Source: a virus (lineage: Duplodnaviria > Caudoviricetes). From it: 63,616 bases of DNA. The position numbers were made by a program, and so were the translations under genes. Of the stretch, positions 1 to 63,616 are shown piece after piece. Under the pieces are notes generated by a model that ran no database searches, was not told the origin of the DNA, and saw only the letters and a list, made by a program, of their open reading frames with translations. Each line of letters opens with the position of its first letter. Position 1 is the stretch's first letter. The stretch spans positions 1 through 63,616 of the IMG/VR virus record IMGVR_UViG_3300011114_000226, one strand, 5' to 3'.

Positions 1-89
1 ATTTGGAATGGGCGACTCAGTTGATGCGTCTGTGACAAGAAATGCTGGATCAAATGATGAGTTTGGTCTAAACGGCGTCTATACATTTA
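1..89. repeat. Terminal overlap identical to 63528-63616; circular assembly with a unit genome of about 63,527 bp
   Basis: atttggaatgggcgactcag...ctatacattta occurs at both ends and the reading frame continues across the join. Confidence 0.95.
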
Positions 90-580
90 CATGCTACGAT
101 CAAGACGGCAATGTTAAATGGGAAGACAATTTTGAAAATTTAACAACAAACGTAGGTCGTCAAAGCTTACTTAATTCATACTTTGCTAACACAGGCGGCG
201 GCGCAGTTGTTATGGGTCTTATGACTAATAATGCTGTACCATCATCTACACCAGCTTACACAGACACACAAGCATCTCATGCAGGTTGGTTTGAAGCAGG
301 CGGTACAAATTTACCTACATACTCTGGCACAAGAAAAACACCAGCGTTTAGTACTGCAACAAATGCTAACCCATCAGTGCTTTCTACAAGTGCTGCGGTA
401 GTATTCTCAATGACTGGTTCTGGTACTGTAACAGGTGCATTTATTAATATTGGTGGTTCATCAACAATTGATAACACAACAGGTACATTGTTCTCTGCAG
501 GTAACTTTACAGCAGGTTCTAAAACTGTAACATCAGGCGACACAATTAACGTAACATACACTTTATCAGCTTCGGGCTAA
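8..580 (+). CDS. Virion structural protein (tail region); true start at 63511 across the circular join (MSNIDKFGMGDS...)
   Basis: Thr/Ser/Gly-rich beta-type sequence; AAGGAG precedes the ATG at 63511; structural module context. Confidence 0.7.
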   Translation: MGDSVDASVTRNAGSNDEFGLNGVYTFTCYDQDGNVKWEDNFENLTTNVGRQSLLNSYFANTGGGAVVMGLMTNNAVPSSTPAYTDTQASHAGWFEAGGTNLPTYSGTRKTPAFSTATNANPSVLSTSAAVVFSMTGSGTVTGAFINIGGSSTIDNTTGTLFSAGNFTAGSKTVTSGDTINVTYTLSASG

Positions 581-590
581 GGAGTCCTAA

Positions 591-1988
591 ATGGCTCTAG
601 TAGTCTATGATCGTGTACAAGAAACGACGACTACATCAGGTACAGGTTCTGTAACCTTACTTGGTGCAGTCAGCGGATTCCAATCGTTTGCTGTTGTTGG
701 AAATACTAATACTACCTATTACACTATTACAGATGGTGCTCAATGGGAAGTAGGTATTGGCACGTATTCTACATCGGGTCCTACGTTAGCACGTACTACA
801 GTATTATCTAATTCAAATGGTAATACAACACCTATTACTCTATCAGGTGGACTAGCTCAAGTCTTTGTTACTTATACCGCTGAAAAATCAGTCAATCTAG
901 ATGCATCGGACAATGTTACTCCTTTAGGTACCATTGCGTCTGGCACTTGGCAAGGAACTACGGTTGGAGTTTCTTACGGTGGTACAGGTGTAACAGCTTC
1001 TTCAGGTGCAAGTAGCGTAGTACTAAGAGATGCTAATCAAAATACTTCACTTAATAATATATTTAGAAATACAACGTCTACAGTGTCTACTGGTGGTACA
1101 ACAGTACTTACAGCAGCTTCATCATTTACACAAGTTTTAACTGGTACTTTAGCTCAAACATATCAGTTACCTGATGCTACTACATTAGTTAATGGTGCAA
1201 GCTTTCAGTTTAATAATAACTCAACGGGTCTTTTAACTATCGTAAATAATGGGTCAGGTGCAGTTGCAACTGTAGCTGCTGGTGGTGCGGCTCAAATATT
1301 TTTAACATCAACAAGCACTTCTAATGGTACTTGGGATGTGCATGGTTATATACCTGAAAATGTTACTTGGGGTACAAACGCCTTATCTTTAGGTTCTACT
1401 GTAATTACAGGTGGTACTTGGAATGGTGGTACGATTGGTACAGCTTATGGTGGTACAGGTCTAACTAGCTTTACTTCTGGTGGTGCTTTATATGCAACAT
1501 CAACATCGTCATTAACAAGTGGTACGTTACCTGCTACCTCAGGCGGTACAGGATTATCAACATACACAACAGGCGATGTCATATATGCAAGTGCTACAAA
1601 TACGTTAGCTAAAGTAGGTATTGGATCAACAGGACAAGTTCTTACAGTAGCAGGCGGTATTCCAACATGGGCTGCAGCAGCATCTGGCGTTACCATTACT
1701 AACGATACATCTACGGCTACAGCGTTATATCCAACATTTACAAGTGCTACTTCAGGATCAGTATCTGGACTTAACGTTACAAGTACCAAACTTACGTTTG
1801 TGCCAACAACAGGTTCTTTAACTGCGCCACAAACTGTGGCATCAAATGGTCTAGTTGTAAATAGTAATACAGTAAGTGCAAGTTATAGTATTCCAAGTGG
1901 ATCAAGTGCTACAAGTACAGGTCCTATGACTATAGGTAGCGGAGTTACTGTGACTGTACCTACTGGATCTAGGTGGGTAGTGTTATAA
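591..1988 (+). CDS. Tail fibre-like structural protein
   Basis: Thr/Gly/Ser-rich, repeated GTWxGxxI/VxxxYGGTG fibre motifs, C-terminal GVTVTVPTGSRWVVL. Confidence 0.7.
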   Translation: MALVVYDRVQETTTTSGTGSVTLLGAVSGFQSFAVVGNTNTTYYTITDGAQWEVGIGTYSTSGPTLARTTVLSNSNGNTTPITLSGGLAQVFVTYTAEKSVNLDASDNVTPLGTIASGTWQGTTVGVSYGGTGVTASSGASSVVLRDANQNTSLNNIFRNTTSTVSTGGTTVLTAASSFTQVLTGTLAQTYQLPDATTLVNGASFQFNNNSTGLLTIVNNGSGAVATVAAGGAAQIFLTSTSTSNGTWDVHGYIPENVTWGTNALSLGSTVITGGTWNGGTIGTAYGGTGLTSFTSGGALYATSTSSLTSGTLPATSGGTGLSTYTTGDVIYASATNTLAKVGIGSTGQVLTVAGGIPTWAAAASGVTITNDTSTATALYPTFTSATSGSVSGLNVTSTKLTFVPTTGSLTAPQTVASNGLVVNSNTVSASYSIPSGSSATSTGPMTIGSGVTVTVPTGSRWVVL

Positions 1989-1989
1989 C

Positions 1990-2928
1990 ATGTTTGGGCT
2001 ATCGACCTTTGCCCAAGCTCCGTTCGCTTCATTAGGTGGTACAAAATTTGATGTAGCGGTAGCCGAGAGTTATAGTTTAAGTGATGTCTATGCTATATCA
2101 AGCGTAGATTATGTTGGTTTAGTTGAAGATACGGTTGCATTAACAGATGATGTACCTAACCAATTTAATTACTTTTTAACTAACGCAGAAGCGTTTGACC
2201 TAGCAGATGACTATACAGGTAATTTAGATTCGAACGCTGCTAATGATGAAAGTTTAACACTTACTACAGCAGAACTAGGTGCATGGAATACAAGTGCATC
2301 ATTAGCTGAAACATTTAGTATAAGTGAAGCAGTGTCTTCAATCGTTACTTTCTTAGCGGAAGAAGCTGAAAGTGCAGTGCTTAGTACAACTGAAGCAGCT
2401 CAAGCTGACTTTGTAGGATTAGATGAAGAAGCCGTTACCTTAACTACAACAGAAGCAGCTCAGGCTGACTTAGTAGGATTAAATAGTGAGGCTATAACTT
2501 TATCAGATACAGAAGCTGCACAAGCAGACTTAGTAGGCGCAGTTGATGAAAGTACTACTTTAATTGACGAAGAAATTGGTAATGCTGATATTAGCACCGC
2601 AGTAGATGAGACATTTACTTTATCAGATGACTATGGCAGCGGATTTACTTTCTTTGTAACCATAGATGAAACAGCAACATTAACAGATGCTTACGGTGGT
2701 ATAAGAGCAGTTTTTGCATCAGTGACTGATACGACCGGATTAACAGATACTTACACAGTGGTTGCTAACTTTAGCCCAACAGTGCTTGAAACTCTAACCC
2801 TTTTGGATTCGGCTTTTGCTACGGGTTGGTTTGTAATAAATGATTCACAGACACCTAGCTGGGTTGATGTTAACGATGCTCAAACACCAAGTTGGAGCGT
2901 AATACCCACTACTATACCTAGTAGTTAG
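1990..2928 (+). CDS. Highly acidic structural protein with ~20-aa tandem repeats
   Basis: EAAQAD(F/L)VG repeats at 60-nt spacing; very few K/R residues. Confidence 0.65.
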   Translation: MFGLSTFAQAPFASLGGTKFDVAVAESYSLSDVYAISSVDYVGLVEDTVALTDDVPNQFNYFLTNAEAFDLADDYTGNLDSNAANDESLTLTTAELGAWNTSASLAETFSISEAVSSIVTFLAEEAESAVLSTTEAAQADFVGLDEEAVTLTTTEAAQADLVGLNSEAITLSDTEAAQADLVGAVDESTTLIDEEIGNADISTAVDETFTLSDDYGSGFTFFVTIDETATLTDAYGGIRAVFASVTDTTGLTDTYTVVANFSPTVLETLTLLDSAFATGWFVINDSQTPSWVDVNDAQTPSWSVIPTTIPSS

Positions 2929-2960
2929 GTTATAATACGAATATATAAAAAGGACGATTT

Positions 2961-3908
2961 ATGGCAAGTACCTATAGTGATTTAAAGATAGAACTTATCG
3001 GGACTGGTGAGCAATCAGGTACCTGGGGCACCACTACGAATACCAATTTTAGCACTGCAATATCTGAGGCTATTACTGGTACTGCTGATGTTGCCTTCTC
3101 AAGTGCAGATGTCACTTTAACACTTACTAATACTAATTCTGCTCAAACAGCTCGTAACTTAAGACTTAATTTAACAGGTACTTCAGGCGGTGCTCGTAAC
3201 TTAATCCTAGGTTCAGGCTGTCAAATTGAGAAATTCTACCTAATAAACAACGGTGTATCTGACGCAGTTACAGTAAAAAATACAACAGGTTCAGGTGTAA
3301 TAGTTCCTGCTGGAACAGCTATGTTGGTCTTTAATAACGGTACTGATGTGGTTAATCCCCTTACTTATTTTACAGGTACTTTAGTATCTAGTTCAGCTAC
3401 GATTACAGGCGGTACAATTAATGGTACATCCATCGGTGGAAGTACAGCTGCCGCAGGTTCATTTACTTCATTAGCAGCGTCTGGTAATACAACCTTAACA
3501 GGTGACTTAGCCGTTAATGGAAACACTACACTTGGTAATGCGTCTGGTGATACAATACTACTTAATGCTGCGACAGCTACCATACCTAACAATTTAACTT
3601 TTAGTGGTACAGGTACTATTAGATTACCTAATGGTACAACAGCAGAAAGACCTAGCCCAACAGCAGGTATGATTCGTTATAATACTACGGAAAATACTTT
3701 TGAAGGTTATGCTGCGGGTCAATGGGGATCTATTGGCGGTGGTGCTACAGGTGGTGGTGGTGACCAAGTATTCTATGAAAACGAATTAACAGTAACAGCA
3801 AATTACACATTAACAACAAGCAGAAACGCAATGTCTACAGGACCCATAACAATCGATTCAGGTGTTACCGTGACAGTTCCAACAAATCAGCGTTGGGTCA
3901 TATTATAG
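2961..3908 (+). CDS. Tail fibre or fibre-anchor protein
   Basis: GTTAERP...GMIRYNT fibre motif; C-terminal domain shared with 591-1988. Confidence 0.7.
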   Translation: MASTYSDLKIELIGTGEQSGTWGTTTNTNFSTAISEAITGTADVAFSSADVTLTLTNTNSAQTARNLRLNLTGTSGGARNLILGSGCQIEKFYLINNGVSDAVTVKNTTGSGVIVPAGTAMLVFNNGTDVVNPLTYFTGTLVSSSATITGGTINGTSIGGSTAAAGSFTSLAASGNTTLTGDLAVNGNTTLGNASGDTILLNAATATIPNNLTFSGTGTIRLPNGTTAERPSPTAGMIRYNTTENTFEGYAAGQWGSIGGGATGGGGDQVFYENELTVTANYTLTTSRNAMSTGPITIDSGVTVTVPTNQRWVIL

Positions 3909-3917
3909 GAGAAGTAA

Positions 3918-4670
3918 ATGGCACAAATTATTCTAGATTCTAATAATAACTTAATACAAGGTGACTTTGATAACGCCACGTTAAACAATCGTACTAAGTT
4001 ACAAACGACAACTACTAATGCTACGACTAACGTCTATGTAGTTCCTAACGGCTCATCTACATCTGCAGGGGTTTCTGTTGCTAATAACTCAAGCCTTACT
4101 AATGCATCTAAAATTGTCATGGCTACAAACGGTACAACCGACACACAAATTATTTCTGGTGTAAATGGTTCTGGTACTTACTTACCGATGAGCTTCTACA
4201 CCAACAACACCCTAGCAATGCAAATAGGAACGAATGGTCAAATAACTGTGGCGGCTACGGCTAATCCAGCGTTTAGTGCTTGTAAATCTGGAAGTGCACA
4301 ATCAATTACTTCAGGAGTTTATACAAAAGTTACATTTAATACAGAGAATTTTGATACTAATAACAACTTTACCTCATCAACATTTACTCCTACTGTAGCA
4401 GGATATTATCAAATTAACGGCAGAGTAGATTCGGAAACATCTGGATCTATTACTAGACTTTTAATTGCTATATTTAAAAACGGCATTGAAGCTACTAGAG
4501 GCGGTGATATGTTAGCTGGAAATGCAGTTGTTGTTAGTGATGTTATATATTGCAATGGGACTACTGACTATCTTGAAATTTATACCTATATGATTGGAAC
4601 AAGTTTAGTTGCTAGAGCTAATGTGGCTAATCTTACTTATTTTAGTGGTTCTATGATTAGGAGTGCATAA
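3918..4670 (+). CDS. Fibre/receptor-binding protein with C1q/TNF-like C-terminal domain
   Basis: PAFSA...TKVTFNTENFDTNNNF...FTPTVAGYYQIN signature. Confidence 0.65.
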   Translation: MAQIILDSNNNLIQGDFDNATLNNRTKLQTTTTNATTNVYVVPNGSSTSAGVSVANNSSLTNASKIVMATNGTTDTQIISGVNGSGTYLPMSFYTNNTLAMQIGTNGQITVAATANPAFSACKSGSAQSITSGVYTKVTFNTENFDTNNNFTSSTFTPTVAGYYQINGRVDSETSGSITRLLIAIFKNGIEATRGGDMLAGNAVVVSDVIYCNGTTDYLEIYTYMIGTSLVARANVANLTYFSGSMIRSA

Positions 4671-4837
4671 TGACTTTATACGAAAAAATTATATCTATTT
4701 ACCCAGAACTAGCAGACTTTGATTTTGCATCTGGAGTCATCACTTTACAAAACGACAGCGATGGTAAAGGTGACTACATAGCTAAATGGGATCACCCAAC
4801 GTTACCACGTCCAACAAAAGAACAACTAGGAGCATAA
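4670..4837 (+). CDS. Small XkdW-like fibre-associated protein, 55 aa (not in ORF track)
   Basis: MTLYEKIISIYPEL...LQNDSDGKGDYIAKWDHPTLPRPTKEQL; TAATG coupling to the upstream gene. Confidence 0.7.
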   Translation: MTLYEKIISIYPELADFDFASGVITLQNDSDGKGDYIAKWDHPTLPRPTKEQLGA

Positions 4838-4840
4838 CCA

Positions 4841-6112
4841 ATGTCCTCACTCATTTTAGCCGGAGATACCTCAGGAGCCATAACGTTAACAGTGCCAACC
4901 GCGGCTGGAACGAATACAATCACGCTTCCCGCTTCAACCGGTACTGCGATAACGACAGCGTCTACATCAGGTATACCTGGTACAGTTAACTGGACAACAG
5001 TACAAACATCAAGCGTTAGCCCAGCGGTAGCAGGTACAGGCTATCCAATGAACACAACAAGCGGTGCTTTAACTGTGACACTCCCAGCAACACCCACAGC
5101 AGGTAACATGATTTCTATTGTGGACTATGCGGGTACAGCAGCTACAAATAATATAACAATCAATCTAAATGGAAACAAGATTCAAGGCTCAACTTCTGAC
5201 AGACTAATAAATACAAATAGAGAAGCTATTAATTTAGTTTATGTAGATAGTACCCAAGGCTGGCTTGCTTACTCTGATGTTTATTCTACAACGGCTCCTA
5301 TACCTCTAATACCTTATACAGCTTCATATCTTTTAGTGGCTGGTGGTGGTGGAGGTGGTTCAACAACTGGCGGCGGCGGCGGTGCAGGTGGTTATTTAAC
5401 AGGTACAACATCTTTATCCGTTGGAACAGTTTATACAGCTACAGTAGGTGGTGGTGGAAATGGTGGAACAACACCAGCAAGCGGCACACAAGGGTCAAGC
5501 TCTACATTTACAGGATTAACTACTGCTGTAGGTGGTGGTAGTGGCGGAGGAAATGGTACTCCTGCTGGTGTTGGTGGTAATGGCGGTTCAGGTGGTGGTG
5601 CTGGATGGGGAACTAATCCAGCAGGTACAGGAACTCCAGGGCAAGGAAATAATGGCGGTGCTGGAGCATCTTCTCCTCCAATAGGTGGTGGTGGTGGTGG
5701 AGCTTCTGCTGTAGGCTCTGCTGGCGGTCCTGCAAGTGGGGGCAATGGTGGGTCTGGTACGGCAAATTCAATTACAGGAACCCCTGCCTTTTATTCAGGT
5801 GGTGGCGGTGCTGGATACTATATATCAACCCCTGCAGGAGCAGGAACTCCATCAACTGGCGGTGGCGGTGCTGGTGGAACTCCTGCAAACGGAGCAGGAA
5901 CTGCAGGAACTGCAAATTCAGGTGGTGGAGGTGGAGGTGGAGGTGTTCCCGCTGCTCCACAAGCAGGCGGTGCTGGAGGTTCAGGTGTAGTTATACTTTC
6001 TGTTCCAACAGCTAATTACTCTGGTACTACAACAGGCTCACCTACCATTACAACATCAGGTAGCAATACAATTATTAGATGGACTAGTGGTTCAGGAACC
6101 TACACAGCATAA
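4841..6112 (+). CDS. Glycine-rich fibre/adhesin paralog 1
   Basis: N-terminal TVTLPATP..IVDYAGTA domain; Gly-rich domain from YLLVAGGG to GTYTA. Confidence 0.75.
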   Translation: MSSLILAGDTSGAITLTVPTAAGTNTITLPASTGTAITTASTSGIPGTVNWTTVQTSSVSPAVAGTGYPMNTTSGALTVTLPATPTAGNMISIVDYAGTAATNNITINLNGNKIQGSTSDRLINTNREAINLVYVDSTQGWLAYSDVYSTTAPIPLIPYTASYLLVAGGGGGGSTTGGGGGAGGYLTGTTSLSVGTVYTATVGGGGNGGTTPASGTQGSSSTFTGLTTAVGGGSGGGNGTPAGVGGNGGSGGGAGWGTNPAGTGTPGQGNNGGAGASSPPIGGGGGGASAVGSAGGPASGGNGGSGTANSITGTPAFYSGGGGAGYYISTPAGAGTPSTGGGGAGGTPANGAGTAGTANSGGGGGGGGVPAAPQAGGAGGSGVVILSVPTANYSGTTTGSPTITTSGSNTIIRWTSGSGTYTA

Positions 6113-7383
6113 TGGCTTCTTTCATTGTTTACGGTGATGCGTCAGGTCAAGTAACGGTTGCAGCACCTGCTGCTGCGGGTACCAATACAATTACGTTTCC
6201 TGCGGAAACAGGAACGCTGATAACATCAGCCTATACAGGCGCAGCCCTTCCTGGTCAAATCGCGTGGGATACCACAGTAAAGACATCAGGTTTTACAGCA
6301 GCAATAGATGGTGGTTATTTTTGTAATACAACAGGCGGAGCGTTTACAGTAACCCTACCAGCAACCCCAACACGTGGTGACTTTGTAGTCATTGTTGACT
6401 ATGCAGGAACTGCAGGAACAAACAACATCTTAATTGGGGCTAACGGAAATAACATAAATGGAATATCAGGTAATGCGGCTATAAGAACTAATAGACAAGG
6501 TTTAACGCTTACTTATATTGATGCAACACAAGGTTGGTTAGCTACAAGTAATGTTTATGCAACTTCTTTTGGTGTACCTTATACTGCTTCTTATTTAGTT
6601 GTAGCTGGCGGAGGTGGTGCTGGCGGTCGTAGGGGTGGAGGTGGTGGTGCTGGAGGTTTATTAACTGGAACTACTACTCTTACCCAAGGCACAGTTTATA
6701 CAGCTACTGTAGGTGCAGGGGGTAATGGCGGAGATGGCACACCGTCTCCTTCAACTGTTGGTTCAAATTCTATTATTTCAGGTACAGGGTTAACCACTAT
6801 AACTGCTATTGGTGGCGGTGGCGGGGGTGGCGGAACTGACACAGCTGCTTCTAATGGTGGTTCAGGTGGAGGTGCAGGTCGACAACCTAACAATACTGCC
6901 GGAACAGGAACTCCTGGTCAAGGTAATAATGGTGGTTCTAGTATCAATGCAGGATCAGGCGGTGGTGGCGGTGCTTCTGCTGTTGGCGGAAATGGAACAA
7001 CACCAGCTTCAGGAAATGGTGGTAACGGAACTGCATCTTCTATTAGCGGTTCATCTGTAACTTATGCTGGCGGCGGTGGCGCCGGTGGCGGTGCATCATC
7101 TCCATTAACGGGTTCAGCAGGATCAGGCGGTACAGGCGGAGGCGGTAATGGTTCTACTGGTGGTACCGGAACTACTGGAACTGCAAATACTGGTGGTGGT
7201 GGTGGCGGTGGAGGTTGGAATGCTCCAACAGGATATTCAGGTGGTAATGGTGGCTCAGGCGTAGTTATACTAAGTGTACCTACAGCTTTTTATTCAGGTA
7301 CAACTACTGGAAGCCCTACAATAACTACGTCAGGATCTAATACAATTCTTACATACACAACTTCAGGAACTTACACAGCATAG
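6112..7383 (+). CDS. Glycine-rich fibre/adhesin paralog 2
   Basis: Same architecture and length (423 aa) as paralog 1. Confidence 0.75.
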   Translation: MASFIVYGDASGQVTVAAPAAAGTNTITFPAETGTLITSAYTGAALPGQIAWDTTVKTSGFTAAIDGGYFCNTTGGAFTVTLPATPTRGDFVVIVDYAGTAGTNNILIGANGNNINGISGNAAIRTNRQGLTLTYIDATQGWLATSNVYATSFGVPYTASYLVVAGGGGAGGRRGGGGGAGGLLTGTTTLTQGTVYTATVGAGGNGGDGTPSPSTVGSNSIISGTGLTTITAIGGGGGGGGTDTAASNGGSGGGAGRQPNNTAGTGTPGQGNNGGSSINAGSGGGGGASAVGGNGTTPASGNGGNGTASSISGSSVTYAGGGGAGGGASSPLTGSAGSGGTGGGGNGSTGGTGTTGTANTGGGGGGGGWNAPTGYSGGNGGSGVVILSVPTAFYSGTTTGSPTITTSGSNTILTYTTSGTYTA

Positions 7384-7392
7384 GGTATAATT

Positions 7393-7671
7393 ATGGCAAA
7401 GATGACTATAGAAGAACTTATTAAAGAATTTAGTAACGAACAAGGTTTTCAATTTGGTATTGACATCGTAATGAAGTCATTAAGACCAGGTGCACTTTAC
7501 GGCTTATCAGCCTCTGGAGGCACTTTTGAAATTGTATCGTGGGATGAGTCAAACGAATTACCACCACCATCATCACAAGAAATACGAGATGAATATATTC
7601 GTCACCAAACCATCAAAGAATTTTTAGACAGTATTAAGAACTACGAAGAACTATATAGGAAGCTTGCATGA
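7393..7671 (+). CDS. Small fibre-associated protein, possibly an XkdW-like chaperone
   Basis: SLRPGA...W...PPPSxxEI pattern; lies within the fibre array. Confidence 0.5.
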   Translation: MAKMTIEELIKEFSNEQGFQFGIDIVMKSLRPGALYGLSASGGTFEIVSWDESNELPPPSSQEIRDEYIRHQTIKEFLDSIKNYEELYRKLA

Positions 7672-8741
7672 GTATTGTTTTAGATCCAGTTAACGGAATT
7701 ACCCAAGCCTCATGGACTACAGCAGGTCGCCCTGCTTCGCCTAGTGCAGGTCAGGTAGGGTTTAATACAAGTTTAAATTCGTTAGAACAATATACAGGCA
7801 CAGCTTGGCAAACAATACCAAGTTGGACAACAGCGAATAGACCCGTAACACCCGTAGCTGGATACCAAGGATACAACACTTCACTAAGTGCTTTTGAGTT
7901 TTATAACGGCACGACATGGGTTGGGTTTAATAGTTCTATTCCGTATTCTGTGTCTTACCTTGTGGTTGCAGGTGGCGGTGGTGGCGGATATTATTTTGCT
8001 GGTGGTGGTGGAGCTGGTGGTTATTTAACAGGTACAACAAATTTAATAGCTGGAACTACATATACCATTACAGTGGGTAGTGGCGGAGCTGGAGGAACAT
8101 CATCAGTAAATATAGCATCTAGTGGTGTTGATTCATCAGTATCAGGGTCTGGATTAACAACTATTACTTCAACTGGTGGTGGTGGTGGTTGTGGTGGTGG
8201 ATCTGGAAATGGATTAAATGGTGGTTCAGGTGGAGGCGGTTCTGGAGCTTCTGCAGGCGTAGGAGGATCTGGAACTCCTGGTCAGGGAAATAATGGTGGT
8301 ACAGGCGCTCAAGGTTCAGCAAATTTTGGCGGAGGTGGCGGTGGCGGTGCTTCTGCGGTAGGAGCTGTGGGAACTGGATCAGTAGGTGGTAATGGCGGTG
8401 CAGGAACAGCTTCAAGTATTACAGGTACTCCAGCTACTTATGCTGGTGGTGGTGGTGGCGGAATTTATTTATCAGGTACTGTTGGTACAGGAGGATCAGG
8501 CGGAGGTGGAGCTGGATCTATAGGTCTTGCAACTGCTGGAACTGCAAATACAGGTGGTGGCGGTGGAGGATCTGAAAGAGGTAGTGGAAACACATCAGGT
8601 GCTGCAGGTGGTTCAGGAGTAGTTATTATTTCAGTGCCAACAGCTTCATATAAAGGAAATTACACAGGACCTGCTACAACAGGAACAAACGGATCAAACA
8701 CTTGGATTAGATGGACAGGTTCAGGAACATATACAGCTTAG
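7668..8741 (+). CDS. Glycine-rich fibre/adhesin paralog 3
   Basis: Duplicated WTTAxRP..GxxG(F/Y)NT N-terminal motif plus the shared Gly-rich domain. Confidence 0.75.
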   Translation: MSIVLDPVNGITQASWTTAGRPASPSAGQVGFNTSLNSLEQYTGTAWQTIPSWTTANRPVTPVAGYQGYNTSLSAFEFYNGTTWVGFNSSIPYSVSYLVVAGGGGGGYYFAGGGGAGGYLTGTTNLIAGTTYTITVGSGGAGGTSSVNIASSGVDSSVSGSGLTTITSTGGGGGCGGGSGNGLNGGSGGGGSGASAGVGGSGTPGQGNNGGTGAQGSANFGGGGGGGASAVGAVGTGSVGGNGGAGTASSITGTPATYAGGGGGGIYLSGTVGTGGSGGGGAGSIGLATAGTANTGGGGGGSERGSGNTSGAAGGSGVVIISVPTASYKGNYTGPATTGTNGSNTWIRWTGSGTYTA

Positions 8742-8750
8742 GAGAAAGAA

Positions 8751-9863
8751 ATGCCAATAACAATTAACGGAACAACAGGGATAAACAACGTAACTTGGTC
8801 AACTGCAGGTCGTCCACTCTCGCCTGCTACAGGTCAAACAGGTTATAACACAACCCTCAATGCCTACGAAACATACAACGGTACTGGCTGGACTGTGACT
8901 GCATCATGGACAACTGCAAATCGCCCTGTAACTCCCGCTGCAGGATACTCAGGCTATAACACAACCCTAGCTGCATTTGAATTTTATAATGGTTCATCTT
9001 GGGTTTCTATTAACTCTAACTATCTTATTTATACAGCTTCATATTTAATTGTAGCTGGTGGTGGAGCTGGTGGTGGTTGTGGTCCAGCAGGTGCTAGATA
9101 TGGTGCTGCTGGCGGAGGGGCTGGTGGATATTTAACTGGGACTATAACATTAAATGTGGGGACAGTTTATACAGCTGTTGTAGGCGCTGGAGGAACTGGA
9201 GTTGCAGCTGCGAATCCATCATCTGCTCAAGGTGGTAGCGGATCTAATTCAACTTTCCCAGGAGTAACTGCTACTGTAGGTGGCGGTGGTGGCGGATATG
9301 ATACGGGTCCAGTTGGATCAAATGGATCTTCTGGAGGCTCTGGCGGAGGTGGTGGAGGTAATGGTAGTGTTGGTGGTAGTGGTACATCTGGACAAGGTTC
9401 TGCTGGAGGTAGTTCATCTCCAATTCCATCCCCCCAAGGAGCTGGTGGTGGTGGCGGTGGCGCAGGTGGTGTAGGATCAACCGCAACTAATGGTGTAGGA
9501 GGTAATGGTGGTGCGGGTACAGCCTCATCTATTACTGGAACTCCTGCTACATATGCTGGTGGTGGAGGTGGCGGACTTTATACATCTGGTACTGCGGGAT
9601 CTGCGGGATCTGGAGGTGGAGGTGCTGGAGGTGCGGTTGCAAATTCTGGTGCTGCTGGTACAGCTAATACAGGTGGTGGAGGTGGTGGAAGTTCAGCCAA
9701 CGGCGGATTGTTAGCAGGAGGTAATGGTGGTTCTGGTGTAGTTATTCTATCCGTCCCAACTGCAAACTATACGGGTACCGTAACAGGTTCACCAACAGTG
9801 ACAACATCAGGAAGTAATACTATAATTAAATGGACCAGTGGTTCTGGTACATACACAGCTTAA
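8751..9863 (+). CDS. Glycine-rich fibre/adhesin paralog 4
   Basis: Same architecture as paralog 3. Confidence 0.75.
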   Translation: MPITINGTTGINNVTWSTAGRPLSPATGQTGYNTTLNAYETYNGTGWTVTASWTTANRPVTPAAGYSGYNTTLAAFEFYNGSSWVSINSNYLIYTASYLIVAGGGAGGGCGPAGARYGAAGGGAGGYLTGTITLNVGTVYTAVVGAGGTGVAAANPSSAQGGSGSNSTFPGVTATVGGGGGGYDTGPVGSNGSSGGSGGGGGGNGSVGGSGTSGQGSAGGSSSPIPSPQGAGGGGGGAGGVGSTATNGVGGNGGAGTASSITGTPATYAGGGGGGLYTSGTAGSAGSGGGGAGGAVANSGAAGTANTGGGGGGSSANGGLLAGGNGGSGVVILSVPTANYTGTVTGSPTVTTSGSNTIIKWTSGSGTYTA

Positions 9864-9865
9864 CA

Positions 9866-10354
9866 ATGACTACACAAGATAAATTAAAAGAGCTTTTTAC
9901 ATACAACGAAGACGGAACCTTTACTAGAAATAGCACGGGTAAAGTTGTAAAATGTTCTAAAACAAAAGGGCAACGCTATCTAAGAATAGGTATAGATGGT
10001 AAACCACGCTCTTTACACAGAATGATATTTTTATACCATCATGGTTATTTACCTAAAGTGACAGATCATATTGATGGCGACAGGTATAATAATAGAATAG
10101 AAAACTTGCGTGAGGTAACTCAACAAGAAAATTGTTTTAATAGTAAACATAGAACGACTAGCAAATCGCCATATAAAAATGTGTATTTGCAACCACCAAC
10201 TAAGAATTCTAATTGGAAAAGAAATTGGGTTGTTAGTTTAATGGTAAAAGGTAAACGTATTTATGTAGGTAGTTTTGAGGATTTAGAGCTTGCTAATTTA
10301 GTAGCACATGAAGCAAGAGCTAAGTATCATGGAGCATTTGCTCGTAATTTTTAA
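9866..10354 (+). CDS. HNH homing endonuclease with AP2-like C-terminal DNA-binding domain
   Basis: HRMIF...DHIDGDRYNNRIENLREVT..EN; YVGSFEDLELA; likely start at ATG 9866. Confidence 0.85.
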   Translation: MTTQDKLKELFTYNEDGTFTRNSTGKVVKCSKTKGQRYLRIGIDGKPRSLHRMIFLYHHGYLPKVTDHIDGDRYNNRIENLREVTQQENCFNSKHRTTSKSPYKNVYLQPPTKNSNWKRNWVVSLMVKGKRIYVGSFEDLELANLVAHEARAKYHGAFARNF

Positions 10355-10379
10355 ATTGGTAAATTAAAGGAGAACTAAA

Positions 10380-10733
10380 ATTTCACACTTCGCTAAAGTA
10401 ACAGACGGTAAGGTAACGCAAGTTATCGTTGCTGAAAAAGAATTCTTTGATACCTATGTAGATTCTACACCAGGTGAATGGATTCAAACATCGTACAACA
10501 CACAAGGCGGTAAACATCTTTTAGGTGGTACACCACTACGTGGTAACTACGCTGGTATTGGTTATACCTATGACAGAGCTAACGATGTATTCTATGCACC
10601 ACAACCATATGCTTCATGGGTTTTAAATAAAACTACATGGACTTGGGAAGCTCCTGTAGCAATGCCTACTGATGGTAAACAATATACATGGGATGAAGCA
10701 GTTAAGAACTGGGTTGAAGTAGCAGCTCTGTAA
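10380..10733 (+). CDS. Fibre-associated protein, 117 aa, with apparent ATT start (not in ORF track)
   Basis: AAGGAG, 7 nt, then ATT TCA CAC TTC GCT AAA; open frame (M)SHFAKV...WIQTSYN...NYAGIGYTYD...WEAPVAMP. Confidence 0.75.
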   Translation: MSHFAKVTDGKVTQVIVAEKEFFDTYVDSTPGEWIQTSYNTQGGKHLLGGTPLRGNYAGIGYTYDRANDVFYAPQPYASWVLNKTTWTWEAPVAMPTDGKQYTWDEAVKNWVEVAAL

Positions 10734-10801
10734 TGAAGATCCTAGTTGGGGTTTTAATTACACTTTGTTTACTTGTTTGGGTACATTGTTTAGGGAGTTA
10801 A
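10733..10801 (+). CDS. 22-aa hydrophobic peptide MKILVGVLITLCLLVWVHCLGS
   Basis: TAATG-coupled to the upstream gene; fills the gap before the lysis genes. Confidence 0.45.
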   Translation: MKILVGVLITLCLLVWVHCLGS

Positions 10802-10802
10802 A

Positions 10803-11075
10803 ATGAACATGGAAAAAATAACTAATATGTTGTTCCCAGTAATAGTCTCGGCTATTGCTTGGTTACTTACGTCAATGTCATCCATTCAAGCTGACTTAAT
10901 TAATATTAAATCTAAAATGCCTATTCTTATTACAGAACAAGGTGTGCCAACTGACAGTCCAGTATCAGCGGATCAAAGAGCAAAGCTCAAAGAAGAGTTA
11001 AAATTACAAATAGCTGAACTGTCTATCCGTGTAAGACTTTTAGAAGAACATGAAAAAACAAGAGGATATAAATAA
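10803..11075 (+). CDS. Membrane-anchored coiled-coil protein in the lysis cassette
   Basis: N-terminal hydrophobic helix, C-terminal heptad pattern. Confidence 0.5.
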   Translation: MNMEKITNMLFPVIVSAIAWLLTSMSSIQADLINIKSKMPILITEQGVPTDSPVSADQRAKLKEELKLQIAELSIRVRLLEEHEKTRGYK

Positions 11076-11560
11076 TGTTTAGTATCTTAAGTTCAATTTT
11101 AGGTTTTGCAACCGCAGGTCTACCAAGTATCCTTGGCTTCTTCCAACAAAAGGGAGATCAATCGCATGAGCGTGAGATGGCTAGACTACAAAATGAACAA
11201 GCATTACTTATGGCTGAAAAAGGCTTTGTATCTCAAGAAAAAATAGCAGCGATTAATTTGGAGGGTACTTATGCAGAAACATTTACTCAAGAAAGACAAG
11301 CGCTTTATGAACACGATGCGAAACTTGTACACGATGCAGCACCCTGGGTTAGAACTCTTAATGCAGCTGTCCGCCCTATTGTTGCTTTCACTTTTGTAGC
11401 ATTACTTATATTTGTAGATGTAGCTGGTTTTATTTGGGCTGTAAATACTGTAGGGTTTAGTCGTGAGTCTATGGATGTTATATTTTCATCCGATGAAATG
11501 GCTATCGTAGGTTCTATTATTGGTTTTTATTTTGGTGCTAGGACTTGGGAAAAGAAATAA
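11075..11560 (+). CDS. Putative holin (GTA-type 3TM holin-like)
   Basis: LNAAVRPIVAF...IIGFYFGARTWEK; directly upstream of the lysozyme. Confidence 0.65.
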   Translation: MFSILSSILGFATAGLPSILGFFQQKGDQSHEREMARLQNEQALLMAEKGFVSQEKIAAINLEGTYAETFTQERQALYEHDAKLVHDAAPWVRTLNAAVRPIVAFTFVALLIFVDVAGFIWAVNTVGFSRESMDVIFSSDEMAIVGSIIGFYFGARTWEKK

Positions 11561-12010
11561 GTGAATGTATCAAAAGCTGGTATCGTTCTTATCAAACATC
11601 ACGAGGGTGTGCGTAGTCGTCCCTATCGTTGCCCTGCAAACTTGTGGACTGTTGGTGTTGGTCACCTTATCGGCAACGGCAAACATTTGCCTGATACTTG
11701 GAACAGAACTTTTTCGCAGGAAGAAATAGATGGAATTCTTAAATCCGACTTACGTCGCTTCGAGTTGGGAGTACATAAGATGCTACCTAACGTGCCTTTA
11801 CGACAACATGAGTTTGACGCTCTTGTCAGTTTTTGCTTTAATCTGGGTCTTGGATGCTTTCAAAGATCAACACTCCGTCAAGCGCTTTTACGCGGCAATA
11901 AAAAAGCGGCTATGGAATCGTTAGTTAAATATTGTCGTGCAGGTGGTAAAATATTACGAGGTCTACAAATTCGTAGGCTAGATGAAAAAGCACTCTTTGA
12001 AGGTAAATAA
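11561..12010 (+). CDS. Endolysin, GH24 phage lysozyme
   Basis: HEGVRSRPYRCPANLWTVGVGH, FDALVSFCFNLG, GLQIRRLDE. Confidence 0.9.
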   Translation: MNVSKAGIVLIKHHEGVRSRPYRCPANLWTVGVGHLIGNGKHLPDTWNRTFSQEEIDGILKSDLRRFELGVHKMLPNVPLRQHEFDALVSFCFNLGLGCFQRSTLRQALLRGNKKAAMESLVKYCRAGGKILRGLQIRRLDEKALFEGK

Positions 12011-14187
12011 TGCCATTAAGTAAACTAGTTTTTAAACCAGGAGTTAACCGAGATCAAACTGATTATGCCTCAGAAGGCGGTTGGTATGAGATGGACAAAG
12101 TTCGCTTCCGTTCGGGATTCCCTGAAAAACTAGGTGGCTGGACTGTTAAAACATTTAATGCTTACGAAGGTTCTGCTCGTAGTCTATTCACATGGGCTGC
12201 TATTAGTGGTGCTAAGTTAACAGCTGTTGGTACTAATGAAAAGATTTATATTAATACAGGTACGACGCTCTACGATATAACACCTCTCCGAGTTACATAT
12301 ACTTCTACTACAACACCGTCAAGTAGTGATTGTTTTAGAACAACAAATGGTTCTAATTTAGTTGAAATCTTAAACATCACTTCAGGTATACAAGATGGTG
12401 AATGGGTTACATTTAGTGGCGTAACTACTGCCGTAGGCGGTGTACCTGCTGCTGACTTTAATAAAGAATTTCAAATCACCATTATAGGAGGAGCGTTCTT
12501 TATTGCGGTTGCAACTACGGCAACTTCTACTGCTACTTCTACAGGCAATACAGCCATCGTTGCAAAATTTGATATTAATATAGGTTACCCTATTGTAACA
12601 GCAGGTTATGGTTGGGGTGCAGGTGCATGGTCTCGTGGTACTTGGGGTTCTGGTTCTGTCACACCTATTTTCTTCCCAGCTCGTTTAGAATTCTTTGATA
12701 ACTTTAATCAGAACTTAGTTTTTAATATTAACGGCGCGGATCTTTATTATTGGGAATATGACGACTCTTTTGCAACTCGTGCTGTGACATTACAGTCTAT
12801 ACCAGGTGCTATCGCGGTTCCTAGAGAAGTTGATTATTCATTGTTTGCATCATCAGGTCATTATGTAGCACTAGGTTGTACTAATTATCTAGCTACGACA
12901 GTAGCAGGTGTATCGATGTCAACTATGACGCGTGGTGGTACAGGTAATTTAACGGCTACTGTTACAACATCTACTGCATATAATTTACAATCAGGTGATT
13001 ACATTACTGTATCAGGATGCATACCTACTCAGTTTAATGGCACTTTCCAAATTACTTATATTGATGCAACGCACTTTAGTTATACGATGACATCAGCGCC
13101 TGCTAGTAACGCTACAACGGTAGGTACCTATGTATACAATAATTACACCGGCACTTATGATCCACTTCTTATTCGTTGGGCAAACGTAGATGCAACCATA
13201 GGTCCTGAGCCAGAAGTATGGCAACCGACTGTTACAAACACAGCAGGGTTCTTAAGACTACAATCAGGTTCACAAGTAATAGCTGCGGTAAACTCAAGAC
13301 AAGAAATGTTGATCTTTACAGATACTTCATTGACATCGATGCAGTTCTTAGGTACAGCAGAAGTGTTTGGTTTACAAGAGTTATCACATAATATTTCTAT
13401 TGCGGGACCTAATGCTGTAGTAGGTATTAATAACGTAGTTTACTGGATGGGACGAGATAAGTTCTTCACATACTCTGGTCGTGTGGACGCATTACCTTGT
13501 ACACTACGTCAATATATATTCGCTGATATTAACTATAACCAAGCACAACTTTTCTTTGCAGGTACCAATAATCAGTTTAATGAAATTGTTTGGTTCTACT
13601 GCTCAGCTACTTCGAATGAAATTGATCGCTATGTTATCTATAACTATTCAGAAAGTATTTGGTACTATGGTCAATTAAATAGAACTGCATGGTTAGATTC
13701 AGGTGACTTCACTAATCCTATTGCTGTGGCAGGGGGTTGGGTTTATGATCAAGAAAACGGTGTAGATGATGGTCAACCTAATGGTGCAGCACCTCTACCT
13801 ATTTCAGCTTATATTCAGTCTGCAAGTGTTGACATTGATGATGGTGATAAATATATGTTAGTGCGTCGTATTATTCCAGACATTAACTTCACTCAATCAG
13901 AACAAACTAACCCTGTGACAGGGGCTACTAATACAATTCAAACTACGATTACTGTAGGTGTTCAAAACTTCCCAGGTGCAGCTTCAGTTACTACGAATGC
14001 ATCAGGTTTTACTACAGCGCGTAACATTACAACAGCGACAGCCACAGTGGATCAATATACAAACCAAGTATTTATAAGATGTCGTGGTCGTCAGATGAGT
14101 TTTAGAATTGAGTCAAACAATGTGGGAACTCAGTGGCAACTTGGTATGCCTAGAGTTGATGCGCGTCCAGACGGAATGAGAAACTAA
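12010..14187 (+). CDS. Tail tube/nozzle protein (P22 gp10-like DNA stabilisation protein)
   Basis: 725-aa beta-rich protein; YWMGRDKFFTYSG and NEIVWFY motifs; precedes the ejection proteins. Confidence 0.65.
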   Translation: MPLSKLVFKPGVNRDQTDYASEGGWYEMDKVRFRSGFPEKLGGWTVKTFNAYEGSARSLFTWAAISGAKLTAVGTNEKIYINTGTTLYDITPLRVTYTSTTTPSSSDCFRTTNGSNLVEILNITSGIQDGEWVTFSGVTTAVGGVPAADFNKEFQITIIGGAFFIAVATTATSTATSTGNTAIVAKFDINIGYPIVTAGYGWGAGAWSRGTWGSGSVTPIFFPARLEFFDNFNQNLVFNINGADLYYWEYDDSFATRAVTLQSIPGAIAVPREVDYSLFASSGHYVALGCTNYLATTVAGVSMSTMTRGGTGNLTATVTTSTAYNLQSGDYITVSGCIPTQFNGTFQITYIDATHFSYTMTSAPASNATTVGTYVYNNYTGTYDPLLIRWANVDATIGPEPEVWQPTVTNTAGFLRLQSGSQVIAAVNSRQEMLIFTDTSLTSMQFLGTAEVFGLQELSHNISIAGPNAVVGINNVVYWMGRDKFFTYSGRVDALPCTLRQYIFADINYNQAQLFFAGTNNQFNEIVWFYCSATSNEIDRYVIYNYSESIWYYGQLNRTAWLDSGDFTNPIAVAGGWVYDQENGVDDGQPNGAAPLPISAYIQSASVDIDDGDKYMLVRRIIPDINFTQSEQTNPVTGATNTIQTTITVGVQNFPGAASVTTNASGFTTARNITTATATVDQYTNQVFIRCRGRQMSFRIESNNVGTQWQLGMPRVDARPDGMRN

Positions 14188-14855
14188 TGGCTCAAAGAAT
14201 TATAAATGCAACTAAAGCACCTGCACTAGCCTTAACACCTACGCAGTTTTCTCAAGTGCATTTTGATTTATTTAATAATCAACTTCGTGTTTACTTTAAT
14301 ACCTTAGACGCATTTACGGCTATATTAAGTAACGCTGATGGAGGATCAAGTTTAAGTTTTCCTCACATTGCAGCTTCTGATTTAACTGATCAAATAGCAA
14401 CAGGTAATAATACGCCTACAGTAATAAATTTTAATACTTTAGATTCTGGATTAGGTTGGACTTTAAATGCACCGGGCTCTGCAATCGCAGGATTTGCAGG
14501 TGTTTATACTATTAGATATAGTCTTCAATTTGTTAATACGGATAATGCCATACATAGTGCGGTTGTTTGGATTAAAGTAAATGGTGTTGATCTTGCTAAT
14601 TCTGCTACAGAATTTAGTATTCCTGCCCGTAAAAGTGCGTTAATACCTAGTTATGTGGCAGGATATTCTGAAGCTACGTTTGAAATAAACTCAGACGATG
14701 AGATTGAACTTTATTGGGCAACGGATCTAGCAGGCAATCCTACTACTCCTACAAACGGAGTTTATATTTTCCATGATAATGCTCAAACCGTACCTTATGC
14801 TAGACCTGCAATTCCATCAGTAATAGGCTCAATTACTTTTGTTTCAAGACTTTAA
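14187..14855 (+). CDS. Virion structural protein
   Basis: Coupled to the tail tube gene; beta-sandwich-like C-terminus. Confidence 0.5.
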   Translation: MAQRIINATKAPALALTPTQFSQVHFDLFNNQLRVYFNTLDAFTAILSNADGGSSLSFPHIAASDLTDQIATGNNTPTVINFNTLDSGLGWTLNAPGSAIAGFAGVYTIRYSLQFVNTDNAIHSAVVWIKVNGVDLANSATEFSIPARKSALIPSYVAGYSEATFEINSDDEIELYWATDLAGNPTTPTNGVYIFHDNAQTVPYARPAIPSVIGSITFVSRL

Positions 14856-14892
14856 TTATGTTAACATTACACTATATTAAAAAGGACGTTTT

Positions 14893-16242
14893 ATGGCAAC
14901 ACATCAACTAGCTCAAGGCTTAGCTTCCCTCGGTAGACATGGTGACTCCATGCTTATGCACGTTAGTCCAGCTGAAGTAGAAGGATTAAGTGCACTGGGT
15001 AAAATGACAGGTCACAAACTACACACTAATCCTCATACAGGTATGCCTGAAGCATTTGATTTTGGTAGCTTCCTTGCTTCTCTTTTACCTACAGCTGCAG
15101 GATTTATGGTTGGTGGTCCAGCAGGGGCTGCTATGGGACTTAAAGGCACAGCTGCAACATTAGCTCCGATTGCAGCAGGTATGGCTACTGGTGCAGCAGT
15201 TGCTGGTGCTAAAGGTGATGATTTGCTGACAGGCACTTTAATGGGTGGACTTGGCGGATTTGGTGGGGGTAATTTAGGAAGTTCATTAGGTAAAATGGGC
15301 GCTCAAGGCGGATATCAAGCAGGGCAGGCAGTTACTGCAGGCGTACCAGAAACAACTGCAGCTGGCTTAGATGCTTTAAACACAACAGCAAATCCATTTT
15401 TTGGTGCGGCAAACACAATGCCTACAGCACTAACAAACGCTGGATCTACAGCAGCTTCAACTGCAGCGCCTGTGGCTTATTCAGAAGGTCTAGGACAAAT
15501 GGGTCGTGGTGCTATGGAGTTATTAAGCCCCGGCGGATATGATAAATTTACTTCTCCAGCTATTGGCGGATCTGCTATGCAACTAGGTGCTCCATTAGGT
15601 ATGGCAGCTTTATCTGGCGTGCAAGGAGATATGTATCCTGAAATGGATACATCATTAGAAGAAAAACGTAAAGCTGAAGAAAATAAATATAGAGATCCTA
15701 GAACAGGTTTATTGAATTTAGCTCAAGCTTCTCCAGGTTTAAGATTAGCTACAGGCGGTACAGTTAATACTAATTCAAGTACTATTTCATCAGGCGGCAT
15801 TCAAGATTTGTATGGTACAAATGACCAAACAACAGGCACACAAAATTTAAGTAAAGAAGGTTACGGAATTGGTAGATTAAATTCATTAGCTGCTGAAGGC
15901 TCTCGTGCTAAAGCTGCGGATACATTCTATGCTATGGGCGGTCCAATTGCTTTTGCTGATGGCGGAATATTTGAATTAGAAGCTGCTAAAGGCGGATATT
16001 TAGATGGTCAAGGTGATGGTATGAGTGATTCGATACCTGCTACAATAGAAGGTAAACAATCCGCTCGTTTAGCTGACGGTGAGTTTGTAGTTCCCGCAGA
16101 TGTGGTAAGTCATTTAGGTAATGGCTCTTCAAAAGCCGGCGCCAAGAATTTATACGCTATGATGCATAAAGTAAGAAAAGCAAGAACAGGTCATACTAAA
16201 CAAGGTAAAGAAATTAAACCACAAAAATACATGCCTGCATGA
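14893..16242 (+). CDS. Internal virion/ejection protein
   Basis: GRHGDSMLMHV N-terminus, hydrophobic Gly/Ala segments, GDGMSDSIPA..ARLADGEFVVPADVV C-terminus. Confidence 0.6.
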   Translation: MATHQLAQGLASLGRHGDSMLMHVSPAEVEGLSALGKMTGHKLHTNPHTGMPEAFDFGSFLASLLPTAAGFMVGGPAGAAMGLKGTAATLAPIAAGMATGAAVAGAKGDDLLTGTLMGGLGGFGGGNLGSSLGKMGAQGGYQAGQAVTAGVPETTAAGLDALNTTANPFFGAANTMPTALTNAGSTAASTAAPVAYSEGLGQMGRGAMELLSPGGYDKFTSPAIGGSAMQLGAPLGMAALSGVQGDMYPEMDTSLEEKRKAEENKYRDPRTGLLNLAQASPGLRLATGGTVNTNSSTISSGGIQDLYGTNDQTTGTQNLSKEGYGIGRLNSLAAEGSRAKAADTFYAMGGPIAFADGGIFELEAAKGGYLDGQGDGMSDSIPATIEGKQSARLADGEFVVPADVVSHLGNGSSKAGAKNLYAMMHKVRKARTGHTKQGKEIKPQKYMPA

Positions 16243-16649
16243 AACAAATACAATTAGTAAGTCCAGACTTTGTAAGTAAACTCTGGGATAAAATACAGCC
16301 TTTTTTTGATGCCTCATTAAAATATAGTAATGATGATTATAGTATTGATCAAATAAAGATGTTATTAGTAAACGGGCAACAAAGACTTTTAGTTGCGGTT
16401 GAAGATGAAAATATTATAGGCGCTTCAGCAGTTGAGTTTATTAATTATCCTAATCAAAGAGTATTACATATTACATCGATGGGTGGTAAAGCATTAATTG
16501 AACCTGATATGATTACGCAATTTGAAGACTGGGCTAAATCACAAGGTGCAACAAAGATTAGAGCATTTGCACATGATGCTCAAGCAAGATTATACAGAAT
16601 GAAAATGGGTCTTAATACCGTAACGCACGTGGTGGAGAAAACAATATGA
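16239..16649 (+). CDS. GNAT-fold-like virion assembly protein
   Basis: VLHITSMGG...WAKSQGATKI; position among podoviral ejection genes. Confidence 0.5.
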   Translation: MKQIQLVSPDFVSKLWDKIQPFFDASLKYSNDDYSIDQIKMLLVNGQQRLLVAVEDENIIGASAVEFINYPNQRVLHITSMGGKALIEPDMITQFEDWAKSQGATKIRAFAHDAQARLYRMKMGLNTVTHVVEKTI

Positions 16650-17746
16650 AATTATTTAACATATTTAACTGGGTACAAAACCTAGTAGAAGCATTTACTT
16701 TTTATTCCGGAGGTGGGGGTGGAGGTTCACAAACTTCTACAGGTACAACCTATACTTCTAATTTACCAGAATATGCTAAACCTTTCTTTGAACAAGCTCT
16801 TGTTTCTGCAGGTAAAAATGTATTTGAAACAGACTCTTCAGGTGCGGTTACAGGTGTTAAACCAATGCCTACTTATACAGGCGACAGAATTGCAGGGTTT
16901 ACTCCAGGTCAAGAAGCAGTACAAAGAAACATAGCAGGACTTACAACACCAGGTGGTTTTGCTGATGCAAGATCAGGATTAGGTATGGGTTCAGGTATGG
17001 GCTACGGTACAGCAGGTGCTGGACTATCAGGTGCTTTAGGTTATAGACCCGCTTCAGTAACAGGTGGCACATTTACTCCCGGCATGGCAGATTATTATGG
17101 TGATCCATATCAACAACGTGTAACTGATATTGCATTAAGAGAAGCTCGTCGTCAAGGTGACATTGCTGCACAACAAGGCGCTATGGGAGCTATTAAACGA
17201 GGTTCATTTGGTGGTGCTCGTCAAGCATTGATGCAAACTGAACAAGAAAGAAACTTACAACAAAACTTAGCAGACATTCAATCTAAAGGAAGTCAAGCTG
17301 GGTTCCAATCTGCGCAACAACAATTTAATGCGGATGCTGCAAGGCAACTACAGGCACAACAAGCTAATCAACAAGCGCTACAAGGTGCAGCTCAATTACA
17401 ATCTCAAGTAGGACTTGGTGGATTATCAGCTGGACTACAAGCATCTAAAGATCAAGCTATGACAGCAGCTGCAGAACAAACGGCTAATCTTGAAAGACTT
17501 AAAACTCAGGCAGCTAGTGAAGGCGAGAAACAAGCACTGCAACAAAAAATTAATGATCTTCAATACCAAACAGCAATGGAAGCAAGAGATTGGGAAAAGA
17601 AACAACTCGAGTTTTACAATGCAATGCTTCGTGGAAATACTGGTTTGGCTTCAACACAAATTCAATATGCGCCTCAAGTTTCTGGTATATCACAACTTGG
17701 TGGACTTGGTTTAGGTGCACTTGGTCTTTCTAAAGCACTAGGATAA
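16646..17746 (+). CDS. DNA ejection (pilot) protein
   Basis: GGGGGGSQTST N-terminus, Gln/Ala-rich helices, GSFGGARQ motif, hydrophobic Gly-rich C-terminus. Confidence 0.6.
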   Translation: MKLFNIFNWVQNLVEAFTFYSGGGGGGSQTSTGTTYTSNLPEYAKPFFEQALVSAGKNVFETDSSGAVTGVKPMPTYTGDRIAGFTPGQEAVQRNIAGLTTPGGFADARSGLGMGSGMGYGTAGAGLSGALGYRPASVTGGTFTPGMADYYGDPYQQRVTDIALREARRQGDIAAQQGAMGAIKRGSFGGARQALMQTEQERNLQQNLADIQSKGSQAGFQSAQQQFNADAARQLQAQQANQQALQGAAQLQSQVGLGGLSAGLQASKDQAMTAAAEQTANLERLKTQAASEGEKQALQQKINDLQYQTAMEARDWEKKQLEFYNAMLRGNTGLASTQIQYAPQVSGISQLGGLGLGALGLSKALG

Positions 17747-17755
17747 GGATAAAGT

Positions 17756-19294
17756 ATGAACCTCTTAAAAATACAAGACATGCTCAAAGGTGCACCCGAT
17801 CAAACACTAGTGGGCTACGTTCAAAACCCTAGCGGTCAAGTACCTACTTATTTAGCGTTGAGTGAATTACAGCGTAGAAAAGAAATGCGTGCTTCATACC
17901 AAGCTAATAAACCAGAAGATAAATCAGTTGCAGAAGACTTAGTTCAAGAATCCCAACCGGGTGTTATGGGCTTACCTGCAGGACAACCTATGCAACAAGC
18001 AATGCAACCACAACCTGAAATGCCTGCAGAACAAATGGCTCAAGGTGGTTTAGCAGAACTTGATGTGGGTGATATGTATAATGAAAACAATTATGCTAAC
18101 GGTGGTATCGTTGCGTTCAATGATGGGGGCAATGTTCAAAACTACGCTGAAGGTGGCACTTCTAGAATAGGTGATTTCTTTAGGTCTAGGATGGATAAAT
18201 ATGACATCGATAGACAGATTAATGACCTTATGACTGAGAAAAATAAATATAGATTTGATTATATAGGCTCATATACACCAGAACAACGTGCGGCAGCGGA
18301 AGCTAAAAATTTAGAAATTGATAAACAGATTGCAGACTTACAATCTAAGCGAAGCACTCCATCACAAACTACTGGAAGTACTACATCAGGCGGGTACACA
18401 TATAAACCAGGAGAAAGCCCAGTAGTTGGAAGCAATACTCTTGTTGATAATACAGTTAAGTTTGCAGATTTACCTGTTCAACCTAAATCTAATAGTGGTT
18501 TTGGTGCACCTAAATTAAATATTCCTGAAGCGCTTACTATAGATAAAGCTATGGAAGACCGTAAGAGAGCTATGGAACTAGCAGGTGTACCTGCAGACTT
18601 TTACTCATCAGAAGTTGAAAAAAATAAAACTGATCGTGAAGCATTAAAAGACGAAAGAGAAAAAGCAAAATACTTCGCATTAGCAAAAGCAGGTTTTAAA
18701 ATGGCATCTCAAAGACCTCAATATGGTAAAGCGCAAAGTGCTCTTGCTGATATAGCAGAAGGTGCTGAAGCAGGGCTTGAACAATATGGTAAAGATGTTA
18801 AAGATATTAAAGCTGAAGATAGACTTCTTAAACAAGCTGATCGTAAACTTGCTGAAGCTCAATACTTACAACAACGTGGTGACGCCGAAGGCGCAATGAA
18901 AAAGATTAGTGAGCGAGAAGCACTTATTCAAGACTACAATAAATTACAATACTCAGGTGGTATTCAGCTTCAAGCCGCTAAAATTGCCGCATCCAGACCT
19001 ACTGATATGGGCATGTTGCTTGACGAAGCTAGAAAAGATCCTAAATATTATACTAAGAAAGATGGTAAAGCAGTGTTTGATTTATCTAAAGCACTCGATG
19101 ATATTAAAGGATATGGAAATAAACTTGATATAGCTTCATTAAAAGCACTTAATGATGAGCTTAAAACTACATTTGATGCTACTAAAAAAGCAGAAATTCA
19201 AGCTAAGATTGACGCGATTATGTCTGGTGGCGGTAGTGACGGCTCAATGAGTTCAGCAATTCCATCAGGCGTTAAGGTAACAAGAACTCAATAA
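17756..19294 (+). CDS. Internal virion/ejection protein
   Basis: Helical and charged; repeated xAxGG motifs; gene context. Confidence 0.55.
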   Translation: MNLLKIQDMLKGAPDQTLVGYVQNPSGQVPTYLALSELQRRKEMRASYQANKPEDKSVAEDLVQESQPGVMGLPAGQPMQQAMQPQPEMPAEQMAQGGLAELDVGDMYNENNYANGGIVAFNDGGNVQNYAEGGTSRIGDFFRSRMDKYDIDRQINDLMTEKNKYRFDYIGSYTPEQRAAAEAKNLEIDKQIADLQSKRSTPSQTTGSTTSGGYTYKPGESPVVGSNTLVDNTVKFADLPVQPKSNSGFGAPKLNIPEALTIDKAMEDRKRAMELAGVPADFYSSEVEKNKTDREALKDEREKAKYFALAKAGFKMASQRPQYGKAQSALADIAEGAEAGLEQYGKDVKDIKAEDRLLKQADRKLAEAQYLQQRGDAEGAMKKISEREALIQDYNKLQYSGGIQLQAAKIAASRPTDMGMLLDEARKDPKYYTKKDGKAVFDLSKALDDIKGYGNKLDIASLKALNDELKTTFDATKKAEIQAKIDAIMSGGGSDGSMSSAIPSGVKVTRTQ

Positions 19295-19297
19295 AAA

Positions 19298-22200
19298 ATG
19301 CCTTCATATAAAATTGAAATTCCGGGTCAAGGTTCTTTTAATGTTGACTCTCCCACGGAATTAACTGATGATCAAGCCTATAGAGCTGTGCAACAGCAGC
19401 TACAAATAGAAGCTCAACCCCAAACTGCTGGTATAGGTGAAGCCCTAAAAGGTGGAACTAAACGCTTAATAGAATCTATACGTACAGGAGTGGAAGCTCC
19501 GTTTATTGGCGGTGAAGAAGCCGCTGCAAGGGGTATCGCTCGACAAGAAGCAATCACAGAAAAACCTGCTGCAAGTCTAGATGAAATTAAACGTATCTAT
19601 GAACAAAAAGGTTTACTCCCCGCAGCTAAAGAAGCCATATCACAACTTCCGGCTAGTATAGCTGAACAAGCCCCGTTTATTGGCACCATGATCGGTGGTG
19701 CTAGATTGGGCGCTATGGTAGGCGGTGTACCTGGTGCTATAGCCGGCGCTGCAATATCTCCATTCCTTTCCGCCGCTGGATCTAACATTGAACGCCAAGC
19801 GCAAGAAGATATTAAAGCAGGGCGTCCTATTGATGTTAGTAGAGCTAAAGCATATGCTGCAGCATTACCACAAGCCGCTCTTGATGTAGGCGCTATGGAA
19901 TTAGGGCTAGGTAAAGTTTTAGGTATTAGCAAAATGGGTACTGAAGCTGCAGAAAAAATAGCAACAGAGTCATTAAAAAAATCTATTGCTATAGGTATTG
20001 GTAAAACTGCATTAGCTGAAGTTCCTACAGAAGTTGTTCAACAAATGTTAGAGAGATCTCAAGCTGGGCTTTCTTTAACTACCCCAGATGCATTAAAAGA
20101 ATATAAAGACACAGCATATCAAGCAGTATTATTATCCCCATTAGGAAGCGCGGCACGTATTGCAGAACGAGGAGAAGCTAAACAAAAAGTAGAGGCGTTA
20201 GCTAATCTAGGTGCAGACCAACAACGGGCTTATGAGGAATCAATTAGAGCTGAACAAGTTGCCACACTTAAAAATGATATTGAAGAAATGCAAAGACAAA
20301 AAGCAATTCAAGACGCTATTCTTCCGCCAGAACAATATAAATTATTAGCTGCTCCTAAACAAGAACCTATTGTAGCTACATCAACAGAAGCTTTAGGCAC
20401 AGAAAAACAAATAGAAGAGTATTTAAAAACTGTCCCTGAAGAACAACAAGTAGCCGAACGTGCAAGGCTTATGGGTATGGCGTCACAACCTATCCAATCA
20501 ATTATTTCTGATAAAACATTACAAGATTTAGGTATTGGTAAATCAGCTATAATTAGAAAAAATGGAATACTACAAAATTTAGATTTAACTAACCCAGAAA
20601 AAGCTCAAGAAGCTGTAGATATTTTAACTGCATATAAAGATACAACAGGCGTTAATAAGAATACTAAAGCTAAAGTAGAAGAATATATTGCTAACATTCC
20701 TAATTTAATAGAGGCAGCTAAAAATGAAAGATTGGTCACCGAAGGATCTAGAGATAATCTTCAAGTATCTGGACAACCCGTATCAGGAGAAGTTTCCCCT
20801 ACAGCTCAAGGAGAGCTCGGAGATGGAGTTACTAACCTTGCAGACGTTACTGGAAGACTTGAAGGACGAACAGAGGCACAGCCCGCTGCATTAGCGCCAG
20901 AAACTACTGAAGTAATGAAATCCGCAGAAGAGCTTGCACCTACTACGGAAGAAGTTGCTCCTACAGAAACAATATCTCCTACAGCAACTGGGGAAACACA
21001 ATTATCTAAGGATGAAATAACTACTACCTCAGAAACCCCGGAATCAATTCTAGCTGCTTTAACAGAGCGCTTTGGTAATAATATAAATAAAGCCGTTGAC
21101 AGAGGAGATGTAAAACTTATTACAAGTGATCAAGCTCCATCAGATATAGCAGCTGATGCGGTAGCATATTATGATAAAGGTGTTGCTCATTTAATTACAG
21201 ACAGATTATCTAAAGAAGAAGCTCCTCGTAAGATACTTCACGAAGTAGGTGCTCACTACGGTCTTGAAGGTATGGCTGGTAAGAGTTTATATAGAGATAT
21301 TCTACGTACAGTCAATAGGCTTAAAGATACAGACAAAGATGTAAGAGCTGCGCATGAGCATGTTAACAATAGGTATAAAGAATTAGCACAAGGTAGTCAG
21401 CCCCATTTAGAAGAAGTGCTTGCTCGTCTTGGTGAGTCTGCGCCTAATCATAATTTATGGCGTCGTATTGTTGCAGCCGTAAAAGATTTCTTATATAAAA
21501 AAGGTTTATGGAATGTTAACCGTATGGATGTTAAAGATATCCAAGACTTAATTAACAGGTCTACTGCAAAGGCTCTAGCAGGCAAGATTAAACCGGCTAA
21601 AACTACAGAAATTAAATATGCTAAAGAAGAAGCTCAAGAAGTATCTCCTGAATACCAAGGTACTAGTATATTTGCTCCACCAAAAGAAAAAGAAGGTGGT
21701 AATTTTAAAGAGCATGTAGAAGATTTTAAAAACTTTAAATTTGATAAAGATACAAGAGAAGATCTATTCTTAAAAGGCAGAATTAAAGTTGCTTATTCAG
21801 GAGCGGGCGTACAAAGCAAATTAATGGACGACTTTAATGATACAGTAAATGATGCGTTAAAGGGCGTTCGTGCTGACGTATTAATGAGCCAAGCTTTAAA
21901 TAGTAATATCCTAGGATCTGAATCAGCCAAAATAGGATTCGTAGATTTTGATGATCTTAATATAGCACGTGTTGTAGCTAACGAAAATAATCTATCTAAC
22001 ATTAATGAAGAGATTGCTAAACTATCAAAACAAATCGGTCCTGAAAATGCTAAGCATGTAACTCAGGCTTACTTATTAGGGCTACGTTATCAATATGAAC
22101 TAGATGAAAATAATAGACTTGAGACCCAAGCTAAAAAAGAAGAGTCAGAAGGCAAGAAAGCAACAGCTGCTAAAACAAGAGAAGGTAAAACTAAAATAAC

Positions 22201-24319
22201 AGAAGAGCAGCAAGCAGCAATCCCTGAAGCATTAAGTTATGGAGATAAGTATCCTGAAGTAAAACGCGTTGCGGAAATGTATAAAGTCTTCAATGATAAC
22301 GATACTAACATGCTAGAAAAAGCGGGTATCTATTCTAAAGACCAAGCTGAACGATATAGAAAAACAAGAGGCTATGTACCTCTATTTAGATTAATGGACG
22401 AAATGGAAAGAGCTAATCCAGGCGCTCGTCAATTCTTTAGAGGCTTTGCAGATGTAGGTCGTGAATATGCATTTGAAGGTTCTGAAAGACAAGTACTAGA
22501 TGTATTTGATAATATGCTAACGCGTCATATGTGGGCGGTTAATGCTGCTGTCAGAAATAAAGCCAATCAACAAGTTGCTAAACAGCTTGCGGTTAGAAAT
22601 GATAATGGAAAGGTAGACCTTCATGAAAATATTAATCCAGAAAAAATTGATAGAATGGCTCCGGTCTTTGTCAATGGTAAACGTAGGTTTGTTGAGTATA
22701 CAGATCCTAATTTTGCTATTGCTATACATGGCGCTGAGCCCGCACTAGGTCCTATCCTAGGCATGTTTGGTACAGCAAGTAGAGCACTTCGTATTGGTGT
22801 AACTTCATTGCCTCCATTCCAAGTTTATCAAGTATTTAATGATGCAACTCGTGCAGCTATGTTATCAGGCGTTAAGAGCCCATTTAAACTTATGGCTAGG
22901 GTTATTGGAAGCTTCGGCACAATCCTTAAAGATCAAACAAATGATCCTATCTCAATTGAAATGAAACGATTAGGTATTAGTGGGGGCTATGGTCACACAG
23001 CGTTAGAAGTTTCTGACAAGATGCGTCGTGATCTAAATTTAAAAACAAATACGTTAATGAAGCAAGCTTTAGATAAAGCAGAGAAATTTGCAGCTGCATC
23101 TGATATGGCGCAACGTAGAGCTATTTATATTCAAACTTTATTAGAATCGGGCGGTACTCAAAACCCTGATGGCTCTATATCAGGCGGTAATAAAGTATTA
23201 GCTATGCACCGTGCTATGGATATTATTAACTGGCAGAAGCATGGAACGTCCGGCAAATTAAGAATTTTATCTCAAGTTGTTCCGTTTATGAATGCATATA
23301 TCCAAGGCATGGATGTTTTAATTGGTGCTATGCGTGGAAAAGCAATTAGTGGTACAGCGAAGAAAGAAGCTCAAACATTATTTCTACAGACAGCCATTAA
23401 GATTGCAGCGCTATCCATGCTATACTCAATGTTGATTGCGGATGATGAAGAGTATCAAAAGCTTGATGATAGAACTAAAGTAAGATCATTCATTATTCCT
23501 GGCGCTGGAGTTAAGATTCCTGTGTCTGCTGAAGTTGCGCTGTTAACAAAAGCAATCCCAGAACTTATGTATCAGTATATTTCTCGTGAGGGTACAGCAA
23601 GCCCGATGGATGCTACTAAACTACGTAATGAACTTGGCGTAGCTCTTCTTGATGGATTGTTAGGTCCTAACTTATTACCACAAATTGCGCGCCCTACATT
23701 AGAAGCCATAACTAATTATAACTTCTTAACTGGTAGTCCTCTCGTAGGTAGAGGCTTAGAGAATTTAAGAACCTCTGATCAGTTTACAGAGAATACTTCT
23801 GAGCTTGCTAAACTTATTGGTAAGTCCGGTATTATTTCGCCATTAAAAATAGATCATTTAATGAAGGGGTACGGAGGCACTGCAGTTTCAGGCGTCCTTT
23901 ATGGCACCGATGCAGTAGCTAATGTGTTCTACGAAGATAAATTACCTACAACTCCATTACATAAAGTTCCAAGTATTGGCTCATTCTTCTACAACCCTAA
24001 TGGCAAAGATCAACTCAATGATTACTATGACCTTAAAGATAGAGTAGCAGAAGTAGTAACTACATATAACCGACTAGTGAAGTTTGGTCATCAAGGTGAA
24101 GCGTTAGAATATGCGCAAGAAAATAAAGAGCTAATGTCTATCAAGTCTCAAGTTAATGCTATCAATACAAACATGACTAAGCTTCGTGATTTCCGTAAAG
24201 CTGTAATTAATAGTAATATAAGTTCAGATGCAAAACGCGACCAGCTAGATAAAATTGATCTTCAGATTAATGCTATGGTTAAAAACATAGGAATGCTAAG
24301 AGTTCAAGCAGGACTTTAA
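19298..24319 (+). CDS. Large internal virion protein (polyvalent type; zincin-like HE motif; LPD38-like C-terminus)
   Basis: 1673 aa; ILHEVGAHYGL; VPFMNAYIQG, NYNFLTGSPLV and SPLKIDHLMKGYGG motifs. Confidence 0.65.
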   Translation: MPSYKIEIPGQGSFNVDSPTELTDDQAYRAVQQQLQIEAQPQTAGIGEALKGGTKRLIESIRTGVEAPFIGGEEAAARGIARQEAITEKPAASLDEIKRIYEQKGLLPAAKEAISQLPASIAEQAPFIGTMIGGARLGAMVGGVPGAIAGAAISPFLSAAGSNIERQAQEDIKAGRPIDVSRAKAYAAALPQAALDVGAMELGLGKVLGISKMGTEAAEKIATESLKKSIAIGIGKTALAEVPTEVVQQMLERSQAGLSLTTPDALKEYKDTAYQAVLLSPLGSAARIAERGEAKQKVEALANLGADQQRAYEESIRAEQVATLKNDIEEMQRQKAIQDAILPPEQYKLLAAPKQEPIVATSTEALGTEKQIEEYLKTVPEEQQVAERARLMGMASQPIQSIISDKTLQDLGIGKSAIIRKNGILQNLDLTNPEKAQEAVDILTAYKDTTGVNKNTKAKVEEYIANIPNLIEAAKNERLVTEGSRDNLQVSGQPVSGEVSPTAQGELGDGVTNLADVTGRLEGRTEAQPAALAPETTEVMKSAEELAPTTEEVAPTETISPTATGETQLSKDEITTTSETPESILAALTERFGNNINKAVDRGDVKLITSDQAPSDIAADAVAYYDKGVAHLITDRLSKEEAPRKILHEVGAHYGLEGMAGKSLYRDILRTVNRLKDTDKDVRAAHEHVNNRYKELAQGSQPHLEEVLARLGESAPNHNLWRRIVAAVKDFLYKKGLWNVNRMDVKDIQDLINRSTAKALAGKIKPAKTTEIKYAKEEAQEVSPEYQGTSIFAPPKEKEGGNFKEHVEDFKNFKFDKDTREDLFLKGRIKVAYSGAGVQSKLMDDFNDTVNDALKGVRADVLMSQALNSNILGSESAKIGFVDFDDLNIARVVANENNLSNINEEIAKLSKQIGPENAKHVTQAYLLGLRYQYELDENNRLETQAKKEESEGKKATAAKTREGKTKITEEQQAAIPEALSYGDKYPEVKRVAEMYKVFNDNDTNMLEKAGIYSKDQAERYRKTRGYVPLFRLMDEMERANPGARQFFRGFADVGREYAFEGSERQVLDVFDNMLTRHMWAVNAAVRNKANQQVAKQLAVRNDNGKVDLHENINPEKIDRMAPVFVNGKRRFVEYTDPNFAIAIHGAEPALGPILGMFGTASRALRIGVTSLPPFQVYQVFNDATRAAMLSGVKSPFKLMARVIGSFGTILKDQTNDPISIEMKRLGISGGYGHTALEVSDKMRRDLNLKTNTLMKQALDKAEKFAAASDMAQRRAIYIQTLLESGGTQNPDGSISGGNKVLAMHRAMDIINWQKHGTSGKLRILSQVVPFMNAYIQGMDVLIGAMRGKAISGTAKKEAQTLFLQTAIKIAALSMLYSMLIADDEEYQKLDDRTKVRSFIIPGAGVKIPVSAEVALLTKAIPELMYQYISREGTASPMDATKLRNELGVALLDGLLGPNLLPQIARPTLEAITNYNFLTGSPLVGRGLENLRTSDQFTENTSELAKLIGKSGIISPLKIDHLMKGYGGTAVSGVLYGTDAVANVFYEDKLPTTPLHKVPSIGSFFYNPNGKDQLNDYYDLKDRVAEVVTTYNRLVKFGHQGEALEYAQENKELMSIKSQVNAINTNMTKLRDFRKAVINSNISSDAKRDQLDKIDLQINAMVKNIGMLRVQAGL

Positions 24320-24522
24320 GCAATACGCCAAGCTCTAACCCCAAGACATTCGTCTTTCACAGTCACAAAAGCTTTTACTTTTACTCCCGCTCGTTTAGCT
24401 CCCGACTCTAATGCATAGATCATAGGTGCAGGCTTTAAGGTGGGGACAAAGAAACTATCCCCTACACTCATTGCGTCAAACGGAAATATCCATTCAGGTT
24501 CAGTCAGTTGAGTCAGAATCAA
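24316..24522 (-). CDS. Small conserved phage protein, putative DNA-binding
   Basis: FPFDAMSVGDSFFVP...GVRAWR motif; last gene of the - arm. Confidence 0.6.
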   Translation of the reverse strand: MILTQLTEPEWIFPFDAMSVGDSFFVPTLKPAPMIYALESGAKRAGVKVKAFVTVKDECLGVRAWRIA

Positions 24523-27349
24523 ACCCTTTCACAGCGCCTGGAATCGTATTTAAATCTATCTTATACACACGAGTAGTTGACTTACCTACATCTTTCCAAC
24601 CTGCTGACATACGTTTAACTGAACTCTTACCTGCATCAATGTCAATACCTAGAGCCATGATCTGAAATATAAACTCTTTAGTACTGATACTCATTTCATG
24701 CAAGTACTTATCAAACTCTGTTTTAGATATATACATGGTATGACTATCATTCTCAACACGAATAACAAACGATGTACGAGGTTCCATAACAATCTTATTA
24801 TCTTTGAATGCAAGGATACCTGTTTGATTTCTATTAATGTAGTCTGAAAGTATGGACTCATAGTTAACACTATTAACCTTAACTACGTTGTCTCTAATCG
24901 CTACCATCTCAGCTACAATCTTGTGGTAGATTCTTTCCAAGTCAAACTGAGTAATGCCCGCAGCATTGGTTATTTCACCTGCAGTCATTGCAACGGACAC
25001 TACGTTTTCATAGAATCGATACGCAGTATCTTCTCCAAAGTTCTTCTTGAAGCGTAGGCACCATTTGTCAACAGCCTTGCTAATACCTGATTCACCTAAT
25101 TGATATACGCCCTTAATAAATTCAGGACCAGCCCAACCATAGTTAAATCTAAATTGATCAAATATATCTCGACCTAATGCAGAGTCATTCCTAAATGCTT
25201 CTGGTTTTCTTACAGTAAGCTCAATCAATCGTGCAACTTCACCATTAGGATCTTTTTTCAATGTAACTAACTTATCATATAAAGATTGGTTTGATGTAAA
25301 GATTGCAACTAATGAAGCTGACATCTCGTGATCTCGTTCTGCGTTAACAGAAGCTTGCATTCTAATCTTTGATTTACCTTGAGATATTTTATGGATCAGC
25401 TGAGACAATGTTTTAGGTAAGATGTTACCTACTTCGTCTAATCCGAATGGAATATTATGTAGACCTAAGTACCGCCCAGTCATACCATTCTCTGTTGCTT
25501 CTAACACGGATAGATCCTTAGGATTGCCCCATACACTTAGTGCTGCATATAAAGCGCCTGTCTTAGCCGCACCGGATTCACCTGTTAAACATATAGTGAC
25601 CCCTGATGTCGATGTATAGTCCATCAAAGCCGAGCCAAACCCTGTCAACATTGTAAATGCGTGGAGTTCTAAACTTGGTGTATTAAGTTTGTTTGCAGCT
25701 TCCTTCCATGCTTCGTATGTACCTGCTGTACTTAAATGCTTGGCAATACCTCGGCAAAGCGGAGAAGTCGGAGACGATACTTCTTTGCCATCTCGTAAAT
25801 ACTCCGTAGCACCAATTACAAATGATTCTCTGTTGGGTGTCCAGCCCATTTGCATACGCATGATTTCTGCGGGACTCTTGTTCATGAGGTATTGACCCCA
25901 CTTAATTATATAACTCATAAGATAACCTACTTCCTTATTTCCTGGATTAAATAACACGCCGTTACTAGCTATGACCTCTTTAAATTTGTCTAACGCGTAG
26001 ACATGCTTAATAGGTAGTAAGAATTCTCTTTCAGGATCGTTGGGTAACATGGCTTTCATAAGTAAGCATTCGCCATCAGCGACACTGAAGATTCTCTTAA
26101 TAGGGTATATATCATACAAGGATACGATGACAGATTTTTGTTTTGTTATGTTTCCATCATCGTCTTCTTCGGCTATTAAGTAATAAATACCACCGTTTTT
26201 TCCATAAACAAACGGATAAAGTTCTTCAGGTAATGTCTTAAGTGCAGTTGTGACTGTGCCTGTTTTAGGATCAGGTGTATGCACCACAGCATGTTCTGAA
26301 GGTGGAACTGTTTGTAATTCTTTTCCAATATTAATTGGAGTATTAACTTTTGTTTTAAATGCGCATCCTTCGCATCCGCCTGGATTAACTTCTTCCATCG
26401 TTTTACAATAATAAGGTTTTAATCTACCGCCATCAGGTAGAATTGTTTTTCTAATTGTAGCGTCGCGAGTATAACCTGGATGATCCTCTGACATCATATG
26501 AATAGCTTCATCACCATCACTGCAATTCACAGCAATAGATAAGCCTGCTCTCCATACAGGTTCAGTTAGATTCTTTGAGTTCTCTAGAATAAACTTAATC
26601 TGATTACATCCTTCACCATTTAAAGACTTAATAGCCAAATCAGAAAACTTAGTTTGATAATTATCAAGCTTAGCTGCTTTTCTTTGTTCTTCTGATAAGT
26701 TACCTCTAGGGATAGATGCAAGAATATCATCTTGACTTTGTACTATTTCTCCTAGAAAGTTTTTAAACTCATCGAATGAATAGATAGGCATGTCTGTACC
26801 TATTACTTTAGTAGGCGTAGGAGGTTCAGTCTTTTGATTAAATGTATCTGGGCATCGTAGAATACGAGCCAAGTCTGCGGTGACTACAGGATCAATGTTA
26901 AGTCCATGAGATAAGCAGAAGTTCTTAAACTTTTCAGCATAAGGTTTCCATTCATCCGCAGGAATATCTTTGTCAAACAACCAGTAAGCGTGAACACCGC
27001 CACCTGAATCAATGCGAACTGGAGGAGGTAATTCATTTGCTTCTATAAATATATCAATCGCGTTTAGTGCATCTTGTTTAGTATCATACCCTTTACCTTC
27101 ACCTACATCTAAGTCTACAAAGAAAGACCTTACAGATTTAGCTTCATCTGCTTTACGGCTATAGCCTTTGAATGAACTCATGGCTACAAAGATATTAGTT
27201 TTAGTATTTTTCTTAGAGGATACGAAACTTTCTAGGTCGTCAATTGATTCTACAAATTTATGTTTTGTTGTTTTGTCAATCGGGTCTATGGTTGCTACGC
27301 AATAAATGCCGGTCGAGGGTAATGCTTTTTTATAAAATTCTTTAATCAT
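24500..27349 (-). CDS. Primase (AEP-like) fused to a DUF927 helicase-like domain
   Basis: FFVDLD, SGGGVHAYW and ARILRCP primase motifs; QMGW; Walker A GESGAAKT; LDE Walker B. Confidence 0.8.
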   Translation of the reverse strand: MIKEFYKKALPSTGIYCVATIDPIDKTTKHKFVESIDDLESFVSSKKNTKTNIFVAMSSFKGYSRKADEAKSVRSFFVDLDVGEGKGYDTKQDALNAIDIFIEANELPPPVRIDSGGGVHAYWLFDKDIPADEWKPYAEKFKNFCLSHGLNIDPVVTADLARILRCPDTFNQKTEPPTPTKVIGTDMPIYSFDEFKNFLGEIVQSQDDILASIPRGNLSEEQRKAAKLDNYQTKFSDLAIKSLNGEGCNQIKFILENSKNLTEPVWRAGLSIAVNCSDGDEAIHMMSEDHPGYTRDATIRKTILPDGGRLKPYYCKTMEEVNPGGCEGCAFKTKVNTPINIGKELQTVPPSEHAVVHTPDPKTGTVTTALKTLPEELYPFVYGKNGGIYYLIAEEDDDGNITKQKSVIVSLYDIYPIKRIFSVADGECLLMKAMLPNDPEREFLLPIKHVYALDKFKEVIASNGVLFNPGNKEVGYLMSYIIKWGQYLMNKSPAEIMRMQMGWTPNRESFVIGATEYLRDGKEVSSPTSPLCRGIAKHLSTAGTYEAWKEAANKLNTPSLELHAFTMLTGFGSALMDYTSTSGVTICLTGESGAAKTGALYAALSVWGNPKDLSVLEATENGMTGRYLGLHNIPFGLDEVGNILPKTLSQLIHKISQGKSKIRMQASVNAERDHEMSASLVAIFTSNQSLYDKLVTLKKDPNGEVARLIELTVRKPEAFRNDSALGRDIFDQFRFNYGWAGPEFIKGVYQLGESGISKAVDKWCLRFKKNFGEDTAYRFYENVVSVAMTAGEITNAAGITQFDLERIYHKIVAEMVAIRDNVVKVNSVNYESILSDYINRNQTGILAFKDNKIVMEPRTSFVIRVENDSHTMYISKTEFDKYLHEMSISTKEFIFQIMALGIDIDAGKSSVKRMSAGWKDVGKSTTRVYKIDLNTIPGAVKGFDSDSTD

Positions 27350-27448
27350 AATTGCAGTGACTTTCTATATTTTTAGTCAACAGTTCTCCGACGTACAAAT
27401 GTACGGTTTTTTCGGTTTATATCGGAGCAAATCTATTTTACTACGTTT

Positions 27449-27760
27449 TTATATTCTGTCGATAACTTTCGCATCAATAAAGTTTTTAGCTTCGTTTAGT
27501 GACATAGCAGGTAATCTGCCGTTGTCAAGATCCAGCTTAACTAACTCTATAAATTTAGCTATCTTCTCATAATTCTTTTCTCTAACGTATTGACCTCTGA
27601 ACCAACTATGTATAGACATCCTTGATACATTAAAGGCTTTAGCTACGTAAGAGGTAGGAAGGTTTGCTTTCACACAAACCTTACCCAGTTGAACTCCGAT
27701 CCTTGTGGGATCAGCTTTGTGTAAATCAAGTAAAAATCGTTCGCTATAAGGGCGTGCCAT
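27449..27760 (-). CDS. HTH DNA-binding protein
   Basis: VAKAFNVSRMSIHSWFRG helix-turn-helix. Confidence 0.7.
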   Translation of the reverse strand: MARPYSERFLLDLHKADPTRIGVQLGKVCVKANLPTSYVAKAFNVSRMSIHSWFRGQYVREKNYEKIAKFIELVKLDLDNGRLPAMSLNEAKNFIDAKVIDRI

Positions 27761-27769
27761 ATTATCCCC

Positions 27770-28651
27770 TTATGACTTTACAGACCATTTATTGATGATG
27801 CTACTAACATCAGCTTTAGGTGCCTGTGGTTGTGCAACGGTTGATTCTCTTAATACAGGTTCAGCTACATCCGCCGTTGGCGCAGTTGGTGTTGCTTGCG
27901 TAGTGGCTGGTGCTACCGCTGCTTGAGGTGCTTCAATTTTTAATAGATCCTCTTCAGGTTGGTACACGCTTAATTTAATATAATTTTCCGCAGCTGTGCT
28001 TTGTCCTACTTCTTCTATCACTGGTATCACTTCTGGTGATACAGCACCTGTAGCTTGGAAAAGAATACGTGGATGTTGAACTGCTGTGTCGAATTGCATA
28101 CGCGTCACTACAACGTTATTGCTAATACCATTTGAAGCTAAGTATCTAACATAAGGTTGGAACGGACGACGACCTGCTTCTTCTGAACCCCAACATGATT
28201 TACCTGGGATCACTAATTGCATAACTTCTTTTGGGTCGTTCGGTAAAACAACTGCTGTTCTCCAGTGTAGACGACAGCCTGGGTTTGCACCTTTGATACT
28301 ATGTGGACATTGATTACATGCAGGTGCTTGAGGTTCTTTAACTTCTTTATCAGGCACGCGTGAATCTGATGACCAACATGAAGGAGTTACTTTCTCTCCT
28401 TCTTTGTATGATGATGCATAAAATATTCTATGTGGGTTGTGTGCCATACGGACAAAGATAACATCCATAAAGCGTTCATCAATGGCACCCATTTCTTTAC
28501 CATTAACATATTTTCTAAATACTCCGCCTTTGATAGAGATACGTTTGCTACTTGAACCGGCACCGCCAGCAACAGCTAATGTATCTTCGTTAAGACCTTT
28601 AGTAACTAATTGCGAACTTTGTTGTAACTGACTGATTAAATCTGTACTCAT
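27770..28651 (-). CDS. Putative ssDNA-binding protein
   Basis: RISIKGGVFR, CWSSD...C..CP motifs; flexible C-terminus; replication module context. Confidence 0.55.
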   Translation of the reverse strand: MSTDLISQLQQSSQLVTKGLNEDTLAVAGGAGSSSKRISIKGGVFRKYVNGKEMGAIDERFMDVIFVRMAHNPHRIFYASSYKEGEKVTPSCWSSDSRVPDKEVKEPQAPACNQCPHSIKGANPGCRLHWRTAVVLPNDPKEVMQLVIPGKSCWGSEEAGRRPFQPYVRYLASNGISNNVVVTRMQFDTAVQHPRILFQATGAVSPEVIPVIEEVGQSTAAENYIKLSVYQPEEDLLKIEAPQAAVAPATTQATPTAPTADVAEPVLRESTVAQPQAPKADVSSIINKWSVKS

Positions 28652-28660
28652 AATAACTCC

Positions 28661-29098
28661 TTATCGACTCGTTGGTTTTCTAACTATGATGCTGTATTCT
28701 CTAACAGAACTAATACCTGGTGGTAATCCTTCTGCTTCCTTACCTTGCATATACTCTTTAAAGTTTCCATTGTGTATACGTTGTTGCAGTAACTCTAATG
28801 CGTTGTGTTCTATAATATACTGTTTGAATTCATCCCAATTACTACAGTTGTATTGCTCTTTAACTGTCTTAGTAATAGTGCCGTTGTTTGTTCTTAGGCT
28901 TTCTACCTTTAGCTCATTACATTCATCAAGCATAAAGTGTTCTAGCTGTTTCATTTCTGATTCTAATTCTTCTTTCTTCAGCATATATTGCCTATATAGA
29001 TTATCACTAGCGCTACGTATTGTCAAGTACGCTTTGACTAATTCATCAAGTTTAGGGCTTTCTTGTATTGGTTGATCTACTACTTGTTCTTCACTCAT
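28661..29098 (-). CDS. Conserved phage replication-module protein
   Basis: Coiled coil followed by WDEF...LLQQRI...PPGI. Confidence 0.55.
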   Translation of the reverse strand: MSEEQVVDQPIQESPKLDELVKAYLTIRSASDNLYRQYMLKKEELESEMKQLEHFMLDECNELKVESLRTNNGTITKTVKEQYNCSNWDEFKQYIIEHNALELLQQRIHNGNFKEYMQGKEAEGLPPGISSVREYSIIVRKPTSR

Positions 29099-29100
29099 AA

Positions 29101-29532
29101 TTACTCCTCTATTTTTTTACCGTAACTAAATAATAACTGTTTGGGAACTAGGAATGCTTTCTTTGATGCGGTATCCCCAGTGCCTACAAACTCTCTATAA
29201 ACTAATTTATTTAAAAATATACAATTAACTATATCCATAGGTTTCATAATGACAAAATCAACATCATCATAAAAGACCCAATAGTCTGCAGTCGTGGACA
29301 TAAGCCCTGACCGTTTATCAAACATCTCTATTTCTACTACAATGTTCCCTGTCTTGTTACTCATCGGGTCATACTTAACTTCTACAGATTCATCTAACTC
29401 AGGTACCCAAATATCGTACCCTTTATACTTATGTATCAATGAGGCTGAAGGATACTTCTTCCTAATCAAGTCTAGAAATTTTAATTCTATATTGATACCT
29501 CGTTGTAAATCTTCTTGGAATGTGTTAGCTAT
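29101..29532 (-). CDS. PD-(D/E)XK-fold nuclease-like protein with apparent ATA start
   Basis: YDI...VEVKYD..TGNIVVE...SGL..TTADYW; frame is open to ATA 29532 behind AGGAG. Confidence 0.6.
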   Translation of the reverse strand: MANTFQEDLQRGINIELKFLDLIRKKYPSASLIHKYKGYDIWVPELDESVEVKYDPMSNKTGNIVVEIEMFDKRSGLMSTTADYWVFYDDVDFVIMKPMDIVNCIFLNKLVYREFVGTGDTASKKAFLVPKQLLFSYGKKIEE

Positions 29533-31094
29533 GATTCAATCTCCTCTCGATAAAGGTCAACTAATTTAGTATGCATATCTACTTTACCTTGTAGCATAGC
29601 GTACATCTTCTTCTCTACTTCTGAACCCTGTAAGTGAACGACTGTCATTTTATTAACCTGACCTACACGATCCATACGTGCGATACATTGTAGATACGTT
29701 TCAACCGACATTACTGGAGACCAAAAGACTACCGTGTCTGCTCTTGTTAACGTGACACCATGTGAAGCTGATTGAGGTTGAACTACTAAGACTCTAGGTT
29801 CATCCATCGTTTGAAACATATTAATAATCTGTGCTCGTTGGGTAGCTGATACATCCCCTTGAATAATCGCGATGCTGACATTGTTATCTGTTAGGTGCCT
29901 AGCTACAACTTCTATCGTATGTCTATAAGGAACAAAGACAATAACTTTCTGTTCTGTTTCTTCGATGACCTCGTCTAACGCTTTAAGTCTTGTACTAATA
30001 TCAAACTCAATGACTTCTCTCTTATCCGTGTAGACTGCACCACCTGAGATCTGAAGTAGTTTATTCAGTCCTGCCGCGGCGTTGACAGCACTGACTTGAG
30101 TGCCAGCTGTCTCAATCATCATTTGTTCTTTAAGTAGCTTGTAATACTTCTGTGCTTGTGGGGTAAGAGGTACGTCTCGTGTTTGATACATGACGTCAGG
30201 TAAGTCCAAGCAATCATTCTTAGCAAACCTAATTGCCGGTTGTAATACTTTGAATACTTCATGACGTGCGTTTGTTTTCGGTATCCATTTAAATCTTGTA
30301 ATCTGAGTCATGACTTTGTCACGCCAAGCCATACTAAATTTAGGTACGTTCTGTGGGCATACTAAGCGAGCAAGTCCATAAGCATCTACAGGAGACTGGG
30401 ATGCAGGTGTCCCTGTTAACATCCATAACATGGTTTCAGGTTTAAGTAGTTTAGCCAGCGTCTTCCAGCGCGTAGTAGAAGGGCTCTTATATGCATTAGC
30501 TTCGTCGACCACGATCAAATCGAAGTTACCCTTTTCTATATCTTCACGAACAATCTGAACGCCGTCATAATTAATTACTACGAATTCGTAACCACCTTCA
30601 ATAATCTTTTTTCGTTTGGCAGCTGTACCATGTGCAACCGCGATAGTTCGATGCATAGCTGTGTTCATTACATCCGATTGCCACGCTGAATACATAATAG
30701 ATAAAGGACATATCACAAGAACTCTTTTAACTAAGCCTTGTTGCATTAAATAATCGGCAGCCCAAATAACAGACGAGGTCTTCCCAGTACCTGCTTCGTT
30801 AAAACAAAATGCACGGCGATTGATACTTAAAAATTCTGAGGTAGCTCTTTGGTGATCGAAGGGTCTATACAACCCAGGAAAATTATAATCTCGTGAAATG
30901 GGAGAAGGAAGATTACTTCGGAATGAAACGAGCTGGTTTAACTTTGTCATCTCAGGTACACCCCAGAAGACAATCATGTCTGCTAAGTTGCCACGCCATT
31001 CGATAACTTCTGACTTCTCAATATTGCTTGTGATATGTGGAACGATGTGTTCCGGCACGGTGATTTTTAATGCGGTATTTTCTATAAGTTCCAT
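29529..31094 (-). CDS. SNF2-family helicase
   Basis: EAGTGKT, VVDEA, LTGTP, HGVTLT, ARMDRVGQ. Confidence 0.9.
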   Translation of the reverse strand: MELIENTALKITVPEHIVPHITSNIEKSEVIEWRGNLADMIVFWGVPEMTKLNQLVSFRSNLPSPISRDYNFPGLYRPFDHQRATSEFLSINRRAFCFNEAGTGKTSSVIWAADYLMQQGLVKRVLVICPLSIMYSAWQSDVMNTAMHRTIAVAHGTAAKRKKIIEGGYEFVVINYDGVQIVREDIEKGNFDLIVVDEANAYKSPSTTRWKTLAKLLKPETMLWMLTGTPASQSPVDAYGLARLVCPQNVPKFSMAWRDKVMTQITRFKWIPKTNARHEVFKVLQPAIRFAKNDCLDLPDVMYQTRDVPLTPQAQKYYKLLKEQMMIETAGTQVSAVNAAAGLNKLLQISGGAVYTDKREVIEFDISTRLKALDEVIEETEQKVIVFVPYRHTIEVVARHLTDNNVSIAIIQGDVSATQRAQIINMFQTMDEPRVLVVQPQSASHGVTLTRADTVVFWSPVMSVETYLQCIARMDRVGQVNKMTVVHLQGSEVEKKMYAMLQGKVDMHTKLVDLYREEIES

Positions 31095-31139
31095 ACTAAT
31101 CCAATTAACTAATGTATTAACTCGTTATACTAATCCTGT

Positions 31140-31167
31140 AGTATATCAGTGCTACTTATAATGTCAA
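31140..31167 (-). promoter_or_regulatory. Sigma70-type promoter for the helicase operon
   Basis: TTGACA-N16-TATACT on the - strand in an intergenic gap. Confidence 0.65.
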
Positions 31168-31181
31168 GTATAACTTAACAC

Positions 31182-31436
31182 TTATTTCATTGAACTATCT
31201 TTATTTCTTTTGAATGATCTGTTCTTACTTGGGGCTTCTAATTTAATACCATCTTTATTAGATCCGCCTTTTGATAGCGCTTTAACATGGGCTACATCTT
31301 TGCCTTTACGTGCAACACCTTTAGCATCTAGCTTACGACGTGCGCGTTGACGTTCCATACGGGCTTCGTGTTCACCACGTTCCACCTGTTGGGAGTATTC
31401 GAGTTTATAGGGTCTTGGTTTTTTAGTATCAGCCAT
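31182..31436 (-). CDS. Small basic HNH-like protein
   Basis: KDVAHVKALSKGGSN...NRS. Confidence 0.6.
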   Translation of the reverse strand: MADTKKPRPYKLEYSQQVERGEHEARMERQRARRKLDAKGVARKGKDVAHVKALSKGGSNKDGIKLEAPSKNRSFKRNKDSSMK

Positions 31437-31448
31437 ATTGCTATTATA

Positions 31449-32105
31449 TCATGCGCGGTTAAAGTCACAGGACTTGACTGGACAATATTTGCATAATGGT
31501 GTAGGGTTTGGAGCCCATACATTGTTGGCATATGAGTTATCAAGACGCTCTAAAGGTCCATAGAACTTTTCCCATGACTTGTCAATATCTTTTCTATCGT
31601 ATTCTTCTGTGATAAAAGAACCATGCATAACGAAAAGAAGTCCAGCTTTAATTTTATTAACTTGAGGGAAATGAGCAAACGTCATAAGAGACATAAGCCT
31701 TAACTGTTTAGGGTCGGGATACTTATTGCTACCAGTTTTATAATCCACAATGAAAGCATAATCGTTATCAACGATAAGTAAATCGACAATCCCACGAACC
31801 CAACGTTTAGGATCAGTGAAGTCACATACCGTACGGTCTTTATTAAGAGCCATTTCATATTCAGGATACTTAACACCAGGAATAGCAATGAGGCTATCAA
31901 CTGCATCTTTAAATCTGAGATAATTGACTGCAAGTTCTTTTCCGTCTTTAACATAATCCTCAAGAGCTTTATGTACTTCTGTTCCGTATACCATTTTCTC
32001 TGATGGAATAATTTCGTAATTCTGTGCGACTTTAATTTCATAATATTGTTTAGGGCAATTTTGATATTGCTTGAGAGATGAGTATGACCACGTAAAGTCA
32101 GCCAT
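31449..32105 (-). CDS. PD-(D/E)XK exonuclease (RecB/Cas4-like)
   Basis: SYSSL..Y.NCP, GTEVH, GIVD, VDYKTG, QL, CKYCPVKSC. Confidence 0.85.
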   Translation of the reverse strand: MADFTWSYSSLKQYQNCPKQYYEIKVAQNYEIIPSEKMVYGTEVHKALEDYVKDGKELAVNYLRFKDAVDSLIAIPGVKYPEYEMALNKDRTVCDFTDPKRWVRGIVDLLIVDNDYAFIVDYKTGSNKYPDPKQLRLMSLMTFAHFPQVNKIKAGLLFVMHGSFITEEYDRKDIDKSWEKFYGPLERLDNSYANNVWAPNPTPLCKYCPVKSCDFNRA

Positions 32106-32287
32106 TATACCGGAGTCCTTCTCGCAATCTCTTTAGCTATCTTTGCACGCTTCTTACCCGCTTCTTTAACTTTGTCTAGCATCTCATATAAAACTTTTAA
32201 AGATAAAGCTTTAAGTCTATCCTTGCCCGTCTTTGTTTTAAACGGGTTAGCATGTCGTTTACTCTTGTGTATTTGTTGTGTCGCCAT
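32105..32287 (-). CDS. Hypothetical basic protein
   Basis: Coupled ORF within the operon. Confidence 0.5.
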   Translation of the reverse strand: MATQQIHKSKRHANPFKTKTGKDRLKALSLKVLYEMLDKVKEAGKKRAKIAKEIARRTPV

Positions 32288-32462
32288 GATCTACTTTCTG
32301 GACGTTGCCCGTCGATCTATTAAGTTCATATTCAGGTAATACTTCTTTCTTTTTCCTAAAGATTAAGTCAAAGTTTTTTTCAAATTGTTCTGAGTTTGGT
32401 TTAGATTGCATCCAATCTCCTGTCACATCATTCCTCGCTGTTTTTTTCATTACCATACCCAT
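32259..32462 (-). CDS. Hypothetical protein
   Basis: TARNDVTGD...NFDLIF, a small-phage-protein pattern. Confidence 0.5.
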   Translation of the reverse strand: MGMVMKKTARNDVTGDWMQSKPNSEQFEKNFDLIFRKKKEVLPEYELNRSTGNVQKVDHGDTTNTQE

Positions 32463-33010
32463 GATACAAAACTATCTCGTATCCCTTTCGTCACTGGATT
32501 AACTTTATGCGGATACAAAAAGTTAGATGGGAATATTAATATGTCCCCTTGTTTTAATTTAATTTCCATGTCATCAAACATGATAAATTCCCCGCCTTCA
32601 TAGTCATCATTAAGAAATCCTACGATAGACAATGTCGGTATGCCTTTCATTTTACCATCAAACATATCATGTATGTGATCACAATGTTTAGCCATAGTCT
32701 TACCTTCTCTGTATCGATTAAATCTTATATGAGTAAAACCTTGCCACCCATTAAAGTAATCGTTTTTAAAGTCGGTGAGGATATATTGGCTGATAGCTTC
32801 CCATACTTTTTGTGTAAGTTTGTCGCGTGTTGCAATATTATCCCATGACACATCAAGTTCTTGGTCACCACTTTGAGTTACATACTTACCATCGGCATTA
32901 TAAAATACATGTTGTTTCCATGTAGCTTCATCTATTTCTTTTCTTATTTGGTCACATAACTCTTTATCAAGCCATGGATATACTTTGATATAGTCTGTTA
33001 ACTTATCCAT
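32450..33010 (-). CDS. 2OG-Fe(II) oxygenase (prolyl-4-hydroxylase-like)
   Basis: HCD...LNDDYEGGEF...FPSNFLYPHKV.PV..GIR.S. Confidence 0.85.
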   Translation of the reverse strand: MDKLTDYIKVYPWLDKELCDQIRKEIDEATWKQHVFYNADGKYVTQSGDQELDVSWDNIATRDKLTQKVWEAISQYILTDFKNDYFNGWQGFTHIRFNRYREGKTMAKHCDHIHDMFDGKMKGIPTLSIVGFLNDDYEGGEFIMFDDMEIKLKQGDILIFPSNFLYPHKVNPVTKGIRDSFVSWVW

Positions 33011-33620
33011 TTTTAAACTCTGTCAATGATTTGTTATCGCCTAAAGTTCCCTTAATAAAAGAATTAAATGCAAGGCTAACTCTTACATCGTCGGCTATTA
33101 CATCTTCTACATGATGCGTTAAGCTTGAAGGAAACATAACTATACCGCCTGTCTTAACATTAAACCACCATGAGTCGGAGTTCATAATGTCAAAGGTATC
33201 AGTAGCTAATTGCAGTTGTTTGTAACCTGACCTATGAAATGTAATCTTATCTTTAGTCGAGTCAGTAGATATATAAAATACGCCTGATATAAAACTATTT
33301 GGATGTTCATGCTTATGATGGAATTCGCCTTTCTTAGTCCAATTAAGCCATGACTGTGTAACAAAAGCTTCGGCTGGGTATTTAGGTTTATATACACGCT
33401 TAACATATTCATTAAGCTGTTCAGTCACAAACTTATTTAAATCCGCCATCTCAGGCTCATTAAGTATGTAATTGTTGTTAGATGTAACATTGCCTACGTT
33501 ACGATTGGTAGATGTTGAATGGCTTTCTATATATGCAAGTTCTTTTTTAGTAAAATCTCTGCCGATGTTATTAAACATAACAGGGGTCGGGAATAATAAT
33601 TCAAAGTTTGGTTCATTCAT
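33003..33620 (-). CDS. Putative 2OG-Fe(II) oxygenase (TIGR02466-like)
   Basis: LFPTPV, SWLN, HEHPNSFISGVFY, FPSSLTHHV, RVSLAFN. Confidence 0.85.
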   Translation of the reverse strand: MNEPNFELLFPTPVMFNNIGRDFTKKELAYIESHSTSTNRNVGNVTSNNNYILNEPEMADLNKFVTEQLNEYVKRVYKPKYPAEAFVTQSWLNWTKKGEFHHKHEHPNSFISGVFYISTDSTKDKITFHRSGYKQLQLATDTFDIMNSDSWWFNVKTGGIVMFPSSLTHHVEDVIADDVRVSLAFNSFIKGTLGDNKSLTEFKNG

Positions 33621-34107
33621 AATTGGTCTGTATGTCCTTTAATAAGTCATTGAAGCTTAACTCATCTTTATTTTTAGCAAATTCAATGCTCATCAAGTAT
33701 CGGGTCGTTTCAAAATTATACACCGTATGAGGCACTTGCGTATTAAATAAATAATAAGTGCCAGGTTTGTATTTTAACTCTTGAATAGTAGAAACGATTT
33801 GATCTGTATCAAACTTAAACGCACAAAAACTTCTCGTATTGGGGGTAAGTAACATATTGACACCGACACCGCGTCTTGTATCTGTGTGCCAATCATAGCA
33901 AGTATAGGGATCATACTTTAAGATGCCCACAATATAGTTATATCTTTGGGACAGCCATATAAAGAATGGGTCTTCATATAAAACTTCAGGTGGTATTAGC
34001 CTTGCACCAAAATGATAGTAAGGTAGCCAGTCGCCCGGTGATATTGCTATATCAAATAGCTTGTTGGTAATGGTAGATTTCTTACCTATTTCATAGTATG
34101 GCTTCAT
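33613..34107 (-). CDS. Cupin/2OG-Fe(II) oxygenase-like protein
   Basis: WHTD...FNTQVPHTVYN...RYLMS (HxD...H...RxxxS). Confidence 0.6.
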   Translation of the reverse strand: MKPYYEIGKKSTITNKLFDIAISPGDWLPYYHFGARLIPPEVLYEDPFFIWLSQRYNYIVGILKYDPYTCYDWHTDTRRGVGVNMLLTPNTRSFCAFKFDTDQIVSTIQELKYKPGTYYLFNTQVPHTVYNFETTRYLMSIEFAKNKDELSFNDLLKDIQTNYE

Positions 34108-34724
34108 TTAAAATATCTTTCTGAATGTTTGTTGCTCTTATTTAAATTCCATTTAGCAGGTACTACTTCTATATTGTTGTAAACGTTTGTTCCCCCTATA
34201 GATATAGGTATTGTGTGGTCTACATGCCACCTAGTATTAAACAATTCTTCTCTTAATATTCTTAACAAATGGGCTTCTTTTAAAACAAACTTGTCAAAGT
34301 CCGTCATATTTTTTTCTATTGCTCTTTTTCTAGCATCTTTTATTGCAATTAATGCACGTTGGCTAGGGGTTCTATTTTTTCTCCGCTGGGCTTCTTTACC
34401 TTTTTCGGTTTTGTTCCATCGCTTCTTCCATTCTTGTTTAGTTTTTCGAGCAAGTGGATTATTTTGAAGGTATCTTTTTATTATCGCCCGTCTAAGAGCA
34501 CGCCCCTTTTCAGTTTTAATATATGCTTTTTTTCGTATGTTTCTTCTACGCCAAGCAAATTCTTTTCTTAAACATTTTCTTTTTGCCTTGCTTTCTTTAA
34601 CCGCAATTAATATTAATTGCGTTTCCATTCGTTTCTTTTGTTTTAATATTTCTTTTTCTTCTAAAGTAAATTGATTTAGAAATTTTCGTCTTTCTCGTCT
34701 CGTAGCTAAATCTTTATACGGCAT
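34104..34724 (-). CDS. HNH homing endonuclease
   Basis: Very basic N-terminus; WHVDHTIPI..GG....NIEVVPAKWNLNKSN; TAATG-coupled to the polymerase. Confidence 0.8.
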   Translation of the reverse strand: MPYKDLATRRERRKFLNQFTLEEKEILKQKKRMETQLILIAVKESKAKRKCLRKEFAWRRRNIRKKAYIKTEKGRALRRAIIKRYLQNNPLARKTKQEWKKRWNKTEKGKEAQRRKNRTPSQRALIAIKDARKRAIEKNMTDFDKFVLKEAHLLRILREELFNTRWHVDHTIPISIGGTNVYNNIEVVPAKWNLNKSNKHSERYFK

Positions 34725-36589
34725 TAGCACTCTCCATAACTTGCTCCGTCATGTGCCTCACACGCTACAGGTAGCCCTGTTGCCCAGATAGGAGGAGTTG
34801 ACATAGTGGACATTATAAAGGAGAGAGCTTCTTCCACGTCTGCCTCTGGAACAACATTGACTACCGCATCGTGAACAGTGAGCACAGGTCGATACTTCTT
34901 ATTAATCTCTATCATCTGTTCGCCTACAATAATTCGTGCTAGTGCTTGAACTACATTCTCTACGACTGATCCACCCCATATAGAGTTAACACCCCGTCTA
35001 GACTTATATGTGAATTTAGATTTAGCTTCTGAGGTATCCCATTTAAGATCAGGGTAATAGATATAAAGACCGTTAGGTAACTTAATACCTTTAGGTGTAA
35101 TGAGTAAGGACTTACGTGCATCTAAGTAATAGGGTTCTTTTCCGTCTTTCCATAACGACATGTCTTGTAGTGCATCATCGCATGCTTTCCATAAGTCAAT
35201 TACTTTATTATTAACTTGGCGATACACGCCTACTAACCGTTTACATTCTTGGTCATCTAAATCCACACCTGCCGATATCTTTAACGTCTGTTGTAGCTTA
35301 CTCCATCCAGTGCCATAGCCTAGTCCTAGAATACAAGTCTTACCTACCGCACGTTCAGTCTTATCATCTTTAGTAATTGTCTTGCCATAAATCTTTGATG
35401 CAAATTCTGAGTATACATCTCGACCTTCTTCATACCAGCTAACTACATCGTTCTGTCCGGCTAACCATACAAGAACCCTTGCTTCAATTTGAGATGAGTC
35501 GCAGTTAATAACCCGATGTCCTTCGGGTGGGATGATGGCATTCTTTAAGGCTTTCTTTTTCTTATCTCTTGCTGGTAAGTTTTGGAAGTTAACTTTGTCC
35601 GATCCTGCCCATCGACCCGTATGTGCGCCGTAATACTTAAGAGGAATAGGCAGCTTGCCCTTATTACGCGACCCAATACCGATGAACCTTTCAATTCTAC
35701 TCTCCTCAATAGTTGACTTCGTACCTAACCTTACACGACATAATTCTTGAATGAAGGGATCTTCATGCTCGCATAAATCTAGAAAGCCCTGATCACCCTT
35801 GGCTAAAGCGAAAGTATCTTTTCCATTTGCCGGAGATATTTTAGTAGGCACTACAACGCCCAATTCTGTGAGTATCTCAGCAAATTGTTTGTTACTTGCA
35901 AGCTTGCCTCTGACGCATTCTTCTGTATCACATTCTAATCTTGTCATCAAACCTTTTAATAGCTCTGACTTTTCTAGTTGGACTTCTTCTAATCTGTCTT
36001 GCAATAAGCCATCGTCGACTTCTAAGACAGGCTCTGTATACATGCGTAAGGTTATGTCAATCAGTTTGATCTCTGACTCTGGGAATTCTGGGGCTAACAC
36101 TTGGAATAATTTGTAAGTAAGTTCTACGTCGTTCTTGCAGTATGAACCATATTGCGCTAAGTCATTCATGCTAAAGTCTTCTAGTCGTTTACCTTTAGCG
36201 TCGATAACTTCTGTGCCTTTACGACCTAGATTGTATTTCTCCACAAGAAAAGCGAGGCTTCCACCCACGTCCACGCCATGTTTAGCGCGTGCCATAGACA
36301 ACGTATCCAAATAGACAGCAGGAATGATATTAAAAATGAATGCAAGAATAGCCCCATCGAACTGTGTGTTGTGGCATAAGAGGACAGAGCTTTTCCAGTC
36401 GATTGTATCCAGCTCTTGCTTGATCGCATTATGTGTGCCTGTAATCCACTTTGTTTCCCCATCATCAATCTTAATACCCACGCCGATGACTTGGAATCTT
36501 TCATGTCTTATGTATTCTTCTGTGGTTAGATTGGTTAGTGAAAACCCTGTTTCATAAAAGGTTTCGAAATCTAGGGTAACAAGTTGCAT
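34724..36589 (-). CDS. DNA polymerase family A with 3'-5' exonuclease domain
   Basis: LDFET, HNTQFD, HTGRW, NFQNLP, DSSQIEAR, KTCILGLGYG, TVHD. Confidence 0.92.
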   Translation of the reverse strand: MQLVTLDFETFYETGFSLTNLTTEEYIRHERFQVIGVGIKIDDGETKWITGTHNAIKQELDTIDWKSSVLLCHNTQFDGAILAFIFNIIPAVYLDTLSMARAKHGVDVGGSLAFLVEKYNLGRKGTEVIDAKGKRLEDFSMNDLAQYGSYCKNDVELTYKLFQVLAPEFPESEIKLIDITLRMYTEPVLEVDDGLLQDRLEEVQLEKSELLKGLMTRLECDTEECVRGKLASNKQFAEILTELGVVVPTKISPANGKDTFALAKGDQGFLDLCEHEDPFIQELCRVRLGTKSTIEESRIERFIGIGSRNKGKLPIPLKYYGAHTGRWAGSDKVNFQNLPARDKKKKALKNAIIPPEGHRVINCDSSQIEARVLVWLAGQNDVVSWYEEGRDVYSEFASKIYGKTITKDDKTERAVGKTCILGLGYGTGWSKLQQTLKISAGVDLDDQECKRLVGVYRQVNNKVIDLWKACDDALQDMSLWKDGKEPYYLDARKSLLITPKGIKLPNGLYIYYPDLKWDTSEAKSKFTYKSRRGVNSIWGGSVVENVVQALARIIVGEQMIEINKKYRPVLTVHDAVVNVVPEADVEEALSFIMSTMSTPPIWATGLPVACEAHDGASYGEC

Positions 36590-36704
36590 AGTTTTCCTAT
36601 GTTATTAATTAGTGCTATCTCATGCAAACGACAGATAGCGGTGCCGTATTGTTGATGTGACTAAAGGGGAGGCTTTAGGTCACCCTACTTGCATTGTAGG
36701 TACT

Positions 36705-36780
36705 TGGTGGGCTACTCGCGGTTATATAATAGCAAAAATACCATCACGAATTTTCATATATAAATAAAGTGCTTTCGCCC
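36705..36780 (-). ncRNA. Candidate structured RNA with a loop-E/sarcin-ricin-like internal loop
   Basis: GGGC-GAAA-GC...GC-GAGUA-GCCC-ACCA closing a long hairpin in intergenic DNA. Confidence 0.4.
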
Positions 36781-36787
36781 GTTGACT

Positions 36788-37054
36788 CTATATGACTGAT
36801 AATAATAGCAGTATAGCTACCACTACGGCAAACATTATTTTACTGTTTCTATCTTCATTCTTTTCAAAGTTATCTTGTTTGTATGGTGCGCCCCATGCTT
36901 CTCTTGCTGAACGCGGTGTAGGTCTATCAAACGCATCGGGATTAAAAAATCTCCAGCCTTTCTTAGCATTCTTTTTAAATACTTTCATTTGCCATGATTC
37001 AAATTCTCGTATAGCCATTCTTGCACTCGGACTAAAGTTACTTGTATTACTCAT
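36788..37054 (-). CDS. Hypothetical protein with C-terminal transmembrane helix
   Basis: AAGGAG RBS before ATG 37054 (MSNTSNF); TPRSAREAWG; hydrophobic tail. Confidence 0.6.
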   Translation of the reverse strand: MSNTSNFSPSARMAIREFESWQMKVFKKNAKKGWRFFNPDAFDRPTPRSAREAWGAPYKQDNFEKNEDRNSKIMFAVVVAILLLLSVI

Positions 37055-37055
37055 A

Positions 37056-37265
37056 TCAATTCTCCTTTTTCTTTTGGTAGCTTTCAAATTCGTTTCGGCA
37101 TTGAATTGAACACCAACGTCGGTCATCCTTAATCGGTTCTTCACACCAGATACATGCCCCTGTCTGATTAGAAGGTTTTTTGATTTGTTCATGTGCGTTC
37201 CTTATACCGACATCGATGGCGTGTTGCATTAAATCATTAGCTACGTCGGCGTCATCTCCCATCAT
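37056..37265 (-). CDS. DksA/TraR-like C4 zinc-finger protein
   Basis: N-terminal DDADVAN acidic tip; CIWC...RRWCSIQC. Confidence 0.7.
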   Translation of the reverse strand: MMGDDADVANDLMQHAIDVGIRNAHEQIKKPSNQTGACIWCEEPIKDDRRWCSIQCRNEFESYQKKKEN

Positions 37266-38330
37266 ACGTTATATTTCATCCCTTGCCTTTTTGTATTTGT
37301 TTCTGAGGTATTATTAAAATACCCATTCCACTTGGTATTTGCCCCTTTAGGTAATGCTTTAGGTAATTTAATTAAACCTTTTTTATCTAGCTCTCTTATC
37401 CTTATGGCAGTTCCTGTGGCGTTTAATACAATTTGATTACGCGTTGCGTTTGGATACTTTTCCATATACTGATTTACTGCTTCGATGATTTGCTCATCTG
37501 TTTTTTTGCTATTCATTAAAACAAACACTCCCCTACTAATTTAAATAAATCTTCTTTAACCTGTTCTACTTTCTCAAGTCTGATTACTTTAGCATGAGGA
37601 TTCTTTTCTGTAAACCATTTAGCTTCCTTGACAGACCATCTATATTGGCGTATGACTTCACCCTCATCGTCCACTACTGCATAACTAAATGGAATCATGG
37701 TGCTAAAGTTCTTACTTCAAAACATTCAAGGTGTGACTTCACATAAAAGTTTGGTCTAATCTCTTCATAGAGTTCGCCTTGCACACACTTAAGATTCATA
37801 CTATATTTCTTTTGCACATGAATAGATTGCATGATTGCCCATGTAAGTAGCGCGCCTAATATAAATCCTACTATGATAAACCCTGTGCCTTCGTATTTTT
37901 TATCCATCATACTCTCCTATATTGTCTGTATATTCTACACATTTTCTTGCCTTGTGCAACATTGACTAAATTACATTTTGTGATAGGTTTATTTTGTGCG
38001 ATTAGGTATTGCTCACCCGCCAACTGAATGCTACCTTGCACAGCTATGTTGGTTGCTATCTCAGCACACCCTGTTAAACTAAAGACCATTAAAAGCTTCA
38101 GTAAGTCTTTGTGTAGACTCCCGATAACTTTTAATTCCTGTAATCTTTTCAGCATTTGCTTCGTCTTTATATAATGGGGTGATCGTAATATAATGTTTCT
38201 TATTAGGAAGGTCTCGTATCCACGACAACTCTTTGGGGCGGAACTGTGTTATCGATGACCATACTAAATCACCATTAACATTGAATTCCTCCGTTGACCA
38301 TGCGTATGGTTGTTTAAGGGTTTCTTGCAT
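37262..38330 (-). other. Run of small hypothetical genes: 37262-37528, 37516-37698, 37695-37910, a lipoprotein-like ORF ending at 37907, and 38079-38330
   Basis: Overlapping, coupled - strand ORFs; LLMVFSLTGC lipobox-like motif in the ORF ending at 37907. Confidence 0.55.
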
Positions 38331-38700
38331 ATTTACTTCCGCCTTGTTTATAAAATATTAAATTCGACCATTTTACTACAGGTTGCAATCCTGTCCATGA
38401 TCTTGGTTTCTTTATTGTTGTGTCATGAAAGTGAGTGGCTCCATAACTATAATCTACTTCTAATCTATGTAATACTTTGTATGCTATGTTTCTATATTCT
38501 TGTCGGATCACCGAAGGTGGCTTGGTTAAACCATACCAACTAAACTGCGCGGGTCTCTTCATCTCATAACATACGTTCCTATGATTAAAATCAGCTCTAC
38601 GCATTAAAACGTAGCCTACGGCGATTTGCGCTTCGCGTGGCTCATGAGCGGACTCCATGTAAATGGTTGTGGCTAGGCACAATAAGGCTTGGTCAAGCAT
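38314..38700 (-). CDS. SleB-like cell wall hydrolase (Hydrolase_2)
   Basis: CLATTIYMES..E...QIAVGYV..R...QFSW...GATHFH. Confidence 0.85.
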   Translation of the reverse strand: MLDQALLCLATTIYMESAHEPREAQIAVGYVLMRRADFNHRNVCYEMKRPAQFSWYGLTKPPSVIRQEYRNIAYKVLHRLEVDYSYGATHFHDTTIKKPRSWTGLQPVVKWSNLIFYKQGGSKYARNP

Positions 38701-38741
38701 AAGCTTCCCCCTTCTTCTTTATCACTGGTTTCAGTAATCTT

Positions 38742-39029
38742 TTAGGATTGGTTCTCTTCGTGAGAAATTAATTTGTCTAGATACCATCGGGCTTTTTTTA
38801 AGTCCTCGATACCGTTCTTGAATTTGTATCTCCAAATATACTTAATGACGTTAGCTACGCAAACTGCGCTGATGCCTATCAATCCTTTAGTAGATTCTTC
38901 AATAGCGTCGATGCACTCAATCTTGCCTTGAGTGTAGTGTGATGGGTGGTTAACATTGTCTCCTGCACCCGTATGTTTTACTGCTTTACTTCCTGTGTAA
39001 CTATGTAATATCTTCTTTAACCTAGTCAT
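38742..39029 (-). CDS. DUF3310-family protein
   Basis: DNVNHPSHYTQGKIECIDAI...NVIKYIWR...EDLKKARWYL. Confidence 0.85.
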   Translation of the reverse strand: MTRLKKILHSYTGSKAVKHTGAGDNVNHPSHYTQGKIECIDAIEESTKGLIGISAVCVANVIKYIWRYKFKNGIEDLKKARWYLDKLISHEENQS

Positions 39030-39313
39030 TCAATCTCCTTTACTAGAGCTAATAGTGCCTCTATATTATCCTCATTTACCACGATTGCCAAGCCCTGATT
39101 GCGTTGTATCTCTTTTATGTTGTGTTTTTGCAACAACGTAGTTTCGTTCTTTCCGGCTTTACATTCGATACCAATGAACTTTCCTTTATAGCAAGCGATG
39201 ATATCCGGCACACCACTCCTACCAAATCCCCCACTCATCGGGGAAAAGTGATATGCGCCAATGTCATCTAATATCTTCTTAACTTGCTTTTTAACTTTGG
39301 CTTCGGGTTTCAT
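39026..39313 (-). CDS. VRR-NUC domain nuclease
   Basis: PEAKVK...SGVPDII...FIGIECKA...LQ. Confidence 0.85.
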   Translation of the reverse strand: MKPEAKVKKQVKKILDDIGAYHFSPMSGGFGRSGVPDIIACYKGKFIGIECKAGKNETTLLQKHNIKEIQRNQGLAIVVNEDNIEALLALVKEIE

Positions 39314-42209
39314 ATGGTAGGTATGATGTTAAGTTCTGATTGACTCGATGTCCATATGCTACCGGCTTCGTTACCTTCATCGTCACTCATAGCGACTATC
39401 CAATGACCATCTTCAAACTCAATAACAACGCCATTCTTAGTCCATGCTAAGTCCTCAGTCTCCCTATCGTTTAGGTATCTTACACGTCGAATGGTTTTAC
39501 CGACGAGAAAGTTACTTGCTAGGTTACCCCAATGTTCTCTGAGTTCTGCTTTGCTTTGTTCAACTAGTTCTTTGTTTTCTTCCATCTTGTTTCTCCTTTT
39601 TAAATCTTTCTGCGCCTGTGGTTATCATGCGAGCGTATGCACTTGCGTCTTCCAACGCACTATCTTCAAATAGTGATTGCTCTTGTATTGCGTATTCCAA
39701 GTCTTGATCAATCGTCACATTTACCTCCGATACATGCACGCGCGATGATTTCATTTTCTATATCGTTGTATGCGTCTGCTTGCACAAGGTGATCTGCGTA
39801 TTTCTTTTGTCTGTCGTATAAACTATGCTCAACTTCCGTTGCATATGCTTTGACAACCATGCCCTTTTCTCGTAACGGCTCGGCGATAATGGTGGTGACG
39901 TGATCACTTGGTTCTACACCCCATGTCTTTACTTCTTCATACTTTGTTTCTTCCATGCTTACTTCGACTACTACGCTAAACTTAATCATACTTCCTCCTT
40001 AATGTATTGCATCTCTGTTCATGTGCCTATCTAAAATCTGATCTAACTCTTTTTTCATTTCGATAAGTTTGATAGCCCTTTGCTGACATTCTTGCACCTC
40101 GCCTATCGACATGTTCCTTGCTATCTCTAGTGCTAACTTAGTAGATTCGTCAGACTCGGCATCACTTGGTGCCACGACTGCTCTTACCATAGCTTCTACT
40201 AATGCATCTTCTTTAGTCGTAATCATCTTATCACCATCACAAGTAAAAGAAACAAGTTAATACCAAGTGAAACAACCGCACAAGTTCTTAGTCGTCTGTA
40301 ATGTTCTTTGTTAATTGGTGTGTATTCGCTCATGTAAATTTCTCTATCATAATCCATGCTACTCATCATTCTATGTTTTGGTCTTTGGCTCATTTCTTAT
40401 CTCCACTAATTAAGTTAATGATCTCTGCTTTTGCTTGTTCTTTGCCATCTGCTAATCCTAGTTCGTATGCTTCATCAACAAAGTATCTAATCTCGTTAAA
40501 CTCTTTGTCGTATCGTTCTGCCATTCCTTTTTGCACTTCTTCCATAATTTTAGTTGTCGCCATTCTTTTTCTCCTCAAAGTTTTTTAATGATTGCATATA
40601 CTGATTTGTTGCAAAGTTAATACCTCTTACAATACCTAGTCGCATCGCATCATAAAACATCTTGGCATCTTTCTCTGACCTTGTTCTATTATGCGTCTCA
40701 ACATACTCGTAATACTCAGCTACCGCTACTTCTATAATGTCTTCCTCAAACTTGCGTTTCTTTTCTTCGTTGATCTGATGTTGTGTCATTTAAAAATCCT
40801 CCTTACTCCGTCAAAGATACCTAGTAAATCATTAGGTTTTAAATCGTCCTTGTTGAATGCAAACGGCGTCTTCCTGCCATTCGTGTGTATGACATAGCCT
40901 GTCACTACTACTTGTTCTACTATGTATTGCTTTTCTTTTTTAGTAGTCACCATCGGGGTCTCCATATTTCTGTGCTTGGTGTTCTAGTATATCACGGTTG
41001 TATTCATACTCAACCTCATCTAAGAATCCCTCGATGTCACTGCCCGCTTGTCTAAATGCTTCCGGTAGTGCTATCTCTTCTATTCTGCCGTCTTCCCATT
41101 TAACCCCAATCCACCATGATTTAATGCGTACAGGTTCTTGTGGTTCGGGTGGGTCTAAGTCTCTTTCTAAATCGCTCATGTTGTTTCCCTTTCAAAGTAG
41201 TTCATACATTGTTCGTAGATACCATTAAATAAGTCTTGTCCGTATTCTGTATTACTTGTGTTGCCATCTTCGTCATCTTGGATACACTTATGTTCTATGT
41301 CTAAAATAAATAATACATCATCATAGATTGCTTCTGCTAACTCACCCGCTTTTTCATTAGGTGAATTGTCTATCATTTCTGTGCCGTTAATAAGTTTCAT
41401 GTTGACGCCCCTTTTACTCGTTTGTCTATGTAAGATAATTCTTTTTCATAGTCCTTTATTTCTTTGCCTGTTAAAAAATGGTTCTCGCCACAACAACTGC
41501 CTTTCCACTCGGGCACTTCATCATAGCAATAAACACAATACGTCACGCCGTCATCTAAATCGTCAAACTCGGTTTCAACTGCGGGTTCAAACTTCTCTGC
41601 CGTCCATTCTTTACTCATTCTTTGTCCTCCTCAATTTCAAATCCGCCTAACCATTTTGGGGTTTTGTTATCTTCTAACTCCTCGTAAAAATCTAATTGCA
41701 AGTTCACGTTGTTTGTGCTTAGTTCTTCTATGATATCGCTTAGCTCTTCCTCATTCTCCGCTTTGATTTCTACGTCTTGCCATGCGTTATAAAACACTCT
41801 TACTTTATATTTCTTTTTCATACTGCCTCCTCTTTAATATCTTCCATTCCCACATGCTCTATTTGAAAATCTCGATAGTCTTCGGGTTCTAAGTATGACA
41901 TGCGTTCATAAAATTCTTTCATGGCTTCCTCTTGTGTTTCTGCTTCAATGTCCGTTTGATATATGGCTCTTTCGCTCGCTGTTATAGTGAATCGTTTCAT
42001 CTGACTTCCTCCTCTATATATTCAACCTCAATCACCGCTAGTCCAAATTCATGGCGTGCTTTTTCCATTGCATGCTCTTCGTTCTTAGCATGAATTAAAC
42101 CTAGTCGCCTTCCCTTTTTATCTAGTGCCTCATACCATAACTCTGTCATATACCCTCCGTATAATTGTGTTGTCACTCTGTTAATCTCATTAAATAAGTT
42201 CATGCTCAA
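39310..42209 (-). other. Cluster of about 14 small, mostly acidic hypothetical early/middle genes
   Basis: Tightly coupled - strand ORFs of 55-95 aa, many with GGAG(G)-type RBS; includes untracked ORFs 40223-40393 and 40786-40953. Confidence 0.6.
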
Positions 42210-42236
42210 CCTCCCTTTGTGTTTACCTCGTTAATC

Positions 42237-42292
42237 AATATACGCTTGCGTTTTTATCATGTCAAGTATTATTTACTAATTAATTTTATGGG
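42237..42292 (-). promoter_or_regulatory. Strong sigma70 promoter with AT-rich UP element
   Basis: TTGACA-N17-TATATT; upstream AAAATTAATTAGTAAATAATA is nearly identical to the upstream element of the 45530 promoter. Confidence 0.8.
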
Positions 42293-42421
42293 GGTTTTGA
42301 TAAGCGCTAAGTCTCGCCCTCGCCTTCCCTCTAGGTTTAAACCCCGCTCGCTATGCCTCTTCCCTCGCCCGCCTTCTTTAACCACTGGTTTCAAATTCTT
42401 TTTAAGCCTCGCCCGCCAAAT

Positions 42422-42457
42422 AAAAAAAGAGGGCATGGGGTTTTAATCCATGCCCTT
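42422..42457 (-). terminator. Rho-independent terminator of the earliest operon
   Basis: AGGGCATGG-loop-CCATGCCCT followed by a T run on the - strand. Confidence 0.8.
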
Positions 42458-42506
42458 GAGATGTCACTAAGTGACAGGGTAAACTAATTTATAAAGCTCG
42501 ATCATA

Positions 42507-43193
42507 CTATGCAATCACAAAACCCGTTTTGTCTTGTCGCGCCTTGCCCTTAGCTTTCAATCCTACAATTATATTCTTATCCTCTATAAATCTAGCGTCG
42601 TGATCGTCGCCGTTGATAACAGGGCGCCCCTCAAATTCAACCGGTAAGATTTTAAACACCGTCGCCACGCGCATGTTATTACTTAGCGCTTGCCTATTAA
42701 ACTTAATGAAGGATTGTACCCCGCTATATGAAAAAGTAAGATCATAATTATCCGGTAAGTTTTTCCTATTCGGGTTTTTGGTATAGTCATAAAATTGTAG
42801 CTCGGGAAAAAGCTCGAATATATTAAACTCACCTAGCATAATCTTTTCCCATTCGATGTCACTCGTTCCATTAAGTCGAACCACGGCTTGCATGTTTTTC
42901 TTTTTTGCTTGCGCTTTTAACTTGTGAATATCCTCGATCAATTGAGCCATAAACTCGCCCCTGTTATCGTTGAATAGTTTTGCTTTCCTCAACCTCGCGC
43001 TTTTAACGTTGCTAAAATTGCCCCGCCCCGCCGTATTAAGACAGGCAACGTGACACTCGGCGACCTTAGCAAAGGGGCAAAGGTTTACCCCGCTTAAATC
43101 ATAGGGCGCTAGGTATAAAATACCCGTTAAGAATCCCGCCTTATTACTTTTAATTGTTTTGGTGTCACTGTTTACGCTTAATAATTTATACAT
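42507..43193 (-). CDS. Gp88-like Cys-cluster phage protein
   Basis: LYLAP...CPFA...C...CLNTAGRG, RLNGTSDI, FYDYTK, GDDHDARF, GLKAKG. Confidence 0.7.
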   Translation of the reverse strand: MYKLLSVNSDTKTIKSNKAGFLTGILYLAPYDLSGVNLCPFAKVAECHVACLNTAGRGNFSNVKSARLRKAKLFNDNRGEFMAQLIEDIHKLKAQAKKKNMQAVVRLNGTSDIEWEKIMLGEFNIFELFPELQFYDYTKNPNRKNLPDNYDLTFSYSGVQSFIKFNRQALSNNMRVATVFKILPVEFEGRPVINGDDHDARFIEDKNIIVGLKAKGKARQDKTGFVIA

Positions 43194-44474
43194 GATTCAC
43201 CCCTTAAAATTTTCTCATATGGTTTTATCTCGTTTAATAGCTCGTCTTTGAATAGATCGTCTTGAATTTTTAATTTAATTCTTATCTTATTTATTTTTCT
43301 TTTAAGGCTTTTCGGCATGAGTGCTTTTAATATCTCGTCCGCTAGTTTTTCTTTTTTCATTTTATAAATACCCCTCTAAACCCGCGTCGACCATTTGCCA
43401 TACCGCGTCGCTTATGTTTTTATAAGTTTCAATTTCCTTATCGGTTATGAATCCTCGGTCGCCCTTTTCGGCATAGTCACCTTGAACCACGATCCTATCA
43501 CCCGCCCACGTTCCTATTAGTTCATGATCTCGAAAATCACCCCCGCCCCGCCCGTTGCTATTTGCTACTAACATAAAAAGCGCGGTCGTCGACGTTTTCG
43601 TGCCGACTTGTTCGGCGAGCTTTAAAAAGTCCGCTCTAAAATATTCTTTTTTATCTATGTTATATACTTTATGATATTGACCCATGTTATTCACCCCTTT
43701 TAAAATATTGGTGTTTTTCTATCCATTGCCCCTCTATTGGTAAATGCAATGATTCTTTTTCTTTTTCGGTAAATTTATCCGCTTGCTGTAAGTCGTCGAC
43801 CCATCCAATATCGTTTGACCATAATAAGTCGTTATCACTTTGCGCCTGTATAATATAAATGTTTTCCATGCTATGCCCCTTGTAATTAAGATAACTCAGT
43901 TAAAAAAGCCTCAAGTTCGCGCCCGTGGTTATCAGATAATAAAACTATTTGATCGGTTATAAACTCGCGTATTACATAATAGCCCGTGGATATATTGTTA
44001 TCGATATCCTTATAAAAAACCTCGTCGCCTTGAAAATATTCCATTATAAATACCCCCCGTTTTTGCTTAGCTCTTCCGCTAAGTTACCACCTATTATTGA
44101 TTTTATTGAGCCTCGCCCTGTAATATGCCCTAGGTTATTTTCTAACGCTATCCAGTTTTCGCCCCATGATATCTCTATTAATGGGTAACCCTGTTTAATT
44201 GCCTCAATTGCGCACTTTTTAACTTGCGCGTAACTCGGTTTTTTACCTTCAAAATAATATTCAAATAACATAATTACACCCCCCTTTTATTAATAAATTT
44301 AATCAATCTTAAATAAAACTTTTTCGCCCTCGCGTGCCGTGATTCAAAAAATAAACTATATAAATAGGTTACGCGCTCAAAATTATTTTGCATGAATGCT
44401 AAGTCCTTATAAATTGCCCCGTCCCGTTTCATGTAATGAGTATAAAAAATGTTATTCATGCTCGACCCCCTCAA
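43178..44474 (-). other. Small early hypothetical genes: 43178-43360, 43362-43685, 43687-43869, 43886-44044 (untracked, 52 aa), 44044-44271, 44274-44459
   Basis: Coupled ORFs, each preceded by a GGGG-type RBS. Confidence 0.6.
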
Positions 44475-45306
44475 CGTTTAATAAATAATTCACGGCTTTT
44501 TGAGCTTTCGCGCTTGCGCTTATAATGAATTTTTTGTCGCCCCTTAGCGCTTTAATCCATGAATCAATGTAACTCGCATGCTGTAATTGAGCATTAATGC
44601 CGTTATACGCGCAAAGCATTGAGGCGCCTAGCTCGGCGATAAGCTCTTCAAAGGCGTAACCCTCGGACCCGAACGAATCATTTTTTAAACGTGCTAAGCG
44701 TTTTTCCGATCCTGTATAATGTATTAATTCATGATAAGCGGTCGCGTAATAATCCGCGCTAGTATTAAATGATTCTTTTTCGGGCAGGTTTATTTGATCG
44801 AGTGAAGGTATATAACATGCGCGCCCCCCGCCGTGTTTTATCGTTGCCCGTGTATTTTTAATGAATGCCTCGCATGATTCTAAAACCTCGAATTCGGGCT
44901 TGATCTCTTTTACTTGATCGGGTAACCCGTCGACCGCGTCCCTATTGAATACAGTATAACTTTTTAACATAGGTATTTTTTTGAGGTCACCCGTCGACTT
45001 GTCTTTTATCTCGAGGGGCTTATAAAATATGACGTTGACGCCTTTCGAACCCTTGCGAACTTGCGCGCCTAGGTTCTGAGCTTGCTTATATGTCAACCAT
45101 TCATTCGAGGCGCCGAACTCGCCCGTTGATTGTAATAAACTAAGATAGAAAAAATTAACGCCGTTATAAATATTTTTAGTGACTGGATTAAACGGTAAGC
45201 CCTCGCCCGCCTTCCATGGTTTCACCCACGGCGCCACGCCCTTTTCTAACTCAGTTAAAATTCTATTTGTTATATTTTGCGCGATATCATTATTTAATTG
45301 ATTCAT
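44452..45306 (-). CDS. ardC: ArdC-like antirestriction ssDNA-binding protein
   Basis: PWVKPW, YNGVN, WLTYKQAQ..G.QVRKG.KG, YTVFN, HELIHYTG, YAFEELIAELG, HASYIDSW. Confidence 0.88.
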   Translation of the reverse strand: MNQLNNDIAQNITNRILTELEKGVAPWVKPWKAGEGLPFNPVTKNIYNGVNFFYLSLLQSTGEFGASNEWLTYKQAQNLGAQVRKGSKGVNVIFYKPLEIKDKSTGDLKKIPMLKSYTVFNRDAVDGLPDQVKEIKPEFEVLESCEAFIKNTRATIKHGGGRACYIPSLDQINLPEKESFNTSADYYATAYHELIHYTGSEKRLARLKNDSFGSEGYAFEELIAELGASMLCAYNGINAQLQHASYIDSWIKALRGDKKFIISASAKAQKAVNYLLNVEGVEHE

Positions 45307-45317
45307 GTTTTTACCCC

Positions 45318-45470
45318 TTAATAGATATTATGTAATTCAAAAAATATGGCATTGCTATGATTAAAGCCCTGTAATTGAGCTAACTTAACTAAGTCATCAA
45401 AATGCCTCTCAATAAACCATTCGCTAAAATAGTCATCATTGGTTATTAATTTATTTATATTCCAGTCCAT
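45318..45470 (-). CDS. Hypothetical early protein, 50 aa (untracked)
   Basis: MDWNINKLIT...; AAGGGG RBS; first ORF after the promoter. Confidence 0.55.
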   Translation of the reverse strand: MDWNINKLITNDDYFSEWFIERHFDDLVKLAQLQGFNHSNAIFFELHNIY

Positions 45471-45529
45471 TTTTTTACCCCTTTTTATAGTTTTATTTTA
45501 AAAACCCCGTGTTTACAGGGTTATCGCTC

Positions 45530-45590
45530 AATATACGCTCATTTTTTAAATATGTAAACTATTATTTTACTAATTAATTTTAAGGGGGGT
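45530..45590 (-). promoter_or_regulatory. Sigma70 early promoter with UP element
   Basis: TTTACA-N17-TATATT; UP element shared with the 42237 promoter. Confidence 0.75.
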
Positions 45591-45608
45591 TATATATAAG
45601 GTATATGT

Positions 45609-45638
45609 AAAAACAAAAAAGGGCGTAATTAAACGCCC
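45609..45638 (-). terminator. Rho-independent terminator
   Basis: GGGCGT-TTAATT-ACGCCC followed by TTTTTTGTTTTT. Confidence 0.7.
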
Positions 45639-45663
45639 CGTAATACTTGATTAAAATACTAGG

Positions 45664-45768
45664 TTAAAACTTATTAAAATGAAAATGTAAGATCGATAAC
45701 ACTGTAATAATGTTAACCAATTGAAACGCTATAAAACCATAGATAAAAGCTTTTTGTTTTTTTGTCAT
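45664..45768 (-). CDS. 34-aa membrane peptide (untracked)
   Basis: MTKKQKAFIYGFIAFQLVNIITVLSILHFHFNKF, followed by its own terminator. Confidence 0.45.
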   Translation of the reverse strand: MTKKQKAFIYGFIAFQLVNIITVLSILHFHFNKF

Positions 45769-45862
45769 GCTATATATACCTCGATAAGTTAAAAAAGTAA
45801 AACTAAGTATTACAATCTTATAAACGTATGAAAAACGAAAATGTAAGACTTATTTTAAAAAA

Positions 45863-46357
45863 TGTTACAGGTTTTTAGTAAACTTAGCGGGTTTTATCGT
45901 GTAAGTCATTGTTTTATAACGTGTTACAGGTGTTACACTATTTCACTTTACTAATAAACACAAAAAACGACGGTTTTAAGCGGGGCTAGGTTTTACTAAG
46001 TTATTGTTTTATATATATAATATATTTTATTATTATTAATTAATTAATGCATAAAATGCAAAATGTTACATGTTACAGGGTTTTAAAATTATATAGCGGG
46101 TTGTTTTTTCTATCGGTTACATTGCGCAAAGAGGGGTCGCGTCGACTTAGTTCTTACCGAGTTTTACAGGGGGGCATACTATGTTTTTACTTGTAACATT
46201 GTAACGCGGGGTTATTACTTAGTTAAAACAAAGTCATAGGCGCGTTACAATCAAGCGTTACATTAATAAACCTTGTAACATCGTTGATTATTAAGCTTTA
46301 TTTTGTTTACTAGGTTTCAAGCAAAGTTTACTAGGTTATAACCCTGTTTTTACTAGG
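45863..46357. repeat. Iteron-like GTTACA array around an AT-rich core, plus three TTTACTAGG copies; candidate origin or packaging region
   Basis: About 11 copies of GTTACA/TGTAAC in both orientations in non-coding DNA at the strand switch. Confidence 0.65.
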
Positions 46358-46570
46358 GATACCCCGCCCCGACCCCCCAAAACCAAGTTGGGACTCCGCT
46401 CGACTTCGTTACACTTTGATCTGCACAAACAATCTGCAAAAAAGTCCAAATCTCAAACCCACCCCCTATGAAAAATAAAGGGTCAATCAAAAAATTTCTA
46501 TAAAAAAATTAGTCAAATATCGTATGTAAAGTTTCATTCAAAGGAAGGGAAAGGGTAGAACGAATGAAAA

Positions 46571-46915
46571 CTAAATAGCTTTAGGATCGAAGTTATATAA
46601 CTCGGAGTAAACGTCTTTAATACGTAGGAACTTCTCGCCGTGTTGATCAAAGTCATCGTCGCCCTTATAGTACAGGTGCAAATGGATCATTTCGTGGAGA
46701 AGCGTTTGGAAAATGGTGATAAAGTGACCACAAGAACCAGAACTTATTTCAATAGCCATCTCTACTTCGTCAAAACAGCCATATATAGTAGGGTTCTTAA
46801 TGACTCGGAACTTGACTTTGTTAGACTTAGGCATCTTTAGGGTGTTAAAAGGGGGTAGCTGGCATGCCATGTTGTACAAAATCTCTAGGTTCTTAGAGGT
46901 TAACGTGGTTTTCAT
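46571..46915 (-). CDS. SprT-like zinc metalloprotease
   Basis: TLLHEMIHL...HGEKF. Confidence 0.75.
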   Translation of the reverse strand: MKTTLTSKNLEILYNMACQLPPFNTLKMPKSNKVKFRVIKNPTIYGCFDEVEMAIEISSGSCGHFITIFQTLLHEMIHLHLYYKGDDDFDQHGEKFLRIKDVYSELYNFDPKAI

Positions 46916-47053
46916 CAGAAAGTCCAGGTTAAAACAACAAGGGCTAAGTTAGGCTGAGTAAAAAGAAGGGTTATCATGGTAGTATTTTACCAAAAACTAG
47001 GTTAGAATAGTCAAATTAGCTGCAATTAATTCCAAAAGGTGTAACAGCGACAC

Positions 47054-47752
47054 ATGAATCAAGAAAATATCCAAGTAGATCAAGGACATAACTCACCTTC
47101 CGATGTGGTTATTATTCCGTACATAGAAGAAAACGTTCCTTTACCCCGAAATTCCCACGAAGCACTACCTAGTATGACTAATGAGAAGGAAGTTATGGTC
47201 AGAGCGACAACAATTAAGGAACTTAGTGACTTAACTGGCGAAGAAATTGCGCCAGATGCAAAACATAGGCTGGACGCAGAAGAAATTGCGCGGGATATGG
47301 TCACAAATCCACAGAAAAAGCAAGAATTTATAAATTACGCAAATGAAACGATGGCATACTTAGGTGGCATGGTGGGAACCTATAACCATATGATCGTGAA
47401 TGACCTAGCAGAGTTAAAGTTATACGTGGTTAATAAGTTGGTCGAGATAGTACAAGATGAAGAGAGTAATCGCAAAGAACAAATCACAGCACTTCGTTCT
47501 ATCGGAGAAGTAGACGGCGTTGATGCATTCAAGAAAAAGACAGAAGTCCTACATAAGGTTGAGAGTATTGATGAAGTTGAGAAAGAACTGATTAAACTGT
47601 TGAATGAATTTAAATCTCAAGGGCTCATAAAAGCAGATCCTCAAACGATAGACGCAGAACTAGTTGAAGAGCCTGTTATAGAAGAGGTAAAAGAAAAATC
47701 ATTTGACGAGATTGTACAAGAAGCGGTAGATGGAAGTACAACAGGAGACTAA
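47054..47752 (+). CDS. Putative terminase small subunit
   Basis: Directly upstream of and overlapping TerL; ALRSIGEVDGVDAF motif. Confidence 0.55.
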   Translation: MNQENIQVDQGHNSPSDVVIIPYIEENVPLPRNSHEALPSMTNEKEVMVRATTIKELSDLTGEEIAPDAKHRLDAEEIARDMVTNPQKKQEFINYANETMAYLGGMVGTYNHMIVNDLAELKLYVVNKLVEIVQDEESNRKEQITALRSIGEVDGVDAFKKKTEVLHKVESIDEVEKELIKLLNEFKSQGLIKADPQTIDAELVEEPVIEEVKEKSFDEIVQEAVDGSTTGD

Positions 47753-49286
47753 GGGTGAGAAGTTAACTCCCGCGATGGTGGCAGAGTTAATGAAAGCGGT
47801 TCCGACCATGTCGCCGGAGCTGAAGCGTAGTACACTAGAGAAGATAAGAGTATTTAAAAAGAACTGGGTACAAGATCACGGCAAGGATAACTTTTTAGAT
47901 TTCATTGCACACGTCTACCCAGGCTACATGGTAGGAGCACATCATAGAAAACTGGCACAGATATTTGAAGACATTGCTGCGGGAAAAAAGAAACGCGTTA
48001 TTGTTAACATCGCTCCGCGACATGGGAAGTCAGAGCTTATTTCTTACTTGGCACCGGCATGGTTTTTGGGTAAGTATCCACACAAGAAAGTTATTATGGC
48101 ATCTCATACTGCTGACTTGGCAGTTAACTTTGGTCGCCGTGTCCGTAACCTTGTGGGTAGTGACGCTTACAAGGATATCTTCCCACAGGTAGAACTACAG
48201 GCTGACTCAAAGTCTGCGTCACGATGGGGAACAAACTTTAATGGGGAATATTTTGCTATTGGTGTTGGTGGTGCCCTCGCTGGTCGTGGGGCTGATTTGT
48301 TTATCATTGATGATCCACATTCCGAGCAGGACGCCAAGTTGGGACGATCGGATGTTTTTCTGCCTGCTTGGGAGTGGTTTCAGTCTGGTCCATTACAACG
48401 TCTTATGCCTGGCGGTGCGATTATTGTAGTGATGACGCGGTGGTCTAAGCTAGACTTGACAGGTCAGATTGTGAACCAGATGGTTAAGAATGACGAAGTA
48501 GATAACTGGGAAGTGGTAGAGTTTCCGGCAATCATAGAAGACAAACATGGTGAGATGAAACCGTTGTGGTCAGAGTTCTGGAGTTTAGAAGAGTTATTAA
48601 GTAAGAAGGCAGCGTTAGATGTACGGTACTGGAATTCTCAGTACATGCAAAACCCAGTGTCAGAAGAGGGTGCCTTAATTAAAAGAGAGTGGTGGAAGAT
48701 ATGGGAGAAGGATGATCCGCCTCAATGTGAATTTACCATTATGTCTCTAGATGCCGCACAGGAAGCCAATACAAGAGCTGACTTTAACGCATTAACTATT
48801 TGGGGTGTATTTTTTAACGAAGAAACCAATAACTATAATATAATACTATTAAATAGTATTAAGCAACGACTAGAGTTCCCTGAGCTTAAAGAGCTTTGTA
48901 TACAAGAGTATAAAGAGTGGGAACCCGATGCATTCTTAGTGGAAAAGAAATCTAACGGTGCGGCGCTCTATCAAGAGTTTAGACGCATGGGCATTCCTGT
49001 CGGTGAGTTCACACCGGGTAAAGGGCAAGATAAAATAAGTCGAGTGAATGCAGTGTCAGACTTGTTTAGAAGTGGTATAGTGTGGGCTCCCGATAGACGA
49101 TGGGCTCATGAAGTAATTGAAGAGTGTAATGATTTTCCTAGTGGTGCGAATGATGACTTGGTTGATAGCACAACACTAGCATTGATGCGGTTTAGACAAG
49201 GTGGCTTTATACGTCTACCAAGTGATGAACCAGAAGATATACCAGGATTTAGAAGCAGTTCTCAAAAGAAATTATACGCGTTATAA
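47730..49286 (+). CDS. terL: Terminase large subunit
   Basis: APRHGKS Walker A, GRGADLFIIDDP, VMTRW, SLDAA, VEKKSNG, DDLVDS. Confidence 0.92.
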   Translation: MEVQQETKGEKLTPAMVAELMKAVPTMSPELKRSTLEKIRVFKKNWVQDHGKDNFLDFIAHVYPGYMVGAHHRKLAQIFEDIAAGKKKRVIVNIAPRHGKSELISYLAPAWFLGKYPHKKVIMASHTADLAVNFGRRVRNLVGSDAYKDIFPQVELQADSKSASRWGTNFNGEYFAIGVGGALAGRGADLFIIDDPHSEQDAKLGRSDVFLPAWEWFQSGPLQRLMPGGAIIVVMTRWSKLDLTGQIVNQMVKNDEVDNWEVVEFPAIIEDKHGEMKPLWSEFWSLEELLSKKAALDVRYWNSQYMQNPVSEEGALIKREWWKIWEKDDPPQCEFTIMSLDAAQEANTRADFNALTIWGVFFNEETNNYNIILLNSIKQRLEFPELKELCIQEYKEWEPDAFLVEKKSNGAALYQEFRRMGIPVGEFTPGKGQDKISRVNAVSDLFRSGIVWAPDRRWAHEVIEECNDFPSGANDDLVDSTTLALMRFRQGGFIRLPSDEPEDIPGFRSSSQKKLYAL

Positions 49287-49297
49287 GGAAATGAATT

Positions 49298-51829
49298 ATG
49301 GCAATTAATATGGATAAAAGTTTATCACAAGCTCCTCAAGGTATAGAAGAGTTAGCAGCAGGCGCACCCGACTTAAGTATTGAGATTGAAAATCCTGACA
49401 GTGTAACTCTGGATGACGGTAGTATGGAAATTACAATCGTTCCTGGTAAAGAAGTAGGCGACGATGAATTCAATGCTAACTTAGCAGAAGAACTTGATGA
49501 AGGCACGTTAACAGAATTATCTGGAGATTTAATTGGCGAGTATGATTCTGATATCTCATCTAGAAAAGATTGGTTAACTACTTATGTAGATGGTTTAGAA
49601 TTACTTGGATTAAAAGTAGAAGAACGAACAGAACCATGGGCAGGTGCGTGTAACGTTTATCATCCACTGATGACAGAAGCACTTGTGAAATTCCAAGCAG
49701 AAACCATGATGGAAACATTTCCAGCGGCAGGTCCAGTCAAAACACAAATCGTAGGTAAACAAACAAAAGAAAAAGAAGACGCAGCTGAACGTGTTAAAGA
49801 TGACATGAACTATCAGTTGACTGACATGATGCCTGAGTACAGACCTGAACATGAACGTATGTTATGGGGACTAGGTTTAGCAGGTAATGCGTTTAAAAAA
49901 GTATACTACGATCCATCGTTCGAAAGACAAGTAGCTATGTATGTTCCTGCAGAGGACATGGTGGTTCCATACGGTGCATCTAATTTAGAAACAGCAGAAC
50001 GTGTCACACACGTCATGCGTAAGACAAAGAACGAATTAAGAAAATTACAAGTAGCAGGATTTTATCGTGATGTAGATTTAGGTGAACCGTTCTTAGATAT
50101 TGATGAAGCTGAGAAAAAGATTGCTGAGAAATTAGGTTTCAATCCTACAGAAGATGACCGCTACAAAATACTTGAGATGCATGTCTTAAGAGATATTCCA
50201 GAGCTTAGCGATAGTGAAGATGGCATAGCCCTTCCGTATGTTATTACAATTGAAAAGGGAACAGGCACAATACTCTCTATTCGCCGTAACTGGAACCCAA
50301 CTGATAACAGAAAATTAAAACGTCAACACTTTGTTCATTATGGATACATACCGGGCTTTGGTTTTTATTGTTTTGGTTTAATTCATTTGATAGGTGCTTT
50401 CGCCAAATCAGGTACTATGATCTTACGTCAACTTGTTGACGCGGGTACCCTATCAAACTTACCAGGCGGTATGAAGTCAAGAGGACTTCGTATCAAAGGA
50501 GATGATACTCCGATTGCACCAGGCGAATGGCGTGACGTTGATGTACCAAGCGGTGCTATCCGTGACAACATTTTACCGTTACCATATAAAGAGCCTTCAC
50601 AAGTACTTAATCAATTGATGAATCAAATCATCGAAGAAGGACGCCGCTTCGCTTCAGCAGCAGATATGAAAGTATCTGATATGAGTGCAAACTCTCCAGT
50701 AGGTACAACTCTAGCTATATTAGAAAGAACATTAAAAGTGATGTCAGCTGTACAAGCTCGTATTCACTATGCAATGAAACAAGAGTTTAAATTATTAGCT
50801 GGCATTATTCGCGATTACACACCACCAGAATATAACTACGAACCAGAAATTGGTGATAGACGTGCTAAACAATCTGATTATGATTGCTGTGAAGTTATTC
50901 CTGTATCAGATCCAAACGCGGCAACAATGTCTCAAAAGGTTGTGCAATATCAAGCTGTTATGCAAATGGCACAAGCTAATCCACAAATCTATGATCAAGT
51001 AGAATTGAATCGTCAGATGTTAGAAGTACTAGGTGTTAAGAATATTGGAAAACTTATTCCTAATGCAGACGACAAGAAACCTAAAGATCCCGTATCTGAA
51101 AATATGGATATTATTAATGGTAAACCTACTAAAGCATTTATCTATCAAGATCATCAAGCTCACTTAGCAGTTCATATGGCAGCTATGCAAGATCCTAAGT
51201 TAATGCAAATGATGAGTCAAAACCCAATGGCTCAACAAATGCAAGCCGCGGCATTAGCACATATTAACGAACATATTGCGTTTGAATATAGAAAACAAAT
51301 TGAAGAACAATTAGGTGCAGAGCTACCAAAACCGGGCGAAAACTTACCGGAAGATGTTGAACTAGAATTATCTAGATTAACTGCAGCAGCAGCACAAAAA
51401 CTTCTAGCTAAAGATCAAGCAGAAATGCAACAACAACAAGCGCAACAACAACAGCAAGATCCTTTAGTTCAAATGCAACAACAAGAGTTACAACTTAAAG
51501 CTCAAGACTTACAAATTAAAGCTCAAAAAACTCAAGCAGATATTCAACTTGATCAAGCTAAACTTGAACTTGAAAAAGAAAAACTTGCTTCTCATGAAAG
51601 ACTTGAAGGTATTAAAGTTGGATCTAAAACAACGCTAGATAAGAATAGACTTGAAGGAGAACAACTAATACAAGGTGCCCGTTTAGGTATGGACGCAGAG
51701 TTTAAAAAACAAGAACATAGCCATAGAGAAAAAGAAACAGCTATTAATGCGGTCGATCGCTTAATGGAACATAAACATAAAGTAGATGATAGAAATCTAA
51801 CAAAGGAACAAACACAACCTAAGGAGTAA
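49298..51829 (+). CDS. Portal protein (P22-like, with Gln-rich barrel)
   Basis: 843 aa immediately after TerL; GNAFKKVYYD; C-terminal QQQ coiled coil. Confidence 0.85.
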   Translation: MAINMDKSLSQAPQGIEELAAGAPDLSIEIENPDSVTLDDGSMEITIVPGKEVGDDEFNANLAEELDEGTLTELSGDLIGEYDSDISSRKDWLTTYVDGLELLGLKVEERTEPWAGACNVYHPLMTEALVKFQAETMMETFPAAGPVKTQIVGKQTKEKEDAAERVKDDMNYQLTDMMPEYRPEHERMLWGLGLAGNAFKKVYYDPSFERQVAMYVPAEDMVVPYGASNLETAERVTHVMRKTKNELRKLQVAGFYRDVDLGEPFLDIDEAEKKIAEKLGFNPTEDDRYKILEMHVLRDIPELSDSEDGIALPYVITIEKGTGTILSIRRNWNPTDNRKLKRQHFVHYGYIPGFGFYCFGLIHLIGAFAKSGTMILRQLVDAGTLSNLPGGMKSRGLRIKGDDTPIAPGEWRDVDVPSGAIRDNILPLPYKEPSQVLNQLMNQIIEEGRRFASAADMKVSDMSANSPVGTTLAILERTLKVMSAVQARIHYAMKQEFKLLAGIIRDYTPPEYNYEPEIGDRRAKQSDYDCCEVIPVSDPNAATMSQKVVQYQAVMQMAQANPQIYDQVELNRQMLEVLGVKNIGKLIPNADDKKPKDPVSENMDIINGKPTKAFIYQDHQAHLAVHMAAMQDPKLMQMMSQNPMAQQMQAAALAHINEHIAFEYRKQIEEQLGAELPKPGENLPEDVELELSRLTAAAAQKLLAKDQAEMQQQQAQQQQQDPLVQMQQQELQLKAQDLQIKAQKTQADIQLDQAKLELEKEKLASHERLEGIKVGSKTTLDKNRLEGEQLIQGARLGMDAEFKKQEHSHREKETAINAVDRLMEHKHKVDDRNLTKEQTQPKE

Positions 51830-51832
51830 CAC

Positions 51833-52027
51833 ATGGACCAAACGCTAGAGCTATTATTGTCTCGAATAGATGATCAGCGCAAAACAGTTTTAAATAATTT
51901 AGGAGACGGAGCGGCAAAAGATTTTGCTTCGTACCAAAATATGACCGGATATATTCGAGGTTTATCCGTAGCAGAAAGTTTGATTAAAGACCTCGCACAA
52001 AGAATGGAGACGTTTGAAGATGAGTGA
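51833..52027 (+). CDS. Hypothetical protein
   Basis: AAGGAG RBS; lies between portal and GroES-like gene. Confidence 0.6.
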   Translation: MDQTLELLLSRIDDQRKTVLNNLGDGAAKDFASYQNMTGYIRGLSVAESLIKDLAQRMETFEDE

Positions 52028-52466
52028 ACAAATCCTTACGATGAATAAGAACTTGGTTGATGCTAATGGCAGACCAATTATTATTCCAACAGTAAATGAA
52101 GTAGATGCAGAAGATATACCAATTGAAGAAAGAGGTTTACAACTTCCAGACCCAAAAGGCTATAGAATTTTGTGTGCAATTCCAGAAGCAGAAGAAACCT
52201 ATAAAGGCGGTATTGTTAAAGCAGCCGGTGCTAAATCTATAGAAGAACATTCGACTGTAGTTTTATTTGTAGTAAAAGTAGGCGACTTAGCTTATAAAGA
52301 TGAAGTCAGATTTCCTACAGGTCCATGGTGTAAAGAAGGTGATTTTGTTTTAACGCGTGCATACGCGGGTACTAGATTTAAAATTCACGGAAGAGAATTC
52401 CGCATTATTAACGACGATACAGTTGAGGGGGTTGTTGAAGATCCTCGCGGCTACACTCGCGCATAA
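52020..52466 (+). CDS. GroES-like co-chaperonin
   Basis: P.GYRIL...GGIV...VVKVGDLAY...EGDFV...YAG.RF...EFRIINDD.V.GVV. Confidence 0.8.
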   Translation: MSEQILTMNKNLVDANGRPIIIPTVNEVDAEDIPIEERGLQLPDPKGYRILCAIPEAEETYKGGIVKAAGAKSIEEHSTVVLFVVKVGDLAYKDEVRFPTGPWCKEGDFVLTRAYAGTRFKIHGREFRIINDDTVEGVVEDPRGYTRA

Positions 52467-52476
52467 GGAGTAATAT

Positions 52477-53499
52477 ATGGCTGACGTAAAAGATGGAGAT
52501 ATTGTTTTTGAATATCCAGATGATGACGAAATACCAGGTAATAAGTTTCCTGATGAAAAAGAAGTTTCTATTAAAACTGAAAAAAATGAAGTTAAGATAG
52601 AAACAAAAGCAGACGATATTGATCTTGAAATCGAAGACGATACCCCAGCGGCTGATAAAGGTAAAGAACCTTTACCTAAAGATAAAGTAGAAGAATTAGA
52701 AAATGACACTTTAGAAGATTATTCTGACCGTGTTAAACAAAGAATGGCGCAGCTTAAAAAAGTTTGGCATGACGAAAGACGTGCTAAAGAATCAGCTGAC
52801 CGAGAACGCCAAGAAGCAATTAAATTTGCTCAACAAATTGCTGAAGAAAATAGGAAACTTAAAACTACTTTAAGTAGTGGTGAAGAGACTTATCTACATA
52901 CATTAAAAGGTGCGTTAGAACAGCAATTACATTCAGCTAAACGAGACTATCGTGAAGCCTATGATTTAGGTGATTCTGAAAAGATTATTGAAGCGCAACA
53001 AAAAATGAATGATGCGCAATTTAGACTGTCAGAAGCGCAAAGATATACCCCTCAATATAAAAACACTTTACAAGAGGATGAAAAAGAGGTATATATACAG
53101 GAAAACAGACCTCAAGCACCAAAACCAGACAATAAAGCACTTGCTTGGCAAGATAAAAATGATTGGTTTGGTAAAGACGAAGAAATGACAAGTCTTGCTT
53201 TAGGTGTACATGAAAAATTAGTTAGAAATGGTATAGATCCCACATCTGACGAATATTACCGTCGTATAGATAGTACGATGCAGAAACGATTCCCAGAATA
53301 CTATGGGGATGCAACGCTAGACGAGGACCAACCCGCCCAGCGCACAAAACCTTCGAATGTAGTTGCTCCGGCAACGCGTAGCACCGCGCCAAAAAAAGTG
53401 CGTCTGACGAAGACACAAGTAGCGTTAGCCAAGAAATTTGGTCTAACACCGGAACAATATGCAAGAGAAACTTTAAAATTGGAGAATGCAAATGGATAA
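52477..53499 (+). CDS. Capsid scaffolding protein
   Basis: Acidic coiled coil; C-terminal LTKTQVALAKKFGLTPEQYA; gene position. Confidence 0.7.
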   Translation: MADVKDGDIVFEYPDDDEIPGNKFPDEKEVSIKTEKNEVKIETKADDIDLEIEDDTPAADKGKEPLPKDKVEELENDTLEDYSDRVKQRMAQLKKVWHDERRAKESADRERQEAIKFAQQIAEENRKLKTTLSSGEETYLHTLKGALEQQLHSAKRDYREAYDLGDSEKIIEAQQKMNDAQFRLSEAQRYTPQYKNTLQEDEKEVYIQENRPQAPKPDNKALAWQDKNDWFGKDEEMTSLALGVHEKLVRNGIDPTSDEYYRRIDSTMQKRFPEYYGDATLDEDQPAQRTKPSNVVAPATRSTAPKKVRLTKTQVALAKKFGLTPEQYARETLKLENANG

Positions 53500-53944
53500 T
53501 ACAAACAGACAAGATCGTGAATTACAAACAAGAGAAGAATTTCAAAGACCTGATAGCTGGAAACCTGCATCATTATTGCCTGAATTTAAAAAGGTACCTG
53601 GTTGGGCTTATCGATGGATTAGAACAAGTCTTCTTAACGACGCTGATAATCTAAATGTTTCTTCAAAAATGCGTGAAGGATGGGAACCCGTTAAATTAGC
53701 GGACCACCCTGAAATGAGAATAATGGTTGACCAAAATTCCCGTTTTAAAGACGGCGTTGAAATTGGTGGACTATTATTATGCAAGATCCCAGAAGAGTTT
53801 GTTGCACAACGTAAGGCTTATTATGAGACAAAATCAAAACAACAAGCCGATGCAGTTGACAACAGCTTTATGAAACAGAATGATCCTCGTATGCCTCTCT
53901 TCGCAGAGTCAAAAGCAACGACTTCATTCGGTAAAGGTAAATAA
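53486..53944 (+). CDS. Conserved head-module protein
   Basis: GWAYRWIR...REGWEPV...GGLLLCKIP. Confidence 0.6.
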   Translation: MQMDNTNRQDRELQTREEFQRPDSWKPASLLPEFKKVPGWAYRWIRTSLLNDADNLNVSSKMREGWEPVKLADHPEMRIMVDQNSRFKDGVEIGGLLLCKIPEEFVAQRKAYYETKSKQQADAVDNSFMKQNDPRMPLFAESKATTSFGKGK

Positions 53945-53967
53945 TATAAACATTTAAGGAGATTAAA

Positions 53968-54591
53968 ATGGCATATCCAACCATTAACAGTCCTTATGGT
54001 TTTGAACCAATTAATCGTTATGACGGTATTGCGTACGCTGGGGCAACTTTACAGATCCCAATTGCGTCAAGTTACAATACTGCAATTTATAACGGTTCTT
54101 CAGTCAAAATCGTAGCGGGCGGCACAATTGAATTATCAGCAGCTACAACTTCCGGCACTATTATCGGTGTTGCAACTGGCTTTCAATACACTAATTCATC
54201 TGGTCAAACAGTTCAAGCTCAATACTACCCAGGTACTAGCGTTACTAATGCTATTGCTTATGTAGTTGTTGATGCATCAGCTGAATTTAAAGTAGCATTA
54301 ACAGTTTCAGGCGCTCCTACAGTAGTAGTTGGTGCTAATGCAACTATTGTTGGTACAAACTTAGCTGAAATTCAAAACGGTACTGGCTCAGCAACAACAG
54401 GTAATTCACAAGCATCATGTGTTATTCCTAGTACTGGTGCGGGCTCAGCAACAACATTACCATGGAGAGTAGTTGCAGTAGTTCCAGACACAGCTTATTT
54501 GTCAGGCTCTACAGTACTTTATCCAGAAGTACTTGTTAAAATTAACAACCCACAGTTGACTGCCCTTACCGGCGTTAATTACACAGCTTAA
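53968..54591 (+). CDS. Head decoration/cement-like protein
   Basis: Beta-rich; directly upstream of the major capsid gene; strong RBS. Confidence 0.55.
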   Translation: MAYPTINSPYGFEPINRYDGIAYAGATLQIPIASSYNTAIYNGSSVKIVAGGTIELSAATTSGTIIGVATGFQYTNSSGQTVQAQYYPGTSVTNAIAYVVVDASAEFKVALTVSGAPTVVVGANATIVGTNLAEIQNGTGSATTGNSQASCVIPSTGAGSATTLPWRVVAVVPDTAYLSGSTVLYPEVLVKINNPQLTALTGVNYTA

Positions 54592-54607
54592 TTAAGGAGA
54601 AAAGAAC

Positions 54608-55522
54608 ATGGCTATTTCACGTGCACAGCTCCTAAAAGAGCTATTACCAGGACTTAACGCGCTATTCGGTTTAGAGTACAAGCGTTATGGCGAAGAACAT
54701 AAAGAAGTTTATGAAACAGAGACTTCAGAGCGTTCATTCGAAGAAGAAACAAAACTTTCAGGTTTCTCAGCAGCACCAGTCAAAAACGAAGGCACAGCAA
54801 TCGCTTATGACAATGCTCAAGAAGCTTGGACAGCTCGATACAATCATCAAACTATCGCTCTTGGCTTCAGCTTAACTGAAGAAGCTGTAGAAGATAACTT
54901 GTATGACACATTATCAGCTCGTTACACAAAGGCTTTAGCTCGCGCTATGGCTTACACAAAACAAGTTAAGGCTGCTGCAGTTCTTAATAATGGCTTCAAC
55001 ACTTCTGGTTCTTACAACGGTGGTGATGGTGTTTCATTATTTAACACAGCTCATCCTCTTGTTTCAGGTGGCACTAACAGCAACACTCAAGCAACTCCAA
55101 CAGACTTGAACGAAACAGCACTAGAAAACGCTGTTATTCAAATCGCTGCATGGACTGATGAGCGTGGTCTTTTAATCGCTGCTCAACCACGTAAGTTAAT
55201 TGTTCCACCAGGTAATCAATTCGTTGCAACTCGCTTGCTCGAAACTGAACTTCGTGTTTCAACAGCTGACAATGATATCAATGCTATTAAGAATAATGGT
55301 TCAATTCCAGAAGGTTACGCAATTAACCACTTCTTAACAGACAGCGATTCATACTTCTTAACAACTGATGTACCTAACGGCATGAAACACTTTGTGCGTA
55401 CTCCGTTATCTACTTCTATGGATGGTGACTTCGATACAGGTAACGTTCGTTACAAGGCTCGTGAGCGTTATTCATTCGGTTGGTCTGATCCTCTCGGTAT
55501 GTGGGGTTCACCAGGTGCTTAA
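54608..55522 (+). CDS. Major capsid protein
   Basis: MAISRAQLLKELLPGLNALFG, EEAVEDNLY, GDGVSLF..AHP, DFDTGNVRYKARERYSFG; followed by a terminator. Confidence 0.88.
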   Translation: MAISRAQLLKELLPGLNALFGLEYKRYGEEHKEVYETETSERSFEEETKLSGFSAAPVKNEGTAIAYDNAQEAWTARYNHQTIALGFSLTEEAVEDNLYDTLSARYTKALARAMAYTKQVKAAAVLNNGFNTSGSYNGGDGVSLFNTAHPLVSGGTNSNTQATPTDLNETALENAVIQIAAWTDERGLLIAAQPRKLIVPPGNQFVATRLLETELRVSTADNDINAIKNNGSIPEGYAINHFLTDSDSYFLTTDVPNGMKHFVRTPLSTSMDGDFDTGNVRYKARERYSFGWSDPLGMWGSPGA

Positions 55523-55545
55523 TTAGCAACTGGCTACGTACTACT

Positions 55546-55577
55546 AAGGGACCTGCTTAAAACACAGGTCCTTTTTT
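55546..55577 (+). terminator. Terminator after the major capsid gene
   Basis: GGACCTG-loop-CAGGTCC followed by TTTTTT. Confidence 0.8.
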
Positions 55578-55623
55578 CATGGTTTTCTCTATAGCACTAT
55601 TAATCGTGCGGGTCATAATACGG

Positions 55624-55644
55624 TTATACACACGGTGTGTATAA
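55624..55644. promoter_or_regulatory. Perfect 10-1-10 palindrome upstream of pqqA
   Basis: TTATACACAC-G-GTGTGTATAA, just downstream of the -10-like CATAAT at 55614-55619. Confidence 0.55.
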
Positions 55645-55662
55645 AATTTTAGGAGAACTACT

Positions 55663-55734
55663 ATGTGGACTAAACCAGCAGCTACAGAAATGAGATTTGG
55701 CTTTGAAGTAACTATGTACGTAATGAACAAGTAA
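55663..55734 (+). CDS. pqqA: Coenzyme PQQ precursor peptide PqqA, 23 aa
   Basis: MWTKPAATEMRFGFEVTMYVMNK, with the W-x-x-P N-terminus, RFGFE and the E-x3-Y core; AGGAG RBS at 55651. Confidence 0.95.
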   Translation: MWTKPAATEMRFGFEVTMYVMNK

Positions 55735-55774
55735 TGGTTATCGTAACAGACTGCTATTAATTTAGTACTGAATT

Positions 55775-55803
55775 AGGGGGCTTAATGCCCCCTTTTTCTT
55801 TTT
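55775..55803 (+). terminator. Terminator after pqqA
   Basis: AGGGGGC-TTAAT-GCCCCCT followed by a T run. Confidence 0.85.
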
Positions 55804-55850
55804 ATAACGTGCTATAATACTTGCAAATAGTGCCAATTCAGGTATTATTT

Positions 55851-55930
55851 GGGAATCCGGGTTACCCGGTTCATTAGACTGTCCCGGCAGACGCATACAA
55901 GACTAATGAGCCTAACTTTGTATGAAGGAA
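55851..55930 (+). ncRNA. Candidate pseudoknotted cis-regulatory leader RNA
   Basis: Four complementary segment pairs within 80 nt, between a putative promoter (TTGCAA-N16-TATTAT) and the RBS. Confidence 0.5.
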
Positions 55931-55937
55931 AATCAAA

Positions 55938-56519
55938 ATGGCACAAACAACATTTAGCGGACCAGTCGCGTCCCAAAACGGTTTTATCGGCGGTACAGCA
56001 ACAGATCCAATCGTAGTAACAACAGCACAAAATATCAATCAATCATATGCAACTACATCTGCAACATCAGGTGATACGCGCTTATCTTATAATAGACTAA
56101 CATTTGCAGGCGCAGGCGCAGGCGAAACATTAAGAGTTTTCTCAGTAGTAACTGCAGCACAAGGTGCAGGTCAAACAACTAATGGTTCTCATGTTTCTTT
56201 ATCAGTAAATACAGGCGGTTCAATCACAGGTGCAGCTAATGCTTTACGTGCTACTTTAGGTTTAGCAGCAGGTGTTACATCTGGTGGTACAGTTGCAGCT
56301 ATTCAAGCAGATTCTGACGTAGGTGCAGGCGCTACATTACCATCAAACGCTTCTTGGATTAGATTCACAAACAGCGGTGCAGGTACAGGCTTATCAAATC
56401 TATTTAATGTTCCAGCAGCAATGGTTGCAAATGCCGTTTCAGTATCAGCTACTAAGACAATTAAAATTGTTGACTCAACAGGCACTGCATACTACTTAAT
56501 GGTTTCAGCAGCAGCTTAA
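55938..56519 (+). CDS. Virion structural or decoration protein
   Basis: MAQTTFSGPVASQNGF N-terminus; Ala/Gly/Thr-rich. Confidence 0.6.
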   Translation: MAQTTFSGPVASQNGFIGGTATDPIVVTTAQNINQSYATTSATSGDTRLSYNRLTFAGAGAGETLRVFSVVTAAQGAGQTTNGSHVSLSVNTGGSITGAANALRATLGLAAGVTSGGTVAAIQADSDVGAGATLPSNASWIRFTNSGAGTGLSNLFNVPAAMVANAVSVSATKTIKIVDSTGTAYYLMVSAAA

Positions 56520-56522
56520 TAA

Positions 56523-56678
56523 ATGGAAATTACAAAAGAGTTTCTTTTGTCTGAGATCAAGCGTCTTGAGGCAGAGCGTAATCAAGCATCTAGTTTTGTT
56601 ACAGCTTCTCAGGGCGCCATCGATGCATATACTGCATTAGTGGAAAGATTAGACGCCAAAGAAACAAAAGGGGAATAA
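56523..56678 (+). CDS. Small coiled-coil protein, 51 aa (untracked)
   Basis: MEITKEFLLSEIKRLEAERNQ...; fills the intergenic gap. Confidence 0.6.
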   Translation: MEITKEFLLSEIKRLEAERNQASSFVTASQGAIDAYTALVERLDAKETKGE

Positions 56679-56680
56679 AT

Positions 56681-57193
56681 ATGGCAATGCAATATGATGT
56701 AAAACAAGCACACCTAAATTCTAGTGGCTATTTCGTAAACTACCCTGTACGTGTTAAAGGTCTATCATTTGCAGGAGCAGCTACTGCTGGATATGTAACT
56801 TTATTTGATACGTCTTCAACACCTGTTTCATCAAGCGTAACTTACGCACAAACAGCTAATACTGTAACAGTAACGAAAACAGCGCACGGATTAAATACAG
56901 GCGATATTATAGGGATTCACTTTTTAGCAAATTCTGGTGTTTCAGCTACTGATGGTACTTATTCTATTACTAAAACAGGCTCAGATACATTTACCCTTAC
57001 AGATATTAACTCGCGTAGTATTGCTAGCACTGCAGCCGTATATGCTGTTGGTAAATGGTTACTTACTTATGAAACTGTAGCCACTGATATATTTACCAAC
57101 GTTCCGTTCATTCCAGGTGAAGGCATAAGAGCTGAAACAGGTGTATATGCTTACATGGTTAATATGGATTCAGCGCAAATAATTTATGGCTAA
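56681..57193 (+). CDS. Virion structural protein
   Basis: VTVTKTAHGLNTGD beta-domain insert; IPGEGI motif. Confidence 0.55.
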   Translation: MAMQYDVKQAHLNSSGYFVNYPVRVKGLSFAGAATAGYVTLFDTSSTPVSSSVTYAQTANTVTVTKTAHGLNTGDIIGIHFLANSGVSATDGTYSITKTGSDTFTLTDINSRSIASTAAVYAVGKWLLTYETVATDIFTNVPFIPGEGIRAETGVYAYMVNMDSAQIIYG

Positions 57194-57449
57194 TAAGAAA
57201 AAAGGTCCTAGCTTAGCAATTGGACGCGGTGAAAAACTTCCTGTATCGAAAGGTGCAGGTCTCACGGCTAAAGGTCGTGCAAAGTATAACGCAGCTACTG
57301 GGTCAAACCTAAAGGCTCCTCAACCACAAGGTGGACCTCGTAAGAAGTCGTTTTGTGCTAGGATGTCTGGTATGCCCGGTCCTATGAAAGATGAAAAAGG
57401 TAGACCTACTCGTAAGGCTGCTTCTTTAAAAAGGTGGAATTGCAAATGA
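57186..57449 (+). CDS. Small basic conserved phage protein
   Basis: GLTAKGRAKYN...RKKSFCARM...SLKRWNC. Confidence 0.65.
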   Translation: MANKKKGPSLAIGRGEKLPVSKGAGLTAKGRAKYNAATGSNLKAPQPQGGPRKKSFCARMSGMPGPMKDEKGRPTRKAASLKRWNCK

Positions 57450-57667
57450 GTGCAGAACGTGAAGTTATAGAACACGGTGTTGAGATTAAACATATTCAAT
57501 CAGATGTGGATAGTATTATGGAAGACATGGAACAACTAAAAGCACGTCTAGATGGAATTGAAAAAACACTAGAAGAAATCAAAGGCGGTTGGAAAGTATT
57601 CATTGCTATTGCCACTATTATTTCAGGCGTTATAAGTTGGATGGTAACCCACTGGTTAGGAAAATAG
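57446..57667 (+). CDS. Coiled-coil protein with C-terminal transmembrane helix
   Basis: Heptad pattern followed by GGWKVFIAIATIISGVISW. Confidence 0.6.
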   Translation: MSAEREVIEHGVEIKHIQSDVDSIMEDMEQLKARLDGIEKTLEEIKGGWKVFIAIATIISGVISWMVTHWLGK

Positions 57668-57668
57668 T

Positions 57669-57848
57669 ATGAAAGCTTTTATAGAAAAGGTGTTTAAAAT
57701 GAAAAAACAAAAGGAATTATTAGATGAAATTACTCATTCAGAAGTTACAGAAGAAGTTACAGAAGTTGTTGTCGAAACTATCAAGCCTAGTAAAAAAGAA
57801 ACTAAAGTTGAAGTAGAAGTTCAACACACAGATACAAAGGCTGATTAA
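57669..57848 (+). CDS. Hypothetical Glu/Lys-rich protein, 59 aa (untracked)
   Basis: Open frame that fills the gap exactly. Confidence 0.5.
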   Translation: MKAFIEKVFKMKKQKELLDEITHSEVTEEVTEVVVETIKPSKKETKVEVEVQHTDTKAD

Positions 57849-58391
57849 ATGCCAAGTAAATCTAAAAAACAACATAACTTAATGGCAGCTGTAGCTAACA
57901 ATCCATCGTTTGCTAAAAAAGTTGGCATATCAAAATCAGTAGGAGAAGAGTTTATGAAAGCAGATAAAACTAAGAAGTTCGGATCAGGTGGATCACTAAA
58001 AGCAGTAGACGCAAGTGAAAATCCTGGATTATCAAAATTACCAACGGAGGCTAGAAATAAAATGGGCTACATGAAAAAAGGCGGTATGGCTAAAGCATGT
58101 GCAACAAAATCAGATGCAAAAGTAATTGCTAAAAAAGAAGTTAAAGGTCATGAATCATCGATGCATAAAATGAAAAAAGGTGGCATGATAGAAAAAGGCA
58201 CAGGCGAAAAATACGCGTCTAAAGCTGCTATGATGAAACACGAAAAGAAAGAAACCAAAGCAGAAGAAATGAAAGAACACAAAATGAAAAAAGGTGGTAT
58301 GTGTGGTTATGCTACTGGTGGTAAAGTATCTCAATTAGCAAAAGCTAACGGTATTGCTAAGCAAGGTAAAACAAAAGGCAAGATTTGCTAG
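57849..58391 (+). CDS. Lys/Met-rich basic protein with MKKGG repeats, putative internal head protein
   Basis: MPSKSKKQHNLMAAVA; MKKGG three times. Confidence 0.65.
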   Translation: MPSKSKKQHNLMAAVANNPSFAKKVGISKSVGEEFMKADKTKKFGSGGSLKAVDASENPGLSKLPTEARNKMGYMKKGGMAKACATKSDAKVIAKKEVKGHESSMHKMKKGGMIEKGTGEKYASKAAMMKHEKKETKAEEMKEHKMKKGGMCGYATGGKVSQLAKANGIAKQGKTKGKIC

Positions 58392-58400
58392 GAGAATATT

Positions 58401-58658
58401 ATGGCAGTTATTGAAAAAATTAAAAAGTTTGTTAAGGATATTACTCCACCATCAAAAGAACAAAAAGCTAAAATTGAAGAAAAGCAAATGAAGATGGAAG
58501 AAATGAAAGATCCTGAAGCCTATCGTAAAAATAAAGCTATGTATGATGTAAGTACAGAAGTTAAAAAGTTTGATGAGAACTATAAAAAAGGCGGCTCAGT
58601 TTCATCAGCTTCTAAACGCGCAGATGGCATTGCTATTCGCGGCAAAACAAGAGCATAA
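58401..58658 (+). CDS. Small basic protein
   Basis: YKKGGSV...RADGIAIRGKTRA. Confidence 0.6.
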   Translation: MAVIEKIKKFVKDITPPSKEQKAKIEEKQMKMEEMKDPEAYRKNKAMYDVSTEVKKFDENYKKGGSVSSASKRADGIAIRGKTRA

Positions 58659-58667
58659 GGAAACCCT

Positions 58668-59729
58668 ATGGGCGGTGCAGTAAAAGCAATAACGTCTCCA
58701 GCTAGAATAATATCATCTGCTGCTAGTGCGATTCCTGGCGTTGGTAAAATTGCGGGTCCAGTAGCTGGGTATATTACCGGAGGTCCTATGGGAGCTCTTA
58801 GCTCTATTGCGGGCACAGCCTTGACAGGTGGATATTCCGGTGGCGGCGGTGGCGGGGGTTCTAGCGGTGGGGTTCCTACATATGGTGCTACAGACGCTTC
58901 AGGAGCATTAGCTGCTCCTCCTCCAGGATTTTCTTTTGGGTCAGATTTATATAGTTATGGTGGTGAACCATATGACGCATCTAAATATTTTGTGCAAGGT
59001 AATAAAGGTGTATATAACGTTCTTCCTGAGTTGGGTAATATGTATAGCCCAGAAGCACAAGGTGCACAAGGTACATCAGGTTTTAATGCATATCAAAATA
59101 TATATGGTAAGATGGCAGGCGATGAATTAGCTCAAGCTAATTTACAAAAATCATTCAGTCCTGGCATGTTGTCAGTAGCTCCACAAAGTGGTGCATATAA
59201 ACCGATTGGTGATTTTAATCCAGCTACTACACCTTATGCTGGAGCAAGACCAGATTTACCAAGTTATTTGACTGAAGATATTAAGTCTGCATATGGTGAG
59301 TATCAACCCCAAGCACAAAGTAGTAATGCTAGTTACTTACCTATTCAGTATGCTGATTTTGGGTTTGGAGAAAAAGATAAAGCTTATGAATTAGCTCAGT
59401 TTGCTAGAAGAGAGAATAACCCATTTTTCCAACCTTTTGCTTCACCAACAAGTACAGCGGCACCTACGATGGCTAACCCATTTTCTTTTATTAAGCCACC
59501 AGAAGCACCAGCCCCTGCACCAAGTCCTTATCAACCTGTGGAAGGCGGAGCACCAAGAGGACCTGCTGAACGTGGTATGGTACCAGCAACTACTGCATCC
59601 ATGGGTTCATTTAGACCTGTAGAAGCAAGCTCAGCAACACCGACAACAACTGCGACAGCAAGACGTCCAGAAGAGTATAAACCTGTTAATATTAGGACTG
59701 GCGGATTAGCTAGTTTAAGGAGATCGTAA
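58668..59729 (+). CDS. Low-complexity putative internal virion protein
   Basis: Hydrophobic Gly/Ala N-terminus; C-terminal IRTGGLASL. Confidence 0.5.
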   Translation: MGGAVKAITSPARIISSAASAIPGVGKIAGPVAGYITGGPMGALSSIAGTALTGGYSGGGGGGGSSGGVPTYGATDASGALAAPPPGFSFGSDLYSYGGEPYDASKYFVQGNKGVYNVLPELGNMYSPEAQGAQGTSGFNAYQNIYGKMAGDELAQANLQKSFSPGMLSVAPQSGAYKPIGDFNPATTPYAGARPDLPSYLTEDIKSAYGEYQPQAQSSNASYLPIQYADFGFGEKDKAYELAQFARRENNPFFQPFASPTSTAAPTMANPFSFIKPPEAPAPAPSPYQPVEGGAPRGPAERGMVPATTASMGSFRPVEASSATPTTTATARRPEEYKPVNIRTGGLASLRRS

Positions 59730-59989
59730 TGAGAGCAAGCAGAGGAATGGGTGCTATAAAAAAAACTAAAATACCTAATGCTACTGAGAATACAATGCCA
59801 AAAGGTGTTGTTAAAAAACGTCGTGATAATACTGACTTTACTCAGTTTAAAGAAGGCGGTCCTGTAGGACTTTATGCAAATATAAATGCTAGAAAGAAAA
59901 AAGGCATATCACGCCCTAAATCAAAGTCTACAATAGACCCTAAAGCGTATGCAAACATGAAAGCTGGATTTCCAAAAGGTAAAAAATAA
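59729..59989 (+). CDS. Small basic protein
   Basis: MRASRGMGAI; FKEGGPVGLYANI. Confidence 0.6.
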   Translation: MRASRGMGAIKKTKIPNATENTMPKGVVKKRRDNTDFTQFKEGGPVGLYANINARKKKGISRPKSKSTIDPKAYANMKAGFPKGKK

Positions 59990-60933
59990 TGGCGCAATTA
60001 ACCACAGGAACCACGAGTTTTAATTTAGATTTAAACAATCTAGTAGAAGACGCATTTGAAAGATGTGGTCAAGAACTTCGTACGGGCTATGATTTAAGAA
60101 CTGCAAGACGTAGTTTAAACTTGCTTACTATTGAGTGGGCTAATCGCGGTATTAATTTATGGACTGTAGAACCAGGTCAAATTCAGTTAAACCAAAACCA
60201 AATTATGTATGCATTACCAAGTGATACGATTGATTTACTTGATATGGTCACGCGTACAGGCACAGGACAGAATCAACAAGATATTAATATTAACCGTATT
60301 TCTGAGTCTACCTACATTACAATACCAAATAAGAATGCAACAGGTCGTCCTATCCAAGTGTGGATCAACAGACAAAGTGGTCAAGAGAACCCTACTACAA
60401 TTACTTTAAATGAAACACTAACTGCTACTGCGTCAACAGCGGCAAACCCTGAAACAATTACATTATCAAGTACAGTGGGTTTAGCTCAATTTGGTTTTAT
60501 TAAGATAGATGCCGAAACTATTCAGTATGGCGGTATTAGTGGTAATACAATTACAGGGTGTATCAGAGCTGTAAATAATACTACATTAGCCGCTCATGCA
60601 ATCGGTGCTAAAATCTCTGTACAAAATTTACCCACAGTAAATGTTTGGGTGGCTCCGGATCAAAGTAATTTTTATACATTTGTATATTACAGATTAAGAC
60701 GCATACAAGACGCAGGTAATGGCGTGACTGTAGAAGATATTCCATTTAGATTTATTCCATGCATGGTTGCAGGGTTAGCTGCATATTTAGCTATGAAGTT
60801 ACCTAATGTAGATCCTATGAGAATACAAATGTTAAGAGCAGACTATGAAGCAGCGTTCCAATTAGCAGCTGAAGAAGATAGAGAAAAAGCTCCAGTACGA
60901 TGGGTACCGCGCGAACAGTTTTTTAGAGGCTAA
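59989..60933 (+). CDS. Head-tail adaptor/tail tubular-like protein
   Basis: EDAFERCG..ARRSLNLL..EWANRGINLW; GRP; IPFRFIPCMVAGLA. Confidence 0.65.
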   Translation: MAQLTTGTTSFNLDLNNLVEDAFERCGQELRTGYDLRTARRSLNLLTIEWANRGINLWTVEPGQIQLNQNQIMYALPSDTIDLLDMVTRTGTGQNQQDININRISESTYITIPNKNATGRPIQVWINRQSGQENPTTITLNETLTATASTAANPETITLSSTVGLAQFGFIKIDAETIQYGGISGNTITGCIRAVNNTTLAAHAIGAKISVQNLPTVNVWVAPDQSNFYTFVYYRLRRIQDAGNGVTVEDIPFRFIPCMVAGLAAYLAMKLPNVDPMRIQMLRADYEAAFQLAAEEDREKAPVRWVPREQFFRG

Positions 60934-60934
60934 C

Positions 60935-61471
60935 GTGGAAATAATAAAACGACTTGAAGCCAAAGCGTTAGGGATAAAACATTATTTTACAGGCAAGCCT
61001 TGTATACATGGGCATATAGAAAAACGAAGAGTTAATGATCGAATTTGTATGCAGTGTACTAGGGACTTTCATAAAAAAATAAGAGAAACTTTTCCAGAGA
61101 TTCATAACCAAAAAAAGAAAGCTAGTTATGAAAGAACTAAAAAGCATCATTTAGCGCAAAAACAAATTTATAGACAGACTAATAAAGCAAAAGTAAATGC
61201 TCTTGCTAAAGCGTACAAAGTAAGAAAGAAAAATAGAATACCTAAATGGGTTGATAAAGACCATATGCGGTTAATCAAAGAAGTATATGAATTAGCTCAA
61301 GTAAGAACTAAACATTTTGGTTATCTTTGGCATGTAGATCATATTATCCCGTTGCAAGGGGAATTAGTTTCAGGGCTCCATGTAATAGAAAATTTACAAG
61401 TTATACCGGGTATTGAAAATATAAAGAAAAAGAATAAGTTTGAGGTAAACGATGCCAACCAATTACGCTAG
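60935..61471 (+). CDS. HNH homing endonuclease
   Basis: YFTGKPCIHGH..C..C; WHVDHIIPLQG..VSGLHV.ENLQVI...N..K.N. Confidence 0.85.
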   Translation: MEIIKRLEAKALGIKHYFTGKPCIHGHIEKRRVNDRICMQCTRDFHKKIRETFPEIHNQKKKASYERTKKHHLAQKQIYRQTNKAKVNALAKAYKVRKKNRIPKWVDKDHMRLIKEVYELAQVRTKHFGYLWHVDHIIPLQGELVSGLHVIENLQVIPGIENIKKKNKFEVNDANQLR

Positions 61472-61883
61472 TGCCAAGAACTCGATTGCACAGTGTGATC
61501 GATGTGGGTTTAGATATAAGCTAAATCAGCTTAAAAGATTGGTTATTAAGACCAAAAATGTTAATATACTGGTATGTCCTGAGTGCTGGGAAGTTGATCA
61601 GCCACAGTTACAACTTGGCATGTACCCAGTTAATGATCCGCAAGCAGTGCGTAATCCTAGACCTGATAGCCCAAGTTATTATCAATCGGGATTAGATGGA
61701 TTACAAGTAGAAGCAGGGACAGGAGTATCACCATTACAAACAGGTGTTCCGTTAATGGGCAGTAGAATTATTCAGTGGGGATATAACCCTGTAGGTGGAT
61801 CAAGAGCGAACGATGCTGGATTAACGCCTAATGATCTAGTAGCACAAGGTAACGTAGGCACAGTAACAGTATCAACAACATAA
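61452..61883 (+). CDS. Conserved Zn-finger phage protein
   Basis: CDRCGF...VCPECW..DQPQL...DPQAVRNPRPD. Confidence 0.65.
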   Translation: MPTNYASAKNSIAQCDRCGFRYKLNQLKRLVIKTKNVNILVCPECWEVDQPQLQLGMYPVNDPQAVRNPRPDSPSYYQSGLDGLQVEAGTGVSPLQTGVPLMGSRIIQWGYNPVGGSRANDAGLTPNDLVAQGNVGTVTVSTT

Positions 61884-61893
61884 GGAGAAGTAT

Positions 61894-62088
61894 ATGGGAT
61901 TCAGATCAGCAGCAGATGGAATTACTAAACAAGGTAAAACTAAAGGTAAAAATTTAGGTAACGACGGCGCTTCAGTAGGTATCGAAAAAGGTCCTAAACA
62001 TGCAGGTTCTAAAGGTGGCAAAAAGAACATTGACATGAAAACTATGGGTCGTGGTATGGCTAAAGTTGCAGCACAAAAAAAGGGGTAA
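61894..62088 (+). CDS. Small basic protein
   Basis: ADGITKQGKTKGK; MGRGMAK; AAGGAG RBS. Confidence 0.6.
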   Translation: MGFRSAADGITKQGKTKGKNLGNDGASVGIEKGPKHAGSKGGKKNIDMKTMGRGMAKVAAQKKG

Positions 62089-62092
62089 TAAA

Positions 62093-62443
62093 ATGGCTAA
62101 AAACGATTTTCCAAAACCAACACCAGCAGGAGCTTATCCGTTAGGTAATGCAAAAAACAACAAAGACGCTAGTGAAACTACTGGGTTTAAATTTCCATCA
62201 GGCGGTACTGGTGATGATCTTAATATTTATAAACAACCAATGCCTAATCCAAACGGTACAGACATCGGCTTTTCTCAAGATCCTAACAAGTTAAAAGCAC
62301 AAGACTTAGATCAAAGTACAGGCAGACAACGTGTAAGCGCAGGTGATCCAGCGTCTAAAAAAATTAATAGACATGGTGAAAAAACTATGCGTGGTTATGG
62401 TGCAGCTACTAAAGGCATCAAAACAAGAGGTCCGATGGCGTAA
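62093..62443 (+). CDS. Small basic protein
   Basis: Likely start at ATG 62093; C-terminal MRGYGAATKGIKTRGPMA. Confidence 0.6.
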   Translation: MAKNDFPKPTPAGAYPLGNAKNNKDASETTGFKFPSGGTGDDLNIYKQPMPNPNGTDIGFSQDPNKLKAQDLDQSTGRQRVSAGDPASKKINRHGEKTMRGYGAATKGIKTRGPMA

Positions 62444-63078
62444 TGAACTACGCGCAGTTAGTTGCAGAAATACAAAGTTATACCGAGAATACGTTTCAAA
62501 CAACGGATATTGATACATTTATCCAACAAGCTGAACAACGTATTTACAACTCGGTGCAACTTCCTGCGCTTCGAAAGAACGTAACAGGATCTCTTACTAC
62601 AGGTAATAAATATTTAGCGATGCCTAGTGATTGGCTTGCTACATTTAGTTTGGCAGTGATTAACCCAAGTAATGAATACTTATATCTTTTAAACAAAGAC
62701 GTGAACTTTATTAGACAATCATTTCCAGATACAGACGCAATATATTATGGTCAACCTGAATACTATGCGGTATTTGATCAGAATACATTTATTGTAGGAC
62801 CTACTCCAGATGCTGCGTATGCTGCTGAACTACATTATTTTTATTATCCTACATCTATTACAACTGCAGGTACGTCTTGGTTAGGTGATAACTTTAGTTC
62901 TACTTTATTATACGGCTCATTACTAGAAGCGTATACGTACATGAAAGGCGAACAAGATATTATTAATCAATATCAAAAACGATATGATGAAGCTATGGTA
63001 CTATTGAAACAACTTGGTGACGGCAAAGACCGCCAGGACTCATACCGAAGCGGACAAGTAAGGTACCCAGTTAGATGA
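62443..63078 (+). CDS. Head-tail adaptor (tail tubular protein A-like)
   Basis: MNYAQL..IQSYTE..FIQQAEQRI; GQPEYY; GPTPD; LLYGSLLEAY.YMK. Confidence 0.7.
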   Translation: MNYAQLVAEIQSYTENTFQTTDIDTFIQQAEQRIYNSVQLPALRKNVTGSLTTGNKYLAMPSDWLATFSLAVINPSNEYLYLLNKDVNFIRQSFPDTDAIYYGQPEYYAVFDQNTFIVGPTPDAAYAAELHYFYYPTSITTAGTSWLGDNFSSTLLYGSLLEAYTYMKGEQDIINQYQKRYDEAMVLLKQLGDGKDRQDSYRSGQVRYPVR

Positions 63079-63500
63079 TTTTAGGACAAGCACAGACCAC
63101 AACGTTTAAACTAAACTTGTTACAAGGTTTAGTAAATTTTAATGCTGGGTCACCATATACATATAAAATAGCATTGTATAATGCGGTAGCTACTATAAAT
63201 AGCGAAACAACTGCATATACAACGCAAGACGAAATTACAGGTACTGGCTATGTAGCTGGGGGTAAAGTTTTAACTCCTACTATAGGTAGTGATACTAGTA
63301 ATAACACGGCTTATGTTACGTTTGCTAATGTAACTTGGAGCCCTGCAAACTTTACGGCTGCTGGCGCTTTGATATATAATAGCACTACGAATGCATCAGT
63401 CGCAGTACTAAATTTTGGTGGAGAAAAAATAGCCACTACAACATTTACAATAGAATTCCCCTCAGCAACTTCAACCACTGCTGTATTAAGAATTAACTAA
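63075..63500 (+). CDS. Virion structural protein
   Basis: KIALY...TTAYT...E..GTGY.AGG..L; GALIYN; VLNFG. Confidence 0.65.
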   Translation: MILGQAQTTTFKLNLLQGLVNFNAGSPYTYKIALYNAVATINSETTAYTTQDEITGTGYVAGGKVLTPTIGSDTSNNTAYVTFANVTWSPANFTAAGALIYNSTTNASVAVLNFGGEKIATTTFTIEFPSATSTTAVLRIN

Positions 63501-63616
63501 AGGAGTAATTATGAGCAACATAGACAAATTTGGAATGGGCGACTCAGTTGATGCGTCTGTGACAAGAAATGCTGGATCAAATGATGAGTTTGGTCTAAAC
63601 GGCGTCTATACATTTA

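Follow-up and report, generated by a model that had tools for sequence, protein, structure and literature searches.

Why is GGAG, the core of the Shine-Dalgarno (SD) sequence, missing from one 4.2-kb block of a phage genome that uses it commonly elsewhere? The window analysed here is the complete genome (63,616 bp) of a freshwater, HTVC023P-related phage, whose terL is nearest to those of DSL-LC04 and the HTVC023P/027P group. A scan of the whole window returned 272 GGAG/CTCC sites (151 on the plus strand and 121 on the minus strand) and, on either strand, a single gap of 4183 bp from 42211 to 46394, the second-longest gap being 1850 bp. A first-pass annotation had reported this absence by eye, with a dozen or more sites expected, and the scan found none that it had missed. 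Within 42215–46393 (4179 bp), 0 sites stand against 18.5, 13.7 and 10.0 expected under Markov models of order 0, 1 and 2, and against 19.1 predicted from the density in the rest of the genome.

This one-genome gap statistic is suggestive, not decisive. Among 136 four-letter word pairs scanned, GGAG ranked about fifth by the count expected inside its own largest gap, and its statistic is not unique because several other words (GCGA, CCGA, CACG, GTAC, CATG and CCAG) show gaps of comparable expected content. Significance rests on synonymous-codon permutation and on related genomes. Permuting the nine genes of the block gave 12.5 ± 2.75 sense GGAG where the phage has 0, and none of 5000 permutations gave fewer than 4. 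Other gene sets in the genome hold internal sense GGAG at 0.53–0.72 of the permuted count, an ordinary under-representation. Sense-strand GGAG is expected 8.9–13.7 times in the zone and antisense GGAG just 1.1–4.8 times, so the antisense absence is not significant alone (permutation P(0) = 0.15 for the nine genes in the window).

The deficit recurs in related phages, where the first-pass annotation had suggested looking. Seven genomes (the window, L002, L003, L004, L005, L120 and L040), which share ancestry and are therefore not independent, together have 1 site in the corresponding zones against 48.1–115.7 expected. L002–L005 and L120 have diverged from the window by 13.5–20.2% of nucleotides in aligned parts, and reshuffling their substitutions creates 5.4–6.7 new sense sites per relative; a single one is seen across all five. 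Pooled antisense sites number 0 against 4.0–16.8 expected, the pooled upstream non-coding part has 0 against 2.9–12.9, and simulated antisense gains in the relatives total 9.2, with 0 seen. This absence beyond the sense strand is a modest hint of a DNA-level target. In L040, whose terL is 97% identical to that of the window, the corresponding slot is occupied by seven different genes for which blastp detected no homology to the nine (best E = 0.14). GGAG is nevertheless missing from its 3628 bp, the SDs are of the AAAAGGGGTAAAA type, and the CpG observed/expected ratio is 1.09. The GGAG rule thus follows the slot, not gene ancestry, and the depletion is real and maintained by selection. The slot is hypervariable among relatives, and the avoidance is lineage-restricted, which speaks against the anti-defence reading preferred below: GGAG counts are normal in the corresponding place in 16 of the 21 terL-relative loci analysed, including relatives with ArdC 54–58% identical to that of the window.

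Because GGAG is the SD core, its avoidance has rewritten every SD of the module. All nine genes, with starts from 45470 down to 43193 (upper coordinates in Table 1), have a GGGG-type SD and an ATG start, against 7 of the 86 script-called genes elsewhere with GGGG (Fisher P = 9.7e-9); GGAG lies within the SD window of 30 of those 86. In front of the genes with starts at 42203, 42000 and 41821, the SD reads GGGAGG or GAGGAGG. Both patterns had been described in the first-pass annotation, as had the sacrifice of the canonical SD, which the depletion indeed forces in all nine genes. Across the seven GGAG-free zones, GGGG precedes 50 of 52 listed ORFs and GGAG none; the list combines manual calls with script calls, which take only ORFs with an upstream purine-rich motif. 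The operon after the zone opens with GGGAGG or GGAGG in all seven genomes. Calculated duplex energies with the anti-SD tail are −7.9 kcal/mol for AAGGAGU and −7.2 kcal/mol for AAGGGGU, other single changes giving −1.0 to −6.5 kcal/mol, so that rewriting AGGAG to AGGGG would be of low cost, with CCUCC of 16S rRNA still paired through a G·U wobble. A literature search found no report of an avoided SD core with all ribosome-binding sites rewritten.

The nine genes are predicted to form one early promoter-to-terminator operon, the first leftward one, adjoining the terminase genes, with a sigma70-type (host-type) promoter-like site. This site shares GCGTATATTGA with that of the next operon. The predicted terminator lies in a 64-nt stretch with a minimum free energy of −21.2 kcal/mol (z = −3.75). 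The ardC gene named in the first-pass annotation was recovered through the Pfam families ArdcN and MPTase-PolyVal, the latter a zincin, and its product has a HELIH motif. The predicted fold of the GP88-family protein resembles radical-SAM partial barrels, and its Cys39, Cys47 and Cys51 are invariant. The 107-aa protein belongs to no Pfam family, although databases hold at least 1200 relatives, and it gave no fold match, none of the hits being nuclease-like (best Z 3.3); the orphan proteins gave no match in PADLOC or Pfam.

Table 1. Features of the GGAG-free block and its surroundings (SD, Shine-Dalgarno sequence).
Feature	Coordinates	Strand	Remarks
Larger early zone without GCNGC	35650..47019	.	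177 GCNGC elsewhere
Zone without GGAG or CTCC	42215..46393	.	word scan; coincides with dinucleotide-signature island
First SD (GGGAGG) and start codon of next operon	42201..42214	-	left end of GGAG-free zone
Promoter-like TTGACA-17-TATATT, next operon	42237..42265	-	11/12 matches
Predicted intrinsic terminator after last gene	42422..42456	-	9-bp G+C-rich stem, then U7 run
GP88-family protein (PF17338), 228 aa	42507..43193	-	SD taaggggtgaatcATG
Orphan, 60 aa	43178..43360	-	SD agaggggtatttataaaATG
Conserved 107-aa protein, unnamed family	43362..43685	-	SD aaaaggggtgaataacATG
Acidic orphan, 60 aa	43687..43869	-	SD caaggggcatagcATG
Orphan, 52 aa	43886..44044	-	SD acggggggtatttataATG
Orphan, 75 aa	44044..44271	-	SD aaggggggtgtaattATG
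Orphan, 61 aa	44274..44459	-	SD gagggggtcgagcATG
ArdC-like anti-restriction protein, 284 aa	44452..45306	-	SD aaggggtaaaaacATG; ArdcN + MPTase-PolyVal
Gene 1, acidic orphan, 50 aa	45318..45470	-	SD aaaaaggggtaaaaaaATG
Promoter-like TTTACA-17-TATATT, 5′ of first gene	45530..45558	-	10/12 matches
A+T-rich leader inside zone, mostly non-coding	45560..46393	.	
Terminator-like hairpin in leader	45620-45639		
Possible hydrophobic ORF in leader, 34 aa	45664-45768	-	
Conserved element GCGGAGTCCCAACTT.GTTTTGGGGGGTCGGGGCGGGG, right zone edge	46358..46397	-	holds last GGAG

The block is also a compositional island. Its richness in CpG, already visible by eye, amounts to an observed/expected ratio of 1.64 in the coding part against 0.65–0.89 elsewhere in the genome, and when 1-kb windows are ranked by how far their dinucleotide signature deviates, the top seven all fall within 42.5–46.5 kb. 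[quoted passage not shown] CpG richness can be separated from GGAG avoidance, since the early blocks of L048 and L061 are rich in CpG and yet normal in GGAG count, in contrast to L040.

The block is nested in a longer palindrome-poor zone. CCNGG is absent from 34034–46924, GTAC occurs 3 times in 36600–46393 against 22–32 expected, and CAG/CTG in the GGAG-free zone falls to 0.22 times its level elsewhere (14 and 15 per strand). On the late side, GCNGC, CCNGG and GTAC are dense up to the zone edge. This sharp edge, at 46.4–47.0 kb beside the terminase genes, is common to the GGAG-free zone (4.2 kb) and the palindrome-free zone (11–13 kb), and the shared edge fits a leading end. Because symmetric DNA words are depleted here, DNA-level selection does act in the region. 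The avoided palindromes differ among relatives, GTAC occurring in the zone of L004. GGCC is missing from all 63,616 bp against 64–105 expected, the classical pattern of genome-wide restriction-site avoidance in phages; it is also absent from L002, L004 and L120 and present in L003 (14) and L005 (10). Unlike this pattern, the avoidance of GGAG, GCNGC, CCNGG and GTAC is regional and nested.

We put at about even the chance that the block is a leading anti-defence module purged of the motifs of DNA-level defences, as in the first-step-transfer region of T5. The module (ArdC, the GP88-family radical-SAM-like protein, the 107-aa protein and the small orphans) would be read from a host-type promoter, and selection would purge its DNA of short words seen by host DNA-targeting defences, which may be restriction-modification (R-M) or BREX-, type IIS- or type III-like systems. 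The purged word would be GGAG itself or a family of GGAG-containing sites, the SDs would shift to the wobble-paired AGGGG, and the module products would then shield the remaining genome, which keeps its 272 sites. Three elements of this reading are inferences: first entry of this end into the cell, DNA and not RNA as the target, and a defence of these kinds as the cause. None of the DNA methyltransferase families PF00145, PF01555 and PF02086, which could otherwise protect the late region, is encoded by the phage. To our knowledge, no restriction enzyme recognises plain GGAG. The shorter GGAG-free zone calls for an extra assumption, namely that a defence directed at GGAG is disarmed sooner, or that doing without the SD core would cost too much across a larger set of genes.

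ArdC is also found in the leading regions of conjugative plasmids, the first-entering and first-expressed DNA, among establishment and anti-defence genes. Plasmids carrying ardC transfer single-stranded DNA, whereas the phage genome is double-stranded, and we know of no motif-level SD rewriting in plasmids. In T5 (Tequintavirus), a short terminal region is described as entering and being expressed first and as encoding anti-defence functions; R-M, CRISPR and Ssp act only through sites in that region, others being tolerated, and T5 resists them if the region lacks their sites (PMC10644984). The ArdC-bearing first operon likewise lacks motifs common in the rest of its genome. Injection in two steps, a signal that halts it and long terminal repeats are features of T5, to which the present phage is unrelated, and the word avoided here is the SD core. 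Among T7-like phages (Ocr; Murciavirus against the Mme2I type I R-M system), Murciavirus sensitivity is reported to hinge on a motif in the first-injected region alone, and that hypervariable leading region codes for anti-defence functions (PMC12455610), as does the early region here. The Murciavirus motif is a bipartite site in one or a few copies, whereas a four-letter word is expected 10–18 times here, and, unlike in T7-like phages, no phage RNA polymerase was found among the proteins scanned. A BREX system with the GGAG-containing site TAGGAG is on record (PMC6326788). Headful packaging would leave position-specific DNA avoidance with little sense (PMC12455610).

A serious rival, which we nevertheless consider unlikely, places the target in RNA. 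An early GGAG-specific endoribonuclease, either host-encoded (a toxin or abortive-infection enzyme of RegB-like specificity) or phage-encoded, would spare first-operon transcripts, GGAG-free even in their SDs, and this operon would be translated while the nuclease is active. Two points count directly against a DNA target: the avoided word is the exact four-letter RNA target of T4 RegB, which cuts GGAG in early-gene SDs and is tied to temporal gene class (PMC1702504), and the well-powered evidence (0 against 12.5 coding sites; nine of nine SDs rewritten) concerns only the mRNA-sense strand. The end of the zone also coincides exactly with the first SD of the following transcription unit, its coding part is bracketed by the predicted promoter and terminator, and the rule tracks the expression slot, as L040 illustrates. 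The first-pass annotation had taken absence from both strands to favour DNA over a RegB-like RNase; this argument is weak, with 1–5 antisense sites expected per genome, and the RNA nuclease therefore stays a rival. The remainder of its case for first-injected, purged DNA is partly supported by the signs of selection, ArdC, the loss of GTAC, GCNGC and CCNGG, and the phage precedents. In T4, GGAG is present in early mRNAs, which RegB thereby inactivates (PMC1702504), whereas here the first operon lacks the word and the following operons have it. Unlike T4, the phage has no RegB-family match in its six-frame genome (E ≤ 1), and neither the 107-aa protein nor the orphans supplied a candidate in the fold, PADLOC and Pfam comparisons above. 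The zone reaches beyond the operon, by about 830 bp on the promoter side and by about 200 bp after the terminator. All relatives likewise lack antisense and non-coding sites (with modest power), and the depleted GTAC, GCNGC, CCNGG and CAG/CTG are symmetric words. A phage-encoded nuclease would, moreover, cut the phage's own later genes.

Two further readings are less probable than an RNA target. It is improbable that the uniform AAAAGGGGTAAAA sites are a regulatory signal (a repressor or activator binding site, a defined immediate-early initiation strength, or linkers for cassette exchange by recombination), with the lack of internal GGAG sharpening an ordinary avoidance of SD-like words. In favour of this, the sites vary remarkably little, both inside a genome and from one genome to another, even before non-homologous genes, and internal GGAG is under-represented genome-wide; scaling 12.5 by 0.53–0.72, however, still leaves about 7–9 internal sites expected against 0. 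The pairing of GGGG is nearly as strong as that of GGAG, so that initiation strength would barely change, and the antisense strand, the non-coding leader, the co-located palindrome avoidance and the dinucleotide island are left unexplained. Simple horizontal acquisition, the alternative named in the first-pass annotation, in which foreign composition happens to lack GGAG, is more improbable still. It would account for the genome's strongest compositional outlier, its alien codon usage and a hypervariable slot. Judged by the block's own composition, 10 sites are nonetheless expected, and 12.5 by its own codon usage, the divergence of the relatives should have yielded 5–7 each, and codon usage of this kind has no natural high-GC counterpart. 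The non-homologous L040 cassette keeps the rule at a lower CpG ratio, the CpG-rich blocks of L048 and L061 break it, and more distant ArdC genes (L125, MW202753) are full of GGAG. Codon permutation, substitution reshuffling and the L040 cassette thus largely refute this neutral history.

The motifs TGTTACAGG and TTTACTAGGTT recur in the leader. The record has a terminal repeat of 89 bp that resembles an overlap from assembly, and the conserved element at the right zone edge is a candidate cis site, for a terminus or for packaging.

The word GGAG, counted on both strands as GGAG/CTCC, occurs 272 times in the genome, yet the 4183 bp between positions 42211 and 46394 contain no copy; the second-largest gap in the window is 1850 bp. 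For the zone 42215–46393, local Markov models of order 0, 1 and 2 predict 18.5, 13.7 and 10.0 sites, respectively, which bears out the first-pass annotation, where no site was seen and a dozen or more were thought likely from base composition. By strand, 8.9–13.7 sites are expected in the mRNA sense and 1.1–4.8 in the antisense. The word-count scan suggested in that annotation gave a mixed outcome: among 136 pairs of 4-mers the GGAG gap is present, but the largest gaps of GCGA, CCGA, CACG, GTAC, CATG and CCAG have similar expected content. Judged from one genome alone, the GGAG gap is suggestive only.

Permutation of synonymous codons among the nine minus-strand genes in the zone gave 12.5 ± 2.75 sense GGAG sites against none observed, and none of 5000 permutations had fewer than four. 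GAG codons are commoner in these genes (0.49 vs 0.22). In four control gene sets, internal sense GGAG reaches 0.53–0.72 of the permuted number, an ordinary deficit, while antisense counts are 0.99–1.01 of expectation in three sets and 0 vs 2.7 in the early2 genes (36.6–42.2 kb). A strand-symmetry test within the single genome was set aside as underpowered, its antisense expectation being 1.7 (P(0) = 0.15).

The same comparison was extended to related phages, as had also been proposed. Close relatives of the block's ArdC protein were taken from IMG/VR and metagenomes, and in each the largest GGAG/CTCC gap of the locus is centred on ardC: 3872 bp in L002, 4203 bp in L003, 4024 bp in L004, 2613 bp in L005 and 4355 bp in L120. 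These five loci differ from the window by 13.5–20.2% in their aligned parts. When the substitutions were re-dealt at random, 5.4–6.7 new sense and 1.3–2.4 new antisense sites were expected per relative, whereas the five together have a single site, in the sense orientation in L005, and none in the antisense. Pooling five blocks under a maximal-order model makes GGAG the most depleted 4-mer (1 vs 37.8 expected), and across seven genomes (the window, the five ArdC relatives and L040, a relative by its terL) one site was found where 48.1–115.7 were expected. The absence of GGAG is confirmed as real and under selection.

L040 carries a terL 97% identical to that of the window, and its flanks are homologous to window positions 46920–45807, 45665–45471 and 42297–42200. 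The slot of the first operon between them is occupied by seven other genes (47–193 aa; L040:1237–3978, minus strand), which have no detectable similarity to the nine genes of the window (best blastp E = 0.14) and belong to no Pfam family. Even so, GGAG is missing throughout 3628 bp of L040, its Shine-Dalgarno (SD) sequences are of the AAAAGGGGTAAAA type in six cases out of seven, and its next operon opens with GGGAGG. Distant ardC genes (L125, MW202753) are GGAG-rich. The GGAG rule is tied to the slot, not to the genes, and the proteins of the L040 cassette are candidates for alternative anti-defence proteins. Across the seven zones, GGGG precedes 50 of 52 ORFs and GGAG none, with the ORFs called by manual reading or by scripts that take only ORFs with an upstream purine-rich motif. 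Among 80 loci with a terL relative, 23 have at least 5.5 kb upstream and were used for the gap count; a gap longer than 2.5 kb lies in the slot in five (L040, L041, L045, L068 and L088), of which L041, L045 and L068 duplicate the contigs of L002, L004 and L005. Normal GGAG counts were found in the slot in 16 of the 21 loci analysed further, and the rule is lineage-restricted.

On the minus strand, the two best matches to a sigma70-type promoter flank the first operon, with the nine genes and a predicted terminator between them, although promoter-like matches in the region are in total not above those in shuffled sequence. Besides the ArdC protein, the operon encodes one of the GP88 family, a conserved protein of 107 aa and six orphans (50–75 aa). 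Upstream (45.56–46.39 kb) lies an A+T-rich leader, for the most part non-coding, in which TGTTACAGG and TTTACTAGGTT are repeated several times. A conserved G-rich element, which ends in GGGGGGTCGGGGCGGGG and holds the last GGAG, marks the right edge of the zone. Between the zone and the terminase genes is a SprT-like zinc-metallopeptidase gene (HEMIH), outside the zone, which contains GGAG, GTAC and CCNGG and has no recognisable SD. At the other end, the spacer from the operon terminator to the next promoter is purine-rich, with repeated GGCGGGCGAGG-like units in which GAGG and GGGA are numerous and GGAG never occurs; that its position is comparable with that of an injection stop signal is speculation.

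Positions of features in the window
Feature	Coordinates	Strand	Basis or remark
DNA polymerase	36589-34724	minus	PHROG/Pfam scans
Spacer	42290-42420	minus	operon terminator to next promoter
Sigma70-like match	42265-42237	minus	one of two best on minus strand
Predicted terminator	42456-42422	minus	strong hairpin and U7 run
GP88-family gene	42507-43193	minus	PF17338
107-aa protein gene	43362-43685	minus	unnamed family
Sigma70-like match	45558-45530	minus	one of two best on minus strand
Conserved G-rich element	46378-46358	minus	right edge of zone
SprT-like gene	46915-46571	minus	HEMIH
terL	47730-49286		PHROG and Pfam scans
Portal gene	49298-51829		PHROG and Pfam scans

All nine genes of the first operon start with ATG and have a GGGG-type ribosome-binding site upstream, as the first-pass annotation had read them, and the genes after the block have GGGAGG or GAGGAGG. 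Among 86 script-called genes elsewhere in the genome, GGGG was found at 7 and GGAG at 30 (Fisher P = 9.7e-9 for GGGG against the block). In the SD duplex a U of the anti-SD sequence is the partner of the A in GGAG, and a G in place of that A can still pair with it by wobble. With the textbook anti-SD tail, which may not be that of the host, the computed duplex energy is −7.9 kcal/mol for AAGGAGU and −7.2 kcal/mol for AAGGGGU, while the remaining single changes give −1.0 to −6.5 kcal/mol. Since the GGGG duplex is nearly as strong, no other single change removes the word at so low a cost while keeping the site.

In dinucleotide composition the block also deviates more strongly than any other part of the genome. 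In its coding part, where the G+C content is unchanged, the observed/expected ratios are 1.64 for CpG (the richness noted earlier), 1.52 for GC, 0.75 for AG, 0.68 for CT and 0.64 for TG. Four-fold codon families tend to end in G or C (GCG 0.48 vs 0.12; GGG 0.29 vs 0.06), TTA, ATA and AAA are used elsewhere, and CTG stands at 0.01. CAG and CTG are depleted symmetrically, with 14 and 15 per strand, or 0.22 times their frequency in the rest of the genome. CpG richness was considered as the cause of the GGAG loss and rejected, because the two are separable: the early blocks of the related loci L048 and L061 have CpG ratios of 1.5–1.8 yet contain 13 and 16 GGAG sites against about 15 expected, and the L040 zone, with a CpG ratio of 1.09, is still GGAG-free.

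Other words are missing from the same part of the genome. GCNGC is absent from 35650–47019 and occurs 177 times elsewhere (local Markov expectation 11–21), and CCNGG, with 65 sites in the genome, is absent from 34034–46924 (local Markov expectation 6–15). GTAC occurs three times in 36600–46393 against 22–32 expected, and GGNCC has a single site in 31555–48387; the late genes are dense in sites of all four words. The motif-free zones are nested (34034–47019) and share a sharp edge at 46.4–47.0 kb beside terS and terL. At this edge eight GTAC sites fall within 46670–47868, followed by three in the next 10 kb. The edge does not coincide with the coding-strand switch but falls in the interval from the SprT-like gene to the G-rich element, and it is likewise found in L002–L005 and L120; the palindromes avoided differ among relatives. 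Indirectly, such an edge would suit a position at the genome end that enters the cell first. The G-rich element could possibly be a terminus, a packaging site or an operator. The genome contains no GGCC at all (64–105 expected under regional Markov models), and neither do L002, L004 and L120, while L003 has 14 sites and L005 has 10. This is the classical pattern in which a HaeIII-type site is avoided throughout a genome, and it varies from one close relative to another.

The sense-strand evidence fits both a defence that targets DNA and an RNA nuclease specific for GGAG. It had been argued from the absence on both strands that the target is DNA. In the single genome the low antisense expectation does not carry this argument, and the pooled relatives give a modest hint in its favour: antisense sites number 0 against 4.0–16.8 expected, non-coding sites 0 against 2.9–12.9, and simulated antisense gains total 9.2 where none was observed, with the reservation that these genomes are not independent. 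This shortage of antisense and non-coding GGAG leans towards DNA, as do the common sharp edge of the motif-free zones and the loss from the same place of GCNGC, CCNGG, GTAC and GGCC, which are relevant only in DNA. On the other side, we know of no enzyme that recognises plain GGAG, and the GGAG-free zone is shorter than the palindrome-free zone; both points count against a DNA target.

A further point against DNA is that the RNA target of the T4 nuclease RegB is described as exactly GGAG (PMC1702504). Early T4 mRNAs with GGAG SDs are substrates of RegB, whereas the first operon of the window has no GGAG and the following operons have GGAGG, so the polarity of GGAG SDs is reversed relative to T4. 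A six-frame search of the whole genome for the RegB family (PF10715) gave no match at E <= 1, and none of the three DNA methyltransferase families searched (PF00145, PF01555 and PF02086) is encoded.

The ardC product is confirmed as an ArdC-type protein, with an N-terminal ArdcN domain (PF08401, E = 6.9e-32) and a C-terminal zincin metallopeptidase domain (PF18818, E = 7.3e-44) whose HExxH motif is present as HELIH; it also matches the anti-restriction protein phrog_7245. PADLOC reported nothing for the ten proteins submitted. The GP88 protein matches PF17338 over residues 10–227, scoring 146 bits where the Pfam gathering cut-off is 24.4. Its family, which has no known function, is large: a search at E <= 0.001 gave 4737 clusters, and more than 120 clusters share at least 85% identity with the protein. 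Three cysteines, C39, C47 and C51, are among the invariant residues, and their spacing (CX7CX3C) is not that of the radical-SAM cluster motif CX3CX2C. In VIA-align, the best 22 matches to its predicted structure (pLDDT 95.4) are all radical-SAM enzymes, with Z-scores of only 5.4–7.1, while Foldseek returned nothing at E <= 0.001; the modelled likeness to radical-SAM enzymes is a lead, not evidence of membership. Sequence searches returned a chance-level match in the PDB and only its own family in the protein atlas, and no paper naming PF17338 was found. The only domain added in fused forms is that of mycobacteriophage L5 gp82, in one fused form. The 107-aa protein is encoded in all the ArdC/GP88 relatives. 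Its family, so far unnamed, numbers at least 1200 proteins, in which 24 positions are invariant; the protein has no Pfam family, and its model (pLDDT 88) has no fold match (best Z 3.3; best Foldseek E = 2).

Avoidance of defence motifs in first-entering DNA is already established for T5 and T7-like phages. T5 is reported to resist restriction-modification, CRISPR and Ssp systems when its first-step-transfer region lacks their sites (PMC10644984), and in Murciavirus a type I motif matters only in the first-injected region (PMC12455610). As in these leading regions, words common in other parts of the genome are missing from the zone (GGAG, 0 vs 272). The best reading, at about even odds in our estimate, is that the zone is a leading anti-defence module on the T5/T7 principle, with the SD core as the avoided word. 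The Murciavirus authors consider, in the same source, that the effect is irrelevant under headful packaging (PMC12455610). In the literature searched on restriction-site avoidance with early genes, on RegB and on GGAG or SD sequences in phages, no rewriting of SDs in a leading module is described. The BREX site TAGGAG contains GGAG (PMC6326788). A more specific scenario, tentative and on present evidence rather doubtful, is that a defence of freshwater bacteria recognises the SD core, as a GGAG nuclease acting on transcripts or as a 4-bp DNA system, and that the phage answers with a GGAG-free slot from which disarming proteins are launched. Any cassette in the first operon would then be GGAG-free and translated from wobble-paired GGGG sites (an "immune" expression slot), and ArdC, the radical-SAM-like GP88 enzyme and the small proteins would disarm the host ahead of expression from the GGAG-rich rest of the genome.

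With the SD core as the avoided word, the sequence shows the selection directly: across an entire operon the sites have changed from GGAG to the wobble-pairing GGGG, and the rule is kept at 14–20% divergence and in a non-homologous cassette of the same slot. Leading anti-defence modules in uncultured phages can be sought by a sequence-only signature, which combines a motif-free zone with an SD switch and a sharp edge on the terminase side. Candidate anti-defence genes flagged here are GP88 (more than 4700 clusters), the 107-aa family (at least 1200 relatives) and the L040 cassette. A host defence recognising GGAG, in DNA or RNA, is predicted and can be searched for in freshwater bacteria. Whole-genome statistics of restriction-site avoidance should be read with caution, as they overlook regional avoidance.

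The 63,616 bp are one complete virus record, and the 89 bp repeated at both of its ends look like an assembly overlap, uninformative on the physical ends. Contig ends among relatives were discarded as a clue to the termini: their distances from terL look close to uniformly spread, and hypervariable junctions are another place where assemblies break. By terL, the nearest named phages are DSL-LC04 (53%), 023Pt_psg01 and the Pelagibacter phages HTVC027P and HTVC023P (about 50%), with MinM2/Pag-Yong1 (42%) also among the nearest. The gene order around terL in DSL-LC04 and HTVC027P differs from that in the window, so there is no equivalent slot to compare, and the literature found on the HTVC023P group says nothing about physical ends. 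When the block was compared by megablast with 50,697 phage records, no match appeared; a tRNA scan of the window found none, and Rfam returned one chance-level match in 41.5–47.5 kb. The source runs are labelled as viral, riverine, lake and freshwater metagenomes, and one as marine.

The minus strand from 46.9 kb down to 24.3 kb encodes a helicase, a primase-helicase and many small genes. Two adjacent 2OG-Fe(II) oxygenase genes (32450–33620, minus strand) lie in the replication module, and a gene for a SleB-type cell-wall hydrolase (38314–38700, minus strand) is found among the small early genes. The virion genes occupy the plus strand from the portal gene onward, wrapping to about 24.3 kb. 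Here CCGA/TCGG is absent over 6417 bp (4431–10848; 17.0 expected at order 1) and GCGA/TCGC over 3821 bp (19536–23357; 18.0 expected), gaps that may reflect CpG-poor, repeat-rich structural genes. The late region (46900–63616 and 1–24319) contains 28 CTGCAG, 22 CAGCTG and 125 GCWGC sites, against 5.7, 5.7 and 38.7 expected from base composition.
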